NCBI GenBank assembly: GCA_048938105.1
Contig: JBHLMN010000013.1
Location: forward strand, 32,001-96,000
Direction of reading: 5' to 3'
Source: Promethearchaeota archaeon
Lineage (GTDB): Archaea > Asgardarchaeota > Heimdallarchaeia > Hodarchaeales > Hodarchaeaceae
Length of the DNA: 64,000 bases
The notes beneath the pieces are model-generated. The model made no database searches, was not told the DNA's origin, and saw nothing but the letters and a program-made list of their open reading frames with translations. A program made the translations under genes and the position numbers. Of the stretch, positions 1 to 64,000 are shown piece after piece. Positions within the stretch are counted from its first letter, which is position 1, and each line of letters begins with the position of its first letter.

Positions 1-1166
1 CTTTCTTACCTCTACAGGCTGATGTATTTCCTGATAAAGAACATTTTGGAAGAATTTTTTATAATCAAGCTCAGATGTCAGCAAAAAAAATACCCCAGAT
101 AAGCGCGGTAATGGGTTCTTGTACTGCTGGTGGTGCTTATGTTCCTGCAATGTCTGATGAGACAGTGATTGTAAAAGGCACTGGAACGATTTTTTTAGGA
201 GGACCTCCTCTTGTTAAAGCTGCTACAGGAGAAGAAATCTCAGCTAATGAATTAGGAGGAGCAGACGTTCATTGTCGCATCTCAGGAGTTTCGGATCATT
301 ACGCTTTGAATGATGAACACGCTCTTCATTTGACACGCGAAATAATAGAACATCTTAATCTACCACCTAAGACCCAATTAGATGTTCGCCCTCCTGAAGA
401 TCCCCTTTATCTTCCTAATGAAATTTATGGTGTTCTACCAAAAGATCCTAAAAAGGCATATGATGTTCATGAAATCATTGCTCGCTTAGTTGATGGCTCT
501 AATTTCCATGAATTTAAGCCTCTCTATGGAACAACGTTAGTTTGTGGCTTTGCTCGAATTATGGGTTATCCTGTGGGCATTCTTGCAAACAATGGAGTCC
601 TTTTTTCTGAAAGTGCTTTGAAAGGAACACACTTTATTAATCTATGTTCTCAAAGACGAACACCTTTGATATTTCTACAAAATATTACTGGATTCATGGT
701 GGGTAGCGATGCTGAGGCAGGAGGGATTGCAAAAGATGGAGCTAAAATGGTTATGGCTGTAAGTAATACTCAAGTGCCGAAAATAACCATTATAATTGGT
801 GGAAGTTTTGGAGCAGGAAATTATGGAATGGCAGGACGAGCCTATTCTCCTCGGTTTCTCTTTATGTGGCCTAACGCGCGTATATCAGTTATGGGTGGTG
901 AACAGGCAGCTAACGTCTTGGCAACTGTTAAAGAGGCCCAATACAAGGTTCAAGGTAAAAAACTTTCCCCAGAAGAGCGGAAGAAAATCATGGAACCCAT
1001 CCTAGAAAAATATGAAAGAGAGGGTTCTGCTTATTATTCCAGTGCTAGATTGTGGGATGATGGAATAATCGATCCTGCAGACACAAGAATTGTATTAGCT
1101 CTTTGTATTTCTGCAACATTAAATGCTCCAATACCTGATACGAACTTTGGTGTCTTCAGAATGTAA
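1..1166 (+). CDS. mccB: 3-methylcrotonyl-CoA carboxylase carboxyltransferase (beta) subunit, 5'-truncated by window edge
   Basis: Frame open from window start ([25 protein letters not shown]...); [32 protein letters not shown] motifs and C-terminal FGVFRM typical of MCC-beta/LiuB. Confidence 0.92.
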
Positions 1167-1169
1167 CCA

Positions 1170-2021
1170 TTGGAAAGCGAGGAATTTACATTGAAATCAT
1201 ACGAAACAATTACTAGAAAAGATATCAATCATGTTGCAATTGTAACTTTGAACCGTCCAGAAGTTCATAATGCATTTAATACAATAATGATAGAGGAATT
1301 AACTACTATCTTTAAATATTTGGGTAATGATACTTCTATTAGAGCCATTGTAATAACTGGTGAAGGGAAATCATTTTCAGCTGGAGCAGACATAAAATAC
1401 ATGCAAGCGAGTAAAAATTTCAGTTATGAGGAAAATTATGAAGATGCCAGCCGCTTAGAGCAATTATTTAACACAATATATCTCACTCCAAAACCAGTCA
1501 TAGGCCGAATTAATGGAGCTGCTTTTGGAGGTGGTCTTGGGTTAATTTCCGTATGTGACATCGTAGTAGCGGTGAAAACAGCGAAAATGGCTTTTTCCGA
1601 GGTTAATCTTGGAATCCTTCCTGCAGTCATCAGCCCTTATGTAATCCCAAAAATTGGTTTTACAAACGCTGCTCGATTTTTTCTAAGTGGTGAACGTTTT
1701 AACGCTATTAAAGCGCATGAAATTGGCTTAATTCACGAACTTGTTGATGGAATTTCTGAACTAGATCAGAAGATCGCAGATATCCTCGATCAACTATTCA
1801 CAAGTAGTCCAGCTGCAATGGCGAGTATTAAGCGATTGTTGGTAAAGAATCGTGATACAGAGTTCCAAGAATTAAGAAAATATTGTATTTCCCAAATCGC
1901 TGAACTCAGGACGTCTGATGAAGGAAAAGAGGGATTAAGAGCTTTCTTAGAGAAACGGCCTGCAGAATGGAACTTCTCACCCTGGAAGGGGAGAGATAAA
2001 ATAGATGATCCTACTGAATAA
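1170..2021 (+). CDS. liuC: Enoyl-CoA hydratase family, probable methylglutaconyl-CoA hydratase
   Basis: LNRPEVHNAF, FSAGAD, GAAFGGGLGL, FSEVNLGILP; directly follows mccB. Confidence 0.82.
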   Translation: MESEEFTLKSYETITRKDINHVAIVTLNRPEVHNAFNTIMIEELTTIFKYLGNDTSIRAIVITGEGKSFSAGADIKYMQASKNFSYEENYEDASRLEQLFNTIYLTPKPVIGRINGAAFGGGLGLISVCDIVVAVKTAKMAFSEVNLGILPAVISPYVIPKIGFTNAARFFLSGERFNAIKAHEIGLIHELVDGISELDQKIADILDQLFTSSPAAMASIKRLLVKNRDTEFQELRKYCISQIAELRTSDEGKEGLRAFLEKRPAEWNFSPWKGRDKIDDPTE

Positions 2022-2038
2022 CTGGTTTGAATGTAAAA

Positions 2039-2788
2039 ATGGCTCGGATTGATTTTGATTACTATTCTCCAATAAAGCCTGACGTTCCAAATCTTATTTT
2101 CATTCATGGTGCTGGTGGAGATAAAACTCAATGGGAAAAACAAAAGATTTTTTTTCAACAACACGGTTGGGGGATTATCACTCTTAGCCTCCCAGGTCAT
2201 GGACATAGTTCTCCATCAGAATCATTGAGTATAGACAATTATGTAGAAACAATTAACGAAATAATAATCAAACAAAATTTGGAGAATATTACACTAATTG
2301 GTCATTCAATGGGTGGAGCCATAGCACTTCAATTCACTTTACAATACCCTGGATCGATAATTGACAAATTGATATTGATTGGTACGGGAGCAAGACTGAA
2401 AGTAGCTCCAGCTTTTATTGAGGCAATACAAACGGATTTTGATCATTTTTTGGAACTTTTGGGAAGAGTAGCATTTCATAAAAATACTATAGCTCAAATT
2501 AAACTTGCTAATGAAGAAGCTCTAAGAAGAAATGGAGGAGTAATCTTTCTTCAGGATTTTAAGATCTGTGATTCTTATGATATTCGGTCAGAGTTGCATA
2601 AAATTACTAATCAAACCCTGATTATAGTGGGACAAGACGATCAAATGACACCAGTGAAGTACTCAACTTTCTTGCACGAAAATATAAAGGACACTCAACT
2701 TACTATAATACCCGAAGCAGGACATTACGTGTATCAAGAGAAACCTCAAGCTGTAAATAACGAAATATACAAATTTTTATCAGAATAA
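2039..2788 (+). CDS. Alpha/beta hydrolase
   Basis: HGAGG, GHSMGG nucleophile elbow, D...AGH catalytic residues; ATG at 2039 preferred over TTG at 2027. Confidence 0.88.
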   Translation: MARIDFDYYSPIKPDVPNLIFIHGAGGDKTQWEKQKIFFQQHGWGIITLSLPGHGHSSPSESLSIDNYVETINEIIIKQNLENITLIGHSMGGAIALQFTLQYPGSIIDKLILIGTGARLKVAPAFIEAIQTDFDHFLELLGRVAFHKNTIAQIKLANEEALRRNGGVIFLQDFKICDSYDIRSELHKITNQTLIIVGQDDQMTPVKYSTFLHENIKDTQLTIIPEAGHYVYQEKPQAVNNEIYKFLSE

Positions 2789-2801
2789 TAGGTGAATATA
2801 T

Positions 2802-3704
2802 GTGAGTGATCAGCCTTTAATCGAAAAACTAGGTTTTTCTCCAACTGATAAAGTAGTAATTTTTCATATAGATGATGTAGGGTTTTCGCACGCTTCAAAT
2901 TTAGCCTCTTTTGAATGTTTAGATTTTGGCGTTGCTACTTGTGGTTCTGTAATCGTTCCATCTCCATGGTTTTTAGAAACAGCATCAATCTGCAAAAATA
3001 ATCCAAAATATGATATGGGAGTCCACCTTACACTTACCTGTGAATATGACCTTTATCGCTGGCGAGCATTGAGTACTGTCGATAAAGAAACAGGATTATT
3101 AGACGATGAAGGATGTTTATGGAGAACAACAGAAGAAGCTATTAAACATGTGGCACCTGAAGCAGCGAAGAACGAGATGCGAACACAAATTCAACGAGCT
3201 TTAGATCATGGAATCGATGTTACTCACATCGATACTCATATGGGAGCAGTTATAGATCCAAAGTTTATTCAATCATATCTGACATTAGCATCCGAATTTA
3301 AAATTCCAGCCTTCTTGCCCCGCTTATCGCGTGAAGAGATCATTAACATGGGCTTTGGTGATTATGCTGATATGTACATGGAGCTACTCCCTCAATTGGA
3401 GGCAAGTGGCACTGTATTACTAGATCAGATAATCATCAATACTGGGGGAGAACAACCTGATAAATTACAATACTATTGTGATAGGATGGCTGAGATTAAA
3501 CCTGGATTAACTCACTTCCTATTCCATCCTGCTAAAATGAGCCCTGAACTCAAAGGTATCACCCCAGATTCTGGAGTATGGCGAAACCAAGATTATATGG
3601 CATTTACTGACAATCGAATCAAGAAATGCATCAAAAAACTTAAGTTAAAGCTTATTGGGTATAGAAAAATACGTGAATATTTAAGGAAAAATTTGCATAT
3701 TTAA
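2802..3704 (+). CDS. YdjC/ChbG-family carbohydrate deacetylase
   Basis: HIDDVG, GVHLTL, THIDTHMG motifs. Confidence 0.85.
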   Translation: MSDQPLIEKLGFSPTDKVVIFHIDDVGFSHASNLASFECLDFGVATCGSVIVPSPWFLETASICKNNPKYDMGVHLTLTCEYDLYRWRALSTVDKETGLLDDEGCLWRTTEEAIKHVAPEAAKNEMRTQIQRALDHGIDVTHIDTHMGAVIDPKFIQSYLTLASEFKIPAFLPRLSREEIINMGFGDYADMYMELLPQLEASGTVLLDQIIINTGGEQPDKLQYYCDRMAEIKPGLTHFLFHPAKMSPELKGITPDSGVWRNQDYMAFTDNRIKKCIKKLKLKLIGYRKIREYLRKNLHI

Positions 3705-3729
3705 TTTATCATAATTGTTTGTGATATAA

Positions 3730-4557
3730 ATGAAATTTAACATTGCTGCTGCTCAAATACAATCACATCAAGCAGATCCTCATGCTAATTTGGATAAAAT
3801 CTCGAAAATTTGTCAAAGAAAAGAAATTACTACTGATCCAAATACAATTGTAGTTTTCCCCGAACTTGCAGTTACAGGATATCTCATGCATGATGATGTA
3901 TTCAATTTAGCGGAGAAAATACCCACAGGCCCGCTTAGCAAAAAAGTAGCAAAAATAGCTGAAACAAATAATTGTTTTCTCATTGTAGGCATACCAGAGA
4001 TTTCGGTTCCTGGTGTATTATACAATTCAGCTGTATTGTTTGGTCCAGAAGGATTCTTAGGGAAAGGTAGGAAGATTTTCATTCCTAATCATTCTGTTTT
4101 TAATGAGAGACGATATTTTAGAAGTGCTACGACAATTAATGTTGTTGAAAGTCCATTCGGGAAAATTGGATTACAGATCTGTTATGATCTATTTAGTCCA
4201 GAAATTACACGAGCTCACGCTTTATTGGGAGCACATACAAGTATTTGTATTTCAGCATCTCCTGGGGTGCGTAGACAATATTTTGAATCGTTTTTACCTA
4301 CACGTGCGATGGAAAACACGATCAATATGGTTTATGTCAATCAATCAGGAATCCAAGATGATCTAGTATTTTGGGGAGGATCTGAAGTTCGAAATGCTAC
4401 GGGAAAACAACTTCTAAAACTCAAATATGACGAACCTGACTTTGGAATTACCCAATTGGATACTGTTGTGCGTACAGCTAGACCTTTTGTGCCTACTCTT
4501 AGAGACGTGCCACCATGGATTTTTTCAAAGTTAGAAAAAGAAAGTCAGGGACTTTAA
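3730..4557 (+). CDS. Carbon-nitrogen hydrolase (nitrilase superfamily), probable glutaminase partner of NadE
   Basis: FPELAVTGY, RKIFIP, QICYDL (E-K-C triad); immediately upstream of nadE. Confidence 0.88.
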   Translation: MKFNIAAAQIQSHQADPHANLDKISKICQRKEITTDPNTIVVFPELAVTGYLMHDDVFNLAEKIPTGPLSKKVAKIAETNNCFLIVGIPEISVPGVLYNSAVLFGPEGFLGKGRKIFIPNHSVFNERRYFRSATTINVVESPFGKIGLQICYDLFSPEITRAHALLGAHTSICISASPGVRRQYFESFLPTRAMENTINMVYVNQSGIQDDLVFWGGSEVRNATGKQLLKLKYDEPDFGITQLDTVVRTARPFVPTLRDVPPWIFSKLEKESQGL

Positions 4558-4573
4558 TAATGGAGATTGAATA

Positions 4574-5413
4574 ATGAGCAAAATTCCTCCAATTGATGCT
4601 CCTCATGCAATAAAACTTATTGAAGATTTTATTAGAATCCGTGTGTCCGAAGCAGGAGCAAAAGGAGTAGTAATCGGGTTAAGTGGTGGTATTGATTCCA
4701 CAGTTGTAGCTTCGATCGCAGTTCGTGCAGTAGATCCAAAAAACATTTTTGCTTTATTTTTACCTAGTAGAACAACACCAAAAGTCGATTTAACAGATGT
4801 AAAATTGCTGTGCTCCCACTTAAAGATTGAGCTAACTGAAATAAACATCCAAAACTTGATTGATATCTTTGCTGAAGAAATAAAGGAAAAAGAAAATTCA
4901 TCACAATTAGAATGGGCAAATCTAAAACCCCGTATCCGTCAATCAATTTGCTATTTTTTTGCGAATAGACTTAACTATTTACTATGTGGAGCAGGAAATA
5001 AAAGTGAGTTAATGATAGGTTATTTCACCAAGTTTGGGGATGCTGCTGTGGATATTTTACCTATAGGGGATGTATACAAGACCCATGTATATCAACTGGG
5101 GGAATATTTGAAAGTACCAGAAGATATTCTTTCTAAAACACCATCAGCAGGTTTGTGGGAAGGTCAAACTGATGAAGCCGAGATTGGTATGTCTTACATC
5201 AAACTTGATAGTATTCTTTATAGTCTAGAACGGTTTCAAACCGAAATTGAAGTTGCAGAGTATCTTCAGATTCCTAGTGCTGAGGTAAAAAAAGTACAAT
5301 CGTTGCTGTATCAAAGTGAACACAAACGACGGGGTCCACTAATCTTTAAGCTAGGAATAAGAACCCCTAATATTGACTGGCGAATTCCATTGATTAAGCC
5401 AAGTGATTTATAA
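4574..5413 (+). CDS. nadE: NAD+ synthetase (single synthetase domain)
   Basis: GLSGGIDS, NKSE..IGYFTKFGD, PSAGLWEGQTDE, SEHKR. Confidence 0.95.
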   Translation: MSKIPPIDAPHAIKLIEDFIRIRVSEAGAKGVVIGLSGGIDSTVVASIAVRAVDPKNIFALFLPSRTTPKVDLTDVKLLCSHLKIELTEINIQNLIDIFAEEIKEKENSSQLEWANLKPRIRQSICYFFANRLNYLLCGAGNKSELMIGYFTKFGDAAVDILPIGDVYKTHVYQLGEYLKVPEDILSKTPSAGLWEGQTDEAEIGMSYIKLDSILYSLERFQTEIEVAEYLQIPSAEVKKVQSLLYQSEHKRRGPLIFKLGIRTPNIDWRIPLIKPSDL

Positions 5414-5442
5414 TCCCTTCCAATCAAATCAATATCACTGGT

Positions 5443-7977
5443 TTAGGTCAAAACTTTCAGTTTTATCGGTTCAACCTTACGATAGTATTTTAGCGGATCG
5501 ATATTAAAGGATTCATAATGTTCTGTTAATAGCTTAGGTTGGATCCCAAATAGACGTTCATTCTCTTGGATATATGGCTTGATAAGGTTCCAATCTTCAA
5601 ACTGCAAGGAACTAAATTGTCCGCCATTTAATTGGTTTGTTTCTACTTTCTTGAAAGGGTCTAGAATGTAAATTGCTCCTCCAGAAGCCAACGAGAATAG
5701 ATTACACCCAGGATAGGGTGTTATGAGTGATTTCAGTTCACCTTCCTCATTAATCTCTAATCCATTAAGGATTATGAATCCTCCTCCCTTCAATGGATCT
5801 CCAGCCATAAACGACTCAGCAAGATAATCTAAACAAGTACCATTGATTACGACTCTTGGTTTCCCTACAGCATTGATCAAGGGTCTTCCTGCAGCATTAC
5901 CTAATACATATGCTTCTCCTCCTTTTGCACCATACATGAAAGTTTGACCAACATCTCCATAAATCACAAGCTTACCACTTTTCATAATTTGAGCTACTTG
6001 ATCTTGCGCTGATGTATGAACAAAAATTTCAGCCCCATCAAGGCCAGAACCAAGGTAATCTCCTGGGTTCCCATAAACGTCAATTCTAAAATCTGAGGAG
6101 TTTGATCCTAATCCACAACCACAAAATCTCTGTCCTCTCCAATCAAACGTGTATATTTGCTTCCAACCTCGATTGTAAGCGTCTACGATGAATCTAGCAG
6201 CAGAATTACCTCCTTCCGACGGAAATTGGGATACATTCATTATTAAAGCTTTTTCACCAGAAACAGGAGCTCGAAGTCCGTCTTTTGTTTTCCAATCAAT
6301 ACGGATCCAGGTTGCACCAACAGACTTAAGTATAGAAGGAAATCCCCTAAAAATTTTCCATAATGTCTGCTCAATGATTGCTCGAGACCATCCATTCATT
6401 GCATATGGAGTGAGGTGTAATTTGTCAAGTATAGATGTGAGTATATTCACAGCTTTTCTTCTGGATTTGTTAGAGTTCTGAACTTGCTCTAGTAGATATT
6501 TACTAAATTGCGAAAACGATTTAATTTCACGATTTAAATAGACTTCAGTAAGGTTACTATCACTCAATATTCTTTTGAACATTTGCTGAAAAGGTTCTTT
6601 TATTATCTTATTCTTTTCTACGTGTATTTCTCTACCAAATTTATCTGTACATTTCATCATTGGTTTATCTTTACTAAAATTTACTGTGAAAATGAAGGCA
6701 CCACCATCAGTGTAACTACCACCCCGCGCATTCCAGTAGAGATCTGCTTTTCCTGCAAAACGAGAATCTTTATTTCCTAGACTACGTAAAAAAGCATCTA
6801 TGGCTTGTCGTTCTGAAGCAATGAGCCCTAATTCTTCCTCACCTTCTTGAAGGGCAAAAACTTGGGGCCTTAGCATTGAAGTATCTGTTATCCCTATTAG
6901 CTCAATTAATCTGTCTGTAGGCCTTGATCGCCCGACGATGAAGAACCATGGGCCATCAGGTGATCCATGAATATGAGTCACTTGAATCTCGTGATAAATT
7001 TCCCTTTTTGTCTCATTTAACATTAAAAAGTCTCGTTCTGTTGTTGGTGCCATTGCTTCAAGTAGATATTCAATTGGATATTTGTAAACCCGTCCCCATA
7101 AGTCGAAGAGGTAAACCGCTACTTCTGTATCTGTTAAAAATAGAGGGAAGATATTTCGTTGAGCTAAGTATTCGGAAACAGAGTGATAGTTAGAAAAATC
7201 ACCGTTGTGAACTAGAGCTTCATGTAAACCAATAAAAGGATGTGCTCCTCCAGGATGCCAGATAGTTCCTTTTGTAGGATAACGATGGTGTCCTATCCAT
7301 ACATGAGCAGAAAACGTTTCAAGTTTATAGTATTTAATTACTTGATGACCATACCCAACTAATTTGAAAATTAACATATTTTTTCCATGGGATAAGACGA
7401 AAGCTCTTTTTTCACCCAAAGAGGTATAGTATTTTCTGTTAAGAGCATATGTATTTTGATATACGAACTCATCTTCTGCCTCATTAGGACAAAGCTGAAG
7501 TTGATAGGTTTTCATAAAATCAGTAAGAATTTCTTTTTTTACCCTACAAAAATATCTGTATACATGAGGTGGTTCTACTTCTAAGCCAATTTCCTGATAA
7601 TTATCAATTGTATCTACCCATCCCTCTGCATGTATTTCAAAATTTGGTGTAATAAACTCGTTTTCTATGGCTTTAAGACAAGAAGGATCAAGTAATGCGA
7701 TCTGAATAATGTAATCATTCACTAAAACATCACTTGGTACTCCTAATTGCTCTGAGGAGAGACCTAAAACAGCAATACCTCCTCCTTTGCCGTTTCCACG
7801 ATTTTTCATTTGATAAAGGGGTTCTAAGAAGTGTTCTCCATTTAAAGGAACCGAACAAGCTGCCCCAATTACTCCACACCCACCTTCACCTACTTCTTTC
7901 TCATTAATATGTAATCCTTTTACCAAACGGGTACGTGATCGTATGATGTTCTCTATCTTACTCATTTCATACACCAT
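5443..7977 (-). CDS. Glutamate synthase subunit: class II glutamine amidotransferase domain fused to C-terminal GXGXG domain (GltB1+GltB3)
   Basis: Propeptide then GGCGVIG (Ntn Cys), GHHRYPT, AHPF, VHNGD; C-terminal GNPGDYLGSG, GDVGQTFMYGAKGG repeats. Confidence 0.88.
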   Translation of the reverse strand: MVYEMSKIENIIRSRTRLVKGLHINEKEVGEGGCGVIGAACSVPLNGEHFLEPLYQMKNRGNGKGGGIAVLGLSSEQLGVPSDVLVNDYIIQIALLDPSCLKAIENEFITPNFEIHAEGWVDTIDNYQEIGLEVEPPHVYRYFCRVKKEILTDFMKTYQLQLCPNEAEDEFVYQNTYALNRKYYTSLGEKRAFVLSHGKNMLIFKLVGYGHQVIKYYKLETFSAHVWIGHHRYPTKGTIWHPGGAHPFIGLHEALVHNGDFSNYHSVSEYLAQRNIFPLFLTDTEVAVYLFDLWGRVYKYPIEYLLEAMAPTTERDFLMLNETKREIYHEIQVTHIHGSPDGPWFFIVGRSRPTDRLIELIGITDTSMLRPQVFALQEGEEELGLIASERQAIDAFLRSLGNKDSRFAGKADLYWNARGGSYTDGGAFIFTVNFSKDKPMMKCTDKFGREIHVEKNKIIKEPFQQMFKRILSDSNLTEVYLNREIKSFSQFSKYLLEQVQNSNKSRRKAVNILTSILDKLHLTPYAMNGWSRAIIEQTLWKIFRGFPSILKSVGATWIRIDWKTKDGLRAPVSGEKALIMNVSQFPSEGGNSAARFIVDAYNRGWKQIYTFDWRGQRFCGCGLGSNSSDFRIDVYGNPGDYLGSGLDGAEIFVHTSAQDQVAQIMKSGKLVIYGDVGQTFMYGAKGGEAYVLGNAAGRPLINAVGKPRVVINGTCLDYLAESFMAGDPLKGGGFIILNGLEINEEGELKSLITPYPGCNLFSLASGGAIYILDPFKKVETNQLNGGQFSSLQFEDWNLIKPYIQENERLFGIQPKLLTEHYESFNIDPLKYYRKVEPIKLKVLT

Positions 7978-9262
7978 AATACATTAATAAATCTTTTCTG
8001 CCTCGTAACTCTCTAATTGACCTTAATCCAAGAGCAGCCAATATCTGTCTCCATTGAATCGCCCAAGAATGATATAGATTTATCAATCGTTGAGCCCCCC
8101 ACTCAGGATTAATAAATAAAGATAATTCAGGATCAGTTGTTGTAATACCTACTTGACACCCTCTTCCTCGCTCACAATTACCACAATGAGTACATCCAAC
8201 AGCTATTGCCTCTGTTGTACCAATGACACACCCATCAGCTCCTAAAGCAATTGCCTTGGCGACATCATAAGCTGTTCTAATCCCTCCGCTAGCAATTAAT
8301 ACTATCTCATCACGGACGCCTTCAGATTCAAGATATTTATGTACTATGGGAATTGCATATTCAACAGGCATCGCAATATTCTTTTTAGCAATTTCTGGTG
8401 CAGCTCCAGTTCCTCCGTAAGCTCCATCAATGTGAATAATATTTGCTCCTGCATAATAACTTCCTATAGCTACCATATCTATATCTTTTGGAGTAGACAC
8501 TTTGATAGATACTAAAGCTCGAGGATTTATAGTTTTTAGCCAGTCTACGTGTTTTTTATGATCCTCAACAGAGTATACAGAATGAAACGGAAAGGGTGAA
8601 TATAATGTTGTGAAAGGTACTGATTCTCTCATTTTTGCTACCATTGATGTCACTTTATCAGCCAATAGATGACCACCTAAACCTGGTTTTGCCCCTTGAG
8701 CATATTTAAACTCAACTATTCGAGCGTACTGAATAGTTTCTTCTCGTACACCGAATAAACCAGTAGCTACTTGGGTGATGACATGATCCCTAAAAGGTAC
8801 CAGGGCAGGAGGATATCCTCCTTCTCCTGTAGATGTAAACGTATTAATCTGTTTTGCAGCGATTGCCCTTGCTAACATAAAGTTTAAACTTACTGAACCT
8901 AGTGACATACCACCACCGTACACTGGAATAGGGATAACAATTTGAGGACCATTCCGTTGATTCAAAGGAATAGATAGATCAATACTCAAATCATCCTCTT
9001 GTTTTTGAGGATCATTATCCGTCTTGAAATCAAGTAGGTCAAACCCTCCATTAGACAGGCCAACCTTGTATTCAAGCCCTGATGTTGGGGGACAACCTGT
9101 ATGTGCTTGTTCATAAGTTGTTAAAATTAAATCAGCTGTCCAACGTTTGTCCCCTAAAGCTTTTGGAACTCCGTATTTTAAAGATGGTAAGATTTGGAGT
9201 CCCTTAACAATATTCTCTGAATGTTTTTTGATTGTTGGATTAAGAGCATTTAACAATGTCAC
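7967..9262 (-). CDS. Glutamate synthase FMN-binding subunit (GltB2)
   Basis: GGGMSLGS, TGEGG, EFKYAQGAKPGLGGHL, DGAYGGTGAAP, GCTHCGNC..C.VGI; GTG start at 9262 inferred from upstream GGAGG. Confidence 0.88.
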   Translation of the reverse strand: MTLLNALNPTIKKHSENIVKGLQILPSLKYGVPKALGDKRWTADLILTTYEQAHTGCPPTSGLEYKVGLSNGGFDLLDFKTDNDPQKQEDDLSIDLSIPLNQRNGPQIVIPIPVYGGGMSLGSVSLNFMLARAIAAKQINTFTSTGEGGYPPALVPFRDHVITQVATGLFGVREETIQYARIVEFKYAQGAKPGLGGHLLADKVTSMVAKMRESVPFTTLYSPFPFHSVYSVEDHKKHVDWLKTINPRALVSIKVSTPKDIDMVAIGSYYAGANIIHIDGAYGGTGAAPEIAKKNIAMPVEYAIPIVHKYLESEGVRDEIVLIASGGIRTAYDVAKAIALGADGCVIGTTEAIAVGCTHCGNCERGRGCQVGITTTDPELSLFINPEWGAQRLINLYHSWAIQWRQILAALGLRSIRELRGRKDLLMYYGV

Positions 9263-10799
9263 CAAACGCCTCCTTTTCAAGATCTTCATGAAACATGGCT
9301 CGACCAGTATCTCCTCGTAATCTACGAACGTCACGCATTCCCATGGCACTTAATATTTCAATCAATTGGTCATGCCATGAAGCAAGTAAGTTTATTAGGC
9401 GTTGAGAACCCCAATTAATCAGGAAGTTTTCCTTTACAATTCCTCCTGTCTCTGATGAAGCACATTCTCCCTTAAATTTGCATTGTAGTGCAACTAATAC
9501 TACAGTGTCAATTGCAATTAAATCTGCACCACAAATAATAGCTTTAGGAACATGTTCTGCTAGAGTGATACCCCCACTTGCAATAATTGTTACTTCATCA
9601 CGCAAACCTGTTTCTATTAGTGTTGTGTGGACCACTCGAATCAGTTCCTTTATAAACCTTGGTTTATTTTCTTCCAACTCTTCTCCGTGATAATTTGCAT
9701 GTAAATGAAGAACATCCACCCCTTGTTGAACCAGTTCTACTGCAATCTCTTCAATTCCCTTTTTGAAAGGTAGTCTAACTATCAATGATGCGTGGGGATT
9801 AAGCGACCTAATATCCTTATAAAAATTTGAATTAAAATTCATTAGCTCTAATACTCTAGCTTTTGAAACAGAAACAGATAAATTATTATAATTTAAAGGT
9901 GAAATTAATGGAATCATGAAAGGATCGATTGAGTTCTTAGGAAATTCTGATCCATCATTAATGTATAATGTACCTACCTTTCGTGCTGCAGTTCTAATAC
10001 TACCCCGTACGCTTTCGTTACTCATGGATGGGGGTAAATAATCGAAAATTATAGGGATAGGTATCTCCATCGTTTTCGATTTTGTTGTCAGTTGTGAACC
10101 AACAAATTTCAAATATTTAGGTTTTTTGCCAATATTTGTTATCGTAGAAATATATTCTCTTCCATGAACTCCATCTCTTGTAGGTCTGACAATTTCAGAC
10201 ATGTCAGTCCACATACTATCCCAACCAAGCTCAACAAATGCCCCTTTATATCCCATTCCTTTGATAGGGATTTTTCCAGTCTCAGCTTCATAACTAACGG
10301 TAGCCACGGGGCTATATGATAATTTTGTAGGATCTTTTCCTTTCCAGTAGGAATCCCCAGAAGAAGTATAGTCTGGATTTCTCTCAATATTACAAAAATT
10401 GGGGTATTCTAACACACATCGCATACAACCAGTGCAAAGCTCTCTTATTGGGTAAAATCCACCAACGGGTCTACTGAAAACACCATAAATACAAGGACGA
10501 CTTAAAAGAGCTTTCCTATACTCTTTTCTTAATAATTTGATGTTGTTTTTAAGAAGTTCTCGTATCAACATTAGAGCTAGACGGGGTTTACTTACTCTAG
10601 GAATGAAAGGGTGTGGAAGTTTGATTCTCGGAGGCGTATAAGAAGTCTGGATTGAAAAACGGTTGTATGTATGTAAAATGCTAGACACATCTGTTTTTTC
10701 TTTAAATCCTACCAATTGCTCGTATACTTGCTCTGTCATGGGATTGATCACCGAGTCTCTGTTGTTTCTATCGTTTACTTTCTGATGATTTACAGACAA
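9240..10799 (-). CDS. Degenerate glutamate synthase FMN-domain paralog with N-terminal Fe-S motif
   Basis: CTGCMRCVLEYP; C-terminal ASGGI..AEHVPKAIICGAD and LSAMGMRDVRRLRG align with GltB2, but QGAKPG and DG..GGTG motifs are missing. Confidence 0.75.
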   Translation of the reverse strand: MSVNHQKVNDRNNRDSVINPMTEQVYEQLVGFKEKTDVSSILHTYNRFSIQTSYTPPRIKLPHPFIPRVSKPRLALMLIRELLKNNIKLLRKEYRKALLSRPCIYGVFSRPVGGFYPIRELCTGCMRCVLEYPNFCNIERNPDYTSSGDSYWKGKDPTKLSYSPVATVSYEAETGKIPIKGMGYKGAFVELGWDSMWTDMSEIVRPTRDGVHGREYISTITNIGKKPKYLKFVGSQLTTKSKTMEIPIPIIFDYLPPSMSNESVRGSIRTAARKVGTLYINDGSEFPKNSIDPFMIPLISPLNYNNLSVSVSKARVLELMNFNSNFYKDIRSLNPHASLIVRLPFKKGIEEIAVELVQQGVDVLHLHANYHGEELEENKPRFIKELIRVVHTTLIETGLRDEVTIIASGGITLAEHVPKAIICGADLIAIDTVVLVALQCKFKGECASSETGGIVKENFLINWGSQRLINLLASWHDQLIEILSAMGMRDVRRLRGDTGRAMFHEDLEKEAFGDIVKCS

Positions 10800-11167
10800 A
10801 ATATATTAAGAATAAAGGAAGAATGGGTTGAATTATTGTATTTGACTCCCGAATCCAGCTTTTAATTTTTGAAATCTCATCAATAAAGGCGATAAATCAT
10901 ACTGTTCAACTGTATTTGTGTAAATACATTCCTTATAGCTCTCTAGAGAGTTATTTGGATTTCTCACGGAAGGTCACTATACAAAGCTCAAGATAAACGT
11001 TTGAACAGAAACAAGAAGTAAGACTTTATAAATGTATTAAAATTACATATATATCAATCATATGTACGGTGATATAAACAATATTTAATCAATTGTGCAA
11101 AATACAAGTGCAAGTTGTAATAAATTTGTACAAATGTAAAGAAAATGTTTTAGGAGAGAAAAACCAA

Positions 11168-11653
11168 ATGATTGACAATGTGGATAAAAATATCCTCAAC
11201 TCATTAAAAAAAGATTGTAGAAAATCCTATCGTAATCTTGGAGTGGAATTAGGCTTAGCACCAAGTACAATTAGTGCAAGAGTAAATAAAATGATAGAAA
11301 GAGGCGTTATCAAGGGATTCTCTGTAATTACTAATCATGAGAAGGTAGGTTATGATCTTACTGCAATTGTTGAAGTTGTGGTTTCTCAAGGAAAATTAAT
11401 TGAAATTGAACATGAGATTGCAAAATTTCCCCAAGTGTGTGCAGTATATGATGTAACTGGTACAACAGATATTATTGCTGTTGTGAAGGTTAAGAACCGT
11501 TCTGAACTCAGTTATCTAATAAAAACTCTGTTAGCAATGAAGTATGTCGAACGTACAAACACTCGAGTTGTTCTTACAACGGTCAAAGAAGATTTTATCA
11601 AAAATCCTTCGAATCTAACTGAAAAACCAGAACAGATTGCCCAACAGGGATAA
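11168..11653 (+). CDS. Lrp/AsnC family transcriptional regulator
   Basis: HTH (DCRKSYRNLGVELGLAPSTISARV) plus RAM domain (VYDVTGTTD); ATG at 11168 after GGAGA; divergent from glt cluster. Confidence 0.93.
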   Translation: MIDNVDKNILNSLKKDCRKSYRNLGVELGLAPSTISARVNKMIERGVIKGFSVITNHEKVGYDLTAIVEVVVSQGKLIEIEHEIAKFPQVCAVYDVTGTTDIIAVVKVKNRSELSYLIKTLLAMKYVERTNTRVVLTTVKEDFIKNPSNLTEKPEQIAQQG

Positions 11654-11762
11654 TATCCACATTTAAACCTTGAATATGTCCTTGGGCCTTCATGATAAAA
11701 GTGAATACCTTTTTTTTTCCTATAATTTCATGAAGTTCGAACCTGGTGATAAAACAGATGAA

Positions 11763-13535
11763 TTATTCAACTGTCGCTCTGATTCGTATCAACCCAACAC
11801 CAATACTTTTTTGCTTTTGGATTTTGAAATGTCCTATTTCCTGTGTATTCGTAACATGAGGTCCAGTACAGATTTCTTTTGAAAAAGATCCAACAGAATA
11901 AACAGAGACGTTCCCTTCATATCGATCTTCAAAGAAACCAAGAGCTCCTTTTTTTCTTGCTTCTTGAGGTGTCATTATCTCTTTTTTAACTGGTAGTGCT
12001 TCTCTGATCTTTTGATTCACAATATCTTCAACTTTCTTGAGTTCTTCAGTTGATAAGCTCTTGGGGTTACTAAAATCGAATCGGGTTCGTTCAGGTGTAA
12101 TATTGCTACCCTTTTGTTCAACATGATCGCCTAATACTTCACGAAGAGCTTGTTGAAGGAGGTGTGTTGCTGTATGCAATCGTGTTGTTCTTTCTGAATG
12201 ATCTGCAAGGCCGCTTTGGAAAGTTCCTGCAGTAGCTTTCCGAGAAAGGTTTCTATGATGTTCAAATTCTTTTCTGAAAATTTCTAAATTTATTGTAATG
12301 CCTTGTTCAGTAGCTAATTCTGTGGTTATTTCAAGAGGAAAACCAAACGATGTGAATAGAAGGAAAGCATCTTCTCCTGTAATTGTCCCTTTTTCTTTTA
12401 AGATTTTATTGAATTTACGGAGCCCTCGTCGCAATGTTTTGGAAAATTTATCTTCTTCTTGAGTGATATTTTCAATGATGAAATCTTTATTACGTTCAAG
12501 CTCTGGGTACGTTTCCTTATAAAAACTGATAACGATAAGGGCTAATTCTGGGAGAAATTGCTGCTGTATCTTTAATAAATTACCCTGTCGGATACTCCGA
12601 CGGATAAGTCGTCTTAGAACATAACCTTGACCTAGATTAGAAGGGGGAAGGTGTTTATCATCAGCGAGGATGAATGTTGCTGCTTTGATGTGATCTACAA
12701 TAATACGAATCGCTTTTTGTTGCTCTAGATTTTCTGGTCTCTTAATTCGTGCGAGCTTCATGACCCTATTAACTAGCGGAATATAGGACTCTATCTCGAA
12801 AACACTTTGCATACCATTTAAAACAGCAACTGTGCGTTCAATCCCCATACCTGTATCGACATTGTGTTGTTTGAGTTTTTCATACGTCCCGTCAGCTTTC
12901 TTATTGTAACTCATGAAGACATCGTTCCAAATTTCGAAGAATTTTCCACAATTACAACCAGGACGACAACTTTCTGAACAGAATTTTTTACCTGTATCAT
13001 AGAACATTTCCGTATCAGGGCCACAAGGACCTGTTTCTCCAGCAGGCCCCCACCAATTCTCTGATCTATCAAGGTAATAAATCCTGTCTTCAGGAATGCC
13101 TACTTTTCTCCAATACTTAGCTGATTCTTCATCACGGGGAACCTCTTCGTCTCCTTCAAATACAGTTACGGAAAGCTTTTCAGGATCAAGTCCTAACCAG
13201 CGTGCATCCGTTAAAAATTCCCAGCTCATGGCAATAGCTTCTTTTTTAAAGTAATCTCTGAGCGACCAATTACCTAGCATCTCAAAAAATGTCAAGTGGG
13301 TATCATCTCCCACATCATCGATATCTCCAGTGCGGAGGCATTTTTGACAATTTGCTAGTCGATTTCCAGCAGGATGGGGTTGCCCCATTAAGTATACTTG
13401 TAATGGATGCATCCCTGCTGTGGTAAAAAGAACCGTGGGGTCATCTTCAGGCATAATTGATGCTGAAGGGATTATTGTGTGATTTTTTTCCTTGAAAAAT
13501 TGAAGATAAAGCCTTCTTAGTTCATTCGAGTCCAC
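11763..13535 (-). CDS. alaS: Alanyl-tRNA synthetase, short bacterial-type form lacking C-Ala domain
   Basis: DPTVLFTTAGM, HLTFFEMLGNWS, VDTGMGIER, editing motifs HTATH and CTGPH; ends at 590 aa. Confidence 0.95.
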   Translation of the reverse strand: MDSNELRRLYLQFFKEKNHTIIPSASIMPEDDPTVLFTTAGMHPLQVYLMGQPHPAGNRLANCQKCLRTGDIDDVGDDTHLTFFEMLGNWSLRDYFKKEAIAMSWEFLTDARWLGLDPEKLSVTVFEGDEEVPRDEESAKYWRKVGIPEDRIYYLDRSENWWGPAGETGPCGPDTEMFYDTGKKFCSESCRPGCNCGKFFEIWNDVFMSYNKKADGTYEKLKQHNVDTGMGIERTVAVLNGMQSVFEIESYIPLVNRVMKLARIKRPENLEQQKAIRIIVDHIKAATFILADDKHLPPSNLGQGYVLRRLIRRSIRQGNLLKIQQQFLPELALIVISFYKETYPELERNKDFIIENITQEEDKFSKTLRRGLRKFNKILKEKGTITGEDAFLLFTSFGFPLEITTELATEQGITINLEIFRKEFEHHRNLSRKATAGTFQSGLADHSERTTRLHTATHLLQQALREVLGDHVEQKGSNITPERTRFDFSNPKSLSTEELKKVEDIVNQKIREALPVKKEIMTPQEARKKGALGFFEDRYEGNVSVYSVGSFSKEICTGPHVTNTQEIGHFKIQKQKSIGVGLIRIRATVE

Positions 13536-13547
13536 AGAGGGTTCACA

Positions 13548-13664
13548 TCACAGTTTCACGATCATGAAGACCCGTCGGTCTAGATTTAATAAATTCTCGT
13601 CTCTGAAAGTAGGTGATCTTCGGGAAAATATAGCTAAAGAAATATCATTGAGAAACATCTTCAT
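13548..13664 (-). CDS. Candidate upstream ORF (38 aa) in alaS leader
   Basis: Manually translated MKMFLNDISLAIFSRRSPTFRDENLLNLDRRVFMIVKL*, stops 12 nt before alaS GTG; translation unproven. Confidence 0.25.
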   Translation of the reverse strand: MKMFLNDISLAIFSRRSPTFRDENLLNLDRRVFMIVKL

Positions 13665-13803
13665 TAGTGAATTTATGCACCGTAATCCGTGTTATTTTTG
13701 TCATTCTCAAGATTCAATATTGTAAAGACCAATCTTCTGTAAAATATATGCTTAAACACCTTAGGTTCTCATCTGGAGCACTCTAGGAAAATAAAAAAGT
13801 TTA

Positions 13804-13838
13804 ATAATTGTTAATTAAAACTCATAATTGTTAATTAA
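13804..13838. promoter_or_regulatory. Two direct repeats ATAATTGTTAATTAA at 20-bp period, candidate operator
   Basis: Copies start at 13804 and 13824, upstream of TSUP gene; related to array at 15784. Confidence 0.55.
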
Positions 13839-13902
13839 CTTAACTTAATTCGAATAAATCCTGTATTTCCAGGCTAATTAGAATAATGAAGGAATTTAAA
13901 TC

Positions 13903-14718
13903 ATGGTTCTCTATGTTGAACTAATCAGTCTTGGGATTTTTTTAGTTCTAATAGCATTATTTTGTGAATACATTGATTCAGCTCTAGGTGGTGGCTATGG
14001 GACTATTCTTGTCCCATTACTCCTCATTTTCGGATTTGAAAATGGAATAATAGTCCCCGCAGTATTATTCACTGAAATCTGGTCAGGTTTTTCTTCTGCA
14101 ATTCTTCATCATTTTGTAGGTAATGCAAATTTTGAAGCAAGAGTAGATTTTAAAAACGGTAATCTTAATGAAATTTTCTTTTTCTCTATTGATACTAAAA
14201 TTTCATTGATTCTAGCTGGATGTGGAGTTATAGGAGGTGCTGTAGCAGCCTTAGTCGCCTTGAATATTTCCAGTTTAATAGTTAAAACATATATTGGGAT
14301 TCTAGTAATTATTATGGGGATACTCGTTCTTTTTAAATTAAGATGGAATTTTTCATGGTATCGAATTTGGGGGATCGGTCTTCTTGCTGCATTTAATAAA
14401 GGTCTGAGTGGTGGGGGGTATGGTCCGTTGGTTTCTTCGGGACAAGTTATTGTGAATCGTAACCCCAAGGAAGCTGTTGCTTCAACATCTCTTTCAGAGG
14501 CCGTTGTTTGCATTTCAGCGCTGATAATCTACTTTCTTGCAGGAGGTTCTATTTTAGATGTCCAGATTACACTGTGCCTTTTAATAGGGGCTTTAGTTTC
14601 AGTTCCATTTGCAGTACTAACAGTGAAACATCTACCTATAGAAAAATTGAGTTCAATTATGGGATTTACTACCATTGGGCTGGGTTTTTTAACCCTGTTA
14701 AAGACTTGGTTTCTCTAG
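13903..14718 (+). CDS. TSUP (TauE/SafE) family membrane transporter
   Basis: EYIDSALGGGYGTILVP and NKGLSGGGYGP internal repeats, multiple TM helices. Confidence 0.88.
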   Translation: MVLYVELISLGIFLVLIALFCEYIDSALGGGYGTILVPLLLIFGFENGIIVPAVLFTEIWSGFSSAILHHFVGNANFEARVDFKNGNLNEIFFFSIDTKISLILAGCGVIGGAVAALVALNISSLIVKTYIGILVIIMGILVLFKLRWNFSWYRIWGIGLLAAFNKGLSGGGYGPLVSSGQVIVNRNPKEAVASTSLSEAVVCISALIIYFLAGGSILDVQITLCLLIGALVSVPFAVLTVKHLPIEKLSSIMGFTTIGLGFLTLLKTWFL

Positions 14719-15298
14719 ATACCTTAGAATCAATTAGGGAACTACTAGTGTTAACCATATACCTAGTTTGAAATCTCTTTGGTGGCTGATAATTTTCCTT
14801 ATTGTTATTGATTGGTAATCCAGAAGGTGTGAACGACACAATATATCTGTATTACGTCTCCATCTCTGATGAGATTTCTTTTAAATTGTCAATAATAGAA
14901 AAAAATAACATTAGAAAAGGGAAAATGATGAATATGATTAAAGGTAAAATCTTTGAAAGAGGATATGAGCTTGGAAAAGCAAATGGAGAAGCTATTAGAT
15001 AATCAACATAAATTAAGGGATTATATCTTTTTAAAAAATCTGAGATTCCGCGCACAAGGATGAGATCAGGTATAAATGTAAAACTAAATATCAATATATC
15101 TTTAAGAAGGTAATCTTTACTATAATGACTTCTAATGAGGTTTAATTCGTGAATCAATCATTAATCACATTCATATTTTTATGTATAATTGAGTTTTTGA
15201 CCCTGATTAAAACTTGGGGTTTGTAAGGGTTCTAAAAAACATGATACTATATCATTCAAGATATTCGACGTTTAGTTAGATGTAGCATTCCTTATAGT

Positions 15299-15454
15299 TT
15301 ATACTGAGTTCTGTACAAGAAGAATTTCAAAGAATACATCATTTAATGCATCCTTGGGGAAACATTCGGAAAAACATGTGCAATATCTGCAATTTGGATA
15401 GAAATCCTTACAAATTCTTTCTTTAATTATTTTAGATTTTGCATATTTTTTCAT
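15299..15454 (-). CDS. Cys-rich mini-protein, copy A (51 aa; not in ORF track)
   Basis: Manual translation MKKYAKSKIIKERICKDFYPNCRYCTCFSECFPKDALNDVFFEILLVQNSV*; paralog of 30867 and 31192 ORFs; AGAAGGTG RBS-like motif upstream. Confidence 0.85.
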   Translation of the reverse strand: MKKYAKSKIIKERICKDFYPNCRYCTCFSECFPKDALNDVFFEILLVQNSV

Positions 15455-15584
15455 TTATTTCACACCTTCTTACTTATTTTTTCTTCTTATTTTACAAATA
15501 CTCTTCATAGAACATCTGACTTGTCTTTTGACCTTATCAGGTCAGGTAAAAATATAAAAAACAAGTTAATAAAATGTGAGTACA
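15455..15584 (-). promoter_or_regulatory. Conserved promoter plus structured leader of Cys-peptide copy A
   Basis: TGTACT-N5-TTTATTAA, palindrome TGACCT-GATA-AGGTCA (15529-15544); 69/72 nt identical to 30771-30842. Confidence 0.75.
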
Positions 15585-15783
15585 CAAATGAGATTTTTTT
15601 TTAAGATAATAACAATTTATTGATTCTCATAACATATAATCATAGTTTCATTAGTTATTTTAGGTGTACAATAATATCATACAATTTTTTCCGCTTTAGT
15701 GATATTAATGACACTTCATTATTGTCAAATGTATGAAAATTCGCAATTTCCTTATGCTTCAATGTTTATTATAGAAAATGTTA

Positions 15784-15843
15784 AATAATAATTAATTAAA
15801 AGTAATAATAATTAATTAAAAGTAATAATAGTTAATTAAAGGT
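15784..15843. repeat. Three tandem 20-bp repeats AATAATA(A/G)TTAATTAAA(A/G)GT, candidate operator array
   Basis: Units at 15784, 15804, 15824; ~100 nt upstream of 15942 ORF. Confidence 0.75.
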
Positions 15844-15941
15844 ATTATATATCCTCAACTAATATGAAAAGTTGTAATTGAATCAAGAGAGCATGTGAAA
15901 ACTAGTAAAAACAAAATCAATAATTAGAATAAGAAATAAAA

Positions 15942-16655
15942 ATGCAAAAAATTAAAGAGATCGATTTAATTGGAAATTCTTTGATCAAAAACCATAGGGA
16001 TATTCATAAACTTAACCATAACAAGCAAAACACAGTTTATAGGGTTTTCCTATATTTTTTTGACGAGATTGCAGGACACATTCCATTATTTAAATATCCA
16101 TCAACACCATTAAATGAGAAAGACAGACAAATACTCTCAATTCATAGTATTTGGTGGCACCAAGATAAATTCTTAACACCCTTCAAATTTAATTCAATCG
16201 ATCTTGAACTGGGAGGGATTACATATACCGCCACACTATTTCTTTGTCACACCCATAGAACAAGAAGACGATCTGGAATGGATTCAACTAAGTGGAAACC
16301 TGAAAGATTCGTTCTAATCGTAAAAATTCCTTCATTAGTCTCTTTTAGTACAAAAGAATTATTATTTAAGCTAAAATCAAGAATCCAAGGTGAAATTGGT
16401 GAAGATTTATGCTTTTTAGTAGAAAATTACATAAAAAAAACAGAGAATTCATATGTTGGTGACTTCATTGAAAAGAAATCTAGAGCTATTCTAAAACAAC
16501 TCACATCCTTATGTAAATCATTCAGTCCCAAAAAAAATAAAGTAAAAATCATAGCTAAACCAGAAAGAAAGACAATACAAGATATTCTTATAAATTCAGA
16601 TTCGAGAGAGATTAACGAATTACGATTTTCAATTCCTAAGCATAAGAATAATTAG
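15942..16655 (+). CDS. Hypothetical protein with uDENN/longin-like segment
   Basis: VFLYFFDEIAGHIPLFKYP resembles the first beta-hairpin of uDENN/longin domains; 16 nt from downstream regulator. Confidence 0.5.
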   Translation: MQKIKEIDLIGNSLIKNHRDIHKLNHNKQNTVYRVFLYFFDEIAGHIPLFKYPSTPLNEKDRQILSIHSIWWHQDKFLTPFKFNSIDLELGGITYTATLFLCHTHRTRRRSGMDSTKWKPERFVLIVKIPSLVSFSTKELLFKLKSRIQGEIGEDLCFLVENYIKKTENSYVGDFIEKKSRAILKQLTSLCKSFSPKKNKVKIIAKPERKTIQDILINSDSREINELRFSIPKHKNN

Positions 16656-16671
16656 GAGACTTGGAAACTTA

Positions 16672-17709
16672 ATGACCAAATTACTGAAAGATCCACTTAA
16701 TCTGAAATTGTTGTTACTCCTTTGTGCTGGAGAAGGAGTAAGTATAAATGTCAGTGCTCTCTCTCAACAATTAAATAAACATAGAAATACAGTTAATGAG
16801 AGAATAAAACAGCTTTTGAAATATAGAATTATTGAAAGACCTCTGTATCCTTTAATATGGTTGTTTAAAGAATATCCTCTATTGGTTGTCTCAAAAGATA
16901 AATTTTATCGGGATGAAGCAACCAAAAATTCTATTGAAAGCGACCCACATATCTTCGCTGCATTTTTCTTTCAAGAAGAGGTCTATAATACATTAACAAT
17001 TCAATTCCATGAAGACCTTTTTTCTTATGAAACTTGGTGTGATAAGATTTTACAGGAGGAAAAAATCATCAAAGAAGAGGATCGTCATCCTCCTGATGCA
17101 TTACTTTTCAGTACAAAACGTATTTTAAAGTATGACCCTTCAGCACCTTTTAGAATTATTAATCTAGGTTTTAAAAAAGGAAATATTAAGAAGATTGGTG
17201 ATCTTGAGCTAGATTCCTTATCTTTAAGAATCTTAAGAATGGCTTTAAATGGAAAAGCAATAAGAACAAATGAGAATTTTTTAGCACGAGCCCTAAATGT
17301 TAATAGAAATACTATTATTAGGAGGATTCAAACCTTACTAAAAGAAAATATAATCGGAAATCCTATTTCAAGATTCCCAAGAGTTATAGTCCCTCCCGAT
17401 TTCATGCTTATATTCTCTTTATTTGAAATTAGGAAAAATTGTGCAATTGTTGAGAGATTCATTAGAAACGATCCTCATGTTCCCCTCCTGATTAAAGCTA
17501 ATGTTGGAAGATACAACTATTTTGTCGCAAATACTTTTAGAACCATCGAGGATCACTTAGAATGGCAAGAGAATTATAATCAAAGGTTCCAAAACTGTAT
17601 AGATGGAATCAAGAACACTTACCTTTCTCCTGCAATGACCTTTGCTATTGGGCAAAATTTTGTCTCACTTGAACTCATTAGAAAGAAATTACAATTATTA
17701 CAGGGATAA
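16672..17709 (+). CDS. Transcriptional regulator with two tandem HTH + Lrp/AsnC-like modules
   Basis: HTH1 NVSALSQQLNKHRNTVNERI, HTH2 NENFLARALNVNRNTIIRRI; full-length paralog at 44877. Confidence 0.7.
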   Translation: MTKLLKDPLNLKLLLLLCAGEGVSINVSALSQQLNKHRNTVNERIKQLLKYRIIERPLYPLIWLFKEYPLLVVSKDKFYRDEATKNSIESDPHIFAAFFFQEEVYNTLTIQFHEDLFSYETWCDKILQEEKIIKEEDRHPPDALLFSTKRILKYDPSAPFRIINLGFKKGNIKKIGDLELDSLSLRILRMALNGKAIRTNENFLARALNVNRNTIIRRIQTLLKENIIGNPISRFPRVIVPPDFMLIFSLFEIRKNCAIVERFIRNDPHVPLLIKANVGRYNYFVANTFRTIEDHLEWQENYNQRFQNCIDGIKNTYLSPAMTFAIGQNFVSLELIRKKLQLLQG

Positions 17710-17811
17710 AAATTTTTTATTTTTAATTTGGTTCGGATCTTCCATCTTAAATTAATTCAGCCTTCTTCTAATTCCTTTCTTATAGCTCCTATGCAGATAT
17801 CAGTTTATATA

Positions 17812-18330
17812 TTAGTTTTCCTTTAATAATTTTGCGTTTTGCTCTCCTAATAGTGAAACTAAGAAGTCTATGATTTTATCTATCGCATTCAATACTTCGA
17901 ATGATATTTCAGAGCCAAAGTCAAGGTTTTTTGGTTTGATCCCTAATATTCGTATTAATACTCCTGATTGATTTTTCATGTAATCTACCAAGACTTTCAT
18001 CGGGATGAGATGAGTACTTAACGTTGCCTGTTTGTTTTCGAGATCTGATGGTTTAAAAAAGCCAATAGTACCAGCTGGGATCTCATTATTTCCAAATTGA
18101 ACAGCATCAATTATTAAACAATGAGTAACATTTTCTTTTAAAAGAACAGAAAGAAAATTTTCCAAAGATCCTCCTACATTGTATATTAGAAATTTATTAT
18201 TACGTTCCATTCGTAACTTATGATAAATCATTGGACCTAAACCATCATCTCCTCTCAAATCATTCCCAACACAAAAGATACTTAATTTGCCTTTTTTCGC
18301 AGCCTTGAGAAATGAAAAGAATTCCAGCAT
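17812..18330 (-). CDS. hycI: Hydrogenase maturation endopeptidase (HycI-like)
   Basis: VGNDLRGDDGLGP, LIIDAV, LSTHLIP; ATG at 18330 likely start. Confidence 0.9.
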   Translation of the reverse strand: MLEFFSFLKAAKKGKLSIFCVGNDLRGDDGLGPMIYHKLRMERNNKFLIYNVGGSLENFLSVLLKENVTHCLIIDAVQFGNNEIPAGTIGFFKPSDLENKQATLSTHLIPMKVLVDYMKNQSGVLIRILGIKPKNLDFGSEISFEVLNAIDKIIDFLVSLLGEQNAKLLKEN

Positions 18331-18813
18331 ATCAAACACATTATCTAAAATAACAATGATATTAAAAGACTTATTTTTCAGTGTCAATTGTAATCAATAC
18401 TATTGCTAAGAGTATTTTGCCCACTATAATGTGATTGACTAATTTCTTTAATCTAAGATTTAATATCAAGTTATTTTGCATACCATTAGCTATTGGAGTA
18501 TTTATTATGGAATAACTATCAGCTCTTAAGTAATTACTTATAAAGGGCAATATCTAAGAAAATAATATTACTTATAAGCTCATTAAAGATATACACTTAA
18601 TTTGTATGAATAATAAGATAAAAATAATGATTTAAGGTATTATCACAGAAATGTGTCAAAATTGTATATTTTAAGTCTATAAAAACTACAAAAACACCAT
18701 AATTATTTTTGAAACTGTTCAATATTTTTGTATAATTTATTCCAATTTCAATCGCGTAATATATGTTTTTTATATTTATTTTTGTTATTTTTTGACATAA
18801 ATTCCTTAATTTT

Positions 18814-18868
18814 TGTACACATGATTTATTATTTGCTTTTTCTTATAATTACTCGACCATTATTGGAA
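18814..18868 (+). promoter_or_regulatory. Promoter of malic enzyme with shared TGTACA-TATA-GACC architecture
   Basis: TGTACA 18814, TTTATTAT 18825, GACC 18855 (same offsets as three other promoters). Confidence 0.6.
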
Positions 18869-18896
18869 GTACTTCATAAATAAGAAGGAATAATTA

Positions 18897-20288
18897 ATGG
18901 CAAAAGAAAGTGTTGAAGACCTACTCAAAAAAGCTGATATTCCTAATCAAAAGGCTGAATTATGGCATCCATATTATCGAGGAAAGATCGAAGTTGTTTC
19001 AAAAGTAAAAATCGATAATTTTGACGATTTTGCTGTTTGGTATACACCCGGAGTGGCAAGACCGTGCAAAATCATAGAAAAAGAAATGAAAGTTGCAAAA
19101 GCACAGAATTGGTCTTATAACTCGGTGTATGACTTGACGAATAAGTGGAACAACGTTGCAGTTGTATCTGATGGCAGTAGAGTCCTGGGATTAGGTGATA
19201 TTGGTCCTGAGGCTGCTATGCCCGTGATGGAGGGTAAAGCGTTATTATTTAAATATCTTGGAGGCGTAGATGCGTTTCCAATTTGTTTAAATTGTCATAA
19301 TGCCAATAAAATAATTACAACGGTAAAATGTATTCAGCCTAGCTTTGGTGGAATCAATTTAGAAGATATTTCTCAACCAAAATGCTTCAAAATACTCGAT
19401 GCTCTTCGTAGTGATAAGGATGTTCATATTCCTGTTTGGCATGATGATCAGCAAGGGACAGCAACCATTATTGTAGCAGGCATGTTTAACGCCTTAAATT
19501 ATCTCGATAAGAAATTAAATGAGGTAATTATTTCTATGGTTGGGGCAGGAGCTGCTAATATGGCAGCTGCTAGAGTTATGATAAGTTCTGGAGTCCCTAA
19601 AAAGAATATCATCATGATAGATTCTAAAGGAATTCTACATCCCGAAAGAAAGGATATTGAAGTAGTTAAGAAAAAATATAGTTTAAAATGGGATATTTGT
19701 CTCAATTCTAATGGTGAAGGAAGAGTAGGAGATATGTTTGATGGAATGAAAGACACAGATATGGTAATTGCGGCTAGTAAACCTGGTCCTGGAGTTATAA
19801 AACCAGAACATATTCAAGCAATGGCAGACGATCCAATTGTATTTGCTTGTGCCAACCCAGTTCCTGAGATATGGCCTTGGGAGGCAAAAGAGGCTGGAGC
19901 TGTGATAGTAGCCACTGGTCGATCTGATTTCCCAAACCAAGTGAATAACAGCCTTGGTTTTCCTGGAATCTTTCGAGGAACACTTGATGTGATGGCAATT
20001 ACTATTTCAGATGAAATGTGCATTGCTGCAGCTAAGGAATTGGCAAAAACAGCTCAAGATAAAGGATTAGAACCAAACTACATTATACCCTCAATGGATG
20101 ATTGGGAAGTATTTCCTCGAGAAGCAGTAGCAGTAGGTCAGCAAGCAATCAAAGAAGGTATTGCTAGACTTAAACTAACTCGTCAAGAAGCATATGAACA
20201 CGCTGAAATCCTTATTAGACGAGCAAGAGAGCAAACTCATTCATTGATGGATTTAGGATATATTTTGAAAGCTCCCTCAATTTATTAG
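18897..20288 (+). CDS. NAD(P)-dependent malic enzyme
   Basis: [55 protein letters not shown]. Confidence 0.95.
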
Positions 20289-20338
20289 AAGTATTAATAT
20301 CAAATTTCGCTTGAAAAAAAAAGGAAAATGTAAAATTT

Positions 20339-20737
20339 ATGGCAGAAATAAATGCGGAAGAAACACCTAAAGGTTTTCCACTTAAATTAAATGGGTTAAA
20401 AACTTGCTTACCTTCAAATGGAATAGACACCTCCTCACCTCTAGCTGAATCCTTCGAACGTTGTTCTTATTTTGTTATTGCAGATTTAAACCGTCAGGAA
20501 ATCACAAGTTTTGTGAATTATGTTCAAACATTTCCAAGAGGTGAGAGTATTCAAACAGCGCAAATGATAATCGATCAACAAGTCGAAACAGTAATTGTAC
20601 CTGAAATCGATTCCAGCACTTTAAATATCCTTCAAAAAGCAGGAATAAAAATCTTTTTAGGTATTGATGGAACCATTCAAGAAAATATCGATTTATTTAG
20701 TCAGGGACGATTAGTTGAGATAAAAATCTCCAATTGA
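20339..20737 (+). CDS. NifB/NifX-family (dinitrogenase FeMo-cofactor-binding-like) metallocluster protein
   Basis: F.RC.YFVI, AQMII...VETVI, L.KAGIKIF pattern. Confidence 0.75.
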   Translation: MAEINAEETPKGFPLKLNGLKTCLPSNGIDTSSPLAESFERCSYFVIADLNRQEITSFVNYVQTFPRGESIQTAQMIIDQQVETVIVPEIDSSTLNILQKAGIKIFLGIDGTIQENIDLFSQGRLVEIKISN

Positions 20738-20874
20738 ATTTCTCAAACAAATCTAGGAGGTGTTTGAAGGAAAGAAAAGTGAGATAACTTTATATTAATG
20801 TTCCTTAGAATAAAATTTCAAACAAAGAAGCAATTTTTCTTCTACTTTTTCAAGCTATTTATGGTGTTTAATCC

Positions 20875-21222
20875 TTGGAATTCTTAAACGAGGTTCTACC
20901 AGCATTAATAGTTGCAATTATTGCAGTATTATGTTTGTATGGCTTCGCTAAATGGTTAAATATTGGGAGGTTCCAGACAACGAGATTAAAACAACAACTA
21001 TATCAAAGCGGAGAGACCATACTTCCTCGAAAGCGGCGTTACTTGGATCAAACATTTATTTGGATATCATACTTTTCTACAGCTCATGTTATATCATTTA
21101 TGTTTGCTACATTGTTGATTCTTTCTCTAGGTATAAGAATTAACATATTTTATCCTTTTGTGTATTTTGTTATAACTTCATATGCAATTTTCATGTTAGC
21201 AATAAAAACACCAGAGTCATAA
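20875..21222 (+). CDS. Small 3-TM membrane subunit of hydrogenase complex (NuoA-like)
   Basis: TM - loop with YQSGE (cf. NuoA YECG) - two TMs; first gene of operon. Confidence 0.6.
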   Translation: MEFLNEVLPALIVAIIAVLCLYGFAKWLNIGRFQTTRLKQQLYQSGETILPRKRRYLDQTFIWISYFSTAHVISFMFATLLILSLGIRINIFYPFVYFVITSYAIFMLAIKTPES

Positions 21223-21241
21223 ATTAAAGAGGTGTTATTAT

Positions 21242-21679
21242 CTGATAAATAGGAAAAAACTTGCAGTAAAAGCCTTAACAAACAGTCCATGGGTGGGACA
21301 TCTTAATTGTGGCTCCTGTAATGGATGTGACATTGAAGCATTGTCATTATTTGTTCCTCGATATGATGTTGAAAGATTTGGCATTATTTTAGAAGGATCA
21401 CCTAGACATTGCGACATCCTATTGGCAACAGGTGCAGTTACCAACCAATACATCCTAAGATTGAAACGTATTTATGAGCAAATGCCCGATCCAAAATTCG
21501 TGATTGCAATTGGTAATTGTGCAAGTACTGGGGGTGTTTACCAAGAAACCTATAACACACTAGATGGGGTAGATAAGGTGGTACCTGTTGATATCTATAT
21601 ACCAGGTTGCCCACCTCGTCCTGAAGCTATTGTTGATGGTGTTATCAAATTAATTAACAAAATTCGGCTTGATTTTTAA
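21242..21679 (+). CDS. Group 4 [NiFe]-hydrogenase small subunit (NuoB/HycG/EchC-like)
   Basis: SPWVGHLNCGSCNGCDIE, SPRHCD, IGNCASTGG, PGCPPRPE; conserved SPW lies upstream of the called GTG (21293), so start inferred at CTG 21242. Confidence 0.9.
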   Translation: MINRKKLAVKALTNSPWVGHLNCGSCNGCDIEALSLFVPRYDVERFGIILEGSPRHCDILLATGAVTNQYILRLKRIYEQMPDPKFVIAIGNCASTGGVYQETYNTLDGVDKVVPVDIYIPGCPPRPEAIVDGVIKLINKIRLDF

Positions 21680-21712
21680 GATATAAGTATTAATTATTTG
21701 GTGATTTTAGAA

Positions 21713-23467
21713 ATGGAAGAAATTAAGCCTGAAACACTAGAGGATGTCGTAAAAAACCTAAATCTTTCAGTTCGTGAATCATCTGGGTTTCCACTGGATT
21801 TATATGTTACAGTTCAACCAGAAAGTCTAATCAAAGTAATAAAACAGCTAAAAGAAAAATATAATGTTACACATCTTTTAACAATCATTACTCAAGACCA
21901 AACGGATAGTTATAACTTACTTTATCCGTTCTCCATAAATTTAAGGAATCAGAAAAGTGGGAAATTAATTTTGGATCTCAAGCTTGATAAAAATGATCCA
22001 AAAATAAGTTCAATTGTAACAGAAATACCTGGAGCTATTTTATATGAGCGAGAAGTCTATGATATGATGGGTATCACGTTTTTAAACCATCCTGGTCTCC
22101 AGCGTTTATTAACACCCGATTCTTTGCCAAATTACATTTACCCCTTAAGGAAAGATATTACTTTTACGGAAATTCGTGAGAGATTAGCTGAATCAAGGAA
22201 AGAAAGAGAAGCTGAAAAAGAGCTAAAGGAATATATAAAGCGAGAGTATGTTGATTTTACTTCTGAAAGATCTGATTACTCAATATCTGTAGGGCCTCAA
22301 CATCCCTCTTTGGAAGAACCAATTCGTTTTATTTTTCATGTCAAAGGGGAGACTGTTAAAGCCATTGATTTGCGTTTAGGATTTTCTCATCGAGGGATAG
22401 AAAAGGCATTTGAAAGTCGTACATGGATGCAAAACCTCTATTTAGCTGAAAGAATATGTGGGATATGCAGTGATGCTCATCAATTATGTTATGTCCAAGC
22501 TGTAGAGAAATGTGCTGAATTAACTGAAGTAATACCAGAACGAGCACAGTATATTCGAGTAATAATGGCTGAACTTGAACGTATACACTCACATTTATTA
22601 TGGTATGGAATTCTAGCCCACGATACTGGCTTTGATACAATGTTTCAATACACTTGGCGAGATAGAGAAATTGTGATGGATATTCTGGAGGAGATCTCTG
22701 GGAACCGTGTTAATTATGCTATGCATACCATTGGCGGGGTTCGCCGAGACATTGATTCAGAAGTGACAAAAGTCAAAATTATTCCAAAATTAAAAAATCT
22801 TCGAAAAAGGGTTGAAAAGCATAAAAAAATGATAATCCAGCAAAGAAGTTTTATTTCTCGTCTAAAAGGCATAGCAATATTAACAAGAAAAGATGCAGCA
22901 CGTTTTTGTGTTGTGGGGCCAACTGCTCGAGCTAGTGGAATAAATATTGATGTTCGAAAAAATGATCCTTATGGTGCTTATGATCAGCTCTCGTTCAATA
23001 TTCCTCTTTTAACTGAAGGTGATATTTTAAGTGGATTAATAAATCGCTTAGATGAAAGTCTTATCTCTATAGATCTAGTAATTGATGCACTCAAAGCCTT
23101 GCCTCCAGGTAATTTAACAATTAAAGTACCTCGACAAATTCCTGTAGGAGAAGGAATGAGTTGTGTTGAAGCACCAAGGGGAGAGAATGTGCATTATATT
23201 CGATCGAATGGTAAGAATAATCCAGAACGTCATAAAGTTCGTGCTCCAACCCTCGCCAATATGCCAAGTTTGGTATATCGATTAATTGGTGTACAAGTAG
23301 CAGACATTCCTCCTGTCATCCGAGTCATCGATCCATGCATCGGTTGTATGGATAGAGTCACTTTCATAGACTCAGGAAAAGGAAAAAAGCTTGATTTATC
23401 AGGAAATCATTTAATAAGTCGGGCAAATCGTGCTTATCGTTTGGGTACTAAAATTCTTGACTTTTAA
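21713..23467 (+). CDS. Group 4 [NiFe]-hydrogenase large subunit, NuoC+NuoD-like fusion
   Basis: NuoC-like YEREVYDMMGI.F..HP; L1 ERICGICSDAH and L2 DPCIGCMDR retain all four Ni-Fe Cys; C-terminal tail after L2. Confidence 0.93.
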   Translation: MEEIKPETLEDVVKNLNLSVRESSGFPLDLYVTVQPESLIKVIKQLKEKYNVTHLLTIITQDQTDSYNLLYPFSINLRNQKSGKLILDLKLDKNDPKISSIVTEIPGAILYEREVYDMMGITFLNHPGLQRLLTPDSLPNYIYPLRKDITFTEIRERLAESRKEREAEKELKEYIKREYVDFTSERSDYSISVGPQHPSLEEPIRFIFHVKGETVKAIDLRLGFSHRGIEKAFESRTWMQNLYLAERICGICSDAHQLCYVQAVEKCAELTEVIPERAQYIRVIMAELERIHSHLLWYGILAHDTGFDTMFQYTWRDREIVMDILEEISGNRVNYAMHTIGGVRRDIDSEVTKVKIIPKLKNLRKRVEKHKKMIIQQRSFISRLKGIAILTRKDAARFCVVGPTARASGINIDVRKNDPYGAYDQLSFNIPLLTEGDILSGLINRLDESLISIDLVIDALKALPPGNLTIKVPRQIPVGEGMSCVEAPRGENVHYIRSNGKNNPERHKVRAPTLANMPSLVYRLIGVQVADIPPVIRVIDPCIGCMDRVTFIDSGKGKKLDLSGNHLISRANRAYRLGTKILDF

Positions 23468-23482
23468 TGGAGAAATAAATGA

Positions 23483-24622
23483 ATGCCATCTATTAATTCT
23501 GTATTAAGACCTCTGATTTTTTTCATGATTTATTTCCTAATTATAGCCAGTTTATTCTTTTTTTTTCAAGAATCTCCTGAGATGATTATTCTCTTGAAGT
23601 ATTTTCTCTTCCCAGGTATTCTTTTTATTTTTACTGGGGCTTTATTTTATAATTGGTTTGAACGGAAAATTTACGCTCGGATGCAAAACCGAAAAGGCCC
23701 CCGATTAATTCAACCTGTTTACGATGTTCTTAAACTACTCGTTAAAGAAGATATTACACCAAATGGTGTTGATACGCCTGAATTCAATGTAATTCCCCCA
23801 ATTCAATTACTTTTAGCACTCTTATTGGCCTTCTTTTTACCAATATATATAGCAGAAGGATTAATCTCTTTTGATGGTGATTTGCTTTTTTTGCTATTTT
23901 TATTGGCAGTGTTATCAGGATCAATCTTTTTGCTTGGATGGGCTAGTAACAATCCATATGGTTTACTTGGAGGATCTAGAGCTGCAATTGCAGAATTATC
24001 ACTCGAAATTCCGTTAACCATAGCTTTTATTGCCCCTGCTATCTTAGCAGGGTCACTCCGTATCTCAAATATCGTTCAGAGCGAATTCAATCTAATTGAT
24101 ATTCCCTTGAATGTAATCTTTCAAATGAATGATTTTTCTATTCATCATCTGTTGTATTTAATTCCTCTTTCTCTTCTCTTCTATATTGCAGTATTGTCTG
24201 CAAATGCAGTCCTAGAAAAAGTTCCATTCGATCCAGCTCACGCAGAAGTTGAAATTGTTGGTGGTTGGACAGTAGAACTTAGTGGGAAAAAGCTTCTTTA
24301 CATTCGCCTTGCAAATTTAGTAACGGAATTTGCAATTGCAGGGATTATAGCAACTATTTTCTTAGGTGGTCCAGGATTTAGTCCATTAAACAAAATGTTC
24401 GATGGGATTCTAATTGTTGGACGATGGGATGTATTTTATTATATTATAAACTTTTTAACCTTTATTATTAAAACTACACTATGTATTTTTTTTATTACGA
24501 TTAGCCGTACAGTTCTATCCCGCCTTCGAATTGACCAATTAGTTCAATATTTTTGGCGGTATTATTTACCTGTTTCTTTCTTTGCATTAATAGTGATAAT
24601 CTATCTAGCAGGAGTAATTTAA
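23483..24622 (+). CDS. NuoH/HycD-like membrane anchor subunit
   Basis: ERKIYARMQNRKGP, DVLKLLVKE, PFD..AEVEIVGG, SRLRIDQ. Confidence 0.92.
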   Translation: MPSINSVLRPLIFFMIYFLIIASLFFFFQESPEMIILLKYFLFPGILFIFTGALFYNWFERKIYARMQNRKGPRLIQPVYDVLKLLVKEDITPNGVDTPEFNVIPPIQLLLALLLAFFLPIYIAEGLISFDGDLLFLLFLLAVLSGSIFLLGWASNNPYGLLGGSRAAIAELSLEIPLTIAFIAPAILAGSLRISNIVQSEFNLIDIPLNVIFQMNDFSIHHLLYLIPLSLLFYIAVLSANAVLEKVPFDPAHAEVEIVGGWTVELSGKKLLYIRLANLVTEFAIAGIIATIFLGGPGFSPLNKMFDGILIVGRWDVFYYIINFLTFIIKTTLCIFFITISRTVLSRLRIDQLVQYFWRYYLPVSFFALIVIIYLAGVI

Positions 24623-24624
24623 AG

Positions 24625-25083
24625 ATGGTTAAAATACCTGATCTTTTTCCTGTGTTAAGTGAAGTTACTCGGAATTTAATAAATAAAACAGTTACAGTCG
24701 AATTTCCTTTTGAGAATGTAAAAGTTCCAGATGGATATAGAGGGGCACCAGAAGTCAATCCAAAGCTATGTATTGTTTGTAAAACTTGTGAAAAAATATG
24801 CCCAACACATTGCATTGAGATTATCCCTGTGAATCCCAGTGAAATTGCAGATTATTCTCAGGAGAAAGGAATTCCCTTTTGCTTTTCAATTAACCTTTCA
24901 CAATGTATGTTTTGTCAGGAATGTGAGAAATCTTGTCCAGTAGGTAAGAAAGGAGAATCTGCTATAAACCTTAATTCAAGTCGATGGTTAATGGCTAATT
25001 ATAAAATTGCAGATACAACTGAAAAAAAACTTGTTTATCAGAGACCTAAGAGAAAAAAGAAAATTAACGCTCAAGGAAGTTAA
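24625..25083 (+). CDS. NuoI/HycF-like 2[4Fe-4S] subunit
   Basis: YRG.P, CIVCKTCEKICP, CMFCQECEKSCP; ATG at 24625. Confidence 0.9.
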   Translation: MVKIPDLFPVLSEVTRNLINKTVTVEFPFENVKVPDGYRGAPEVNPKLCIVCKTCEKICPTHCIEIIPVNPSEIADYSQEKGIPFCFSINLSQCMFCQECEKSCPVGKKGESAINLNSSRWLMANYKIADTTEKKLVYQRPKRKKKINAQGS

Positions 25084-25088
25084 ATCCA

Positions 25089-25373
25089 ATGGCATCGGTC
25101 GAAGTAGTAATCTTAACTATATTTACAATAGCAATGGCGGCTGCAGCGCTTGAGGTGGAAAATATAACTCGTTCTATCCTTTGTTTAGCGCTTTCGTCTA
25201 TTGGAGTTGGTTCTATATTCTTTTTTGTTGGTGCTAGTTATGCTGCCGTTTTTGAATTCGTTCTTTATGCTGGTGTTTTAATAATTTTGTTTATTGTTGC
25301 AGCTAGTTTAACTGAAATCACCGAAAAAGAGACTATTGGAGAGGATCTCTTGATAAAGGAGATAAAATCATGA
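25089..25373 (+). CDS. NuoJ N-terminal-like membrane subunit
   Basis: 3 TMs, GASYAAVFEFVLYAGV. Confidence 0.75.
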   Translation: MASVEVVILTIFTIAMAAAALEVENITRSILCLALSSIGVGSIFFFVGASYAAVFEFVLYAGVLIILFIVAASLTEITEKETIGEDLLIKEIKS

Positions 25374-25642
25374 ATAATAAGGAAGTATTAGGAAGAATCG
25401 GATTTGCTATCATTGGCTTTATTTTGTTAGTTCTTATTGTTGATGCACAAGATAGTGGAGCTTGGGCAACCTTACAAACTGTGAAACCAAATTTAGCAAA
25501 CGAAAGGAGTTTGGGGTTATTATGGACCACTCTAGCAACCTCAACTATAATTCAAGGTTTTATGCTTTATGCAGCCCTTTTGGGTTCAAATTTACAGTTC
25601 TCGCCACCAACAAAAGAGAGAGAAAAAGAGGAGGAGTCTTAA
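25370..25642 (+). CDS. Small membrane subunit, probable NuoJ C-terminal half
   Basis: 2 TMs with SLGLLLW (cf. NuoJ 'lG..Lf'); overlaps neighbours. Confidence 0.55.
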   Translation: MNNKEVLGRIGFAIIGFILLVLIVDAQDSGAWATLQTVKPNLANERSLGLLWTTLATSTIIQGFMLYAALLGSNLQFSPPTKEREKEEES

Positions 25643-25974
25643 TGGCGTTTTCTGTAGATTCTTTCACTGATTTTGAAATTTTACTAGCTTTATCGTTTAT
25701 CATGCTCTTAATTGGTATTTATGGCCTAATTACAAAACGTTTAGCTATTAAAACAATAATGGCTTTAGAAATCCTTGTTACTGCACCTAATATAGCATTT
25801 ATTGCTTTTGGTTTTACTCAAAATACAAATATAGATCCACAGACACAGGCTTTTGTAATTATATCCTTATCAGTTGGGGCTGCCGTTATTGGTCTGGCTT
25901 TAGCTTTTCTTCGCAATTTGTACAAACACTTCGAAACAACTGAAGTGGACGCTTTTACAACACTTAAAGGATGA
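25642..25974 (+). CDS. NuoK/MrpC-like membrane subunit
   Basis: IGIYGL..KR.AIK.IMALEI, QAFVI..VGAA; ATG at 25642 after GGAGG. Confidence 0.85.
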   Translation: MAFSVDSFTDFEILLALSFIMLLIGIYGLITKRLAIKTIMALEILVTAPNIAFIAFGFTQNTNIDPQTQAFVIISLSVGAAVIGLALAFLRNLYKHFETTEVDAFTTLKG

Positions 25975-25975
25975 G

Positions 25976-27946
25976 GTGGCTAAAAATATGTCCAGCTGGC
26001 GAATAACAACTTTTGAAAACCTTATTGATGTTTCTCTTCAACCTTGGTTTTTAGTTTTCGCTATTCCCATTGTTGGAGCATTTTGTTCACCAATTGTAGG
26101 TAGATTTAATTCAACTCTACGTAATTTTTTTTCAATTGCAACAATCGGGATTTCAACCCTACTTGCAGGATATCTGGTTGCACTTGGAACTGCAGAAGAA
26201 CATATAATATTATTCGTTCCAACAATTATTAACAATTCAACTTTTGATTTTTTCTGTAATTCAATAAATCTTGACGCTTTAGGTGTCTTTATCGCTCTAA
26301 TTGCATCAGGATTGGGTTTCTTAATAGCAATTTTTTCATTAGAATATATGAAGGAAGACACAGCTCAAGGAAGATATTATTTTTTCCTCCAGCTTTTTAT
26401 TGGTGGAATGGTTCTTCTTGTTCTTGCTGGGGATTTGATATTCCTGTACTTTGGCTGGAAAATGGTAGGAGTGTGTAGTTATTTCCTAATTGGTCACTGG
26501 TTTCATAAACCTGAACCACAAGGTTCTTTATGTGCGAAGTCAGGAATGAAGGCCTTTCTTATGACACTTGTAGGTGATATTGCTCTTTTGATTGCACTTG
26601 GAATCCTATGGTTTGAATTAGACACAATTAATATTAAAATCATAACTCAAGCGTTTAATTCAGGAGTAACATCTGGACTCCAAACATTCGTTGCTTTACT
26701 CATTCTTCTTGGGGCAATTAGTAAATCAGCGCAATTTCCATTCATTACATGGTTAAGTAGTCCAAGAGATATTAATATTGATGCCATGCAGGGCCCTACA
26801 ACCGTCAGTGCACTCATACATGCCGCAACTATGGTAAAGGCGGGAGTTTATCTTATTTCAAGGTTTTATATGGTTTTTGCGCCAGTAAACATAACATTTT
26901 TTATCATGATCATTTCACTTATCGCTGCGATTACTGCATTGATAACTGCAGCTTCAGCTTTAGCATCCATTGATATTAAGCGTGTATTGGCTTATTCAAC
27001 TGTTAGTCAACTAGCCTATATGTTTATGGGCCTCTCTATTGGCTTTTTAGCTTATATTGAGAAACCAATAATTAGCATCGAAGGTTTTATGGGGACTCAG
27101 TTCCATCTATTGTCACATGCAATATTCAAAGCTCTTCTCTTCCTTTCAGCAGGAGCAATTATACATTCTTTAAATGAAGAAAGGAATATTAAATGTATGG
27201 GTGGATTAAAAGATGAATTACCAATTATTCATTGGACAACATTAATAGGAATATGTGCTTTAGCTGGTGTTCCATTCTTCTTTAACGGTGGATATAGTAA
27301 AGAGGCGATATTAGGCTCAATAGTTAACTTCGTTTTTAGTGGTGCAAAATTAGCTCTTTTTGGATGGATAATTTATGGGGCTGGTATGATAACAGTAATT
27401 TTAACATCGTTATACGCTTTTCGACTCTTTTTTCTAATTTTTTATGGCAAAAAGTCAGAAAGTTTGAAAGTAAACAAACCTGGCTTTATTATGCGGGGAG
27501 TGACATCCTTTTTAGCAATTCTTGTTGTTATAACTGGATTTATTGGGCCTATTCTTTTAAATACCCATTTTAGACCAATGTTTAAGAATTCAGAATATCA
27601 TTCACCATTAATATACATTCCTGATCCTTTACATCAGCCATTAGCTTTTATCAACATGGTTATTGTAATTGGATTGGTTATTATCGGATTTGGTCTTAGT
27701 TATCACATTTACTACAAGGGTCCAAGAACGATTATGCCTACTGTTCAGAAGAACTGGATTCTTAACGCTTTCCATACCATAATTATAGAGGGATTTTATC
27801 TAGATACGATTTACAACGAGCTCATAGACTTATTCATGTTTTTAAACTGGAAACTTCGAAAGTTACAGACTGGGGATCTCAATTTTAACATGGCAGGAGT
27901 AGGTATGATAGCTATTCTAATAATCATAACTTTATTGTTATTTTAA
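25976..27946 (+). CDS. NuoL/MrpA-like antiporter subunit
   Basis: SKSAQFP, AMQGPTTVSALIHAATMVKAGVYL, KRVLAYSTVSQLAYM, HAIFKALLFL. Confidence 0.92.
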   Translation: MAKNMSSWRITTFENLIDVSLQPWFLVFAIPIVGAFCSPIVGRFNSTLRNFFSIATIGISTLLAGYLVALGTAEEHIILFVPTIINNSTFDFFCNSINLDALGVFIALIASGLGFLIAIFSLEYMKEDTAQGRYYFFLQLFIGGMVLLVLAGDLIFLYFGWKMVGVCSYFLIGHWFHKPEPQGSLCAKSGMKAFLMTLVGDIALLIALGILWFELDTINIKIITQAFNSGVTSGLQTFVALLILLGAISKSAQFPFITWLSSPRDINIDAMQGPTTVSALIHAATMVKAGVYLISRFYMVFAPVNITFFIMIISLIAAITALITAASALASIDIKRVLAYSTVSQLAYMFMGLSIGFLAYIEKPIISIEGFMGTQFHLLSHAIFKALLFLSAGAIIHSLNEERNIKCMGGLKDELPIIHWTTLIGICALAGVPFFFNGGYSKEAILGSIVNFVFSGAKLALFGWIIYGAGMITVILTSLYAFRLFFLIFYGKKSESLKVNKPGFIMRGVTSFLAILVVITGFIGPILLNTHFRPMFKNSEYHSPLIYIPDPLHQPLAFINMVIVIGLVIIGFGLSYHIYYKGPRTIMPTVQKNWILNAFHTIIIEGFYLDTIYNELIDLFMFLNWKLRKLQTGDLNFNMAGVGMIAILIIITLLLF

Positions 27947-27958
27947 GGTGGTACAATC

Positions 27959-29491
27959 ATGATTGTGATCTTTGGACTAAATATTACATTAATTACTTTC
28001 GTTATTATCCCCCTTTTTTTTTCATTTTTTCTTATACTTTTAGAAAAGTTATTTTCATCCTCACGGTTAAAAAAGAATTTTATTCATATAATAGCATTAA
28101 TTGGGGCATTATTTGATTTACTTCTTGCTTTTCTTTTCTGTTCCGAGATCCTGAAGACTGGAAAAGAATTTTTTATAGATACTTCTTTCCTCGTTTTAAA
28201 AACTGATATCACATCTCTCTTTTTTATACTGATTTTTACAACAATTCATTTTACTGTATCCATTTATTGTGTCAATTTTATGGATCAATTCGATGACCTT
28301 GCTATTTTTTATGCGTTATTATTTGCATTAGTAACAGGTCTTAATTTGATAGTTATGGCTTCTGATTTTTTCACGCTTTTCGTAGCTTATGAGGGAATGG
28401 CATTATGTGCTTATTCCATGGTTGGATTTTACCGTAATCTAGAATCATCTGAAGCAGGATTTAAGTATCTGATGATGAGCTCAACTGGAAGCCTCTTATT
28501 ATTATTCGGCTTAGCCTTACTGTATGGAGTAGTAGGAAGCCTTAATTTTGCCTACTTGTCAACTGCCAACTTAGATAACAATTTGATGTTATCTTTAGCG
28601 ATTATCTTGATGGTTCTTGGATTTGGAATAACAGCTTCGATGTTCTTCTTAAATACTTGGCTTCCAGATGCTCATCCTGCCGCACCACCACCTGCTAGTG
28701 TCATTCTATCAGGAATTGTAGTTATCGCAGGGACATATGGATTATTAAGAACTTTCACTCTTCTTATAATTCCTTTAAACATCAATTCAGAACTATCATG
28801 GTCTAATCTGTTTATACTTATCGGTATTTTTACATCATTACAAGGGAATCTCTTTGTACTCATTCAATTCAAGAGAACTGATTCGCAGGCAAGAAATCTT
28901 AAACGGATATTAGCTTTTTCAACAATTTCACATATGGGCTACCTATTAACTGGAATAGGTACTGCTAATATCATGGGTATAAGCGGAGTTCTACTGCATG
29001 CTCTCAATCATGCAATTGCAAAAGGAATTATGTTTATGATTGCAGGTTATCTTATTTTTTCTGGAGGTTCGCATTGTCTCGATCATTATAAGGGATTAGG
29101 CCGTCAAGATCCAGTGATTGGAACCTGTTTAGTTATTGGTTTGTTTTCATTGGCCTCAATACCTCTTACTGGTGGTTTCTGGTCGAAATTACAGCTAATA
29201 CTTGGTCTTTTTGAAAATGGTTATCCCTTCGGAATATTCGCAGGTGTAAGTATGCTTGGATTAACTTTTTTCGCTGCAATAGGTTACCTTTGGATAATCA
29301 AATATATTGTTATGGATCATTCAGATATGGATTTAGAATATATTCATAATTTTAAGAAGATGAATCTAAGAAGGGGCGGATTTATGAAGTTAGCGATTAT
29401 CATATTGACATTAATTGTGGTTATTCTCGGATTATTACCAGGTCCATTCATAAATTTAACATTACAGGCTGCACATTATCTATTTGGATAA
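27959..29491 (+). CDS. NuoM/N / MrpD-like antiporter subunit
   Basis: SEAGFKY, WLPDAHPAAP, KRILAFSTISHMGY, NHAIAKG, P.TGGFWSK. Confidence 0.9.
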   Translation: MIVIFGLNITLITFVIIPLFFSFFLILLEKLFSSSRLKKNFIHIIALIGALFDLLLAFLFCSEILKTGKEFFIDTSFLVLKTDITSLFFILIFTTIHFTVSIYCVNFMDQFDDLAIFYALLFALVTGLNLIVMASDFFTLFVAYEGMALCAYSMVGFYRNLESSEAGFKYLMMSSTGSLLLLFGLALLYGVVGSLNFAYLSTANLDNNLMLSLAIILMVLGFGITASMFFLNTWLPDAHPAAPPPASVILSGIVVIAGTYGLLRTFTLLIIPLNINSELSWSNLFILIGIFTSLQGNLFVLIQFKRTDSQARNLKRILAFSTISHMGYLLTGIGTANIMGISGVLLHALNHAIAKGIMFMIAGYLIFSGGSHCLDHYKGLGRQDPVIGTCLVIGLFSLASIPLTGGFWSKLQLILGLFENGYPFGIFAGVSMLGLTFFAAIGYLWIIKYIVMDHSDMDLEYIHNFKKMNLRRGGFMKLAIIILTLIVVILGLLPGPFINLTLQAAHYLFG

Positions 29492-29702
29492 CTTCTAATA
29501 TTTCCACATTTATCAAATAAGATATTTTTAAAATATAAACGTGTAATAAATGAGAATTTTATATTTAAAGAAAATATAATTTTGATAATATTTTTCCTTC
29601 ATATATGAAACATTGATTTACATGAAAAGGGCAGAAATCAATACTAATCATATGTCTTAAAATTCAGTGGGGACGAAATCTTCCAAGAAATAAGATTTAT
29701 TC

Positions 29703-29757
29703 TGTACATATATTTTATTAACTCATTATTGGTATTTATAATCGACCCTTGTTGGTC
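29703..29757 (+). promoter_or_regulatory. Promoter with shared TGTACA-TATA-GACC architecture
   Basis: TGTACA 29703, TTTATTAA 29714, GACC-CTTGTT-GGTC 29744-29757. Confidence 0.65.
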
Positions 29758-29785
29758 AAGCTAAATCTAATTTGGGATAATACAG

Positions 29786-29932
29786 ATGAAAAGTATTAGC
29801 GAACAGAAAGAAAATTTACGATCATCCACAGATAATAAACGAATTTCAAAAGATATTAGACTTAGAAATCAAGATCATGAAACTAAATGGTTGCCAAAAA
29901 GAGGTAACCATTACGTTATAATTGAATGGTGA
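29786..29932 (+). CDS. Small ORF (48 aa; not in ORF track)
   Basis: MKSISEQKENLRSSTDNKRISKDIRLRNQDHETKWLPKRGNHYVIIEW*; first ATG downstream of the conserved promoter. Confidence 0.45.
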   Translation: MKSISEQKENLRSSTDNKRISKDIRLRNQDHETKWLPKRGNHYVIIEW

Positions 29933-29997
29933 CATGTCCATCTGATTCATTACCCAATATGAAATTTAATAATCCATGAATAAGAGGATGATCAGAA

Positions 29998-30210
29998 TTG
30001 GCACTTAAAAACGATTTAGTAACTTCACATAATTTAATACTCAGTTTTATTCTATTATCAAGCATTTATATGATTGTATTTGACTGGAGAATTATTATTT
30101 TCGCCATTATTATAGTCTCAATATTTGGAGGCTATTTGGCTTTTATCTCTGTAGGATTCATGGATTTAGATTATAGAACAAAAAATGAAAAAAAGAATTT
30201 GGAAGAATGA
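29998..30210 (+). CDS. Small 2-TM hypothetical protein
   Basis: GAGGA upstream, two hydrophobic stretches, ATGA overlap with next ORF. Confidence 0.55.
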   Translation: MALKNDLVTSHNLILSFILLSSIYMIVFDWRIIIFAIIIVSIFGGYLAFISVGFMDLDYRTKNEKKNLEE

Positions 30211-30446
30211 AAATGACAATAAAAGAAGGAATATACCCATTCTCTCAAACAACATTAAGAAAAGATCGTGTTAGTTCATTAGAACTAAATAGTGTGAGAT
30301 CTAAAGCCATATTAGAGCAAAATTACATGAGTTTAAAAGGTTTAGACGACGAACTTTTTAAAACTCTTTCAGAGAAATCGTTTAAAGAAGCTAAAGAAGT
30401 CACGTATGAATTAATTGAAGAAGATAATGAAAATCCTTATCTATAA
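30207..30446 (+). CDS. Small hypothetical protein
   Basis: 79-aa ORF coupled to upstream ORF by ATGA overlap. Confidence 0.55.
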   Translation: MKMTIKEGIYPFSQTTLRKDRVSSLELNSVRSKAILEQNYMSLKGLDDELFKTLSEKSFKEAKEVTYELIEEDNENPYL

Positions 30447-30735
30447 GGTATTTTCTTGATCTTTATCTTAACCAAAGACAAGATACAGAGAATCAATCGT
30501 TAAACTAAAGGAACCAATCAATCTAGGGAAATAATCGTCTAAGTTCAAAATGTCAATTAATACGTATAAAACTGGCATCTATGATATCAATCATCTTATT
30601 CATTCTTTCAAAAGAGACATTTCATTTCTATCTTATTAATCAATATTAATGTACATAAAGTACCTATCTTAATCTTGTAGTTATTTGTTTTTTAATTCTA
30701 TAATTTAGATTTTTCTCACATAATCGTTTTTTTTT

Positions 30736-30866
30736 TGTACATACGTTTTATAAATTCTTGATTAATATAATTACCTGACCTGAAAAGGTCAAAAAACAAG
30801 TCAGATGTTCTATGAAGAGTATCTGTAAAATAAGAAGAAAAATTGATCAAGGAGGATTTGAAATAA
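30736..30866 (+). promoter_or_regulatory. Conserved promoter plus structured leader of Cys-peptide copy B
   Basis: TGTACA 30736, TTTATAAA 30747, TGACCT-GAAA-AGGTCA 30776-30791, hairpin CAGATGTTCT-ATGA-AGAGTATCTG, GGAGG RBS. Confidence 0.75.
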
Positions 30867-31079
30867 ATGATGAGCCTACCGCGATCTAAAGAAGTTAAAG
30901 AAAAAATTTGTAAGGATTTCTTTCCAAACTGCACATATTGCACTTGCTATAGCATGTGCTTTCCCACAAATGAAACAGAAGATTTATCATCTCAAGCTCT
31001 CTTAGAACAAGAAAAAGCATTTAGAGAAGCACAATTATCATCAGAAACCCTAGTTGGTTTGAAAGAATCAACTACTTAA
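30867..31079 (+). CDS. Cys-rich mini-protein, copy B (70 aa)
   Basis: KEKICKDFFPNCTYCTCYSMCFP core shared with two paralogs; GGAGG RBS. Confidence 0.85.
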   Translation: MMSLPRSKEVKEKICKDFFPNCTYCTCYSMCFPTNETEDLSSQALLEQEKAFREAQLSSETLVGLKESTT

Positions 31080-31191
31080 CTAAATAGCTAAGTACTTCCA
31101 GATATATAATTAAACAAAATCACAAGCTAGAAGTTCTATTAAGACTATCAACAAAATAAGAAGAAAATAAGAGCAAGAAGGTATGAAATAA

Positions 31192-31389
31192 ATGATGGAT
31201 CCAAAAGCAAAAGAAAAAATTTGTAAAGATTTCTATCCAAATTGCAGATATTGCACTTGCTTCAGTATGTGCTTCCCTAATTGTCTAGCTCAAGATGTAT
31301 CATCTCAAGCCCTTTTAAGACAAGAAAATAGGAGAATAAAGGAATCACATATAACGCCCAGGGTTTCTTTAGTACTAAATAATTCTTAG
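31192..31389 (+). CDS. Cys-rich mini-protein, copy C (65 aa)
   Basis: KEKICKDFYPNCRYCTCFSMCFP core; degenerate copy of the leader upstream. Confidence 0.85.
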   Translation: MMDPKAKEKICKDFYPNCRYCTCFSMCFPNCLAQDVSSQALLRQENRRIKESHITPRVSLVLNNS

Positions 31390-31588
31390 AATAGAAAAAT
31401 TAGACCCTCGCTTAAAAACGAGTCTATCTTTCAAAAAGATAAAGTCTGATGAAAGAGCTAATGTAACTATCCCTTTTAACTTCAATTTTCAGCATTCTTA
31501 AGTAAGCTTTTGCCATTTATTTTATACTGTGTTTTTTCAAAACAGTAAAATTGAATCCACATTAGATTCTTAAATATGATACTCCTTT

Positions 31589-32275
31589 TCAGCTCACTTT
31601 AGATAATTTCTTTATCAAAGAAAATAATTTCAGATCGGTATAATCTTTCACTATGAGATCAGCTTTAAATCTGTTTTCGGGTAGATGACTTGAATTAACA
31701 ATAACGACCGTCATAAAATTTTTTTTTGCTGCAATTGCACCAAGAGAGGAATCCTCAAAAACTAAACAATTATCTGGACTTACCTGAAGATCCTTAACAA
31801 CTGAACTTAAAAGGCGATCCTTAGAGGCTTTATAAGAACCTTGTTCTGCACTATAATACTTGATGTGATGTAAATATCCGATAGCGTTTAAGGTAGTTTC
31901 TATACTAGAAGGATGGCCATTAGATGCAATAACAATAGGAATAGGGGGTATCGATATTGTTTTTAGCCAATTAAAAAACTTTGAAAACCCATTAATCTCT
32001 GTGAGTTTCCCTTCCCTCACAAGACGACGATAATTCTTTCTTCTCTCCTTTTGAGCTTCATCAATGTTATAAGATATATTATGTTCCTTAAAAACAGTCT
32101 CCCATATTACTTCAGATTTTTCACCAAGATATTTATTGGTCCAATCAATCCAAGAAATCTGGATATTAAATTGTTTTAAGAAATTATTGAAGGCAGCCCA
32201 CTGAACTTCGTGAGAGTTAACAATTGTGCCATCTAGATCAAAGATAACTGCTTCTAGAACCATTTCAAGGATCAC
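31589..32275 (-). CDS. HAD-superfamily phosphatase (beta-PGM/CbbY-like)
   Basis: FDLDGTIVNS, ASN, VFEDS. Confidence 0.88.
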   Translation of the reverse strand: MILEMVLEAVIFDLDGTIVNSHEVQWAAFNNFLKQFNIQISWIDWTNKYLGEKSEVIWETVFKEHNISYNIDEAQKERRKNYRRLVREGKLTEINGFSKFFNWLKTISIPPIPIVIASNGHPSSIETTLNAIGYLHHIKYYSAEQGSYKASKDRLLSSVVKDLQVSPDNCLVFEDSSLGAIAAKKNFMTVVIVNSSHLPENRFKADLIVKDYTDLKLFSLIKKLSKVS

Positions 32276-33231
32276 GCCTTTTTAGAAAATTCAGACTTAT
32301 TTTCTTTATCTCGATAAATAAACCTCGAATCACGATATTCAAGAATTCGTAACATCTGTTTAGAAATTAGCATGTTCAAATATGCTTCTGGATTTTCTAT
32401 ATTGAATTGATGGATGATTTCGAGCGCTTGGTTGTATCTTAGAGGGTGCCTTTTGGTAATAGAGAAAATTGCTTCTATTGGCGTCTTAAAAAGACCTGGG
32501 TCAAATATTCCTACTTCGTTTAAAGGTAAGATTTGTGTTGATTGAAGAATAAGCTTTCCTAAATTCAATGCCTTATTATCAGGAATTTCTACCCAGGATT
32601 CTGTGGGTGGTCTTGAGGGTATGTTAATCTGGATTTGGTCTGGTTGAAATTTATCTAAAAATCCTTTAATCTCTTCTAGAAGATCATTGGAATCATTAAT
32701 ACCCTTGAGAAGCATTACTTCAATCCATATTTCATTGTTAAACTCCTGTCTTAATTTTTTAAGTCCAGTCACTAAATTATTGAAACGAATCTCTTTATGA
32801 GGTCGATTGATATATCTAAACAGTTTGGAGTTTCCTGCATCAAATGTGGGAATGATTAGATCAACTTTCCTCACTTCTTCCCTAATTACCTTTGAAGAAA
32901 AAAGACTCCCATTAGTGATCACTGCAATAGGAAGACTTGTAAGTTCTTTAGTGCTTTCAATTAAGAAACCTAGATCCTTCGAAAGAGTTGGTTCTCCCTC
33001 CCCTACAAATGTGATGTAATCTATTTCTCCTTCCTGCTTAAGAGCTTCTGATATCTCATTTATTATGTTCTTAGGATTATAAAATCGCTTTCTATGGTTT
33101 GTGAAGTTTGTGGTTTTTCCTAATTGACAATAAATACAGCTGTAATTACAGGTTTTTTCAGGAATAGGTGATACGCCAAGAGATTGACCTAATCTTCTAG
33201 AGGGAACTGGTCCATATACATAACTAGCCAT
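32272..33231 (-). CDS. Radical SAM protein (COG0731-like)
   Basis: YGPVPSRRLGQSLG, CNYSCIYCQLG, GEGEPTL; no SPASM domain. Confidence 0.88.
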   Translation of the reverse strand: MASYVYGPVPSRRLGQSLGVSPIPEKTCNYSCIYCQLGKTTNFTNHRKRFYNPKNIINEISEALKQEGEIDYITFVGEGEPTLSKDLGFLIESTKELTSLPIAVITNGSLFSSKVIREEVRKVDLIIPTFDAGNSKLFRYINRPHKEIRFNNLVTGLKKLRQEFNNEIWIEVMLLKGINDSNDLLEEIKGFLDKFQPDQIQINIPSRPPTESWVEIPDNKALNLGKLILQSTQILPLNEVGIFDPGLFKTPIEAIFSITKRHPLRYNQALEIIHQFNIENPEAYLNMLISKQMLRILEYRDSRFIYRDKENKSEFSKKA

Positions 33232-33492
33232 TCATCTCTCTCCTGAAACTGTTTTAACATTAGAAATATAGCTCTGCCTTTTAGTTAAAAAAATTATCTT
33301 TCTTAAATGATTCTTCAAAATTTGGTGCATATTTTGTTCCTATTAGGCAATTTGTACTAGCCCTAACTTATGTTGTCATCTGTTTGTAATTTATGATAAA
33401 TGTTTTGCATAATTATTCATAATCTTTTAATTATAAATGAGATTTTTCTTACTATTTAAATATTATAACTGAATTAAATTGGTTATTACTTT

Positions 33493-34755
33493 TTAAGGGA
33501 AAATTCCTCTAAGCTGGATAGCCCTAGCAACTCTATGAACTGCTAAAGCCATTGCTGCTGTACGAAAGTCCTGTACGTTATATTTCTCTCTCATTTGATC
33601 GACCTCTGCAAATGCTCTGACCAGAATTTTCTGTAGAGCTTCATTAACCTGATTTTCATCCCAAAAAAAATATTGAAGACCTTGTACCCACTCGAAGTAA
33701 GAAACGGTTACTCCACCAGCATTGGCTAGGATATCTGGTACGATAATAATACCTTTCTCATTGAGAATAGAATCCGCTAGTGGAGTGGTGGGGCCATTAG
33801 CTCCCTCTACTATAAGTTTTGCTTCAATTTCATCAGCATTTTCCCTAGTAATTTGATTTTGTGTTGCACATGGAGCAAGAATATCAACATCTAATGTTAA
33901 TAATTCTTTATTGGTAATTATTTCAGCGTTTGGGTATCCTTTAACTGTTCGATTAGAATTTTTTGCAATATAATCTAATATTTCTGGAATATTTAGTCCT
34001 TCAGGATTATAGCAACCACTAAAAGCATCATTCACGGCAATAATCTTTGCGCCATTTTGATATGCAATTTGAGCAAAATTAGATCCAACATTTCCAAATC
34101 CTTGAATAGCAACGGTAGCATTTTTAGATCTTTGCTTTTGTTGTTTAAGAGCTTCTTCCATTACAATATGAACACCTCTACCAGTAGCCTCTAGTCTACC
34201 TAGACTTCCTCCAAGTTCCAATGGTTTTCCTGTGACTATACCTAATTCAGTTTGACCTTGAATCATACTATAGGTATCCATTATCCACCCCATTATTTCG
34301 GGTGTTGTATTAATATCAGGAGCGGGAATATCTTTATCTGGGCCAATCATATCAATAACTGAATAAGTAAATCGACGAGTAACACGTTTTAACTCATTCA
34401 CACTAAGTTTGTACGGATCAACAACTACTCCACCTTTAGCCCCTCCATATGGAATATTTACGATAGCAGTTTTGTACGTCATCCATGAAGCTAATGCCTT
34501 TACTTCATCTAGATTAACATCTGCTGCATAACGAATGCCACCTTTGCAGGGACCACGACTAGCATTATGCTGAACACGGTATCCCTCAAAAACTTCAATA
34601 CTTTCATCGTCCATTGTAACTGGAAAAGTTGTAATTAAAGTCTTTGCAGGGTTTTCAAGGATTTTCTGAATATTCTTATCAAGATCAATTTTTTCTGCAG
34701 TATTTCGCAATTGTGTCAATGCATTTTTCCAAGGATTTGATTCATTTTCTTTCAA
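33493..34755 (-). CDS. gdhA: Glutamate dehydrogenase, NAD(P)-dependent
   Basis: RGPCKGGIRY, MTYK, GGAKGG, PAPD, EATGRG, QGFGNVG, EGANGP, NAGGVTVSYFEW. Confidence 0.96.
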   Translation of the reverse strand: MKENESNPWKNALTQLRNTAEKIDLDKNIQKILENPAKTLITTFPVTMDDESIEVFEGYRVQHNASRGPCKGGIRYAADVNLDEVKALASWMTYKTAIVNIPYGGAKGGVVVDPYKLSVNELKRVTRRFTYSVIDMIGPDKDIPAPDINTTPEIMGWIMDTYSMIQGQTELGIVTGKPLELGGSLGRLEATGRGVHIVMEEALKQQKQRSKNATVAIQGFGNVGSNFAQIAYQNGAKIIAVNDAFSGCYNPEGLNIPEILDYIAKNSNRTVKGYPNAEIITNKELLTLDVDILAPCATQNQITRENADEIEAKLIVEGANGPTTPLADSILNEKGIIIVPDILANAGGVTVSYFEWVQGLQYFFWDENQVNEALQKILVRAFAEVDQMREKYNVQDFRTAAMALAVHRVARAIQLRGIFP

Positions 34756-34965
34756 TTCTAATCCTATTCCTTTTCTGATAATTTAAAGAGCTCTTATATT
34801 ATTAATTACATTCACATTTGTTTTAATTCAATATTATAGCTTGCTGTTTTCATCATGCAATGCGTGATATGATTTATTGAGATTTAGATTTATCACGCGA
34901 ACATCCTTTAATTTTGAGAAGGATAATATCTTTAATGGAGTATTTTCAAAATCTTTTTTTTGAAA

Positions 34966-35733
34966 CTAAGAGAATAATGCTTGTATTTGAGTTAAAATTG
35001 ACTCTACTGCTTTCGTCCACAGTGTATATTCATGATAAGATAATTTATATCTCCATCCTACAAGGTTTGATTCCTCCCATTTGTCTTGAACTGAGCATCC
35101 TAAGCATGGGGGAATACTATAAATTGAAAAAAGGGGATTCTCCCAATTTGGAGGCATTTTTGAAAACTTTTTCATTTTGATAAGGGCTTTTCTAAAATTC
35201 ATTATCTCAGAAACCTGAAGATACCATTCAGGGGTAATACAATCGTCTAGTGGACCTTCAAACCAATCTAATTCAAGTATTCTCGCTTTTTGGTTCACCC
35301 ATATTAATAAAACAGTTACATACTGCCCTTCTCTCCCATCAGAATTTTGCCCGGCGATATTTACCCCAAGAGCAATACAGGGAATTTCTTCGGGGATTAA
35401 TGCTCTTTCCCATTGTTGAATGATTGACTTCAGACATCCAGGATCTACATCTTTATCATTTTCATAATTAGGGAGAGGAACTATTCTCCGAGGAAGCCAT
35501 CCAAGAGTCTTATCAATATAATTTTGGGAAAAGTTTCTACGACCCGATATGCTGAATTTTTTAAGTGATTTTGGTACTTCAAGAAATATTGGATGAAAAT
35601 TGTTTACTGGAAATTCACCTGGGGTCGTACTTATTAAACTTAAATCACTTGGAACTGTTATAGAGTTAAAATCAATTAAATTTCTTAGATTACCCCAAAT
35701 AAGAGAAGTCTCAATAGCTGAAAGACTAAACAT
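34966..35733 (-). CDS. Hypothetical protein
   Basis: 255-aa ATG ORF, no recognised motif. Confidence 0.55.
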   Translation of the reverse strand: MFSLSAIETSLIWGNLRNLIDFNSITVPSDLSLISTTPGEFPVNNFHPIFLEVPKSLKKFSISGRRNFSQNYIDKTLGWLPRRIVPLPNYENDKDVDPGCLKSIIQQWERALIPEEIPCIALGVNIAGQNSDGREGQYVTVLLIWVNQKARILELDWFEGPLDDCITPEWYLQVSEIMNFRKALIKMKKFSKMPPNWENPLFSIYSIPPCLGCSVQDKWEESNLVGWRYKLSYHEYTLWTKAVESILTQIQALFS

Positions 35734-35975
35734 AAAATTCGCCTTTATATTTTTATGAATAATTTTTTAGGAAATTGGAAGCTTAACCTCACGTTGTTTG
35801 ATTATTTAGTCAAATGTCTTAATTCCACATGTTTATGTCTATTTAATTAAATGTTAGAACGTTGAGGCCTATTGTTCTTCGTTTTTTGATTATTTTTTCA
35901 CTCAAGGACCTTCTTCTTGAAATATTTTTTCGAATGGTCTCAATAGACACCCTGTTTGTTGTTTCAATTGGAATA

Positions 35976-37517
35976 CTAATGATATTCCTCCCATGTCCGA
36001 GGATAGGGATGATCTAATCCTGCAAGCTTGACACCTGTAATTGCCGCAGCATTAGTAGTTAAAGCCCTCAAATCTTCTCTTGAAAGATCTTTGATACTTT
36101 TATGCCCGGAAAGCATGGTAAATATTTTAATCTCATCTGTCATTGCCTTTAGGAAATTAGCTAGACGTTGTCCTGTTTTCTCAGGATCCAAACGAGCCCG
36201 AAGCTCAGGTTTGTTTGTCGTGATACCATACGGACAGATACCCTGATGACATGCCATACAAGCTCTACATCCCATGGCAATTTCTGCGGCTGTACCAATA
36301 CCAACAGCGTCAGCACCAAGCGCTAATGCTTTGAAAGCATCGACACCGCTGCGGATACCACCTAATGCAATAAGTTTGACTTTTCGATAGAGTCCCATAT
36401 CTTTTAGAGCCTGAACTGCAGGAGGAATACATGCAATAGTAGGAATTCCAGCATGTTGTGTTACAGACTCCGGAGATGCACCAGTTCCACCAACCATTCC
36501 GTCAATAGATATAGCGTCGACTCCTAGTTCTGCAGCTATCTTTACATCCTGATAGGGCCGACTAGGACCTAATTTTATCATAATCGGTACTTTATAATCA
36601 GTAATGTCTTTGATGATCTCTATTTGCTTTTTAAGATCTTCTGGGCCTATTGCATCATAATATCTTGGGGGAGAAAGGGCATCTGTACCAATAGGAATCC
36701 CCCTCACTCTAGCAACTTCTTCTACAACCTTTTTCCCAAGAAGGTGCCCACCCATTCCAGGTTTAGCACCTTGACCGATTTTAACTTCGATAGCATCTGC
36801 ATTATGTAAAAAATCAAGATTAACTCCCCAACGTCCAGTTGACCACTGTACAGTCAAATATCCACCGTTACATAAATGAGGATTACTTTTCCCAGAAGTT
36901 CTAAGTTCTTCAAGTGTATTAAATCCGTGGACAAGAGGATATTCTTCATGAATAGCTCCACCTTCACCTGTATTAGCAATAGTTCCCATTTTATAAGCTG
37001 CTATCGCTAAAGACATCTTTGCTTCTTTTGACAAAGCACCAAAGGACATTGCACCAAAAACTATAGGGATTTTTAATTTAATGGGATGTTTTACTGTCTC
37101 TTCACCAATTATTACACTGACATCACAATCCTCACGATATTTATCAAGAGGAGGTGGAGAGGCTAATTGAGAGGGAATAATAACAAGATCATCAAAGTGT
37201 GGGATAATTCGAGCAGTTCCAAAACCCCTTAACAGATATTTACCAGTCTGGGCCTGGTGATGAATATGTTCAATTGTTTGAAAAGTCCACAGAGATCGTG
37301 AGAAATATTCCGGCTCAGCAGGTTTAATGTGAGTTGCATTATTTGGACAAAACTCCATGCAGATCCTGCAACCAACACACGCCATATCATTAACTATTTG
37401 AACCCTATTATCATCATCTTTTTCATATACTTTATGTGGACATACTTCTACACAAGTACCACAATGAGTACATCTCTCATAATCGATATTTACGCAATAT
37501 GCTCCAAGAATTGGCAA
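35976..37517 (-). CDS. Glutamate synthase FMN-binding subunit (GltB2) with N-terminal 2[4Fe-4S] ferredoxin
   Basis: CTHCGTCVEVCP, CVGCRICMEFCP; AMSFGALS, TGEGG, EVKIGQGAKPGMGGHL, DGMVGGTG, GCRACMACHQGICP. Confidence 0.92.
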   Translation of the reverse strand: MPILGAYCVNIDYERCTHCGTCVEVCPHKVYEKDDDNRVQIVNDMACVGCRICMEFCPNNATHIKPAEPEYFSRSLWTFQTIEHIHHQAQTGKYLLRGFGTARIIPHFDDLVIIPSQLASPPPLDKYREDCDVSVIIGEETVKHPIKLKIPIVFGAMSFGALSKEAKMSLAIAAYKMGTIANTGEGGAIHEEYPLVHGFNTLEELRTSGKSNPHLCNGGYLTVQWSTGRWGVNLDFLHNADAIEVKIGQGAKPGMGGHLLGKKVVEEVARVRGIPIGTDALSPPRYYDAIGPEDLKKQIEIIKDITDYKVPIMIKLGPSRPYQDVKIAAELGVDAISIDGMVGGTGASPESVTQHAGIPTIACIPPAVQALKDMGLYRKVKLIALGGIRSGVDAFKALALGADAVGIGTAAEIAMGCRACMACHQGICPYGITTNKPELRARLDPEKTGQRLANFLKAMTDEIKIFTMLSGHKSIKDLSREDLRALTTNAAAITGVKLAGLDHPYPRTWEEYH

Positions 37518-37538
37518 GATATCTTACCCTCGTTTTTT

Positions 37539-38225
37539 TTAGCTCTTTTCGGAATAAAATGGTTTATCTGTTTCTGCAATGATTTTTGTAAATTCTTCTG
37601 GTTTTGCATCGACTTTATAGGTAGAGAAGAATTGCTGAAGAAAATCCATATCATCAGATGAAAGATCTTCGATCTTAGTATTGTTTCCAAGGCTTTTCCA
37701 AGAACCTCTGGTGAAAATTCGACCTGAAATCAGAAAATTACCTACTCTTTCACCAGCGTTTCCTAATAAAATGATATTCCCCGCAAGCATATAGGTTCCA
37801 AGATCATTTCCTACGTCTTTTTCTACAAAAATTGAAGCACCTTTATTCATTGTCCCTAGAAAATCTCCACAAGTTCCCATAATGACTACTTTTCCTCCAT
37901 AGCAATAAGGGGCTGCACAATAACCAGCATTACCTTTGACAATAATTTCTCCATCAATCATGTTATCTCCAATGTATTTCCCAACACTTCCTTCAATGAT
38001 TAATTTAGCTCCCGAATTCAGCATACCAACGTAATCACCTACAGAAGTCTTAATAATAACTGTACCTTCTCTTAATCCCGAAGCAATACCATTTAATAGA
38101 TCACAATTAGTAACAGTTACTGTACCATTCTCCTTAAGTATACTCTTTATTTCTTGATTGATATTTTTTAATTTTAATCCTATTAAATCGGTTGGACTAA
38201 CAGCTACTACATCCATTACATTCAC
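37539..38225 (-). CDS. Glutamate synthase GXGXG subunit (GltB3/FwdC-like beta-helix)
   Basis: Repeated G.VG.Y.G..M.GG.I.V.GNAG units. Confidence 0.88.
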   Translation of the reverse strand: MNVMDVVAVSPTDLIGLKLKNINQEIKSILKENGTVTVTNCDLLNGIASGLREGTVIIKTSVGDYVGMLNSGAKLIIEGSVGKYIGDNMIDGEIIVKGNAGYCAAPYCYGGKVVIMGTCGDFLGTMNKGASIFVEKDVGNDLGTYMLAGNIILLGNAGERVGNFLISGRIFTRGSWKSLGNNTKIEDLSSDDMDFLQQFFSTYKVDAKPEEFTKIIAETDKPFYSEKS

Positions 38226-39378
38226 CTCGTATTTTTATTGTTCCCTCCTTCTTTTTTTGGTTAAATAAACCCATAAACCGACTTTTAGTTTCCTCAAGTC
38301 TATTTTCATCAGTGAGTGATTCGAGTGAATAGATTAACAGTGAATCAAAGGCTTGCGTCCGTTTTCTACGTTGCTTTTCAGAACAGGCAGCTGAAATTGC
38401 TACAAAATCGGCTTCCTCAGTACTTTCAATCAATCCCAAATTTAAGCAATTATTTAGGAAGCTGCGTCCCCTTGCATTCCAAGCAATTAAACTTGCAAAT
38501 CCTGCTTGGGAACCAGTCTGACCAATTGAAATATCAGCCATATTAGCAACGTAATCTGTACACCGTGCACAACCTTTTCTTAGATACTTTTGTTCTTCCT
38601 CTAGTGGGAATTTTTCATTTTTTCCTGTGTTAAGCTTGATTTCAAGGTATTCACCTTTAGTTGAACTGATGATACTTATAATTTCAGCAGGCGATACACC
38701 CAGATGGTTTGATAAATCTTCAAGAAGAGCAGTTTCATAATATCCTGAGCAGAATAACCCAATCACAATACCAATAGACTTTCGTAGAATCGATAAACCT
38801 TCTATTTCTGATTCAGTAACTCTTCTGATGGCCTGAGCGACACACGGAGGTCCAACAATAGCAATTTGATGAAAGTCATTTTTTAAAACCTCGTGATATA
38901 AGTTTGATAAAATAGGATTCCACAATTTCTGATTACCAGAAACCTCGTAAAGTTCTTCAATTGATCTAACAACTTTTGAATATGGTTTTCCATCCCATCT
39001 ATTCACATCCATAATTAGAGCAGCATCAATAAACCCACTCATTAAACCTGCTGAAAGGAGATCAATAATGATTTCATTTATGTGGTTACCTGTGATATTA
39101 CGTGTTGTTTTTACTGATATAACATCATATATTTTTCTTTCTTCCCACTCCTTTAGACGAGGACAACTTTCCACACACATACCCTCGCAAAATGAACAAG
39201 TATCAATGTCAACAACCGACAAACCAACAGTTTTTATCTTGGGAATAAAAACAGGATGTTGCATTTCTGGTTTAAACTCTAATCGTCCACGGGAGCAAGC
39301 AGCGACACACATGCCACAACCAGCACATCGATCAACATTCCAAACTTCATTTTCTAATTTCAGTTGTTTAGACAACAT
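38197..39378 (-). CDS. FrhB/FdhB-family (F420-interacting) subunit with N-terminal ferredoxin
   Basis: CAGCGMCVAAC, CSFCEGMCVESCPR; VGPPCV, IGLFCS, GCARCTDY...ADISIG. Confidence 0.85.
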   Translation of the reverse strand: MLSKQLKLENEVWNVDRCAGCGMCVAACSRGRLEFKPEMQHPVFIPKIKTVGLSVVDIDTCSFCEGMCVESCPRLKEWEERKIYDVISVKTTRNITGNHINEIIIDLLSAGLMSGFIDAALIMDVNRWDGKPYSKVVRSIEELYEVSGNQKLWNPILSNLYHEVLKNDFHQIAIVGPPCVAQAIRRVTESEIEGLSILRKSIGIVIGLFCSGYYETALLEDLSNHLGVSPAEIISIISSTKGEYLEIKLNTGKNEKFPLEEEQKYLRKGCARCTDYVANMADISIGQTGSQAGFASLIAWNARGRSFLNNCLNLGLIESTEEADFVAISAACSEKQRRKRTQAFDSLLIYSLESLTDENRLEETKSRFMGLFNQKKKEGTIKIRGECNGCSSC

Positions 39379-42300
39379 GAATTTTACCTCTCACACGTCT
39401 TGTTTCTACATATAAGGATTCAAGAGGGCCTAGAGATTTGATTAATTCTGTAAATTCTGTTATTAGTTGAGCAAAACGATTTCCTTCACTAGCTGATATC
39501 CATTCAAGAGTCAGACGCCGCGAATCAATTCCTATTGAAGAGAGAGCTTTCTTCATTTTCTCAATGCGATCTTTTGCGTATAAATTACCTGAGATATAGT
39601 GACAATCCCCAGGGTGACAACCACTGACAAAAACACCATCAGCACCTTCCAGAAAAGCCCATAATAAGAAGAAGGGATCTATTCGTCCACTACACAATAC
39701 TCTGATAATGCGAATGTTGGAAGGGTATTGAAAACGTGAAATTCCAGCAAGGTCAGCTCCAGCATAAGAACACCAATTACAACAAAAACCGACAATTTTG
39801 GGTTCATCATTAGGAAAGGATCCATGGAGGGCTTCAGAAATTTGGTTTAAAATCTGGAGATCAGTGAAACCTTGCATTGTTATTGCTTTTGCAGGACAAG
39901 AAACGGCGCACACTCCACATCCTTTACAAATGGCTTCATTTACATGAGAAATCAGATCTATTGGATGAAAGCTTATTGCACCATATGGACATACGCTACC
40001 ACAGGTACCACATCCTACACAAAGTGCTGGATCAACTGTAGCAATATTAGTTTCTGCAACAATTTGCCCTAATCGCATAGGAATTGAAGCACGAGCAGCA
40101 GCTCCAGAAGCTTGACTGATTGTATCACTCACATTCTTCGGTGAATGGGCAATCCCACAAACATAAATCCCATCAGTGGCAAAGTCTAGTGGACGGAGTT
40201 TTACATGAGCTTCTTGAAAGAATCCATCTGTTCCCAAGGGAACTTTGAATAATTGGCTTAATTCCTTAGCACCAGATGAATTCACAAGTGGAGTAGCTAA
40301 TAATATTAAATCAGCTGAATAAGAATAATCTTCTCCTGTAAATATGTTATGGAATGATATAGTGATTCCAGTTTCACTAATATTCACATTGGGTTTGTTT
40401 TCCTCATTATAGCGAATGAAATATACTTGTTGAAGTTTACGTACCTCACTATAATATTCTTCAGCACTTTTTTCTACTAATCGAATATCTTGATGTAAAA
40501 TACGAATGTGAGCATTAGGATATCTTTTACTTAATTTTTTCACAGTTTTTAAAATAGCTGCGCATCCAATTCTGCAACAATACGTACGGTTGCTTCCTGC
40601 TTTCTCTTTCGATCCCACGCAGCTAATTAGAAATATATTGACAACATCTTTCGGTAATTTCTTCTTCTTAAGTGCTTGTTCAAATTCTAGTAAAGTCATT
40701 ATGCTTTTGTGGCGAGAATAGCCATAATATCCTACTGGTTTGAATTCTTCACCACCAGTTGCAATAATAACGGTTCCAACCTTGATTTTTTTGCTATCAT
40801 CACCTGAGAGGGTAATTTCAAAATTACCGACATATCCCCCAACATTTTCAACAGTTGTACTAAGATATACATGAATTTTTGGATTATTGGATATATTATT
40901 AATCTTTTCTTTCAGAATATCTCCAGTGAATTGATCTGTAGGAAATAATGTCGTCATTGTACGTAAAAGGCCTCCCAAGTACTTCTCCTTTTCCACTAAA
41001 TGAACATCAAACCCCATATTTGCAAGATCGTCAGCAGCAGTTAGTCCTGCAATTCCTCCACCGATAATTAGTGTTTCTGGAATCACTTTGAGTTGTTTTC
41101 TTACAGATGGTTCCAATAAACGGGCTTTTGCCACTGCCATAGCTGTAAGATCTTTAGCTTTATCTGTAGCATTTTCCCACTCGTGTGAATGAACCCAGGA
41201 ACATTGATCGCGGATATTTGCCATCTCAAAGAGAGATTCATTCAATCCTGCTTCTTTGCAGGTTGTTCGAAATAGGGATTCATGCGTTCTCGGAGAACAT
41301 GATGCAACAACAATTCGGTTTAGATTATAATCCTGAATAGCCTTTTTTATCAGAGTTTGAGTAGCTTCTGAACAGGTAAAAAGGTTATTTGTGGCGAATT
41401 CAACTTTGGGCAGTCTTTGTGCAAATTTGGTAACACTCTCCACATCAAGATAACCACCAATATTGTGACCACAGTGACACACAAAAACTCCAATTCGAGG
41501 TTCCTGATCAATTATATCTTGTAATTTGTTAGATATATCTTCAGCTACTTCTTTATAAACTTTAAATTTATTTTTATTTATTACAGCCAAAGCCTTCGCA
41601 GCAGCTCCACTTGCCTGAGAAACCGAATCTGGAATGTCTCTTGGACCCGCACTACAACCACAAAGATAGATGCCATCAACTGTGGTTTCTAATGGTGCGG
41701 AGACGGGATCTTTTTCCCTAAAGAAGCCATATTCATCAAGTTCTACTCCTAGAATTTCCGATAATTTCTTATTGCCTGTTGGGGCTTTAATGGCTGAGGA
41801 TAAAACCACTAAATCCGCCTCTAACTCCGCAGCCTTCCTTGAGATAATGTCTTCATAGAATATGATTAAATTATTATTATTTGTTTCATTGATTTCTGCT
41901 GGACGACTTCTTATGAAGTTGATCCCAATTTCATGTTTTCCTCGCTGATAGTATTCCTCAAATCCTTTTCCATATGCTCGCAAATCCATATAGAAGATAT
42001 AGGGTGTTATTTCAGGATGATGCTCTTTAGCAATCATTGCTTGTTTTGTTGCCCACATACAGCATACACGAGAACAATACGGTTGATTTATTGTAATATC
42101 GCGAGAACCTACACATTGAATCCATGCAATGGTTCTAGGGATTTTCTTATCTGAAAGGCGGCGAACTTGACTCTCTGTCGGTCCTGAGGCTGATAATAAG
42201 CGTTCAAATTGCATTCCTGTTAAAATATTAGGATAAATACCATATCCTAAATTATATTTCACAGTTGGGTCAAATTCTTCAAAACCTGTGGCTAATATAA

Positions 42301-42892
42301 TTGCAGATACAATAATTTCAAGCATTTCAGGCTTCTGATCACGATTGATAGCTCCAGGAGCACAAACTTTCTCGCATTTACCACAATTTTTGCAAAGATC
42401 TTTATCAATCGTTGCAACATTAGGTACAGCTTGAGCAAAATATCTATAGATAGCTCTACGGGTACCTAAATTATGATCAAATTCATTAGGAACTTTTACT
42501 GGACATACCTCAAAACAAGCTCCACATCCTGTACACTTTTCAGTATCAACATAACGAGGGTGCTTTTTTATAGTAACTTCAAAGTATCCTTTAGATCCAT
42601 TAACTTTTTCGATTGTAGAATATGTTATAAGTTCAATGTTTTGATTACGAACAACTTCGACCATTTTGGGAGCTTCAATGCATATCGCACAATCATTGGT
42701 AGGGAGAGTTTTATCAAGTTTTGCCATCGCTCCTCCAATTGACGGTGCATGGTCTACTAGGTAGACTTGGATCATCTGATTAGCAATATCGAGTGCTGCC
42801 TGCATACCAGCTATCCCCCCTCCAATAACTAGAACCCCGTTAACCGTCTCTATTTTCTCTAAGCTTGAGACAGAATTTAATTTCTCTTGCAT
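39368..42892 (-). CDS. hdrA: HdrA-like flavoprotein (two FAD modules) fused to C-terminal MvhD
   Basis: Two GGGIAG Rossmann motifs, LDKT.PTNDCAICI, CSRVCC, CHCG.NI, CSP..HE, NIRDQCSWVH; MvhD FCCNWCSYAGAD...CSGR...GCHPGDCHY. Confidence 0.92.
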   Translation of the reverse strand: MQEKLNSVSSLEKIETVNGVLVIGGGIAGMQAALDIANQMIQVYLVDHAPSIGGAMAKLDKTLPTNDCAICIEAPKMVEVVRNQNIELITYSTIEKVNGSKGYFEVTIKKHPRYVDTEKCTGCGACFEVCPVKVPNEFDHNLGTRRAIYRYFAQAVPNVATIDKDLCKNCGKCEKVCAPGAINRDQKPEMLEIIVSAIILATGFEEFDPTVKYNLGYGIYPNILTGMQFERLLSASGPTESQVRRLSDKKIPRTIAWIQCVGSRDITINQPYCSRVCCMWATKQAMIAKEHHPEITPYIFYMDLRAYGKGFEEYYQRGKHEIGINFIRSRPAEINETNNNNLIIFYEDIISRKAAELEADLVVLSSAIKAPTGNKKLSEILGVELDEYGFFREKDPVSAPLETTVDGIYLCGCSAGPRDIPDSVSQASGAAAKALAVINKNKFKVYKEVAEDISNKLQDIIDQEPRIGVFVCHCGHNIGGYLDVESVTKFAQRLPKVEFATNNLFTCSEATQTLIKKAIQDYNLNRIVVASCSPRTHESLFRTTCKEAGLNESLFEMANIRDQCSWVHSHEWENATDKAKDLTAMAVAKARLLEPSVRKQLKVIPETLIIGGGIAGLTAADDLANMGFDVHLVEKEKYLGGLLRTMTTLFPTDQFTGDILKEKINNISNNPKIHVYLSTTVENVGGYVGNFEITLSGDDSKKIKVGTVIIATGGEEFKPVGYYGYSRHKSIMTLLEFEQALKKKKLPKDVVNIFLISCVGSKEKAGSNRTYCCRIGCAAILKTVKKLSKRYPNAHIRILHQDIRLVEKSAEEYYSEVRKLQQVYFIRYNEENKPNVNISETGITISFHNIFTGEDYSYSADLILLATPLVNSSGAKELSQLFKVPLGTDGFFQEAHVKLRPLDFATDGIYVCGIAHSPKNVSDTISQASGAAARASIPMRLGQIVAETNIATVDPALCVGCGTCGSVCPYGAISFHPIDLISHVNEAICKGCGVCAVSCPAKAITMQGFTDLQILNQISEALHGSFPNDEPKIVGFCCNWCSYAGADLAGISRFQYPSNIRIIRVLCSGRIDPFFLLWAFLEGADGVFVSGCHPGDCHYISGNLYAKDRIEKMKKALSSIGIDSRRLTLEWISASEGNRFAQLITEFTELIKSLGPLESLYVETRRVRGKIHVV

Positions 42893-42947
42893 TTTAATAC
42901 ATCAACTTGAAAAATGCATAGTAATACTCATAGATAAATTTAATTGG

Positions 42948-43355
42948 TTAATCCACCTTTTTTCCGTCTCTTATGATGTCAATGACATGTTTTACCACAT
43001 CTCGGGGTTCAAAACTGTTTTCGGTTATTTTCACTCCCCTTTTATGCCGTATGATAGGAAAAACATTTGAAAAATTCTGATAAATGGGTATAATCTCTAA
43101 TCCTGAATTAAAAGCTAAATTGACTTCTTCACACATGTCTAAGATGTTTCGTGCTTCTTTTGAACAAAAAAATATACAGACATCAATCAGGTTATTTGAG
43201 AAATTTAGACACCTACAAAGGCTGTCTTTACTCCTATCAGTCTCACACAAAACAATTCTGTCAAAATCTGAATATTTTTTGATTTCTTCAATGAAATCAG
43301 AAACTCTCAAAGATTGCTTATCATGTTCATTATAACTAATAAATAGATTTAACAT
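42948..43355 (-). CDS. Stand-alone TIR-domain protein
   Basis: LFISY (box 1), IFFCS, MCEEVNLA (putative catalytic Glu), IIPIY. Confidence 0.72.
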   Translation of the reverse strand: MLNLFISYNEHDKQSLRVSDFIEEIKKYSDFDRIVLCETDRSKDSLCRCLNFSNNLIDVCIFFCSKEARNILDMCEEVNLAFNSGLEIIPIYQNFSNVFPIIRHKRGVKITENSFEPRDVVKHVIDIIRDGKKVD

Positions 43356-43367
43356 AATCTTTACTTC

Positions 43368-44576
43368 CTAAGATTCATCCTCTAAAGCGTCTAAGACTCT
43401 CTGTTGAGCAATTTCCTTGGCTATTATTCGTGGAATAAGGCCAGAATCGATTGTTCTTTCACTAATTAATTTAGCGTTCTTCTTGATTTTTGACTCAATT
43501 AATACAAAAGCTTCTGCTGCATCCATTTTTCTATATTCGGCAAAAGAGCCAATAATCCCTCCAGCATTGACTAGAATATCAGGGAGGATGATTACACCTT
43601 TTTCAAACAATTTTCTTTCAGCGATAGTGGTTGAACTATTATTAGCTCCTTCAACAATGAGCTTTGTTTTAAGTTGAGTAATTGTATCTTCATTTATTAC
43701 ACAATCATACGCGCAGGGAATAAATACATCACATTCTATTTCATAGATCTCGTCTCTAGGTAAGATCATACCCTCTCTCGAACGTTTTAATGAACGTTCT
43801 TTATTCATGGCATGTGCAAATTTTCTAATCTTTTTAATATCTATACCATCTGAATTATAGAGAGTTCCCCAGTTATCATTTACAGCGATTATATTCGCTC
43901 CTTTGCTATTCAAATATTTTGCCGTTCCATAACCTACCTTACCAAAACCTTGGATTACTACGCGTGTCTCCGATAAACAATTAGGGCATTGAATTGAATC
44001 ATGTAAAACTTGAAGACTTGTTTCAAGAGCCACTCCAATTCCGAATCCAGTCATATCATTCTTATAAGATATTCCTCCAAGGCTAGTTGGTTTTCCAGTG
44101 GCTCCTAGTAGATCACCAACGGTTTCTACAAAAGCTGCAATTTCTTTTTCACCAACATTTATATCTGGACCAGCTATATATTTATTAGGAATAAAAGGTG
44201 CTATTTTATCAGCAAAAGCTTTGATATACTTGATTGTATCAATTTCAAACGGATCTGCACGAATACCAGCTTGAGCTCCCCCGAACGGAATTTCTGCCAG
44301 AGCGCATTTCCAAGTCATTAATCTAGCAAGTTTAAAAATCCCTAAAGGAGTAATTGTAGGAGAAATTCTAATTCCCCCTTTCCCTGGCCCTAATGTAGTG
44401 TTATCAATTATTAAATACCCTTGCATTTGTATATCAGGGTCATAAACTTGAACCACTCTTTCAGGCCCCCACTTATCTAGAAAAGCTGAAATATTAACAT
44501 GATTTAAGGCTTCAAGAATATTTTCACTGCTTAGTACTGTTTTTTCATCCTGAGAAGACATTCTTGACATATCCAT
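43368..44576 (-). CDS. Glu/Leu/Phe/Val dehydrogenase paralog with catalytic Lys replaced (probable pseudo-enzyme)
   Basis: GPGKGGIR, MTWK, QGFGKVG, EGAN, NAGG present, but GGAKGG reads GGAQAG; start likely ATG 44576. Confidence 0.8.
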   Translation of the reverse strand: MDMSRMSSQDEKTVLSSENILEALNHVNISAFLDKWGPERVVQVYDPDIQMQGYLIIDNTTLGPGKGGIRISPTITPLGIFKLARLMTWKCALAEIPFGGAQAGIRADPFEIDTIKYIKAFADKIAPFIPNKYIAGPDINVGEKEIAAFVETVGDLLGATGKPTSLGGISYKNDMTGFGIGVALETSLQVLHDSIQCPNCLSETRVVIQGFGKVGYGTAKYLNSKGANIIAVNDNWGTLYNSDGIDIKKIRKFAHAMNKERSLKRSREGMILPRDEIYEIECDVFIPCAYDCVINEDTITQLKTKLIVEGANNSSTTIAERKLFEKGVIILPDILVNAGGIIGSFAEYRKMDAAEAFVLIESKIKKNAKLISERTIDSGLIPRIIAKEIAQQRVLDALEDES

Positions 44577-44876
44577 AAAATATAAGCCATCTAGATACAA
44601 GAATAATGAAAAAACAGAAATATAAAACATTGATGTACAAAATTAAGAAAAAAACACTAATAACTGAGAACAAAAAAAGAAATAATGTATTAAAAACGAC
44701 ATTTTCTTTTTATTTTTGTATTCAATGTGTTATAATATTATAACAGAAAAAATACTTCTATTCGTAATTTTGACATATTTGATATTATAAAAAGAAATTT
44801 GATAACAAAATGATTACATTTATATTTATCAATTTTTACATAAGGAGTTGAAAAAATTAGGATAGTATTTTATTTC

Positions 44877-45944
44877 ATGAAAAAGATTCTTGAAGATAAT
44901 TTGAACTTAAAAATTTTAGAACTAATATGTGCAGGTGAGGGGGTCTCTGTCAATACTACTGAACTATCAAAAGTTCTAGGTAAGCATCGAAATACCATAA
45001 AAAATAATATTGCTAAGCTATTCGAACACGAAATCATAGAAAAGCCCTTTTATCCTTTCTCTTATCTTTTTAAGGAATGGCCTCTTCTTGTCATTGAAAA
45101 AGCAAATTTTCAAAGAAACTTGAAAACAAATGTTTTTATTGAAAAGGATCCAGTTATATGGGCAGCTTTTTTTGTTAAGGAAAATGAATACAACACATTT
45201 CTAATTGAATTTCATAAGGATTTATATTCTTATCAAAATTGGAAAGAAAGTATAATCAAAGAGGCAAAGATTACTCTTAAGGAGGAAACCTATCCATCTG
45301 AGGCAATTTTTTTAACAATGAGAAATTTAATTAAGTATGAGCCAACAATCGCAGTGCAAATATTAGAAACTAATTATAAAAACCATCATCATCAAGAGCT
45401 AAATGGCTTAAAGCTTAGTGATTTCAGGCTTGAACTTATTAAACTTCTTTTAACTGGGAAATGTATTAGAACTAATGAGTATCACATTAGTGATATGCTT
45501 GATGTCCATCGTCGCACTGTTAAACGTCGAATTGAAAAATTATTAGAACATAGAATAATTGATAGTCCAGTTTGTTGCTTCCCAAGAGTTTGGGTGCCAC
45601 CAAAATATTTTCTGGTCTTTTCTTTATTTGAAATAAAGAATAAAAATGAGTTGGTATTGAGAACATTAAGGAATGATCCCCATGTTCCAATTCTTTTCAG
45701 AGCTGTTGTAGATAAATTTAATCTTGCTCTCTTTAGCAATTTTTATAAAATGGAAGATTTTTTGGAATGGGCGGAAGAATATGATCAAAGATTTCCTGGA
45801 TGCATTGGAGCAGTCAGGAATACATTTCTTTCTCCCTCCATGACTTTCTCTATTGCCCATAATTATGTTACTCTCACATTTATTCAAAATATTGCTAATC
45901 GTTTACGAGGTAAGGTATTTGTTGAAATGATGAAAGAAAGCTAA
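44877..45944 (+). CDS. Transcriptional regulator with two tandem HTH + Lrp/AsnC-like modules (paralog of 16672)
   Basis: LNLK.L.L.CAGEGVS.N, KHRNT, FKE.PLLV, IRTNE, FPRV.VPP, RNDPHVP, LSP.MTF shared; divergent from pseudo-GDH/HdrA operon. Confidence 0.7.
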   Translation: MKKILEDNLNLKILELICAGEGVSVNTTELSKVLGKHRNTIKNNIAKLFEHEIIEKPFYPFSYLFKEWPLLVIEKANFQRNLKTNVFIEKDPVIWAAFFVKENEYNTFLIEFHKDLYSYQNWKESIIKEAKITLKEETYPSEAIFLTMRNLIKYEPTIAVQILETNYKNHHHQELNGLKLSDFRLELIKLLLTGKCIRTNEYHISDMLDVHRRTVKRRIEKLLEHRIIDSPVCCFPRVWVPPKYFLVFSLFEIKNKNELVLRTLRNDPHVPILFRAVVDKFNLALFSNFYKMEDFLEWAEEYDQRFPGCIGAVRNTFLSPSMTFSIAHNYVTLTFIQNIANRLRGKVFVEMMKES

Positions 45945-46031
45945 TAATTTATTCTACAAAAAGCTGGCTATCTAGCTTTAATGGATTTTCATCTCCGAGT
46001 ACCAATATTTCAAGCTAGAGATTAACACCAA

Positions 46032-49000
46032 TCATTTTTGAATTGTAATTGTAATTTCTCTTATATTCTCATGAGGATCTTGAATTTTCCACTCTTTTGT
46101 AAATCCTTCTTGTGTTGTTAGAAACTCTAATTTTTGTGCCAATACTTCTTCTTTAATCAATGAAGAATACTTATTGATGATTTCCATGATTTCCAGATCA
46201 GTATTGGAAATGTATACTGTTATCTCTGCATCATATTCAAGTTCCATATCCTTTCTCATTGATTGGATTCGTCGAATCAAGTCACGTACGAACCCTTCAT
46301 GAATTAAATCCTCAGTTAATTCTAAGTTTAAGAAGAGATCACCGTGACTAAAAGATGTTCCACTAAATCCCTCTCGTTCTGTAATTCTGATTTCAAGGTC
46401 ATCTTTATGAATTTCAAAAACATTACCATCAATAGCTATCTGATAGTTTCCGTCTTGTGCTATTTTATCTGCGATTTCTTTTGCAGTTTGCCCCTTTTGG
46501 TTTCTCATCCAGTTTGCGATAGCATTAGCGCTCTTTTTGAATTTTGGGCCTAATTGTTTATAATTAGGAGAGAAAATAATTTCTTGGAATTCCAAGGGGT
46601 CATCAGTAAAGTTAATATCCTTAACATTGAGCTCTTGCAGTATTAGATCTTTTAGCGTGTTAATAGCTTCATTTCCTTCCGCATTAGTAACAAAAATTAC
46701 TTGTGGTAACGGCCAACGAGCTTTTAAACCTTTTTGAGCACGAATGGCCCGACCATTCGTAATTGCATCCCGAGTAATTTTGACTAAACTCTCAATTTTT
46801 GGATCAATCAAGGTCTCATTTGGTTCTGGTAAACTTTCTAGATGAACACTCTCTAATCCAAGCCCTTGACTAGTAACAAGGATTTGATACATTTTTTCAC
46901 TAAAAAAAGGCAGAATTGGAGCAAGAGTCTTCGTTAATGAGTGGAGGATTTCATAGAGGGTGGAGTAAGCGGATTTCTTGGATAAACTTAGTTCTTTCTC
47001 CCAAAATCGGCGACGAGACTGTCGAATCCACAAATTTGAGAGATCACTATTGAGAAAGGTTTGGAGTGTTTTGGTTACAAGATGAATTGATAAATCATCA
47101 AAACCTTGGTGAACGTCTTTAAGTACACTATTGTATCGTGAAAGAATCCACTGATCTAAAATAGGGCGATCTACTGGAGAAATATGATATTTCTTGTCTT
47201 CTGGTGAATATTGATCAAGGTTTGCATAAGTTACAAAGAATAATAATACATTCCATAAGGGCAGGATGAATTCTTTCATGCTCTCCTCTACAAGATTAAG
47301 TCCAAATCGAACATCATTCCATGTGGGAGTACTGAACAGCATCCAGCGAGCTGAATCAGCTCCAAATCTTTCAAAAACATTCTTCGGTGCAATAACATTG
47401 CCTTTTGACTTTGACATCTTCTTTCCCTCCTCATCTTGGGTATGACCCATCGTTAAACATGTTTTAAATGAAATGCTATCAAAAACAACGGTTGAAATAG
47501 CATGAAGCGAATAGAACCATCCCCGTGTTTGGTCAATAGCCTCGGTAATGAAATCAACTGGAAAGTGACTATGAAATTCTTCCTTATTCTCAAATGGGTA
47601 ATGCCATTGAGCAAAAGGAGCAGCTCCAGAATCATACCAACAATCAATGACATATTCTTCACGAGTAGATATTGCATTGCAGGAAGGACATTTGACTACA
47701 ATTTGATCGACATAAGGTTTATGGAGAGAAAAATCGTCTGGTAAACCCCCCTGAGTTAAATTGTTAAGTTCTTCTCGACTACCAATAGCAAATTCATGTC
47801 CATTCTCACAGGTCCAAATTGGGAGAGGAGTACCCCAATATCGAGAACGGGAGAGTGCCCAATCTTTAAGTTCATCAAGAAAATTCCCAAACCGTCCATT
47901 TTTTAGATGTTTGGGCATCCAACGTATTTGTTGGTTTAATTCTTGGATACGTTCCCTTAGTTGACTCATTCCGATAAACCATGACTCCATCGCATAATAT
48001 AGTAATGGAGAATCACATCTCCAACAAAAAGGATAAGTGTGTGTAATGGTTTTCTCACGTAAGAGCTTATTTTCCTGGCGTAATTTTTCCATGATGTGAG
48101 GATCTGCTTCTTTAACATGCATACCTCCGAAGTCAGGCATGTCCTTTACAAAAGTACCATCCTCTAAGACTGGATGGAACATCTCGACTCCAATCTCTTG
48201 ACAGAGTTCATAATCTTCAACACCAAAAGCAGGGGCACAATGAACAATGCCTGTACCTTCATCCATTGAAACAAAGTCTGCATCAGTTACAAAGTGAGCT
48301 TTTCCAGTTTTCTTTTCGGCCGTATATGAAAAGAGAGCTTCATATTCCATTCCAATGAGCTCTTCTCCCTTAAATTCTCGAATAATTGGTTTTCCCTCTG
48401 GAAAAACTGGATATAATAATTTTTTAGCAAAAATTAGGAATTCTTTTTCATGTTCTACCTCAATGTAGGTTTCCTCCTTGGCTATTGCTAAAACCAAGTT
48501 CGATAACAGTGTCCAAGGAGTGGTTGTCCAGGCCAAAAAATAGCGATTTTCTTCTCCCTTGACTTTGAATTTGATGTATATACTCGGGTCTTGGGTTTCT
48601 TGATATCCTTGAGCAACTTCATGAGACGAGATCGGAGTACCACATCTAGTACAGTAAGGAATAACTTTATAGCCTTTGAATAAGAGTTTTTTCTCATATA
48701 TTTGCTTTAATGACCACCATACTGATTCAATATACTCCTCTGACATGGTAATATAAGATCTTGGCATATCAAGATGAAATCCAATTCTAGTAGACATTTC
48801 TTCCCATTCATTAACATATCTTAAGACAGATTCACGACATTTTTCATTAAATTCCTCAATGCCATAGGCTTCAATGTCCTCTTTTCCCTCCAATCCTAAC
48901 TCCTTCTCTACTTCAATTTCGACAGGTAACCCATGACAATCCCAACCTCCGATTCGAGGAGTAATATGATGGCCTGTCATTGATTTATAACGCAAAAAAA

Positions 49001-49202
49001 CATCCTTTATAGCGCGGGTTAAAGCATGCCCCATGTGTGGATGCCCATTGGCTGTTGGTGGGCCTTCAACAAAAACATAAGGAGTTCTTCCTCGAGATGC
49101 TTTTTGAACCTTATTTTCGATATCATTTTTTTCCCAATAGTTAAAGATAGCCTCTTCTTGGATTGGAAGATCAGGTGTTGCAGGTAAAGTAGGAAATTTC
49201 AC
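46032..49202 (-). CDS. ileS: Isoleucyl-tRNA synthetase (type 2, archaeal/eukaryote-like)
   Basis: GPPTANGHPHMGH, GWDCHGLP, WTTTPWT, DWALSRSRYWGTP, DQTRGWF, KMSKS. Confidence 0.97.
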   Translation of the reverse strand: MKFPTLPATPDLPIQEEAIFNYWEKNDIENKVQKASRGRTPYVFVEGPPTANGHPHMGHALTRAIKDVFLRYKSMTGHHITPRIGGWDCHGLPVEIEVEKELGLEGKEDIEAYGIEEFNEKCRESVLRYVNEWEEMSTRIGFHLDMPRSYITMSEEYIESVWWSLKQIYEKKLLFKGYKVIPYCTRCGTPISSHEVAQGYQETQDPSIYIKFKVKGEENRYFLAWTTTPWTLLSNLVLAIAKEETYIEVEHEKEFLIFAKKLLYPVFPEGKPIIREFKGEELIGMEYEALFSYTAEKKTGKAHFVTDADFVSMDEGTGIVHCAPAFGVEDYELCQEIGVEMFHPVLEDGTFVKDMPDFGGMHVKEADPHIMEKLRQENKLLREKTITHTYPFCWRCDSPLLYYAMESWFIGMSQLRERIQELNQQIRWMPKHLKNGRFGNFLDELKDWALSRSRYWGTPLPIWTCENGHEFAIGSREELNNLTQGGLPDDFSLHKPYVDQIVVKCPSCNAISTREEYVIDCWYDSGAAPFAQWHYPFENKEEFHSHFPVDFITEAIDQTRGWFYSLHAISTVVFDSISFKTCLTMGHTQDEEGKKMSKSKGNVIAPKNVFERFGADSARWMLFSTPTWNDVRFGLNLVEESMKEFILPLWNVLLFFVTYANLDQYSPEDKKYHISPVDRPILDQWILSRYNSVLKDVHQGFDDLSIHLVTKTLQTFLNSDLSNLWIRQSRRRFWEKELSLSKKSAYSTLYEILHSLTKTLAPILPFFSEKMYQILVTSQGLGLESVHLESLPEPNETLIDPKIESLVKITRDAITNGRAIRAQKGLKARWPLPQVIFVTNAEGNEAINTLKDLILQELNVKDINFTDDPLEFQEIIFSPNYKQLGPKFKKSANAIANWMRNQKGQTAKEIADKIAQDGNYQIAIDGNVFEIHKDDLEIRITEREGFSGTSFSHGDLFLNLELTEDLIHEGFVRDLIRRIQSMRKDMELEYDAEITVYISNTDLEIMEIINKYSSLIKEEVLAQKLEFLTTQEGFTKEWKIQDPHENIREITITIQK

Positions 49203-49339
49203 ACTTCATGCCTCGATACGGCGAAAGTAGGTAAATTGATTGTACATTTGCCCCTGAAAAAATGGTAAAAAAACTTTAGGTAATTATCCAAATCTTTATC
49301 ATTTGAGCTTTTCTTTGAGAATAAAATCGGTACCCTCAT
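49199..49339 (-). CDS. Candidate upstream ORF (46 aa) overlapping ileS start (GTGA)
   Basis: MRVPILFSKKSSNDKDLDNYLKFFYHFFRGKCTINLPTFAVSRHEV*; TGA overlaps ileS GTG; translation unproven. Confidence 0.3.
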   Translation of the reverse strand: MRVPILFSKKSSNDKDLDNYLKFFYHFFRGKCTINLPTFAVSRHEV

Positions 49340-49508
49340 AATCCTAGGCTCGAATAGCAAATATTTTTCAAGTATCAAAGACCTTCCGTCTTTGAGTCAA
49401 ATTAACTTTGTCAGAAAGTCTGATTAAAGGGTTTCATCTCCTTCAGAATGAAAACGGAGATTTTACATACCTTGTTTCTAGTCTGAGTTCTCCTTTGAGC
49501 TGATTGTT

Positions 49509-49898
49509 ATGTCTGAAAGTGCCCAAAAAGCAATAAGTGTCGTTGAAAAGGTCTTCGATAGTAAATATGTGGAAATTCCCCTGTGTATTTCCATTATTAC
49601 TGGTGATGGACTCGAATTATACTCTACGGCCACATGTGATCCCGCAGAGATGGAGTCAATCAATATTTTAGGTCTCGTTGCGTTCGAGGAACTAAAATCT
49701 TCCTTTAATGCCCGGACTGAGGAAGATATAAACATCTTAATCTTTCGTACTGCTACAAAAGAATGCTATATAGCACCTGTGGCAAGAGAAATTTTCATGG
49801 TTGCTGCAGCGGTACCTGGTGCCGTTGGTGATGTGATGCCGCTGTTGGATGGTTTAAGTGCACAAGTAAGATTTGAATTGGCTAAGTTGGAGAAGTGA
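49509..49898 (+). CDS. Roadblock/LC7-like small protein
   Basis: 129 aa, helix - ISIITGDGL hairpin - helix - three strands - helix pattern. Confidence 0.55.
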   Translation: MSESAQKAISVVEKVFDSKYVEIPLCISIITGDGLELYSTATCDPAEMESINILGLVAFEELKSSFNARTEEDINILIFRTATKECYIAPVAREIFMVAAAVPGAVGDVMPLLDGLSAQVRFELAKLEK

Positions 49899-49908
49899 GG
49901 TAATCTAA

Positions 49909-50733
49909 ATGGAAGTTGAACACCTACAATTAGTTGCAGAGCAAGCTGCTAGAATGGCTGGGTCTTGCTTACGTTTATTATCCTTTGAAAAGCTGCAGAT
50001 CTTTCGAAAGGGTAAAAATGATGTTGTTACAAACTTTGATATGGAATCTGAACGATTAATTAAGAATCACATATTGATGCACTTTCCTGATCACATAATT
50101 CAAGCTGAAGAATCAAAAGTTGACCTCCAAAGCCTCCCTGAGAACGTAATTTGGTTCATCGACCCCTTAGATGGTACAAAGGCATTCTTGAGAGGAAATT
50201 TCGCTTTTGTGAGTATGTCTATAGCAGCATGGGATAAATCAGGGGTATTAGCAGGTGTTGTATATAATCCCTTTACTGATATGCTTTATTCTGCTGTAAA
50301 AGGGGGTATCGTACGCTTAAATAAAAATCCTCTTCCTAAACCTCGTACATGCCCTATCAATAAAGCTCGTCTTCTAATTGATTTTTCAAGCCGGTTATCT
50401 GCACCACTTAAGAGAGAATTAGCAATAGCTGATTTAAGGGGTAAGATTGGGAGGACGTACCGACTTGGTGGAGGGATTTCACAACATCTGATGTTGATTG
50501 CTCAGGGTACACTTGATGGGGGATTGTTTTGGGGAGCTGGGATGAAAGGTGAGTTTTGGGACATAGCCGCAGCTGCAATTATTCTCGAAAGACTCGGTTT
50601 AAAATTCACAAATCTAGAGGGAAAACCGATTCATCCACAAGATGAAGTGTTTGATCAATTGATTGTTGCTGCACCATCATTACACGAACAATTGTTAGAA
50701 TGGGTAATTACATTAAAATCGGAGTTGCCTTGA
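49909..50733 (+). CDS. Inositol monophosphatase/FBPase family
   Basis: DVVTNFD..SE, AEE, WFIDPLDGT, WDIAAA. Confidence 0.92.
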   Translation: MEVEHLQLVAEQAARMAGSCLRLLSFEKLQIFRKGKNDVVTNFDMESERLIKNHILMHFPDHIIQAEESKVDLQSLPENVIWFIDPLDGTKAFLRGNFAFVSMSIAAWDKSGVLAGVVYNPFTDMLYSAVKGGIVRLNKNPLPKPRTCPINKARLLIDFSSRLSAPLKRELAIADLRGKIGRTYRLGGGISQHLMLIAQGTLDGGLFWGAGMKGEFWDIAAAAIILERLGLKFTNLEGKPIHPQDEVFDQLIVAAPSLHEQLLEWVITLKSELP

Positions 50734-50856
50734 CCTTATCTGCTAATTTTAGCCTATTTCTTAAGGATACTTTCTCACTCACAATGTTCTATCTCCCTCC
50801 ACGAAATTATTAATATACTTACTTTTCCCTTTAATTTATCATAAACAGGGATAAAG

Positions 50857-51582
50857 TCAGATTCTTGAGTCTTTATGGGTTTTTATATATTCAGAGCGAA
50901 GAGTTATTCGTTGAGTAACTTGTCCATTTTCAGTATAGCTATAAGGGGTAAAATTTTGTGATTCCATTAATTTTTGAAAGATAGTTCCTCTCAATTTATC
51001 ATCTAACGCAAAATGTTGTCCAAATTCAAAGAAATTCAATTGTAAAGTGCCAGCTGAGTTCACAAATTCACCATAAATCCATTGTTGGAGATAATGTTCT
51101 AAATCTCGCTTTCTACTCAGATGTGCTTTAATTATCTCTGCTTGACGATCTGAAATATCAGGGAATCTTATTTGAAGTCTTTCTATAATTTCTGATGCTG
51201 ATATAGACTTCCCAAAGTCTTCTGTTATTATTCCTGCCCTACTCTTTTCATCCTCAAATAGAGCAATTATATAATCTTCTGGTAAAGCAATACTTTCCAT
51301 ATCTATATTTATTACAAATGTTTTATGTTTAACTTTCCAGTGTTTAACTTCTCGTTGGCCCCCAATTTTCTCCATAGAGAAGTATGCCAAATCAAGTTCC
51401 TCAAGGCTTTTAAGATGATGAAGGATAGTTGGTATTTTTTTTCGCAACATGTCCGCTAGATTTGATGCCGTAAGCCCCGTAGGATTTCTATACATAAGGA
51501 GCAACATCCTCCGCCGTGTAGGGTCTGCCAATGCTTCAATAACCTGAATAACTTGTCCAGGTTTGTCATAATAAGCTTCCAC
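50857..51582 (-). CDS. ArsR-type winged-HTH protein with uncharacterised C-terminal domain
   Basis: ALADPTRRRML...TILHHLKSLEELDL. Confidence 0.8.
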   Translation of the reverse strand: MEAYYDKPGQVIQVIEALADPTRRRMLLLMYRNPTGLTASNLADMLRKKIPTILHHLKSLEELDLAYFSMEKIGGQREVKHWKVKHKTFVINIDMESIALPEDYIIALFEDEKSRAGIITEDFGKSISASEIIERLQIRFPDISDRQAEIIKAHLSRKRDLEHYLQQWIYGEFVNSAGTLQLNFFEFGQHFALDDKLRGTIFQKLMESQNFTPYSYTENGQVTQRITLRSEYIKTHKDSRI

Positions 51583-51610
51583 TGAATTCGGCTCCTAAAT
51601 AATCATTCTC

Positions 51611-51703
51611 GCATTCCTTTAAAAATGCCGACCTAATGGCATCTGATGCTTTCAGGGGTCAGCGGGAATTATACTTAGAGAGATCATTAGGCGATATTTT
51701 CGC
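51611..51703 (-). ncRNA. Candidate structured 5' leader/ncRNA upstream of ArsR-type gene
   Basis: Minus-strand stems GCCUAAUG-AUCU/AGAU-GC-CAUUAGGU and GCAUUUU-UAAA-GGAAUGC; G-U pairs only work on minus strand. Confidence 0.35.
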
Positions 51704-51785
51704 AAATAACATAGATTTAATTATAGTTTTGGTTATTAATCTTTCTAATGTGATCTAAAAGGAGACAACCAATGGCCACCATAAG

Positions 51786-52106
51786 TTAATCAATTTGCTT
51801 ATTTTGATTTACACTGGAAGAATTGATCCTAATTGTCTTTTTTGATTCCTGATTCAGAATAATCAAACTTAATAATAGAATTAATCCACTTGATAAGAGT
51901 AATAACCCTAAAATAAAGCCATGAGGGAATAATAGAGTTGTTTGAGGTATTGAAACCGCGAGAATACTGAGTAAAATGAAAAATCCTAAAGTGGAAGCTG
52001 ATACTGAAATAAAAATGAAAATTCCGAAGATTTCTTTTGAAATGATTACTTCAGGTCTCAGTGGATCTTCTGTCTTATCGAATGATTCCGTTTTACTGTT
52101 TGGCAT
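51786..52106 (-). CDS. Small 2-TM membrane protein
   Basis: Two hydrophobic helices. Confidence 0.6.
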   Translation of the reverse strand: MPNSKTESFDKTEDPLRPEVIISKEIFGIFIFISVSASTLGFFILLSILAVSIPQTTLLFPHGFILGLLLLSSGLILLLSLIILNQESKKTIRINSSSVNQNKQID

Positions 52107-52260
52107 AAAAAATCCACACTGAGAACGTCTTTTTAATAATCGTTCAAAACAGTTTAGGAATTTTTAATCTTCAAAACTTTTTTTATGATAGCTAACGAAA
52201 ATTAAGGTTCTTATGAAGATTACAAGCTAACTCTGTCGAGGTAAAGATAAATGTGGGACT

Positions 52261-53247
52261 ATGTTCCTATCTGATTCGACAACATGCTTAACTGGTATTG
52301 CCCTTAAAAGATCTCACTTTTCGATTTACGAAGATTTTTTAGAAGCAATCAGCTTTGCAGACCAATATCACAATTTTGTCTTTATTGATTATGAAGGGAT
52401 TCAGAATCTTCTTGATCCAACCCAATTAGAAACGATTATTGAACAGGTTCATCATAACTTGGTTTTCACTATTGCAGTTCGTGGTTGTGAATTCCATTTC
52501 CAGAGAAAGTTTCTACTTGAAAATTATATAAGGTTAACAAGGAAGTATTCCAATCTTCTTTTCTGTGTTGTTGCTGGTCATCCTGCTTATTCATCCATTG
52601 AAACTCGATTGCCTGTAATCAAGGCTTTCCATAATGTTTTCACCCGCATACGGAGTAAACAATCCTCTTTATTATTTTTAGGAATTGAAAATGTTACCTC
52701 AGACTTAGTTAATATACTAAAACAGGAATATTATCCAATAATGCCCCTCATACTTCACGGGGATCCTCGTGTAATTTGTACTACTAAAATTCTCCCTCCT
52801 TTTGCTGTTTACTCCCCATTAGCTCATTCTGTTCCTGATGAAGTGGCAATTAAATCACTACTAGGGTATTTACTACGTAGAAAAATAACTCAAGAAGCTC
52901 TTAAAAAGAAAGGATTTTGTTTTCTCACTCCTCCAATGAATAAACAGCTTTTCAATGAATTGATACCTGAAATTCAGTCTATTCTTTGGTCAAGCTTTGA
53001 TAGATTTGTGCTCACATCTCAAAACATTCGAAATCGAACAGAAACTTTCATTCAAAATGGAGTACAGCTAATAGTAGGAAATCCTGCAATTCCAGGGCAA
53101 TTATTTGAATTAATCAGAAGTTTCAAAACCATTATTGGGGAAAATTCTTCAGACTGGCTTGAAAGTAGTGAGATTTCTAATCCCTTGACTGGAGATAAAC
53201 CTCCTTTGAAAATAATGCATTCAACACAAAAACCGATAAATTTTTGA
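52261..53247 (+). CDS. Hypothetical protein
   Basis: 328-aa ATG ORF, no recognised family. Confidence 0.65.
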   Translation: MFLSDSTTCLTGIALKRSHFSIYEDFLEAISFADQYHNFVFIDYEGIQNLLDPTQLETIIEQVHHNLVFTIAVRGCEFHFQRKFLLENYIRLTRKYSNLLFCVVAGHPAYSSIETRLPVIKAFHNVFTRIRSKQSSLLFLGIENVTSDLVNILKQEYYPIMPLILHGDPRVICTTKILPPFAVYSPLAHSVPDEVAIKSLLGYLLRRKITQEALKKKGFCFLTPPMNKQLFNELIPEIQSILWSSFDRFVLTSQNIRNRTETFIQNGVQLIVGNPAIPGQLFELIRSFKTIIGENSSDWLESSEISNPLTGDKPPLKIMHSTQKPINF

Positions 53248-53301
53248 TACAATTAATACATAATTTTCATTGCATTTGAACCTCCACATTGGGTTCTTAA
53301 G

Positions 53302-54078
53302 ATGAAATTTGAAGATGTAACTGCTTCCTTTGAAATGGGGAGTGGTCAAGTATACGTTTTACTCCTTCATGGCTACACAGGTAATCCCTATGAATTAAGC
53401 TTATTCGCAGAGTACCTAATTAATGAAGGCTTTCATGTAGTAGCCCCGTTATATCCTGGACACGCCAAAGATAAATTTAAACTAGCAAGAACCACTAAAA
53501 ATGACTGGATTGGTGCTGTGGAGAACGCTCTCAATGATATACGAAGTAAAGATCCTACACATATTTTTGTCAGCGGACTTTCAATGGGAGGCCTCCTAAC
53601 TCTTCATGTTGGTATTACTCAACCTGATATCACAGCAATTGCTCCAATTTGTGGCCCAGTGTTTTTGAAGAAGAGAATGTTAGTATTACTTCCGATTGTA
53701 AAGCGATTTATGACCTACTTTCCAATTATTGAAAAAGTAGATGCTCAAGATCCTGCTGTAAAGGCTGATCCAATTTTTCAAGAGAACATGAAGAGATATG
53801 ATAAGACTGTGGTATCAACAGTAATTGATTTGCTATCTCTTATGAAAGAGGCCAAAGAGAACTTGGATCAAATTAAACAACCAATAATGATAGTTCAAGC
53901 TAAAAAGGATAAAACTGTACATCCTAGTAATGCCACATATATTCTAGATCATGTGAATACAGAGTCATCAAAAAAACAAATTTTGTGGCTTGAGAATTCT
54001 GGTCATGTAGCCACATTGGATTATGATAGAAATTTACTCTTTTCAAAGGTTTCCCAGTTCTTTAAAGAAAACCTGTAA
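53302..54078 (+). CDS. Carboxylesterase/monoacylglycerol lipase-like alpha/beta hydrolase
   Basis: LLHGYTG, PGH, GLSMGG, D.TV, SGHV. Confidence 0.9.
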   Translation: MKFEDVTASFEMGSGQVYVLLLHGYTGNPYELSLFAEYLINEGFHVVAPLYPGHAKDKFKLARTTKNDWIGAVENALNDIRSKDPTHIFVSGLSMGGLLTLHVGITQPDITAIAPICGPVFLKKRMLVLLPIVKRFMTYFPIIEKVDAQDPAVKADPIFQENMKRYDKTVVSTVIDLLSLMKEAKENLDQIKQPIMIVQAKKDKTVHPSNATYILDHVNTESSKKQILWLENSGHVATLDYDRNLLFSKVSQFFKENL

Positions 54079-54106
54079 GCAATAATAATGAAAATCTATT
54101 TTTAGA

Positions 54107-54964
54107 ATGAGGAGTTTTCCGAAGATGGTTAACAAAAAAACAATCGTAATAGTTTATCCACATCCAGATGACGGGGAATTCATGGCAGGGGGTTCATTGG
54201 CTAAATGGGCTAAGGAAGGTCATCAAGTATATGCGATTTGTGCAACAAATGGTGATTTAGGAGCAAAGATAACAGATATTACTCCTGATGAATTAGCAAA
54301 AACTCGAAAAAAGGAACTAGCAAATGCAATGAAAACTCTTGGAGGTAATCCACCCATTTTCCTTGACTTTCCTGATGGTTTCGTGCGAGATCATATCAGA
54401 GAGTTAAAAGAACGTCTTGTTTACTGGTTTAGAAAGCTCAGACCTCATCGTGTAATAACTTGGGATCCTTGGAAAAAGTATCAAATACATCCTGATCATA
54501 TAGAGGTGGGACGGATCGCATCCGAAGCAGCTGCTTTCTCTTGTTTTCCTTTGATGTATCCTGAACATGTGGAAGAGGGATTACAACCTTATCAACCAGA
54601 AGAAGTTTGGTATATGATTCCAATGGAACATAAACCAAATCGGCTTGTAGATATCACTAATTATATAGACAAAAAGATGGAAGCGCTTTTCTGCCATCAA
54701 TCACAATTAGAAATGATGGCAGACCTGCTTGTTTCTGGAGCTGACCCTGCTAATCTAACAGAAGATCAAAAGGCCAAGCTTCAAGAAGGAGCTAACACCA
54801 TGGTGAGGATGGTTGCACAAGCGTTTGGATCTTTGTCTGGAGGGAAAATAGAACTAGCCGAAGCTTATTATTCCATTAAATTGGGCCCTGGTATGTTTGA
54901 TAATTACCAGGAAATGATTCAAGAAATTATAGGCATGGAATCTGATTCTTTAGAGATTCTATAA
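54107..54964 (+). CDS. PIG-L/LmbE family deacetylase
   Basis: PHPDDGE, TNGD.G, HPDH, CHQSQ. Confidence 0.92.
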   Translation: MRSFPKMVNKKTIVIVYPHPDDGEFMAGGSLAKWAKEGHQVYAICATNGDLGAKITDITPDELAKTRKKELANAMKTLGGNPPIFLDFPDGFVRDHIRELKERLVYWFRKLRPHRVITWDPWKKYQIHPDHIEVGRIASEAAAFSCFPLMYPEHVEEGLQPYQPEEVWYMIPMEHKPNRLVDITNYIDKKMEALFCHQSQLEMMADLLVSGADPANLTEDQKAKLQEGANTMVRMVAQAFGSLSGGKIELAEAYYSIKLGPGMFDNYQEMIQEIIGMESDSLEIL

Positions 54965-55081
54965 ATTCATTTGAGATCTTTTGTGTCTTCTTCTACTTTT
55001 CATCGGAATTAGTAATATCTTGATAATATTTCAATTTTAGAACTTAACTGAACTAGCTTCAAGAAAAGCTAGGGATATAAG

Positions 55082-55330
55082 GTGTCTCACCCAAATCAAA
55101 CTATGGTTATTCAAAATTATCGTGTCAGGAATTTTACAGACCAAAATGTCGAAGAAGAGGAGTTGACCTGCCTAATTCATTTTCTTTCTTCTCTAGATAT
55201 ATGTAAAACGTGTGTTAGAGAGATCCCAAAAATCCAATCAGCTTTTGGATCCGATCTCGACTATCAGATCGATTTTGAATCTCATACTTTAGATATTCAT
55301 TATAAAAAGAACATTGTATCTGGTTGGTAA
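55082..55330 (+). CDS. Small hypothetical protein
   Basis: 82-aa GTG ORF with a CxxC. Confidence 0.45.
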   Translation: MSHPNQTMVIQNYRVRNFTDQNVEEEELTCLIHFLSSLDICKTCVREIPKIQSAFGSDLDYQIDFESHTLDIHYKKNIVSGW

Positions 55331-55358
55331 TAAGAAAGGACATCCTCACTTTTTTTGA

Positions 55359-56165
55359 CTATCCACCTACTGATTCAAATTTGGTTATTGCTCGAGTCCA
55401 AAAGAGCTTCGATAACAGACCAAAAACCCCGATCCAGAAAATTCCATAAACAATTGCTAGAAAAAGCTCGTTAGGGGTTATTCGTCCCAATATCCAAGCA
55501 GAAGGGATGTAATTTATTAGATAAAAAGGTAGAATATAAGCAACTTCACGTATGACAGGTGGAAGAATATCTACTGGGATTAATTCTCCTCCAACGACTT
55601 GCATGATCGCTAAAAACAAGGCCCGAGTCGGCCAGATATATCTGATATAAAAAGTTGTTAAACCAACGAGGATAAAACAGAAATAACTGAGTATATAGCT
55701 TATAACTAAACAAATCATGAAACCAAAGAGAATAAAGGCATTTAATTTGATTGGAATTTGCATAACATTAATTAAAAGGATAACAACTGGTAAAGAAAGA
55801 CTAAAACTTATCAATGAAAATGGTATTGTTTCCGCGAGGCTAAATGCTAAATAATCAATTGGTCGACAAAGGTAGATTGTTAATGTACCATTAAGGTTGT
55901 CATTCTGTAAGCGCCATGCGACTCTATACAGAAACAATGATTCAGAAATTAATGTGGAAAATAATGCATATCCTAAGATTGCAGATAAAGAATACCCAAA
56001 CTCTGATTCTGCTAAAGGATTTTGGTAAATAATTGTCCATATGAAGAAAAGCAAGATAAAATGAACAGGAGTCCAGATTAAGACTCCGATAAATTCCCCC
56101 ATATACGCTTTCATGTCAACAAAAGTAGTTCTGATAATTCCCGTATATTTCCTGAGATGAAACAT
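55359..56165 (-). CDS. ABC-2 type permease (DUF990-like)
   Basis: 6 TMs, GTL..YL.RP, GG.LIP.D.LP. Confidence 0.85.
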   Translation of the reverse strand: MFHLRKYTGIIRTTFVDMKAYMGEFIGVLIWTPVHFILLFFIWTIIYQNPLAESEFGYSLSAILGYALFSTLISESLFLYRVAWRLQNDNLNGTLTIYLCRPIDYLAFSLAETIPFSLISFSLSLPVVILLINVMQIPIKLNAFILFGFMICLVISYILSYFCFILVGLTTFYIRYIWPTRALFLAIMQVVGGELIPVDILPPVIREVAYILPFYLINYIPSAWILGRITPNELFLAIVYGIFWIGVFGLLSKLFWTRAITKFESVGG

Positions 56166-56180
56166 TTGATATTCACTCCA

Positions 56181-56984
56181 TCAGTTACTTGCACTCTCAT
56201 ATCGCTTTACTCCACGTCTCCAAACAGCCAAGAACATCACTAACCAGAATAAAAAAAGAGGAATTATAAGGAATAATATGATAACTGCCTCAGATATCTC
56301 GATACGGTTTAACAATATTTCTGCGGGGAATGCGCTGATAAAAGCGACAGGATATCCAAAGATCAGGATTCCTTTTAAACCTCCTGGTAGTGCTGTGGCA
56401 GGAATTCGCACAAAATTGTCTTCAAGAGAGTCAAACGCTTCTTGGATAAATTCAGCTCGACCAATTGTAAAACCAAGAAATGACGAGACTGTACCATAAA
56501 TAATGTATAGAGTAGTCATTCCAAGGATCAAAACTAGGAATGCCAGTAAAATATTCAGCAATTCATATTCTATACGATAAAAAGAACTTACAATGACAAG
56601 TAATACTGTTGAAACAACGAAAAAAGCTCCTCCTCCAACCCACACCTCTTCAAATAGAATTCCAAGTAAAGGATGACGAAGTGGTCTACAGAGCCACCTT
56701 TCAATTTCTCCCTCTATGATCTTGAATGGAAGCATCCAGACTCCAGTAAATAAAAATGAAGCTATTCCCCAACAAAGATACCCTAATGCTGAAAAAATCA
56801 ATATTTCATGTAAAGCCCAATTGCTAAACTCTTGGCCAGTAAGTACAACTTGCCAGAAAATGTAAAACGACAGGATTGTCACTGTTGCTTCAATAAATCC
56901 TCCTAAAATGATGGAAGGATACTGAAAAATCAGTTTATAAGACATAATAATAAATCGAGTTTGAATTCGAAAAATCTTCAGCAT
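56181..56984 (-). CDS. ABC-2 type permease (DUF990-like)
   Basis: 6 TMs, GEIERWLCRP, C-terminal GVKRYESA. Confidence 0.85.
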   Translation of the reverse strand: MLKIFRIQTRFIIMSYKLIFQYPSIILGGFIEATVTILSFYIFWQVVLTGQEFSNWALHEILIFSALGYLCWGIASFLFTGVWMLPFKIIEGEIERWLCRPLRHPLLGILFEEVWVGGGAFFVVSTVLLVIVSSFYRIEYELLNILLAFLVLILGMTTLYIIYGTVSSFLGFTIGRAEFIQEAFDSLEDNFVRIPATALPGGLKGILIFGYPVAFISAFPAEILLNRIEISEAVIILFLIIPLFLFWLVMFLAVWRRGVKRYESASN

Positions 56985-58045
56985 TATATGTCGCCTTTCT
57001 TTGCTCCATTAGTATAGAGTTCCTCGATAATATCCTCGAGGTCTGCATCTGAAATCTGAATGTCAAGAACTCGATCTACCATTTGCAATAGATTTTGAAT
57101 GAGAAAATCAAGATCAATAGCATCAGCGTTGTATTCAATTTTAATAGAGTTATCGTTCCCATTGAGAGTTTTTAGCGATTCTCCATCCTGATTGGTAATT
57201 TTAACATTTTCTTGTGCTGATAATCTCTGAAGAAAATGGATTAAGGTTACTATTGGTTTTTTTTCTGTTCTGAAAGTAAAATCTAATCTTTTCTCTTTTC
57301 GTAATAGACTCGCCAATTCCTTAGTAAGACCATCGTAATGAATTTTCCCCTTTAAAAGTAATATCGCCCTATCACAAATTTGTTCGATATCTTTTACATT
57401 GTGAGAGCATAGGATAACCGTGGTACCGTCCTCTTGATTACGCTCATTGATAAATTTTCGAATACGACGAGCAGCTACGATATCCAAACCAATTGTAGGT
57501 TCATCTAGAAAAACAACTGGAGGATTGTGAATGAGTGAAGCAGCAAGTTCACATCTCATACGTTCTCCTAGTGATAATCGACGGGGTTGTCGGTGTAGAA
57601 ATGGTTTGATTTCTAGAACAGAAATAAAATCAGCTAGTCTCTGCTTAAATGTCTGACTATCAAGTTCGTACACATCTCGGTATAATCGTAGTGATTCAAT
57701 GACAGGGATGTGCCTCCATAATAAGGATCTATGTCCAAATACGACCCCAAACTGATAAGCTGCATTGTATCGTTGTTTCTGTGGATCGTAACCATTTACA
57801 ATTGCTTTTCCATTGTCGAATTGAATGATTCCTGTTAGAATTTTAATTATAGTGCTTTTCCCTGCCCCATTAGGTCCAAGAATAGTTAATTTCTCACCAG
57901 GAGAAACACTAAAGGATACATTGTCGAGAGCTTTGACTGTCTGATAGTCACGTTTGATAAACGATCGAACCCGGGAAGCAAACGACGTTTGTTCCGCGGA
58001 TAATCGCTGGTAGGTCTTTTCTAGTTGATAAGCCTCGACTGACAA
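56984..58045 (-). CDS. ABC exporter ATP-binding protein
   Basis: GPNGAGKST, LSLGERMR, FLDEPTIGLD. Confidence 0.93.
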   Translation of the reverse strand: MSVEAYQLEKTYQRLSAEQTSFASRVRSFIKRDYQTVKALDNVSFSVSPGEKLTILGPNGAGKSTIIKILTGIIQFDNGKAIVNGYDPQKQRYNAAYQFGVVFGHRSLLWRHIPVIESLRLYRDVYELDSQTFKQRLADFISVLEIKPFLHRQPRRLSLGERMRCELAASLIHNPPVVFLDEPTIGLDIVAARRIRKFINERNQEDGTTVILCSHNVKDIEQICDRAILLLKGKIHYDGLTKELASLLRKEKRLDFTFRTEKKPIVTLIHFLQRLSAQENVKITNQDGESLKTLNGNDNSIKIEYNADAIDLDFLIQNLLQMVDRVLDIQISDADLEDIIEELYTNGAKKGDI

Positions 58046-58157
58046 TAATAATCCCTGCTATAAGTAACAAGTTTAGTCATTTCTTATGGAAAATCATTGA
58101 CTTATTAATAATCATTGAATTTGGCAATGGATTAAAAAATAGGTTTGGAAGTAGAAA

Positions 58158-58871
58158 TTGGGATCGATGCCACGAGAAAAAATAGTACAACATGTTGGGC
58201 GAGAATTTCATCGCTATACTGAAGATGAGTGGATCCTTTTCAAAGAATTACGCAAAAGAACCATAGATATTTTAGAAATTTTGGAAAGTACGGGAATCAA
58301 AGCATTCGTACATGGTTCAGTAGCGAGAGGAGATATTAATGATGCCTCAGATATCGATATTTATATTCCTGTTCAAATCCCTTCTTTTAAATTAGATCTA
58401 ATTGATCAGTTCCACTTTACAGACCGTCAAATAATGATGGGTACTCCAAATTCCACCATTCGTGCTGTTTTATCTTTGCAAGATGATATAGCTATCAGTT
58501 TTCCATTAAGTAACCCTGTTGAAAGAGAAAATGAGTTTTATCGTTTTTCTGGGTTTCTCTATCGCGAAGATCTTCTTATGGAACGAAGAATAGCAGGAGT
58601 AACTAAACAACTGTTACTCATTGAGCCGGAGGAGGAAGGTTATTGGTATTCATCAATTATTATGAAAAAGAATAGAGCGATCCAAATTTTAGCTCTCTCT
58701 CAACGTATGATTGATGAGAGAATACGCGTACTCTCACGAAGAGATAAAATTGGAAGAACTGGTTTGTTTTTAGACTATTCTCTAACTCCTGATGAGAACT
58801 TCGAGTCCGCCCTCAAAAATTTAGCTGATAGAAATGTAATAGTCCGAAGAATGTTGAAACGGAGATCGTGA
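58158..58871 (+). CDS. Archaeal Pol-beta-like nucleotidyltransferase (COG2413-like)
   Basis: HGSVARGD...SDIDI; EFYRFSG, RIAGV.K.L, ER.RVL.RRD.IGRTG. Confidence 0.85.
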   Translation: MGSMPREKIVQHVGREFHRYTEDEWILFKELRKRTIDILEILESTGIKAFVHGSVARGDINDASDIDIYIPVQIPSFKLDLIDQFHFTDRQIMMGTPNSTIRAVLSLQDDIAISFPLSNPVERENEFYRFSGFLYREDLLMERRIAGVTKQLLLIEPEEEGYWYSSIIMKKNRAIQILALSQRMIDERIRVLSRRDKIGRTGLFLDYSLTPDENFESALKNLADRNVIVRRMLKRRS

Positions 58872-58884
58872 CAAGGGGTAAAAC

Positions 58885-59721
58885 ATGTTTAAAGAAGAAG
58901 AAATAGATAGGCGTTATTTATTACGTAGGTACAATAACTCCAAGATACTTTTAGTTGCTGATCTTCATTTAGGGTTTGAAGCTGAATGGTCACGTAAAGG
59001 ATTAGAGATGAGAGACCCAAATTGGTCAATCGAGGTTATTAATCGTTTAAAAAAAGATATTGAAGATACAACCCCAGATCATCTGATTATACTAGGGGAC
59101 ATTGAACATAGTTTTGCACACTTCAAAGGGTGGAAAACCGATCAGAATGGAATATGGGTTTCAAATAGATGGCTGAGAGAGAAAGCTTTATCATATTTTG
59201 TGGAACAAATTGTTAAGATTAATGGGTTAAAAACCATTTTAATCCGAGGAAATCAAGACACTTCTATTGTAAAATCTTTATCTCAACAAGTTACTATTTA
59301 CCCCGAAAAAGAAGCTTCTCTATTTAGTCAACTAGGTGTTTTCCATGGTCATACAAAACCAAGTGAAACTGTGTTATTTTCTTCAGAAATAATGCTAGGT
59401 CATGTTCATCCTGCAATTGAGCTTGTTGATGAATTAAAAATACACCATAAGTTTCCTGTCTTTGCAAAGCTTACCATCACTCGTGAGGAAATATTCCGTC
59501 TCTTTGATTTTCAATTTGAACTCGAAGAGATTAATTCGATCGAGCAAGTTCCAATCACTATTCTCCCTGCTTATAATTTCTATTTGAATGGTTTCACCCT
59601 AAATCAACCCCATAGGAAAAAAACATTCCCTGTATTGTGGAATTTAATACAACACCCTAAATTAAGGATTCAATTAACTAATGGAATTGATCTAGGTAAA
59701 TTAGAGGATTTGACTCTATGA
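58885..59721 (+). CDS. Calcineurin-like metallophosphoesterase (COG1407, Lhr-associated type)
   Basis: ADLHLG, LGD..H, RGNQD, HGH, GHVHP, LPAYN. Confidence 0.85.
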   Translation: MFKEEEIDRRYLLRRYNNSKILLVADLHLGFEAEWSRKGLEMRDPNWSIEVINRLKKDIEDTTPDHLIILGDIEHSFAHFKGWKTDQNGIWVSNRWLREKALSYFVEQIVKINGLKTILIRGNQDTSIVKSLSQQVTIYPEKEASLFSQLGVFHGHTKPSETVLFSSEIMLGHVHPAIELVDELKIHHKFPVFAKLTITREEIFRLFDFQFELEEINSIEQVPITILPAYNFYLNGFTLNQPHRKKTFPVLWNLIQHPKLRIQLTNGIDLGKLEDLTL

Positions 59722-59736
59722 ATGTATTGATTCTTT

Positions 59737-62556
59737 TTAATCCCAATATTCTCGTGTACGAGCAAAATTAGCCTCATGTTTGTAAATTAATGCAAGGAGA
59801 TCCTCGTTATCTTTCTGAGGTGACCTAAGAATTCTAATTGCAGTAGTCGGGCCAATTCCACGTCCAGCTAGGACGAATGCGGCCTTTTTGCCAAAAGATA
59901 ATATCAAATCAGCCGATTTTTTTGCAGTGTTGAGTTCTTTTTTTTCCTCCCGCGATAATTTTCTCTCTTTTGATACAGATTTCTTTAATAAACCCTTTAT
60001 CCCTGTTTTATTCTGATGTACGACGGCAATGAAGCGAGAATTGCATTTAGGACATTGAATATCTTCCCCTAAACTCTCTACACGTTGAACTTTTTCAAAT
60101 TTACAATCGAGCCTCATACATACGAGTCTTATCCAGGTATTTCTAATTCTTTTTTCTACTTTTTCTAAAATGATGTGTGAGGGTCTTAATTTAAGAACAT
60201 TCAGGGAAATTGGTTGAGTCGCTGCAAATGAAAGTGGAGTTACAAATCGCTTTACAGTAATTTCTTCAATCTTCAGTGTTCCCCTATAAATACGTTCAAA
60301 GAAATCAACAACTGCTTTTATATCCATTTTTTCATAGATAATTTCATTAATTGTTTCTTCACCAATAATTGTATCTTTGTAGCGAGAAACAATCAATCTA
60401 GTCATCATTGGGGAACTTTCCATATCTTCTGAAACTACTCCAAATCTTTTGGCCACCTGACGGATTCTCCATCCAAACAAGTCGCTAGTACTAATTCGAT
60501 GTTTCAACAAAGGTGGGATGTGTTCAGGTTTGATAGTTTTGAGAATGGATTTCAGGTTCGTTGGTCTTGGTAATGAAAGAAAGATTGAATAAGGATCTGA
60601 ACGAAATTCAATAGAATAACCATGTTTAGCTCCAACTAGTGAAGAAACTAATAGCCCTAAGGTTTCATTGCCTTTTGATCCTAGGAAACTGTGAAGGACT
60701 TTTTGTCTTCCTGCTGACTCAATGAGAATCTTATTCTTCCTTGGAACAACTCCAAGGTTTTTGTGTTCATTAATAAAAGCTAACAATTCATCTCGGACTG
60801 GTGATGGTTTCATTTCATTTAGAAGATTGTTCTCGAATAATTCTTTTGCTGCCTCTGTCACCATCTGAGATACAGGTATTAATTCTCCCTCCCATGTGGG
60901 TATAGCTGCCTCTGTTAATCCCTTTACCTGACGAACTTCAATTCGATCTTCTTTTTGAGCTAGAAATTCCCAAGGAAGACCATTCAAGATGAAAATGGCC
61001 CCTTTTTCCCCTCTAGTTGAAACAAAAGCTTCGTCCAATTGTCCTACTCTGCGTTGTCTTCCTATATCAATAACGCTATAATTTCTTTTAGTTGGAATGC
61101 TACTGAGATTTGAATAATAATATTTGAAAGCTTTTCTTTTAGCTCTCAGAGAAATAATTCCTGAATTTGGCTCTTTGTTAATGTAGAAGAAATAATTTTC
61201 TTTGCCATATTCTAATAATGGTAAAAGATCCTGAGGAGTGAAATTCTTATATGGGTATGTATTTTTAATTATTTTCATTATTGTCTGTATTTTTGTTTCT
61301 CCAAAATCAAGTAAAATTCCTATTATACTATGAAAAAGAATATCAAAAGCAAATGAATGGATTGATGTTGGTTCAACTTCCTCCTTAGAAACACATTGCT
61401 TTATTGTAAAAGACTCTAAAAGATCTCGTGGTGTTTCTGTTATTATAATACCCTGACTAACACGATCTAATCCATGACCCGAGCGGCCTACTCTTTGAAT
61501 GAGAGTTTCTATTCTTCTTGGACTCATATACTGGATTACTAAGCTCACAGCACCAATATCTATTCCTAATTCGAGGGAAGAAGTAGCAATAATTAATTGT
61601 AAGTTTCCCTCTCTAACCTCTGTCTCTGCTTGCAATCGAGATTGTGCTGATAAACTGGAATGGTGAACTTCGAAGTTTATTCGCTCATTAATGTCAATAT
61701 TTTCGTTATAACGGTTAAACCGATAACCAAGAATTTCTGCTTGTTGTCTTGTATTAGTAAAAAGTAAGACTGTTCCAAACTCTTGCTTAATGATTTCAAC
61801 TATCCGAAAAAATCTTGCTGCTGCCTCTTCTGTAGTTTGTAATATTTTGGTGTATTCCTGAAGATTTGGAGATAATTGAGTTGGATATTCAATTGTAAGT
61901 TGTAGTTGTTTTAAAGAGGGGATTTCAACAACTTTATAATTAGTACTTTTTGGTGCAAGAAAAGTCATCACTTTATCAGGGTTTCCCAAAGTTGCGGAGA
62001 GCCCTATTCGCTGAACTTTTCTACCTGTGCGCATAGAGAGACGTTCTAAAGCAATAGAAAGTTGTAATCCTCGTTTCGTTTCAACTAATTCGTGGATTTC
62101 ATCAACAACCACTGTTTGAACATTCTTAAGCCATTCTCGCCCTAGGATTTTGGCTGGTAATAAAGCCTGAAATAATTCAGGAGTAGTGATTAAAATTTGT
62201 GGAGGATCTTTGGTTTGTCTTCTTCTTTCAGCATTGGTTGTGTCTCCATGACGAACTGCAATTGATACTCCTAGTTTTTCTCCTAATGATGGTAATACTC
62301 TTCGAAAAATATCCCGATTGAGGGCCTTAAGTGGTGTTATCACCACAGTTGCGATTGGGGTTGATTTTCCAGAAATAATTCGATGAAGACAAGCGATAAT
62401 TGTCCCAAAGGTCTTTCCAGAGCCAGTACTAGCGACAACCAAGACATCTTTTTTAGCAATGATAGCTTCAAGATATTCTAATTGTCCAGGCGTTGGAGAA
62501 AGCCCTAACTCTTCTAAAAGCTTTTGGATTTGAGGATTCAAAATTTCGAATGACAC
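59737..62556 (-). CDS. lhr: Lhr-family SF2 helicase (archaeal, C-terminal Cys4 region)
   Basis: STGSGKT, PLKALNRD, RHGDT, DEIHE, ATSSLELGIDIG, QRVGRSGH; CMRLDC...CPKC; GRGIGP.TA. Confidence 0.93.
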   Translation of the reverse strand: MSFEILNPQIQKLLEELGLSPTPGQLEYLEAIIAKKDVLVVASTGSGKTFGTIIACLHRIISGKSTPIATVVITPLKALNRDIFRRVLPSLGEKLGVSIAVRHGDTTNAERRRQTKDPPQILITTPELFQALLPAKILGREWLKNVQTVVVDEIHELVETKRGLQLSIALERLSMRTGRKVQRIGLSATLGNPDKVMTFLAPKSTNYKVVEIPSLKQLQLTIEYPTQLSPNLQEYTKILQTTEEAAARFFRIVEIIKQEFGTVLLFTNTRQQAEILGYRFNRYNENIDINERINFEVHHSSLSAQSRLQAETEVREGNLQLIIATSSLELGIDIGAVSLVIQYMSPRRIETLIQRVGRSGHGLDRVSQGIIITETPRDLLESFTIKQCVSKEEVEPTSIHSFAFDILFHSIIGILLDFGETKIQTIMKIIKNTYPYKNFTPQDLLPLLEYGKENYFFYINKEPNSGIISLRAKRKAFKYYYSNLSSIPTKRNYSVIDIGRQRRVGQLDEAFVSTRGEKGAIFILNGLPWEFLAQKEDRIEVRQVKGLTEAAIPTWEGELIPVSQMVTEAAKELFENNLLNEMKPSPVRDELLAFINEHKNLGVVPRKNKILIESAGRQKVLHSFLGSKGNETLGLLVSSLVGAKHGYSIEFRSDPYSIFLSLPRPTNLKSILKTIKPEHIPPLLKHRISTSDLFGWRIRQVAKRFGVVSEDMESSPMMTRLIVSRYKDTIIGEETINEIIYEKMDIKAVVDFFERIYRGTLKIEEITVKRFVTPLSFAATQPISLNVLKLRPSHIILEKVEKRIRNTWIRLVCMRLDCKFEKVQRVESLGEDIQCPKCNSRFIAVVHQNKTGIKGLLKKSVSKERKLSREEKKELNTAKKSADLILSFGKKAAFVLAGRGIGPTTAIRILRSPQKDNEDLLALIYKHEANFARTREYWD

Positions 62557-62796
62557 GAATCAATATCTTCCATTTGTATTAAGATCAGAAAGAAACTGCC
62601 GGAAAAGCAGTCAATTAAATCTTATTTTAACAAAATAGAAGGACGATATACAATTCTTTCTAAGATGGCAACAGATAACAAGGTCATTGGTGATGAAGTT
62701 TTGTATTGATCACTGTCCATTCTTACATTCATTTTCTTGAAGAAAATTAATTTGCCTCCTAGTTTCCATTAAAAGCGACAATATTTTCATGAAAAA

Positions 62797-63858
62797 TTAA
62801 GCTGCTTCATGAATAAGGCAAGTTAATAGATAATCTACCAGAGGCGTGTTCCTGTCAAATTCTGAAATATTTTCTTGTACTATAAACGATATAGGCTTTT
62901 TCTGGACTAATCTTCCCCGAGGAGGTCTGGGAATTTTATTAATTACCATGACAATTTTTGTATCATCAATCATTTCCATATTATGCAGAGCTCTGATCTC
63001 TTTTGTTGTAACATGTGTATCTATAATGAGGATGTTGTAAGGGTTTGGATCCTGCCAAGTTTCAATAACCTCTTGGAGATATTCAAAGGTTGGACAGTGA
63101 ATAGCAAGGATTTCTTTAGCTAATAAGACTTTATACAACGACTCGAATGTACTATCGTCTTTACAAAGAAGTAAAAGTTTTCTGGATTCTTGTTTAAAGA
63201 TGTTATTTGTTAAATCTTTCAATAGGCGATGTAAAACCTCTTGAACCTTCGCTTCTAGCAATATATCATTGATTAATGAAGACACAACGTCTTTAAGATT
63301 TGAGATTAGTTCTAATGAGCTTAATAAAGCTTCGGGACTTGATTCAGCAAATAATTGAAGTCCTCTCCAATGAAGGAGATCCAAGGGCATATTTCCTGTG
63401 ATTGCTTCATTAAAAAGGTTTTGAAATTGCTCTCGTTTAATATCATCTATAAGTTCTTGATCCAGAAGAAAATTTTTGATTTCCTTAGTAAAAGGATCCT
63501 TTATTTCTATCCAATCATAAAACATGTGATCAATTTTTTTGTAATACATGTCAACGAATCTTGTACCAATGAACTGCAACATTATATGAACTGAAAATGG
63601 CTGCAACTTCTCATCTCCTCCAGTAACAATTGCAGTAACTATCGTATCATCAATAGTTTCAAAGTAAAGTTCATCCTCTCCCAGCTTTAAATATTCAATA
63701 GTTTTGTTTTCAGCGCTAAGAAATTCAGCAAAATTTGAGAGTCCAGCTACAAGACCAGAAAAAAGAGTTTCATCTATTTGATAATCAGAAAACGGAGCAC
63801 AATATTCATAGTAACATATTCCAACTTTAGACACAATCCACAGATTCTTGATGATCAT
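62797..63858 (-). CDS. Longin-like N-terminal domain protein with C-terminal receiver-like domain
   Basis: LWIVSKVGICYY...DETLFSGLVAGLSNFAE (Asgard longin-like pattern); C-terminal LLLLCKDD...YNILIID resembles REC fold; ATG at 63858. Confidence 0.55.
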   Translation of the reverse strand: MIIKNLWIVSKVGICYYEYCAPFSDYQIDETLFSGLVAGLSNFAEFLSAENKTIEYLKLGEDELYFETIDDTIVTAIVTGGDEKLQPFSVHIMLQFIGTRFVDMYYKKIDHMFYDWIEIKDPFTKEIKNFLLDQELIDDIKREQFQNLFNEAITGNMPLDLLHWRGLQLFAESSPEALLSSLELISNLKDVVSSLINDILLEAKVQEVLHRLLKDLTNNIFKQESRKLLLLCKDDSTFESLYKVLLAKEILAIHCPTFEYLQEVIETWQDPNPYNILIIDTHVTTKEIRALHNMEMIDDTKIVMVINKIPRPPRGRLVQKKPISFIVQENISEFDRNTPLVDYLLTCLIHEAA

Positions 63859-64000
63859 TAGAATTTCCTTGAATAGCTTATAAAGACAAAGTAACATGGA
63901 ATCGTAAAAATTTTCGAAAGGAGTCTATACATTAAATATGATATCCTGTTCATATATTAAAGTTAGTATTTCAGGAATGTTCCTTTAAAGGCAAATGAAA

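Follow-up and report, generated by a model that had tools for sequence, protein, structure and literature searches.

Putative promoter and operator signals of a small regulon linked to a hydrogenase cluster in an Asgard archaeal genus

The archaeal regulator Ptr2 belongs to the Lrp family. Its sites and those of TFB-RF1 lie directly upstream of BRE/TATA and recruit TBP or TFB (PMC4158304). TrmB-type sites upstream of BRE/TATA activate as well, and TrmB itself occupies start sites of two kinds, one with the full palindrome and one with half of it (PMC4158304). For Asgard archaea, no described operator, regulon or leader RNA was found in the literature searched, the coverage of which was incomplete.

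The window analysed here is a stretch of 64,000 nt from a genome of the Hodarchaeales (Promethearchaeota archaeon). This genome contains three related leaders, all of them inside the window, one of which belongs to the gene of a small Cys-rich peptide, peptide A (70 aa, 30867..31079 (+)). An earlier note had interpreted the leader of A as an undescribed two-hairpin cis-regulatory RNA or switch, with a protein operator plus hairpin as the fallback. Its identity of 69/72 nt between the leaders of A (30771-30842(+)) and of a second peptide, B (15549-15478(-)), was obtained again on re-measurement, with the differences at the positions claimed, 30784 (loop 1), 30795 (linker) and 30823 (G-C to G-U), and the two hairpins form in both 72-mers (z = -4.2 and -2.9 against shuffles). 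The identity and both hairpins are real, but they do not represent a conserved two-hairpin RNA: hairpin 2 is stable in 7/21 homologous leaders and the layout stands before unrelated genes. The fallback fits the comparative evidence, and the sequences are best read as a previously undescribed set of promoter and operator signals that would govern a small regulon linked to a hydrogenase. The motif was found only in a single Asgard genus, and a mechanism of this type is already known.

Promoter layout at peptide A and before other genes

Positions are given relative to +1, taken to be the first base of GACC, a G that lies at 30777 in A. The promoter of A comprises a proximal TGTACA box at -41 (30736..30741 (+)), just 5' of the BRE position, a TATA box at -31 to -23 (30746..30754 (+)), which has the archaeal spacing if +1 is 30777, and the palindrome Y|GACC-N6-GGTC-A (30776..30791 (+)), which coincides with hairpin 1 and is predicted to be both the initiator and an operator overlapping the start site. 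Further upstream lies a distal box (30637..30655 (+)), a degenerate TGTACA-N7-TGTACA with its strong half at -127, which is conserved in the peptide promoters. TGTAC stands at exactly -41 from the G in 28/28 sites, with TATA at -31/-30, and these sites had been located through protein homologues or through nothing but the palindrome, with no spacing imposed. The distal box figured in no search pattern, and its TGTAC is exact at -126 to -128 in 21/21 peptide promoters, which were gathered with their leaders through protein homology, and recognisable in most others; searched alone through the genome, it shows no enrichment (52 matches versus 48 in the control).

In 39/39 sites the initiator consists of a pyrimidine (T or C) at -1 followed by a G at +1, a count of moderate weight, since the search imposed the pattern on 11 of them. 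In a profile of 38 sites, positions -30 to -23 relative to the G form a T-rich/ATA box, a result that is partly circular because +1 was itself placed by spacing; the archaeal TATA box is centred about 26/27 nt upstream of the start (PMC4158304). The adenines at -34/-33 of a purine-rich BRE are not a regular feature of these sites (A at -34 in 50%, C at -33 in 66%), and such a weak BRE would be expected for an activator-dependent promoter. A genome-wide TATA profile yielded no calibration of the start site. Transcription probably starts at or beside G 30777, and since the TATA box and the pyrimidine-purine initiator lie at archaeal positions, hairpin 1 would begin at this start site. Behind the palindrome, the leader measures 40 to 102 nt and has gained and lost bases freely, and the conserved unit reaches 41 and 127 nt upstream of the leader. 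Peptide A is preceded by a Shine-Dalgarno-like (SD) sequence (30850..30857 (+)), homologues having a purine/GG motif 5-16 nt before the start.

The whole layout (distal box at -127, TGTAC at -41, TATA at -31/-30, Y|GACC-N5/6-GGTC) is common to four promoters of the window and to 39 sites or more across the genus and related contigs, which precede genes of five kinds. In the promoter of B (15566..15683 (-)), TATA lies at 15574-15566, the proximal box at 15584-15579 and the distal box at 15683-15665. The third promoter (29604..29758 (+)), with its distal box at 29604-29622, proximal box at 29703, TATA at 29713 and a full palindrome at 29743-29758 (G at 29744), precedes two small ORFs (29998-30210 and 30207-30446 (+)) and is kept in eight other contigs. 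The fourth (18716..18869 (+)), with its distal box at 18716-18734, proximal box at 18814, TATA at 18824 and GACC at 18855, precedes a malic enzyme gene and, behind it, a cluster for a group 4 [NiFe]-hydrogenase of the complex I-like type (18897..29491 (+)), assigned by NCBIfam models and containing a fused C/D subunit with both CxxC Ni-binding motifs. Malic enzyme gene and cluster together are the probable regulated unit of the fourth promoter and are presumably co-transcribed. The second arm here is GGAA, which cannot pair, so that a hairpin is impossible; the promoter was found by models not trained on it and has orthologues in four genomes (G003, G009, G012 and G020).

A matrix trained only on peptide promoters from other genomes, the second arm being left out, ranked the four window sites first in the 5.85 Mb genome (29.9-45.2 bits, the next match scoring 17.4 and the control maximum 16.4). 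Within the genus, a strict pattern matched 25 times in 21 genomes, against 6 matches in the control; 61 other genomes gave 5 matches, against 20 in the control. Its further matches precede genes for an Fe-S protein, a membrane protein, malic enzyme and OsmC-like proteins, the last so called on the basis of their sequence. Between gene classes, the boxes are 81-93% identical, whereas the upstream DNA between them is 34-45% identical, with 32% expected by chance.

Some further elements accompany these promoters. A hydrogenase maturation protease gene (17812-18387 (-)) is divergent from the malic enzyme promoter. Two short ORFs behind palindromes, 29786-29932 (+) and 30812-30889 (+), both start with MKSI and have the stretch ATGAAGAGTAT in common, which recurs in both leader types at differing distances, the ATG being lost in some homologues. 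An AT-rich short tandem repeat of about 23 nt (15782-15838) lies between promoter B and a 237-aa ORF.

The palindrome as operator or as RNA hairpin

The best reading, to which a probability of about 0.62 is assigned, is that the palindrome acts as an operator overlapping the transcription start in a small regulon, both the start site and the binding being predicted from sequence. A dimeric or pseudo-dimeric protein would bind GACC/GGTC across the start and block RNA polymerase, and promoters with the first half-site only, as at the malic enzyme/hydrogenase cluster, would be held more loosely. The TGTACA boxes would be separate protein sites, the proximal one lying where archaeal activators recruit TBP/TFB; a neighbouring tandem Lrp-fold protein most likely binds at least one box type, and hairpin 2 would be an optional stem-loop in the 5' UTR, confined to one lineage. 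When peptide promoters are compared with small-ORF promoters, the palindrome arms are 97% identical and the spacer 21%. GACC is kept in 6/6 malic-enzyme-type promoters where the second arm is gone, which indicates that it is needed as a sequence and not as a stem. An RNA that starts at the G would offer no partner to the A following GGTC, yet 9/9 small-ORF promoters retain this A.

The alternative that survives best supposes that GACC is a fixed initiator or initially transcribed sequence and that GGTC closes a 5'-terminal RNA hairpin against 5' decay, with no repressor at the palindrome and regulation through the TGTACA boxes only. It is favoured by the folding of the whole palindrome as a 5' hairpin (-3.5 to -7.6 kcal/mol) in all 21 peptide leaders, with a pairing probability of 0.98 in A, beginning exactly at the predicted +1, and by the failure, in 6/29 sites, of the pair that would need the -1 base. 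Changes in the hairpin core also agree with it: G-U wobbles arose in three events and C-G was replaced once by U-A through a double change, whereas pairing was broken once. The covariation score over 29 sites exceeded 500/500 shuffles, which rests on one double change and one clade; under transitions only, however, half of single changes would keep pairing regardless. Against it, the arms show almost no sequence turnover, the innermost pair is broken in 8/29 sites, no loop is preferred between gene classes, and the spacer is frozen while leader length is free. The spacer measures 6 throughout, with the exception of a single lineage in which it is 5 at two unrelated sites whose spacer letters differ, a concerted change. 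As a replacement for the operator this alternative is unlikely, although the two readings are compatible and can both hold.

It is distinctly improbable that the whole layout is instead an alternative basal apparatus, with a TFB paralogue reading TGTAC as BRE and GACC as initiator and no Lrp-type regulator. The base-exact spacing of TGTAC, TATA and GACC is what a basal complex imposes, and a TFB paralogue is reported to drive a gene set in Sulfolobus (10.64898/2026.09.06.749720). On the other hand, the genome has four such sites only, all in one island, TGTAC and TATA are five free bases apart, a second TGTACA box lies 86 nt further upstream, and the recurrent neighbour is an Lrp-fold protein.

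Hairpin 2 (30802..30825 (+)) appears to be a lineage-limited and dispensable 5' UTR stem-loop. Across the 21 leaders it is stable in 7 (-5.5 to -13.4 kcal/mol), collapsed in 11 (-1.9 kcal/mol or weaker) and deleted in 3, which still keep promoter, palindrome, SD and gene, and this pattern points to an optional stem-loop of part of the family. Among the stable copies, the changes in B, L047 and L054 all preserve pairing, and G013 has one double change on manual reading, missed by the automatic alignment. In A, a fold joining the 5' arm of hairpin 2 to the SD region competes with that hairpin, whose probability is about 0.3; occlusion of the SD across the family is not above that of shuffled leaders (mean z -0.2, 6/18 positive, z = 0.5 in A). 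Under the two-hairpin model, 71-74% of cells are paired across homologues, so the structure is not kept, and its covariation score was matched in 41/500 shuffles. The alternative CUGAC/GUCAG pairing claimed earlier is present as sequence, with an ensemble probability of 0.000 and 2/5 pairs broken in 9/18 homologues, and no conserved alternative fold or expression platform was found across the homologous leaders. The Rfam search proposed for the leader gave no match at the gathering score and none at a useful E-value. The proposed covariance model, run on 82 genomes, recovered only already known promoters, its weak extra matches lacking promoter boxes and the one inspected sitting in a coding region.

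A conserved two-hairpin cis-regulatory RNA, riboswitch-like or protein-bound, whose fold switch (for example hairpin 2 against anti-Shine-Dalgarno pairing) would control peptide translation, is very improbable even with a tract 89-96% identical among A-type orthologues, as hairpin 2 is missing from 14/21 leaders. The earlier note had named a lack of covariation among homologues and recent gene conversion as grounds for abandoning this claim; covariation is thin, and the identity of A and B behaves largely as a conversion tract. Other readings of the leader were rejected: an upstream ORF from the loop 2 AUG, which is absent in L047, C, L045 and G013, differs in length elsewhere and has no SD; an anti-SD switch, with pairing no stronger than in shuffled leaders; and SECIS, IRE and C/D-box elements, whose position and loop sequences do not fit and on which Rfam is silent. 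Two matches to the leader on contig C27 turned out to be ends of dehydrogenase genes.

Probable leader conversion and the peptide family

The claim that the leader is more conserved than the genes behind it holds for A against B, whose ORFs are 77% identical in the Cys core and 64% in the N-terminal codons, but not in general. Against its own orthologues, which were assigned by gene order, B (leader 15478..15549 (-), palindrome 15544-15529) is 70-82% identical upstream, 71-96% at the SD, 81-95% in the Cys core and only 69% in the tract, where it is 94-96% identical to A. At informative sites, B sides with A in 19/19 cases inside the tract and 19/103 outside when the G003 orthologue is used, and in 18/18 and 31/99 with that of G012; a permutation test independent of the boundaries first drawn gave p = 5e-5 and 1.5e-4. 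A tree of the flanks joined B to its orthologues with a support of 100/100, and the tract tree placed it with the A group, with weak support (82/79). The B tract was most likely copied from an A-type sequence in the pattern of gene conversion, from which the 69/72 identity would mainly come; independent decay or loss of constraint in both B orthologues is a weaker alternative. Some selection probably also acts on the tract, because A-type orthologues are so alike there (89-96%). This case, if read correctly, is a warning that a stretch in which paralogous leaders resemble each other more closely than the genes do can be a conversion tract. In G012, one B orthologue (L028 1383-1640) has promoter and palindrome intact, has lost its ATG and carries a Tyr in place of one invariant Cys, and is probably a young pseudogene.

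The degenerate copy reported before peptide C (65 aa, 31192..31389 (+)) exists as a related stretch, a truncated C-type leader (31122..31191 (+)) matching C-type orthologous leaders at 64/73 and the A leader at 59/73; the palindrome and the promoter boxes are absent from it. Peptide C is probably transcribed by read-through from A.

Peptides A, B (51 aa, 15299..15454 (-)) and C belong to a family in which four Cys, C-x6-C-x2-C-x5-C, are invariant in 25/25 members; synonymous changes occur among homologues of A. The spacing is that of the iron-sulfur cluster loop motif of Endonuclease III/MutY, and binding of a cofactor by the peptides is a guess. The family had no Pfam match at E <= 1 and no PDB sequence match, and its structure model is poor (pLDDT 67). 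Of 20 other genomes of the genus, 8 had a member of the family, one of these a marginal hit; the 39 genomes searched from other genera had none. The genome has four such genes, the fourth lying on contig C50 (27873-27690 (-)) without a leader or promoter boxes; its product (L015, 61 aa) keeps only the four invariant Cys, and peptides of this type also occur in G002 and G014. In G003, G012 and G014 (L010, L011/L131, L114), the stretch 300-400 nt downstream of the B orthologues contains another small ORF rich in Cys (62 aa, CPVC..IC.CS.P). Cultured Hodarchaeales degrade peptides with NiFe hydrogenases (10.1101/2025.02.26.640444), a physiology with which an amino-acid or redox signal for the regulon would fit.

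The candidate regulator and comparison with known systems

The candidate regulator, TF1 (345 aa, 16672..17709 (+)), is a tandem Lrp/AsnC-fold protein with two HTH matches, and TF2 (44877-45944) is its paralogue. In the predicted model of TF1 (pLDDT 91), a winged HTH followed by a ferredoxin-like effector domain occurs twice in the chain, and a structure search matched Lrp/AsnC structures. TF1 or TF2 adjoins peptide or other motif promoters in divergent, upstream and downstream positions. Among the other genomes, the motif is carried by 9/9 that encode an orthologue of TF1 at 60% identity or more, and by 0/7 without the family. Co-occurrence of the TF1 family and the motif (11/13 versus 0/7, Fisher p = 5e-4) was counted in genomes that are incomplete and related, and is partly linkage, because regulator and motif share one gene island; kinship also inflates it.

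Divergent from TF2, before a glutamate-dehydrogenase-like ORF (43368-44630), a stretch at 44595-44639 (-) has TGTACA and TATA at the same spacing and no GACC, and both boxes are kept in G003, G008 and G011; the true start of this ORF is probably downstream of 44630. This arrangement suggests that Lrp-fold proteins read TGTACA, and because GACC/GGTC and TGTACA do not resemble each other, a second protein may be needed for GACC/GGTC. A conventional single Lrp regulator (11093-11653 (+)), 4 kb from B, is another candidate binder. Directly 5' of TF1 lies the 237-aa ORF (15942-16655 (+)), which accompanies TF1 in G003 and G014; a language-model comparison likened it to proteins of Asgard archaea and, with lower scores, to longin-type domains of NPR2, folliculin and DENN, which is a lead only.

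A more ambitious proposal is a closed sensing circuit, undescribed in archaea, in which the tandem Lrp protein would read the boxes, the four-Cys peptides would carry a metal or an Fe-S cluster and act back on that protein, and bases 1 to 14 would double as operator and 5' RNA hairpin, all tuning the complex I-like hydrogenase; this is speculative and rather improbable. If the preferred reading of the palindrome as an operator is true, it would provide a base-exact cis-regulatory code together with a candidate regulator expressible in E. coli, and the targets would include a complex I-like group 4 hydrogenase. Asgard archaea are the archaea closest to eukaryotes. This type of hydrogenase has been discussed for the energy metabolism of the eukaryote ancestor (10.1101/2024.07.04.601786).

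Riboswitches and other Rfam cis-regulatory RNAs resemble the leader as structured sequences of about 90 nt before an SD-led gene; they differ in that the leader has no Rfam match, its fold is not conserved among homologues and it has no conserved expression platform. The loop of EndoIII/MutY shares with the peptides C-x6-C-x2-C-x5-C and a Pro before the second-to-last spacer residue, whereas the peptides are free-standing, 45-70 aa long, carry aromatic instead of basic residues and match no family profile.

H-x-Y-x-R is the catalytic motif of siroheme decarboxylases, the group that contains NirDL, the best fold match of TF1 (PDB 4ch7, 4czc). Like TF1, NirDL is a fused tandem of Lrp/AsnC units (PMC4835899), with only 11-12% identity between the two. 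TF1 does not look like a siroheme decarboxylase of the NirDL/AhbAB kind: it matched no AhbA/AhbB model, and H-x-Y-x-R is absent in 74/74 homologues.

Closer parallels are found among regulators of the core promoter. Like the sites of Ptr2 and TFB-RF1, the proximal box lies directly 5' of BRE/TATA and keeps a fixed distance to it; the differences are that the candidate protein has its two Lrp units in a single chain and that a second box stands 86 nt upstream in the opposite orientation. The sites of TrmB and Tgr, TACT-N3-AGTA and TATCAC-N5-GTGATA, differ in sequence, and this locus departs from TrmB systems in having a neighbour of the Lrp/AsnC and not the TrmB fold and two unlike box types per promoter. 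An inverted repeat of fixed spacing was found at the inferred start before unrelated genes, as is typical of TrmB, MDR1 and Phr. With these and with TrmBL1/Tgr of Thermococcales it shares an inverted repeat 3' of BRE/TATA over the start site, and with TrmB also a full palindrome at one promoter and the first half only at another (PMC4158304).

Follow-up and report, generated by a model that had tools for sequence, protein, structure and literature searches.

A conserved gene set joining a glutamate synthase-type module to HdrA-MvhD: a putative glutamine-independent glutamate redox arm in archaea

Introduction

FlxABCD-HdrABC, reportedly described by Ramos in 2015 (as cited in PMC9430772), is said to feed electrons from a donor near NADH potential into HdrABC through an MvhD homologue, with narrow energetics. 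In FdhAB-MvhD-HdrABC (7BKB) and ElpABC-HdrABC (8RVU; PMC12350162), an FrhB-fold subunit joins the substrate module to HdrA via a C-terminal ferredoxin and an MvhD-type [2Fe-2S] cluster, and the bifurcating FAD is canonical, as is proposed for the locus described here. MetFV-HdrABC-MvhD, known from Moorella and Sporomusa (PMC5861303, PMC9430772), unites a two-FAD HdrA and MvhD with an adaptor protein carrying Fe-S clusters and an FMN enzyme whose reaction takes place at a C=N bond, a combination that the present operon would share. In the putative FGltS(I/II) and ANME FrhB10 clusters (PMC3448663; 10.1101/2021.09.25.461819), an FrhB-family gene with an Fsr-N-like layout stands beside split GltS subunits, while GltS alpha and Fd-GltS (1OFD, 1EA0; PMC8097209) have the FMN barrel, the 2-oxoglutarate ligands and the beta-helix domain in common with the genes considered below.

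Here we analyse 64,000 nt of a Hodarchaeales genome (GCA_048938105.1, contig JBHLMN010000013.1, positions 32,001-96,000, forward strand; the window, to which all coordinates refer). It carries an operon that, as far as sequence comparison goes, appears to place the glutamate half of GltS on the HdrA hub known from methanogens. The gene set is widely conserved, yet we found no description of it in the searchable, non-subscription literature.

Results

Gene order and distribution

A preliminary description of the window had reported four tightly coupled genes, and this holds: four minus-strand open reading frames encode HdrA-MvhD, an FrhB-like subunit (FrhB*), GltB3 and ferredoxin-GltB2 (Table 1), with hdrA and frhB overlapping by 11 nt, frhB and gltB3 overlapping by 29 nt, and 21 nt separating gltB3 from gltB2. 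Profile searches bore out the domain content assigned to them, with the exception that FrhB* gave no FrhB_FdhB_N match, though it matched FrhB_FdhB_C well. The preliminary description had missed the remnant of a second frhB, the loss of the FAD motif in FrhB*, and a GltB1-GltB3 fusion accompanied by two more GltB2-like genes. A promoter and terminator scan, of a kind ill-suited to archaea, gave results at chance level.

Table 1. Features of the window, with positions and strands
Feature	Position	Strand	Remarks
Tandem HdrA fused to MvhD	39368..42892	-	1174 aa; type II, two TrxR domains
MvhD domain, [2Fe-2S] electron port	39422..39805	-	PF02662 E 4e-54
FrhB-like subunit (FrhB*)	38197..39378	-	393 aa; FrhB_FdhB_C E 4e-28, FrhB/FpoF fold
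GltB3, GXGXG beta-helix subunit	37539..38225	-	228 aa; PF01493 E 5e-13
Ferredoxin-GltB2	35976..37517	-	513 aa; N-terminal ferredoxin and Glu_synthase E 2e-112
Second-frhB remnant, last 41 codons	35846..35968	-	73% identity, E 8e-16 to C-terminus of the paralogue in locus L005
Conserved protein without family	34966..35733	-	255 aa; accompanies the archaeal cluster
Glutamate dehydrogenase (GDH)	33493..34755	-	Catalytic motifs intact, GGAKGG kept; GdhA_Arch E 1e-157
Divergent GDH paralogue	43368..44630	-	Catalytic Lys replaced by Gln (Q120); GGAQAG
Small TIR-like ORF, between divergent GDH paralogue and hdrA	42948..43355	-	TIR_2 E 0.09 only
Divergent double-HTH regulator	44877..45944	+	HTH domain matches
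Separate glutamate synthase cluster: Fe-S/degenerate GltB2, GltB2, GltB1-GltB3 fusion	5443..10799	-	

The grouping of the four genes is real and not due to chance, since its order is kept in 126 loci. The core of MvhD, FrhB-like subunit, GltB3 and GltB2 occurs in Asgard archaea, Bathyarchaeia and Methanomassiliicoccales, and the association reaches Anaerolineae too. Linkage counts for the set were 111/111 (GltB3 directly after FrhB*), 90/90 and 86/86 (FrhB-like gene preceded by MvhD at a distance of at most 2 kb). At the same time, only 6 of the 21 same-genus genomes searched carry the cluster, which makes it accessory.

HdrA is not invariant among the loci. Anaerolineae keep the arm and have the first FAD domain of HdrA (D1) swapped for NuoE/F/G-type genes, a second, unrelated bifurcation-type module, and what they have of HdrA contains neither the inserted ferredoxin nor the full set of HA4 ligands. 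Four further loci have polyferredoxin-MvhD alone, with no flavin hub in the operon.

GltB2, GltB3 and the amidotransferase

GltB2 contains two 4Fe-4S motifs, an FMN barrel and a four-Cys C-terminal cluster motif, and its best fold matches are GltS. The 2-oxoglutarate/FMN site is intact: K252, R272, T345, G346, Q249, M157 and K315 (in Synechocystis K972, R992, T1065, G1066, Q969, M875 and K1034) are invariant (33/33), consistent with the glutamate/2-iminoglutarate chemistry proposed earlier. Family-specific changes near the site comprise M255 and a 20-residue insertion. In GltS, loop 4 couples the synthase site to the glutaminase. The YSIE of this loop is degenerate here, with Glu present in 26 of 33 copies and the preceding YSI drifted, whereas two GltB1-coupled controls retain it. 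A quick tree with three outgroups, from which we do not derive when genes were gained, lost or transferred, separates the family, as a single clade on a long branch, from three GltB1-coupled GltB2s (99 SH-aLRT). MgsC is among the homologues of GltB2, and automatic annotation gives its name to some members of the family. GltB3, the PF01493 domain as a separate gene with one invariant Cys (C108), probably has a structural role.

GltB1 was found in none of the 126 loci, in agreement with the earlier remark that the operon has no amidotransferase. The PF00310 profile fails to detect the GltB1 fusion of this very window, so the absence was re-tested with two protein queries; with all three queries, GltB1 went undetected in 24/30 host genomes, a single-contig Bathyarchaeia genome among them, and in the remaining six it adjoins a separate GltB2. 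A further gltB1, which the preliminary description had suggested looking for, is indeed present in this genome, but as a separate GltB1-GltB3 fusion 28 kb from the cluster, fused to its own GltB3 and with its own GltB2s. The GltB2 of this separate synthase keeps YSVE in loop 4 and falls outside the HdrA-linked family, and this synthase is likely the genome's glutamine-dependent enzyme. Supply of GltB1 in trans, as to an FGltS(I)-like enzyme, was also considered; the layout of FrhB* and the fusion 28 kb away would fit, but it seems very unlikely and is rejected as the general case, given the 24 hosts in which GltB1 was undetected, the many hosts in which no cofG was found, the lost FAD motif, the MvhD linkage in 86 of 86 loci and the partners that the local GltB1 already has. 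In 24/30 hosts the HdrA-linked GltB2 is the only strong GltB2.

The FrhB-like subunit

FrhB* has two N-terminal 4Fe-4S motifs, four core Cys and, in most copies, a C-terminal CxxC tail; its fold is that of FrhB/FpoF (TM 0.73 to 8RJA_E), and it shares the Fsr-N layout with FGltS(I)-alpha (PMC3448663). The FAD site of FrhB consists of a helix cap, QxGGxxT, and a Lys-Tyr loop (PMC3591093). In FrhB* the FAD pyrophosphate motif QDGGIVT is replaced by HINEIII, and none of the 67 family members or of the 32 copies at the loci has it complete: the GG has mostly become N-D/E or G-D/N, with a single locus copy keeping GG only, while 33 of 35 outgroup rows keep the GG cap. The loop Lys is replaced by Gln, and the Tyr, kept in many bacterial copies, is lost in the window copy. 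Moreover, cofG was not found in 25 of the 31 host genomes. Both observations suggest that FrhB* is probably a flavin-free Fe-S adaptor rather than an F420 site. The F420/flavin role that had been ascribed to it is not supported, and we reject F420 binding by this subunit. F420 synthesis as such is represented in the window's genome, where cofG and cofD were found.

Compared with close relatives, which have an intact-motif FrhB after gltB2, plus cofG, about 1.0 kb is missing at the remnant, and the flanks align on either side of the gap. The 41 codons are most likely what is left of a second, intact-motif frhB lost here, though an assembly error may account for the gap.

HdrA-MvhD and possible partners

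HdrA-MvhD comprises two FAD/TrxR domains, four 4Fe-4S motifs and a C-terminal FlpD/MvhD domain, arranged as D1 with its inserted ferredoxin (residues 14-445), an N-terminal-type Fe-S domain (463-590), a second FAD domain, D2, without inserted ferredoxin (600-945), a C-terminal ferredoxin and MvhD (1030-1157). By this layout, the tandem HdrA would work like a fused HdrA dimer having one mobile arm. D1 retains E230, K283, C260/273/277/278 and C71, which, via the 126-residue offset of the 5ODC match, are equivalent to E356, K409, the HA4 ligands and C197 of 5ODC. K409 of 5ODC contacts FAD N5 (PMC6405883). With the inserted ferredoxin, D1 thus has the full bifurcation signature, while D2 has no C197 equivalent and a shifted Cys pattern. 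The four [2Fe-2S] Cys of MvhD are invariant in 33 copies. A complex prediction for MvhD and FrhB*, made with alignments, scored 0.02 and counts neither way.

The reported lack of HdrB/C and MvhA/G in the window extends further: no CCG-domain (HdrB/D) gene lies on the contig, and the sole NiFe large subunit there is of group 4 type. Two hdrC-hdrB pairs are present elsewhere in the genome, and hdrC-hdrB or hdrD is found in the cluster at 13 loci, at least three of them with a full operon of six genes (hdrA-mvhD, hdrC, hdrB, frhB*, gltB3, gltB2), and hdrCB is interleaved in the operon across several separate archaeal clades; the window copy, like those of Methanomassiliicoccales, has neither hdrCB nor an intact frhB in cis. 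Absence of HdrBC, once proposed as a trait of the operon, is therefore rejected as a defining one. The group 4 hydrogenase of the genome has both CxxC motifs, and there are eight strong 2-oxoacid:ferredoxin oxidoreductase alpha matches. A codon-bias proxy resting on three reference genes ranked the 2-oxoacid oxidoreductases low and was discarded.

Neighbouring genes

GDH genes, noted near the operon before, often flank the cluster (13 of 37 long loci have one no more than 10 kb away), and other loci have alanine aminotransferase, alanine dehydrogenase or Lrp/AsnC regulators nearby. The GGAQAG of the GDH paralogue, seen on alignment to solved GDHs, recurs at two other loci, and the paralogue is a probable regulatory or sensing pseudo-enzyme. 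The 255-aa protein occurs at eight loci; profile searches gave no family, and its Atlas search matches are at chance level. The TIR-like ORF is conserved at four loci, and the double-HTH regulator beside the cluster at six.

Discussion

We consider it likely that the operon encodes a glutamine-independent glutamate redox arm wired through MvhD. Our tentative preference, held with rather less confidence, is that GltB2, GltB3 and FrhB* form a glutamate/2-oxoglutarate + ammonium oxidoreductase needing no glutamine, which would run oxidatively and bifurcate to ferredoxin and disulfide. FMN in GltB2, judging by its intact site, would swap hydride with glutamate or 2-iminoglutarate, and single electrons would then pass from the C-terminal cluster of GltB2 through its ferredoxin domain and the three FrhB* clusters to the HdrA mobile arm and MvhD, a path suggested by the invariant gene linkage and by the wiring of Fdh-Hdr and Elp-Hdr. 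The arm would dock at the MvhD port, which in known complexes serves MvhAG, FdhAB or ElpAB. Cultured Hodarchaeales are syntrophic peptide fermenters (10.1101/2025.02.26.640444), and in such an archaeon the arm would most likely be oxidative, with two glutamates feeding the D1 FAD. That FAD would send one electron to ferredoxin by way of the ferredoxin domain inserted in D1, and the other to a disulfide by way of HdrC-HdrB, which relatives encode in the cluster and this genome in trans. The ferredoxin so reduced could in turn supply the group 4 hydrogenase, and the arm would probably serve energy harvest during amino-acid breakdown.

The textbook E0' of the glutamate couple is near -130 mV, which with assumed concentrations becomes -230 to -300 mV. 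The mean of disulfide (-140 mV) and ferredoxin (-420 mV; PMC5861303) is -280 mV, and the thermodynamics of oxidative bifurcation are marginal. For the NuoF type, glutamate is implausible as reductant of both NAD and ferredoxin, suggesting that the direction may differ by lineage.

The same wiring could run reductively, with reduced ferredoxin and thiol (or NADH, in the NuoF type) confurcated for an ATP-independent synthesis of glutamate out of 2-oxoglutarate and free ammonia, or with the couple as a high-potential sink like acetogen MetFV with its two-FAD HdrA; the neighbouring GDH would then complete a glutamate-mediated transhydrogenase cycle. GltS sites normally run reductively (PMC8097209), micromolar ammonium would put the couple near -360 mV, the NADH/ferredoxin mean, MetFV-HdrABC-MvhD is a precedent (PMC5861303, PMC9430772), and most hosts have no other strong GltB2. 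We nevertheless find this direction unlikely, as this genome and five others have a separate GltB1-containing synthase, GDH is present in 27 of 31 hosts, peptide fermenters have surplus nitrogen, and no glnA, amtB or PII recurs among the clustered downstream genes.

Less likely still, HdrA-MvhD might not bifurcate and be a wire from glutamate to a single carrier. This could be ferredoxin, F420 (reached by way of the second FrhB, or by HdrA acting as HdrA2 does) or NAD(P) via NuoF/GltD. The canonical archaeal D1 and the interleaved hdrCB argue against a simple wire, while the polyferredoxin-MvhD variants without hub flavin, the depleted Anaerolineae HdrA, the absence of HdrBC in cis in several lineages, and the intact-motif FrhB plus cofG of close relatives are consistent with one. 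That the arm works on a different amine or imine, such as methylamine in the case of MgsC, so that N-methylglutamate would be made or removed, seems improbable: the MgsC homology and annotations and the changes near the site would fit, but an MgsA-like amidotransferase occurs in 0/126 loci, all 2-oxoglutarate ligands are invariant, and GDH genes recur beside the cluster. The Mgs reaction, moreover, involves no net redox change and has no need of HdrA.

In syntrophic peptide fermentation, by which cultured Asgard archaea live, the energetic bottleneck lies in the oxidation of glutamate: all that GDH delivers is NAD(P)H, which serves poorly as a source of H2. If the oxidative, bifurcating arm is real, glutamate would join H2, formate, F420H2 and NAD(P)H as a mid-potential substrate of flavin-based bifurcation, and peptide-fermenting Asgard archaea would gain reduced ferredoxin from it; a confurcating arm would let anaerobes fix ammonia without ATP. 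It is possible, though we hold this a shade more loosely than the oxidative reading, that the glutamate synthase half acts as a glutamate redox arm on two unrelated hubs (HdrA in archaea, NuoF/Bfu-type in Chloroflexota) and is the first electron-bifurcating amino-acid dehydrogenase. The split GltB2/GltB3 clade, which automatic annotation at present labels glutamate synthase or MgsC, would gain a function, and an 'F420 hydrogenase beta' annotation can mark what is probably a flavin-free Fe-S adaptor. At three genes, the arm is small enough for expression and assay.

Compared with FdhAB- and ElpABC-Hdr, the substrate module here is GltB2/GltB3, the ferredoxin of the FrhB-fold subunit is N-terminal instead of C-terminal and its FAD motif is lost, and HdrA is a tandem fusion that also carries MvhD. 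Unlike MetFV-HdrABC-MvhD, the operon has no MetF or MetV and its HdrA no NAD-binding insertion, while the inserted ferredoxin of D1 is kept. The FGltS(I/II) and ANME FrhB10 clusters differ from it in the lost FAD motif, the mostly cofG-less hosts, the absence of GltB1 and the fixed MvhD/HdrA link; GltS and Fd-GltS differ in that here there is no amidotransferase, a four-Cys in place of a three-Cys cluster motif, a ferredoxin domain of its own and a drifted loop 4. Set against FlxABCD-HdrABC, the donor would be glutamate at FMN, not NADH at FlxA, and the energetics would be similarly narrow.

Conservation of the gene set

The four coupled genes lie on the minus strand where the preliminary description had placed them, with overlaps of 11 and 29 nt and a gap of 21 nt, and domain searches match its assignments. 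The nearest homologues are 85–95% identical and are labelled Promethearchaeota, Hodarchaeota or Hermodarchaeota, which makes the host an Asgard archaeon, probably of the Hodarchaeales. At the same time, the reading as an operon without HdrBC holds only locally: no hdrB/C or mvhA/G was found on the contig, but hdrC-hdrB occurs elsewhere in the host genome and, in many archaeal relatives, within the cluster. Further finds in the host genome (5.85 Mb, 99% complete, 7% contaminated; regions C6:35400–48300, C6:384200–392300, C41:225586–227985 and C50:67353–73578) include at least six more hdrA genes, two hdrC-hdrB pairs, comA and genes for F420 synthesis; contig C50 has a complete mvhG-mvhA-hdrA-hdrC-hdrB operon, and C6 has hdrC-hdrB with several hdrA. 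HdrA partners may sit apart from hdrBC (PMC6085437).

The proposed gene association proved to be conserved in a survey of 126 loci with an FrhB-like gene (from genomes, metagenomes and assemblies, many of them kin or near-copies). This gene is directly followed by gltB3 in 111/111 loci and then by gltB2 in 90/90 loci long enough to judge, and in 86/86 the 2 kb upstream of the FrhB-like gene include an MvhD domain. Since the genes upstream of MvhD vary, the invariant unit is MvhD-FrhB-like-GltB3-GltB2. Archaeal loci encode a two-FAD HdrA (fused or split), and their clusters often also contain hdrC-hdrB or hdrD (in one case an HdrC-GltD fusion; see table). Anaerolineae loci encode NuoE, NuoF (in some as a fusion with GltD), a NuoG N-terminal Fe-S protein and an HdrA-MvhD with one FAD; at four loci there is polyferredoxin-MvhD alone. 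The cluster is accessory: of 21 genomes searched from the same genus, only 6 have it. We left out the upstream context of locus L010 (Heimdallarchaeota bin272), where gltB2 meets the gene of an unrelated transporter across an N-run (9896–10023), probably an assembly join. The Anaerolineae protein that follows gltB2 has a nucleotidyltransferase-like fold suggested by Atlas, and polyferredoxin-MvhD variants start with a similar domain.

Features of the window and of related loci
Feature	Position	Strand	Remarks
Second split glutamate synthase cluster	5443–10799	-	Fe-S protein with degenerate GltB2 barrel, GltB2, GltB1-GltB3 fusion
Double-HTH regulator	16672–17709	+	near malic enzyme
Malic enzyme, then group 4 NiFe hydrogenase cluster	18897–29491	+	large subunit fused NuoC/D-like, both CxxC motifs; antiporter-like subunits
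Group 4 NiFe hydrogenase	21698–23467		both CxxC motifs
Remnant of second frhB	35846–35968		last 41 codons; ~1.0 kb missing
Small TIR-like ORF	42948–43355	-	between GDH paralogue and hdrA in several Asgard relatives
GDH paralogue	43368–44630	-	catalytic Lys to Gln; kept at head of archaeal cluster
Double-HTH regulator	44877–45944	+	beside cluster
HdrC-GltD fusion	L167:5084–6529		HdrC-like ferredoxin and GltD-like NAD(P) flavoprotein at hdrCB place
Protein of 170–180 aa after gltB2, Anaerolineae	L017:11579–12091		31 similar loci

The FrhB-like subunit

The FrhB-like subunit, which had been taken for an F420/flavin site, has a predicted FpoF/Fsr-N fold (TM 0.73 to 8RJA_E) with all twelve cluster cysteines present. 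Its FAD-pyrophosphate-binding helix cap, among the most conserved parts of the FrhB family (PMC3591093), is replaced, reading HINEIII instead of QDGGIVT. The complete motif is missing in 67/67 members of this discrete family, where the second glycine is mostly replaced by an acidic residue; a GG cap is visible in 33/35 outgroup rows. FAD has likely been lost, and only likely, because the loop tyrosine persists in many bacterial copies and GG by itself in one locus copy. Independently of this motif, cofG gave no match in 25 of 31 host genomes. The subunit probably does not serve as a site for F420. In the window's lineage, F420 may instead be an optional partner, since in close relatives gltB2 is directly followed by a second, intact-motif frhB, of which the window holds only a remnant; the gene would have been lost from this copy or dropped by assembly. 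Another intact frhB lies elsewhere in the host genome.

The probable glutamate site and HdrA

The claim that a glutamine amidotransferase is missing stands for the operon (0/126 loci), but the window itself encodes a separate GltB1-GltB3 fusion. With three queries, GltB1 was found in 6 of 30 host genomes, mostly incomplete assemblies, each time adjoining a separate GltB2; among the genomes without a GltB1 match is one chromosome assembled as a single contig. The fusion, of 844 aa and with its putative catalytic Cys preceded by a 30-residue leader, belongs to a second synthase of unusual layout; in three Chloroflexota genomes a close GltB1 homologue (56–59%) adjoins two GltB2-like stretches that share one long frame. 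Remaining class II amidotransferase matches of the host genome resemble AsnB, GlmS and a YafJ-like protein. In the operon GltB2, all 2-oxoglutarate and FMN ligands checked are kept in 33/33 copies, with the YSI part of loop 4 drifted; a quick tree with three GltB1-coupled outgroups puts the family in one clade on a long branch away from them. Judging from GltS chemistry (PMC8097209), a synthase site that lacks the glutaminase can do no more than exchange glutamate with 2-oxoglutarate and a free amine.

From its sequence, HdrA looks like two protomers fused into one chain, with a single mobile arm. The first FAD domain (D1) contains the inserted ferredoxin, HA4 ligands, K409 and E356 equivalents and the cysteine that goes to the shuttle cluster of the partner. 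The second protomer comprises an N-terminal-type domain, the second FAD domain (D2), a C-terminal ferredoxin and MvhD, and lacks both inserted ferredoxin and shuttle-cluster cysteine. Because one protomer's arm feeds the other's FAD in the solved Fdh-Hdr and Elp-Hdr complexes (PMC12350162), the candidate site of bifurcation is D1. Anaerolineae retain D2 and the arm and have a NuoF-type module in place of D1; the glutamate arm of GltB2, GltB3 and the FrhB-like subunit would thus occupy the mid-potential substrate position in both architectures.

Neighbouring genes

A tie of the cluster to the group 4 hydrogenase through ferredoxin is something we only infer; malic enzyme adjoins the cluster in one relative, L005. 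The GDH paralogue, whose catalytic lysine is replaced, may act in sensing glutamate or as a regulatory subunit. The two double-HTH regulators are paralogous (45% identical).

Discussion

The textbook E0' of the glutamate couple is near -130 mV, from which we compute, with assumed concentrations, a range of -230 to -300 mV; micromolar ammonium would bring it to near -360 mV. With the disulfide/ferredoxin mean at -280 mV (PMC5861303), bifurcation in the oxidative direction would have to run close to equilibrium, as is likewise the case for NADH-fed Flx-Hdr. Removal of 2-oxoglutarate would help, perhaps by way of the eight strong 2-oxoacid:ferredoxin oxidoreductase matches in the host genome. An oxidative direction fits the peptide fermentation of relatives (10.1101/2025.02.26.640444), the separate anabolic glutamate synthase, GDH in 27/31 hosts and neighbouring amino-acid catabolic genes and Lrp-type regulators. 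The reductive direction, on the other hand, is the usual one for GltS and the sole plausible coupled one for the NuoF type.

The gene set is real, conserved and undescribed, our literature search having found no paper describing a glutamate arm on HdrA-MvhD, and the proposed mechanism is plausible. Newly contributed here are the cofG census together with the degeneration of the FAD site, the swap of D1 for NuoF, the remnant of frhB and a second synthase within the window. Each part of the set is already known, as are HdrA-MvhD hubs with swappable arms as a kind, and HdrA with two TrxR domains is known as type II (PMC12054007).
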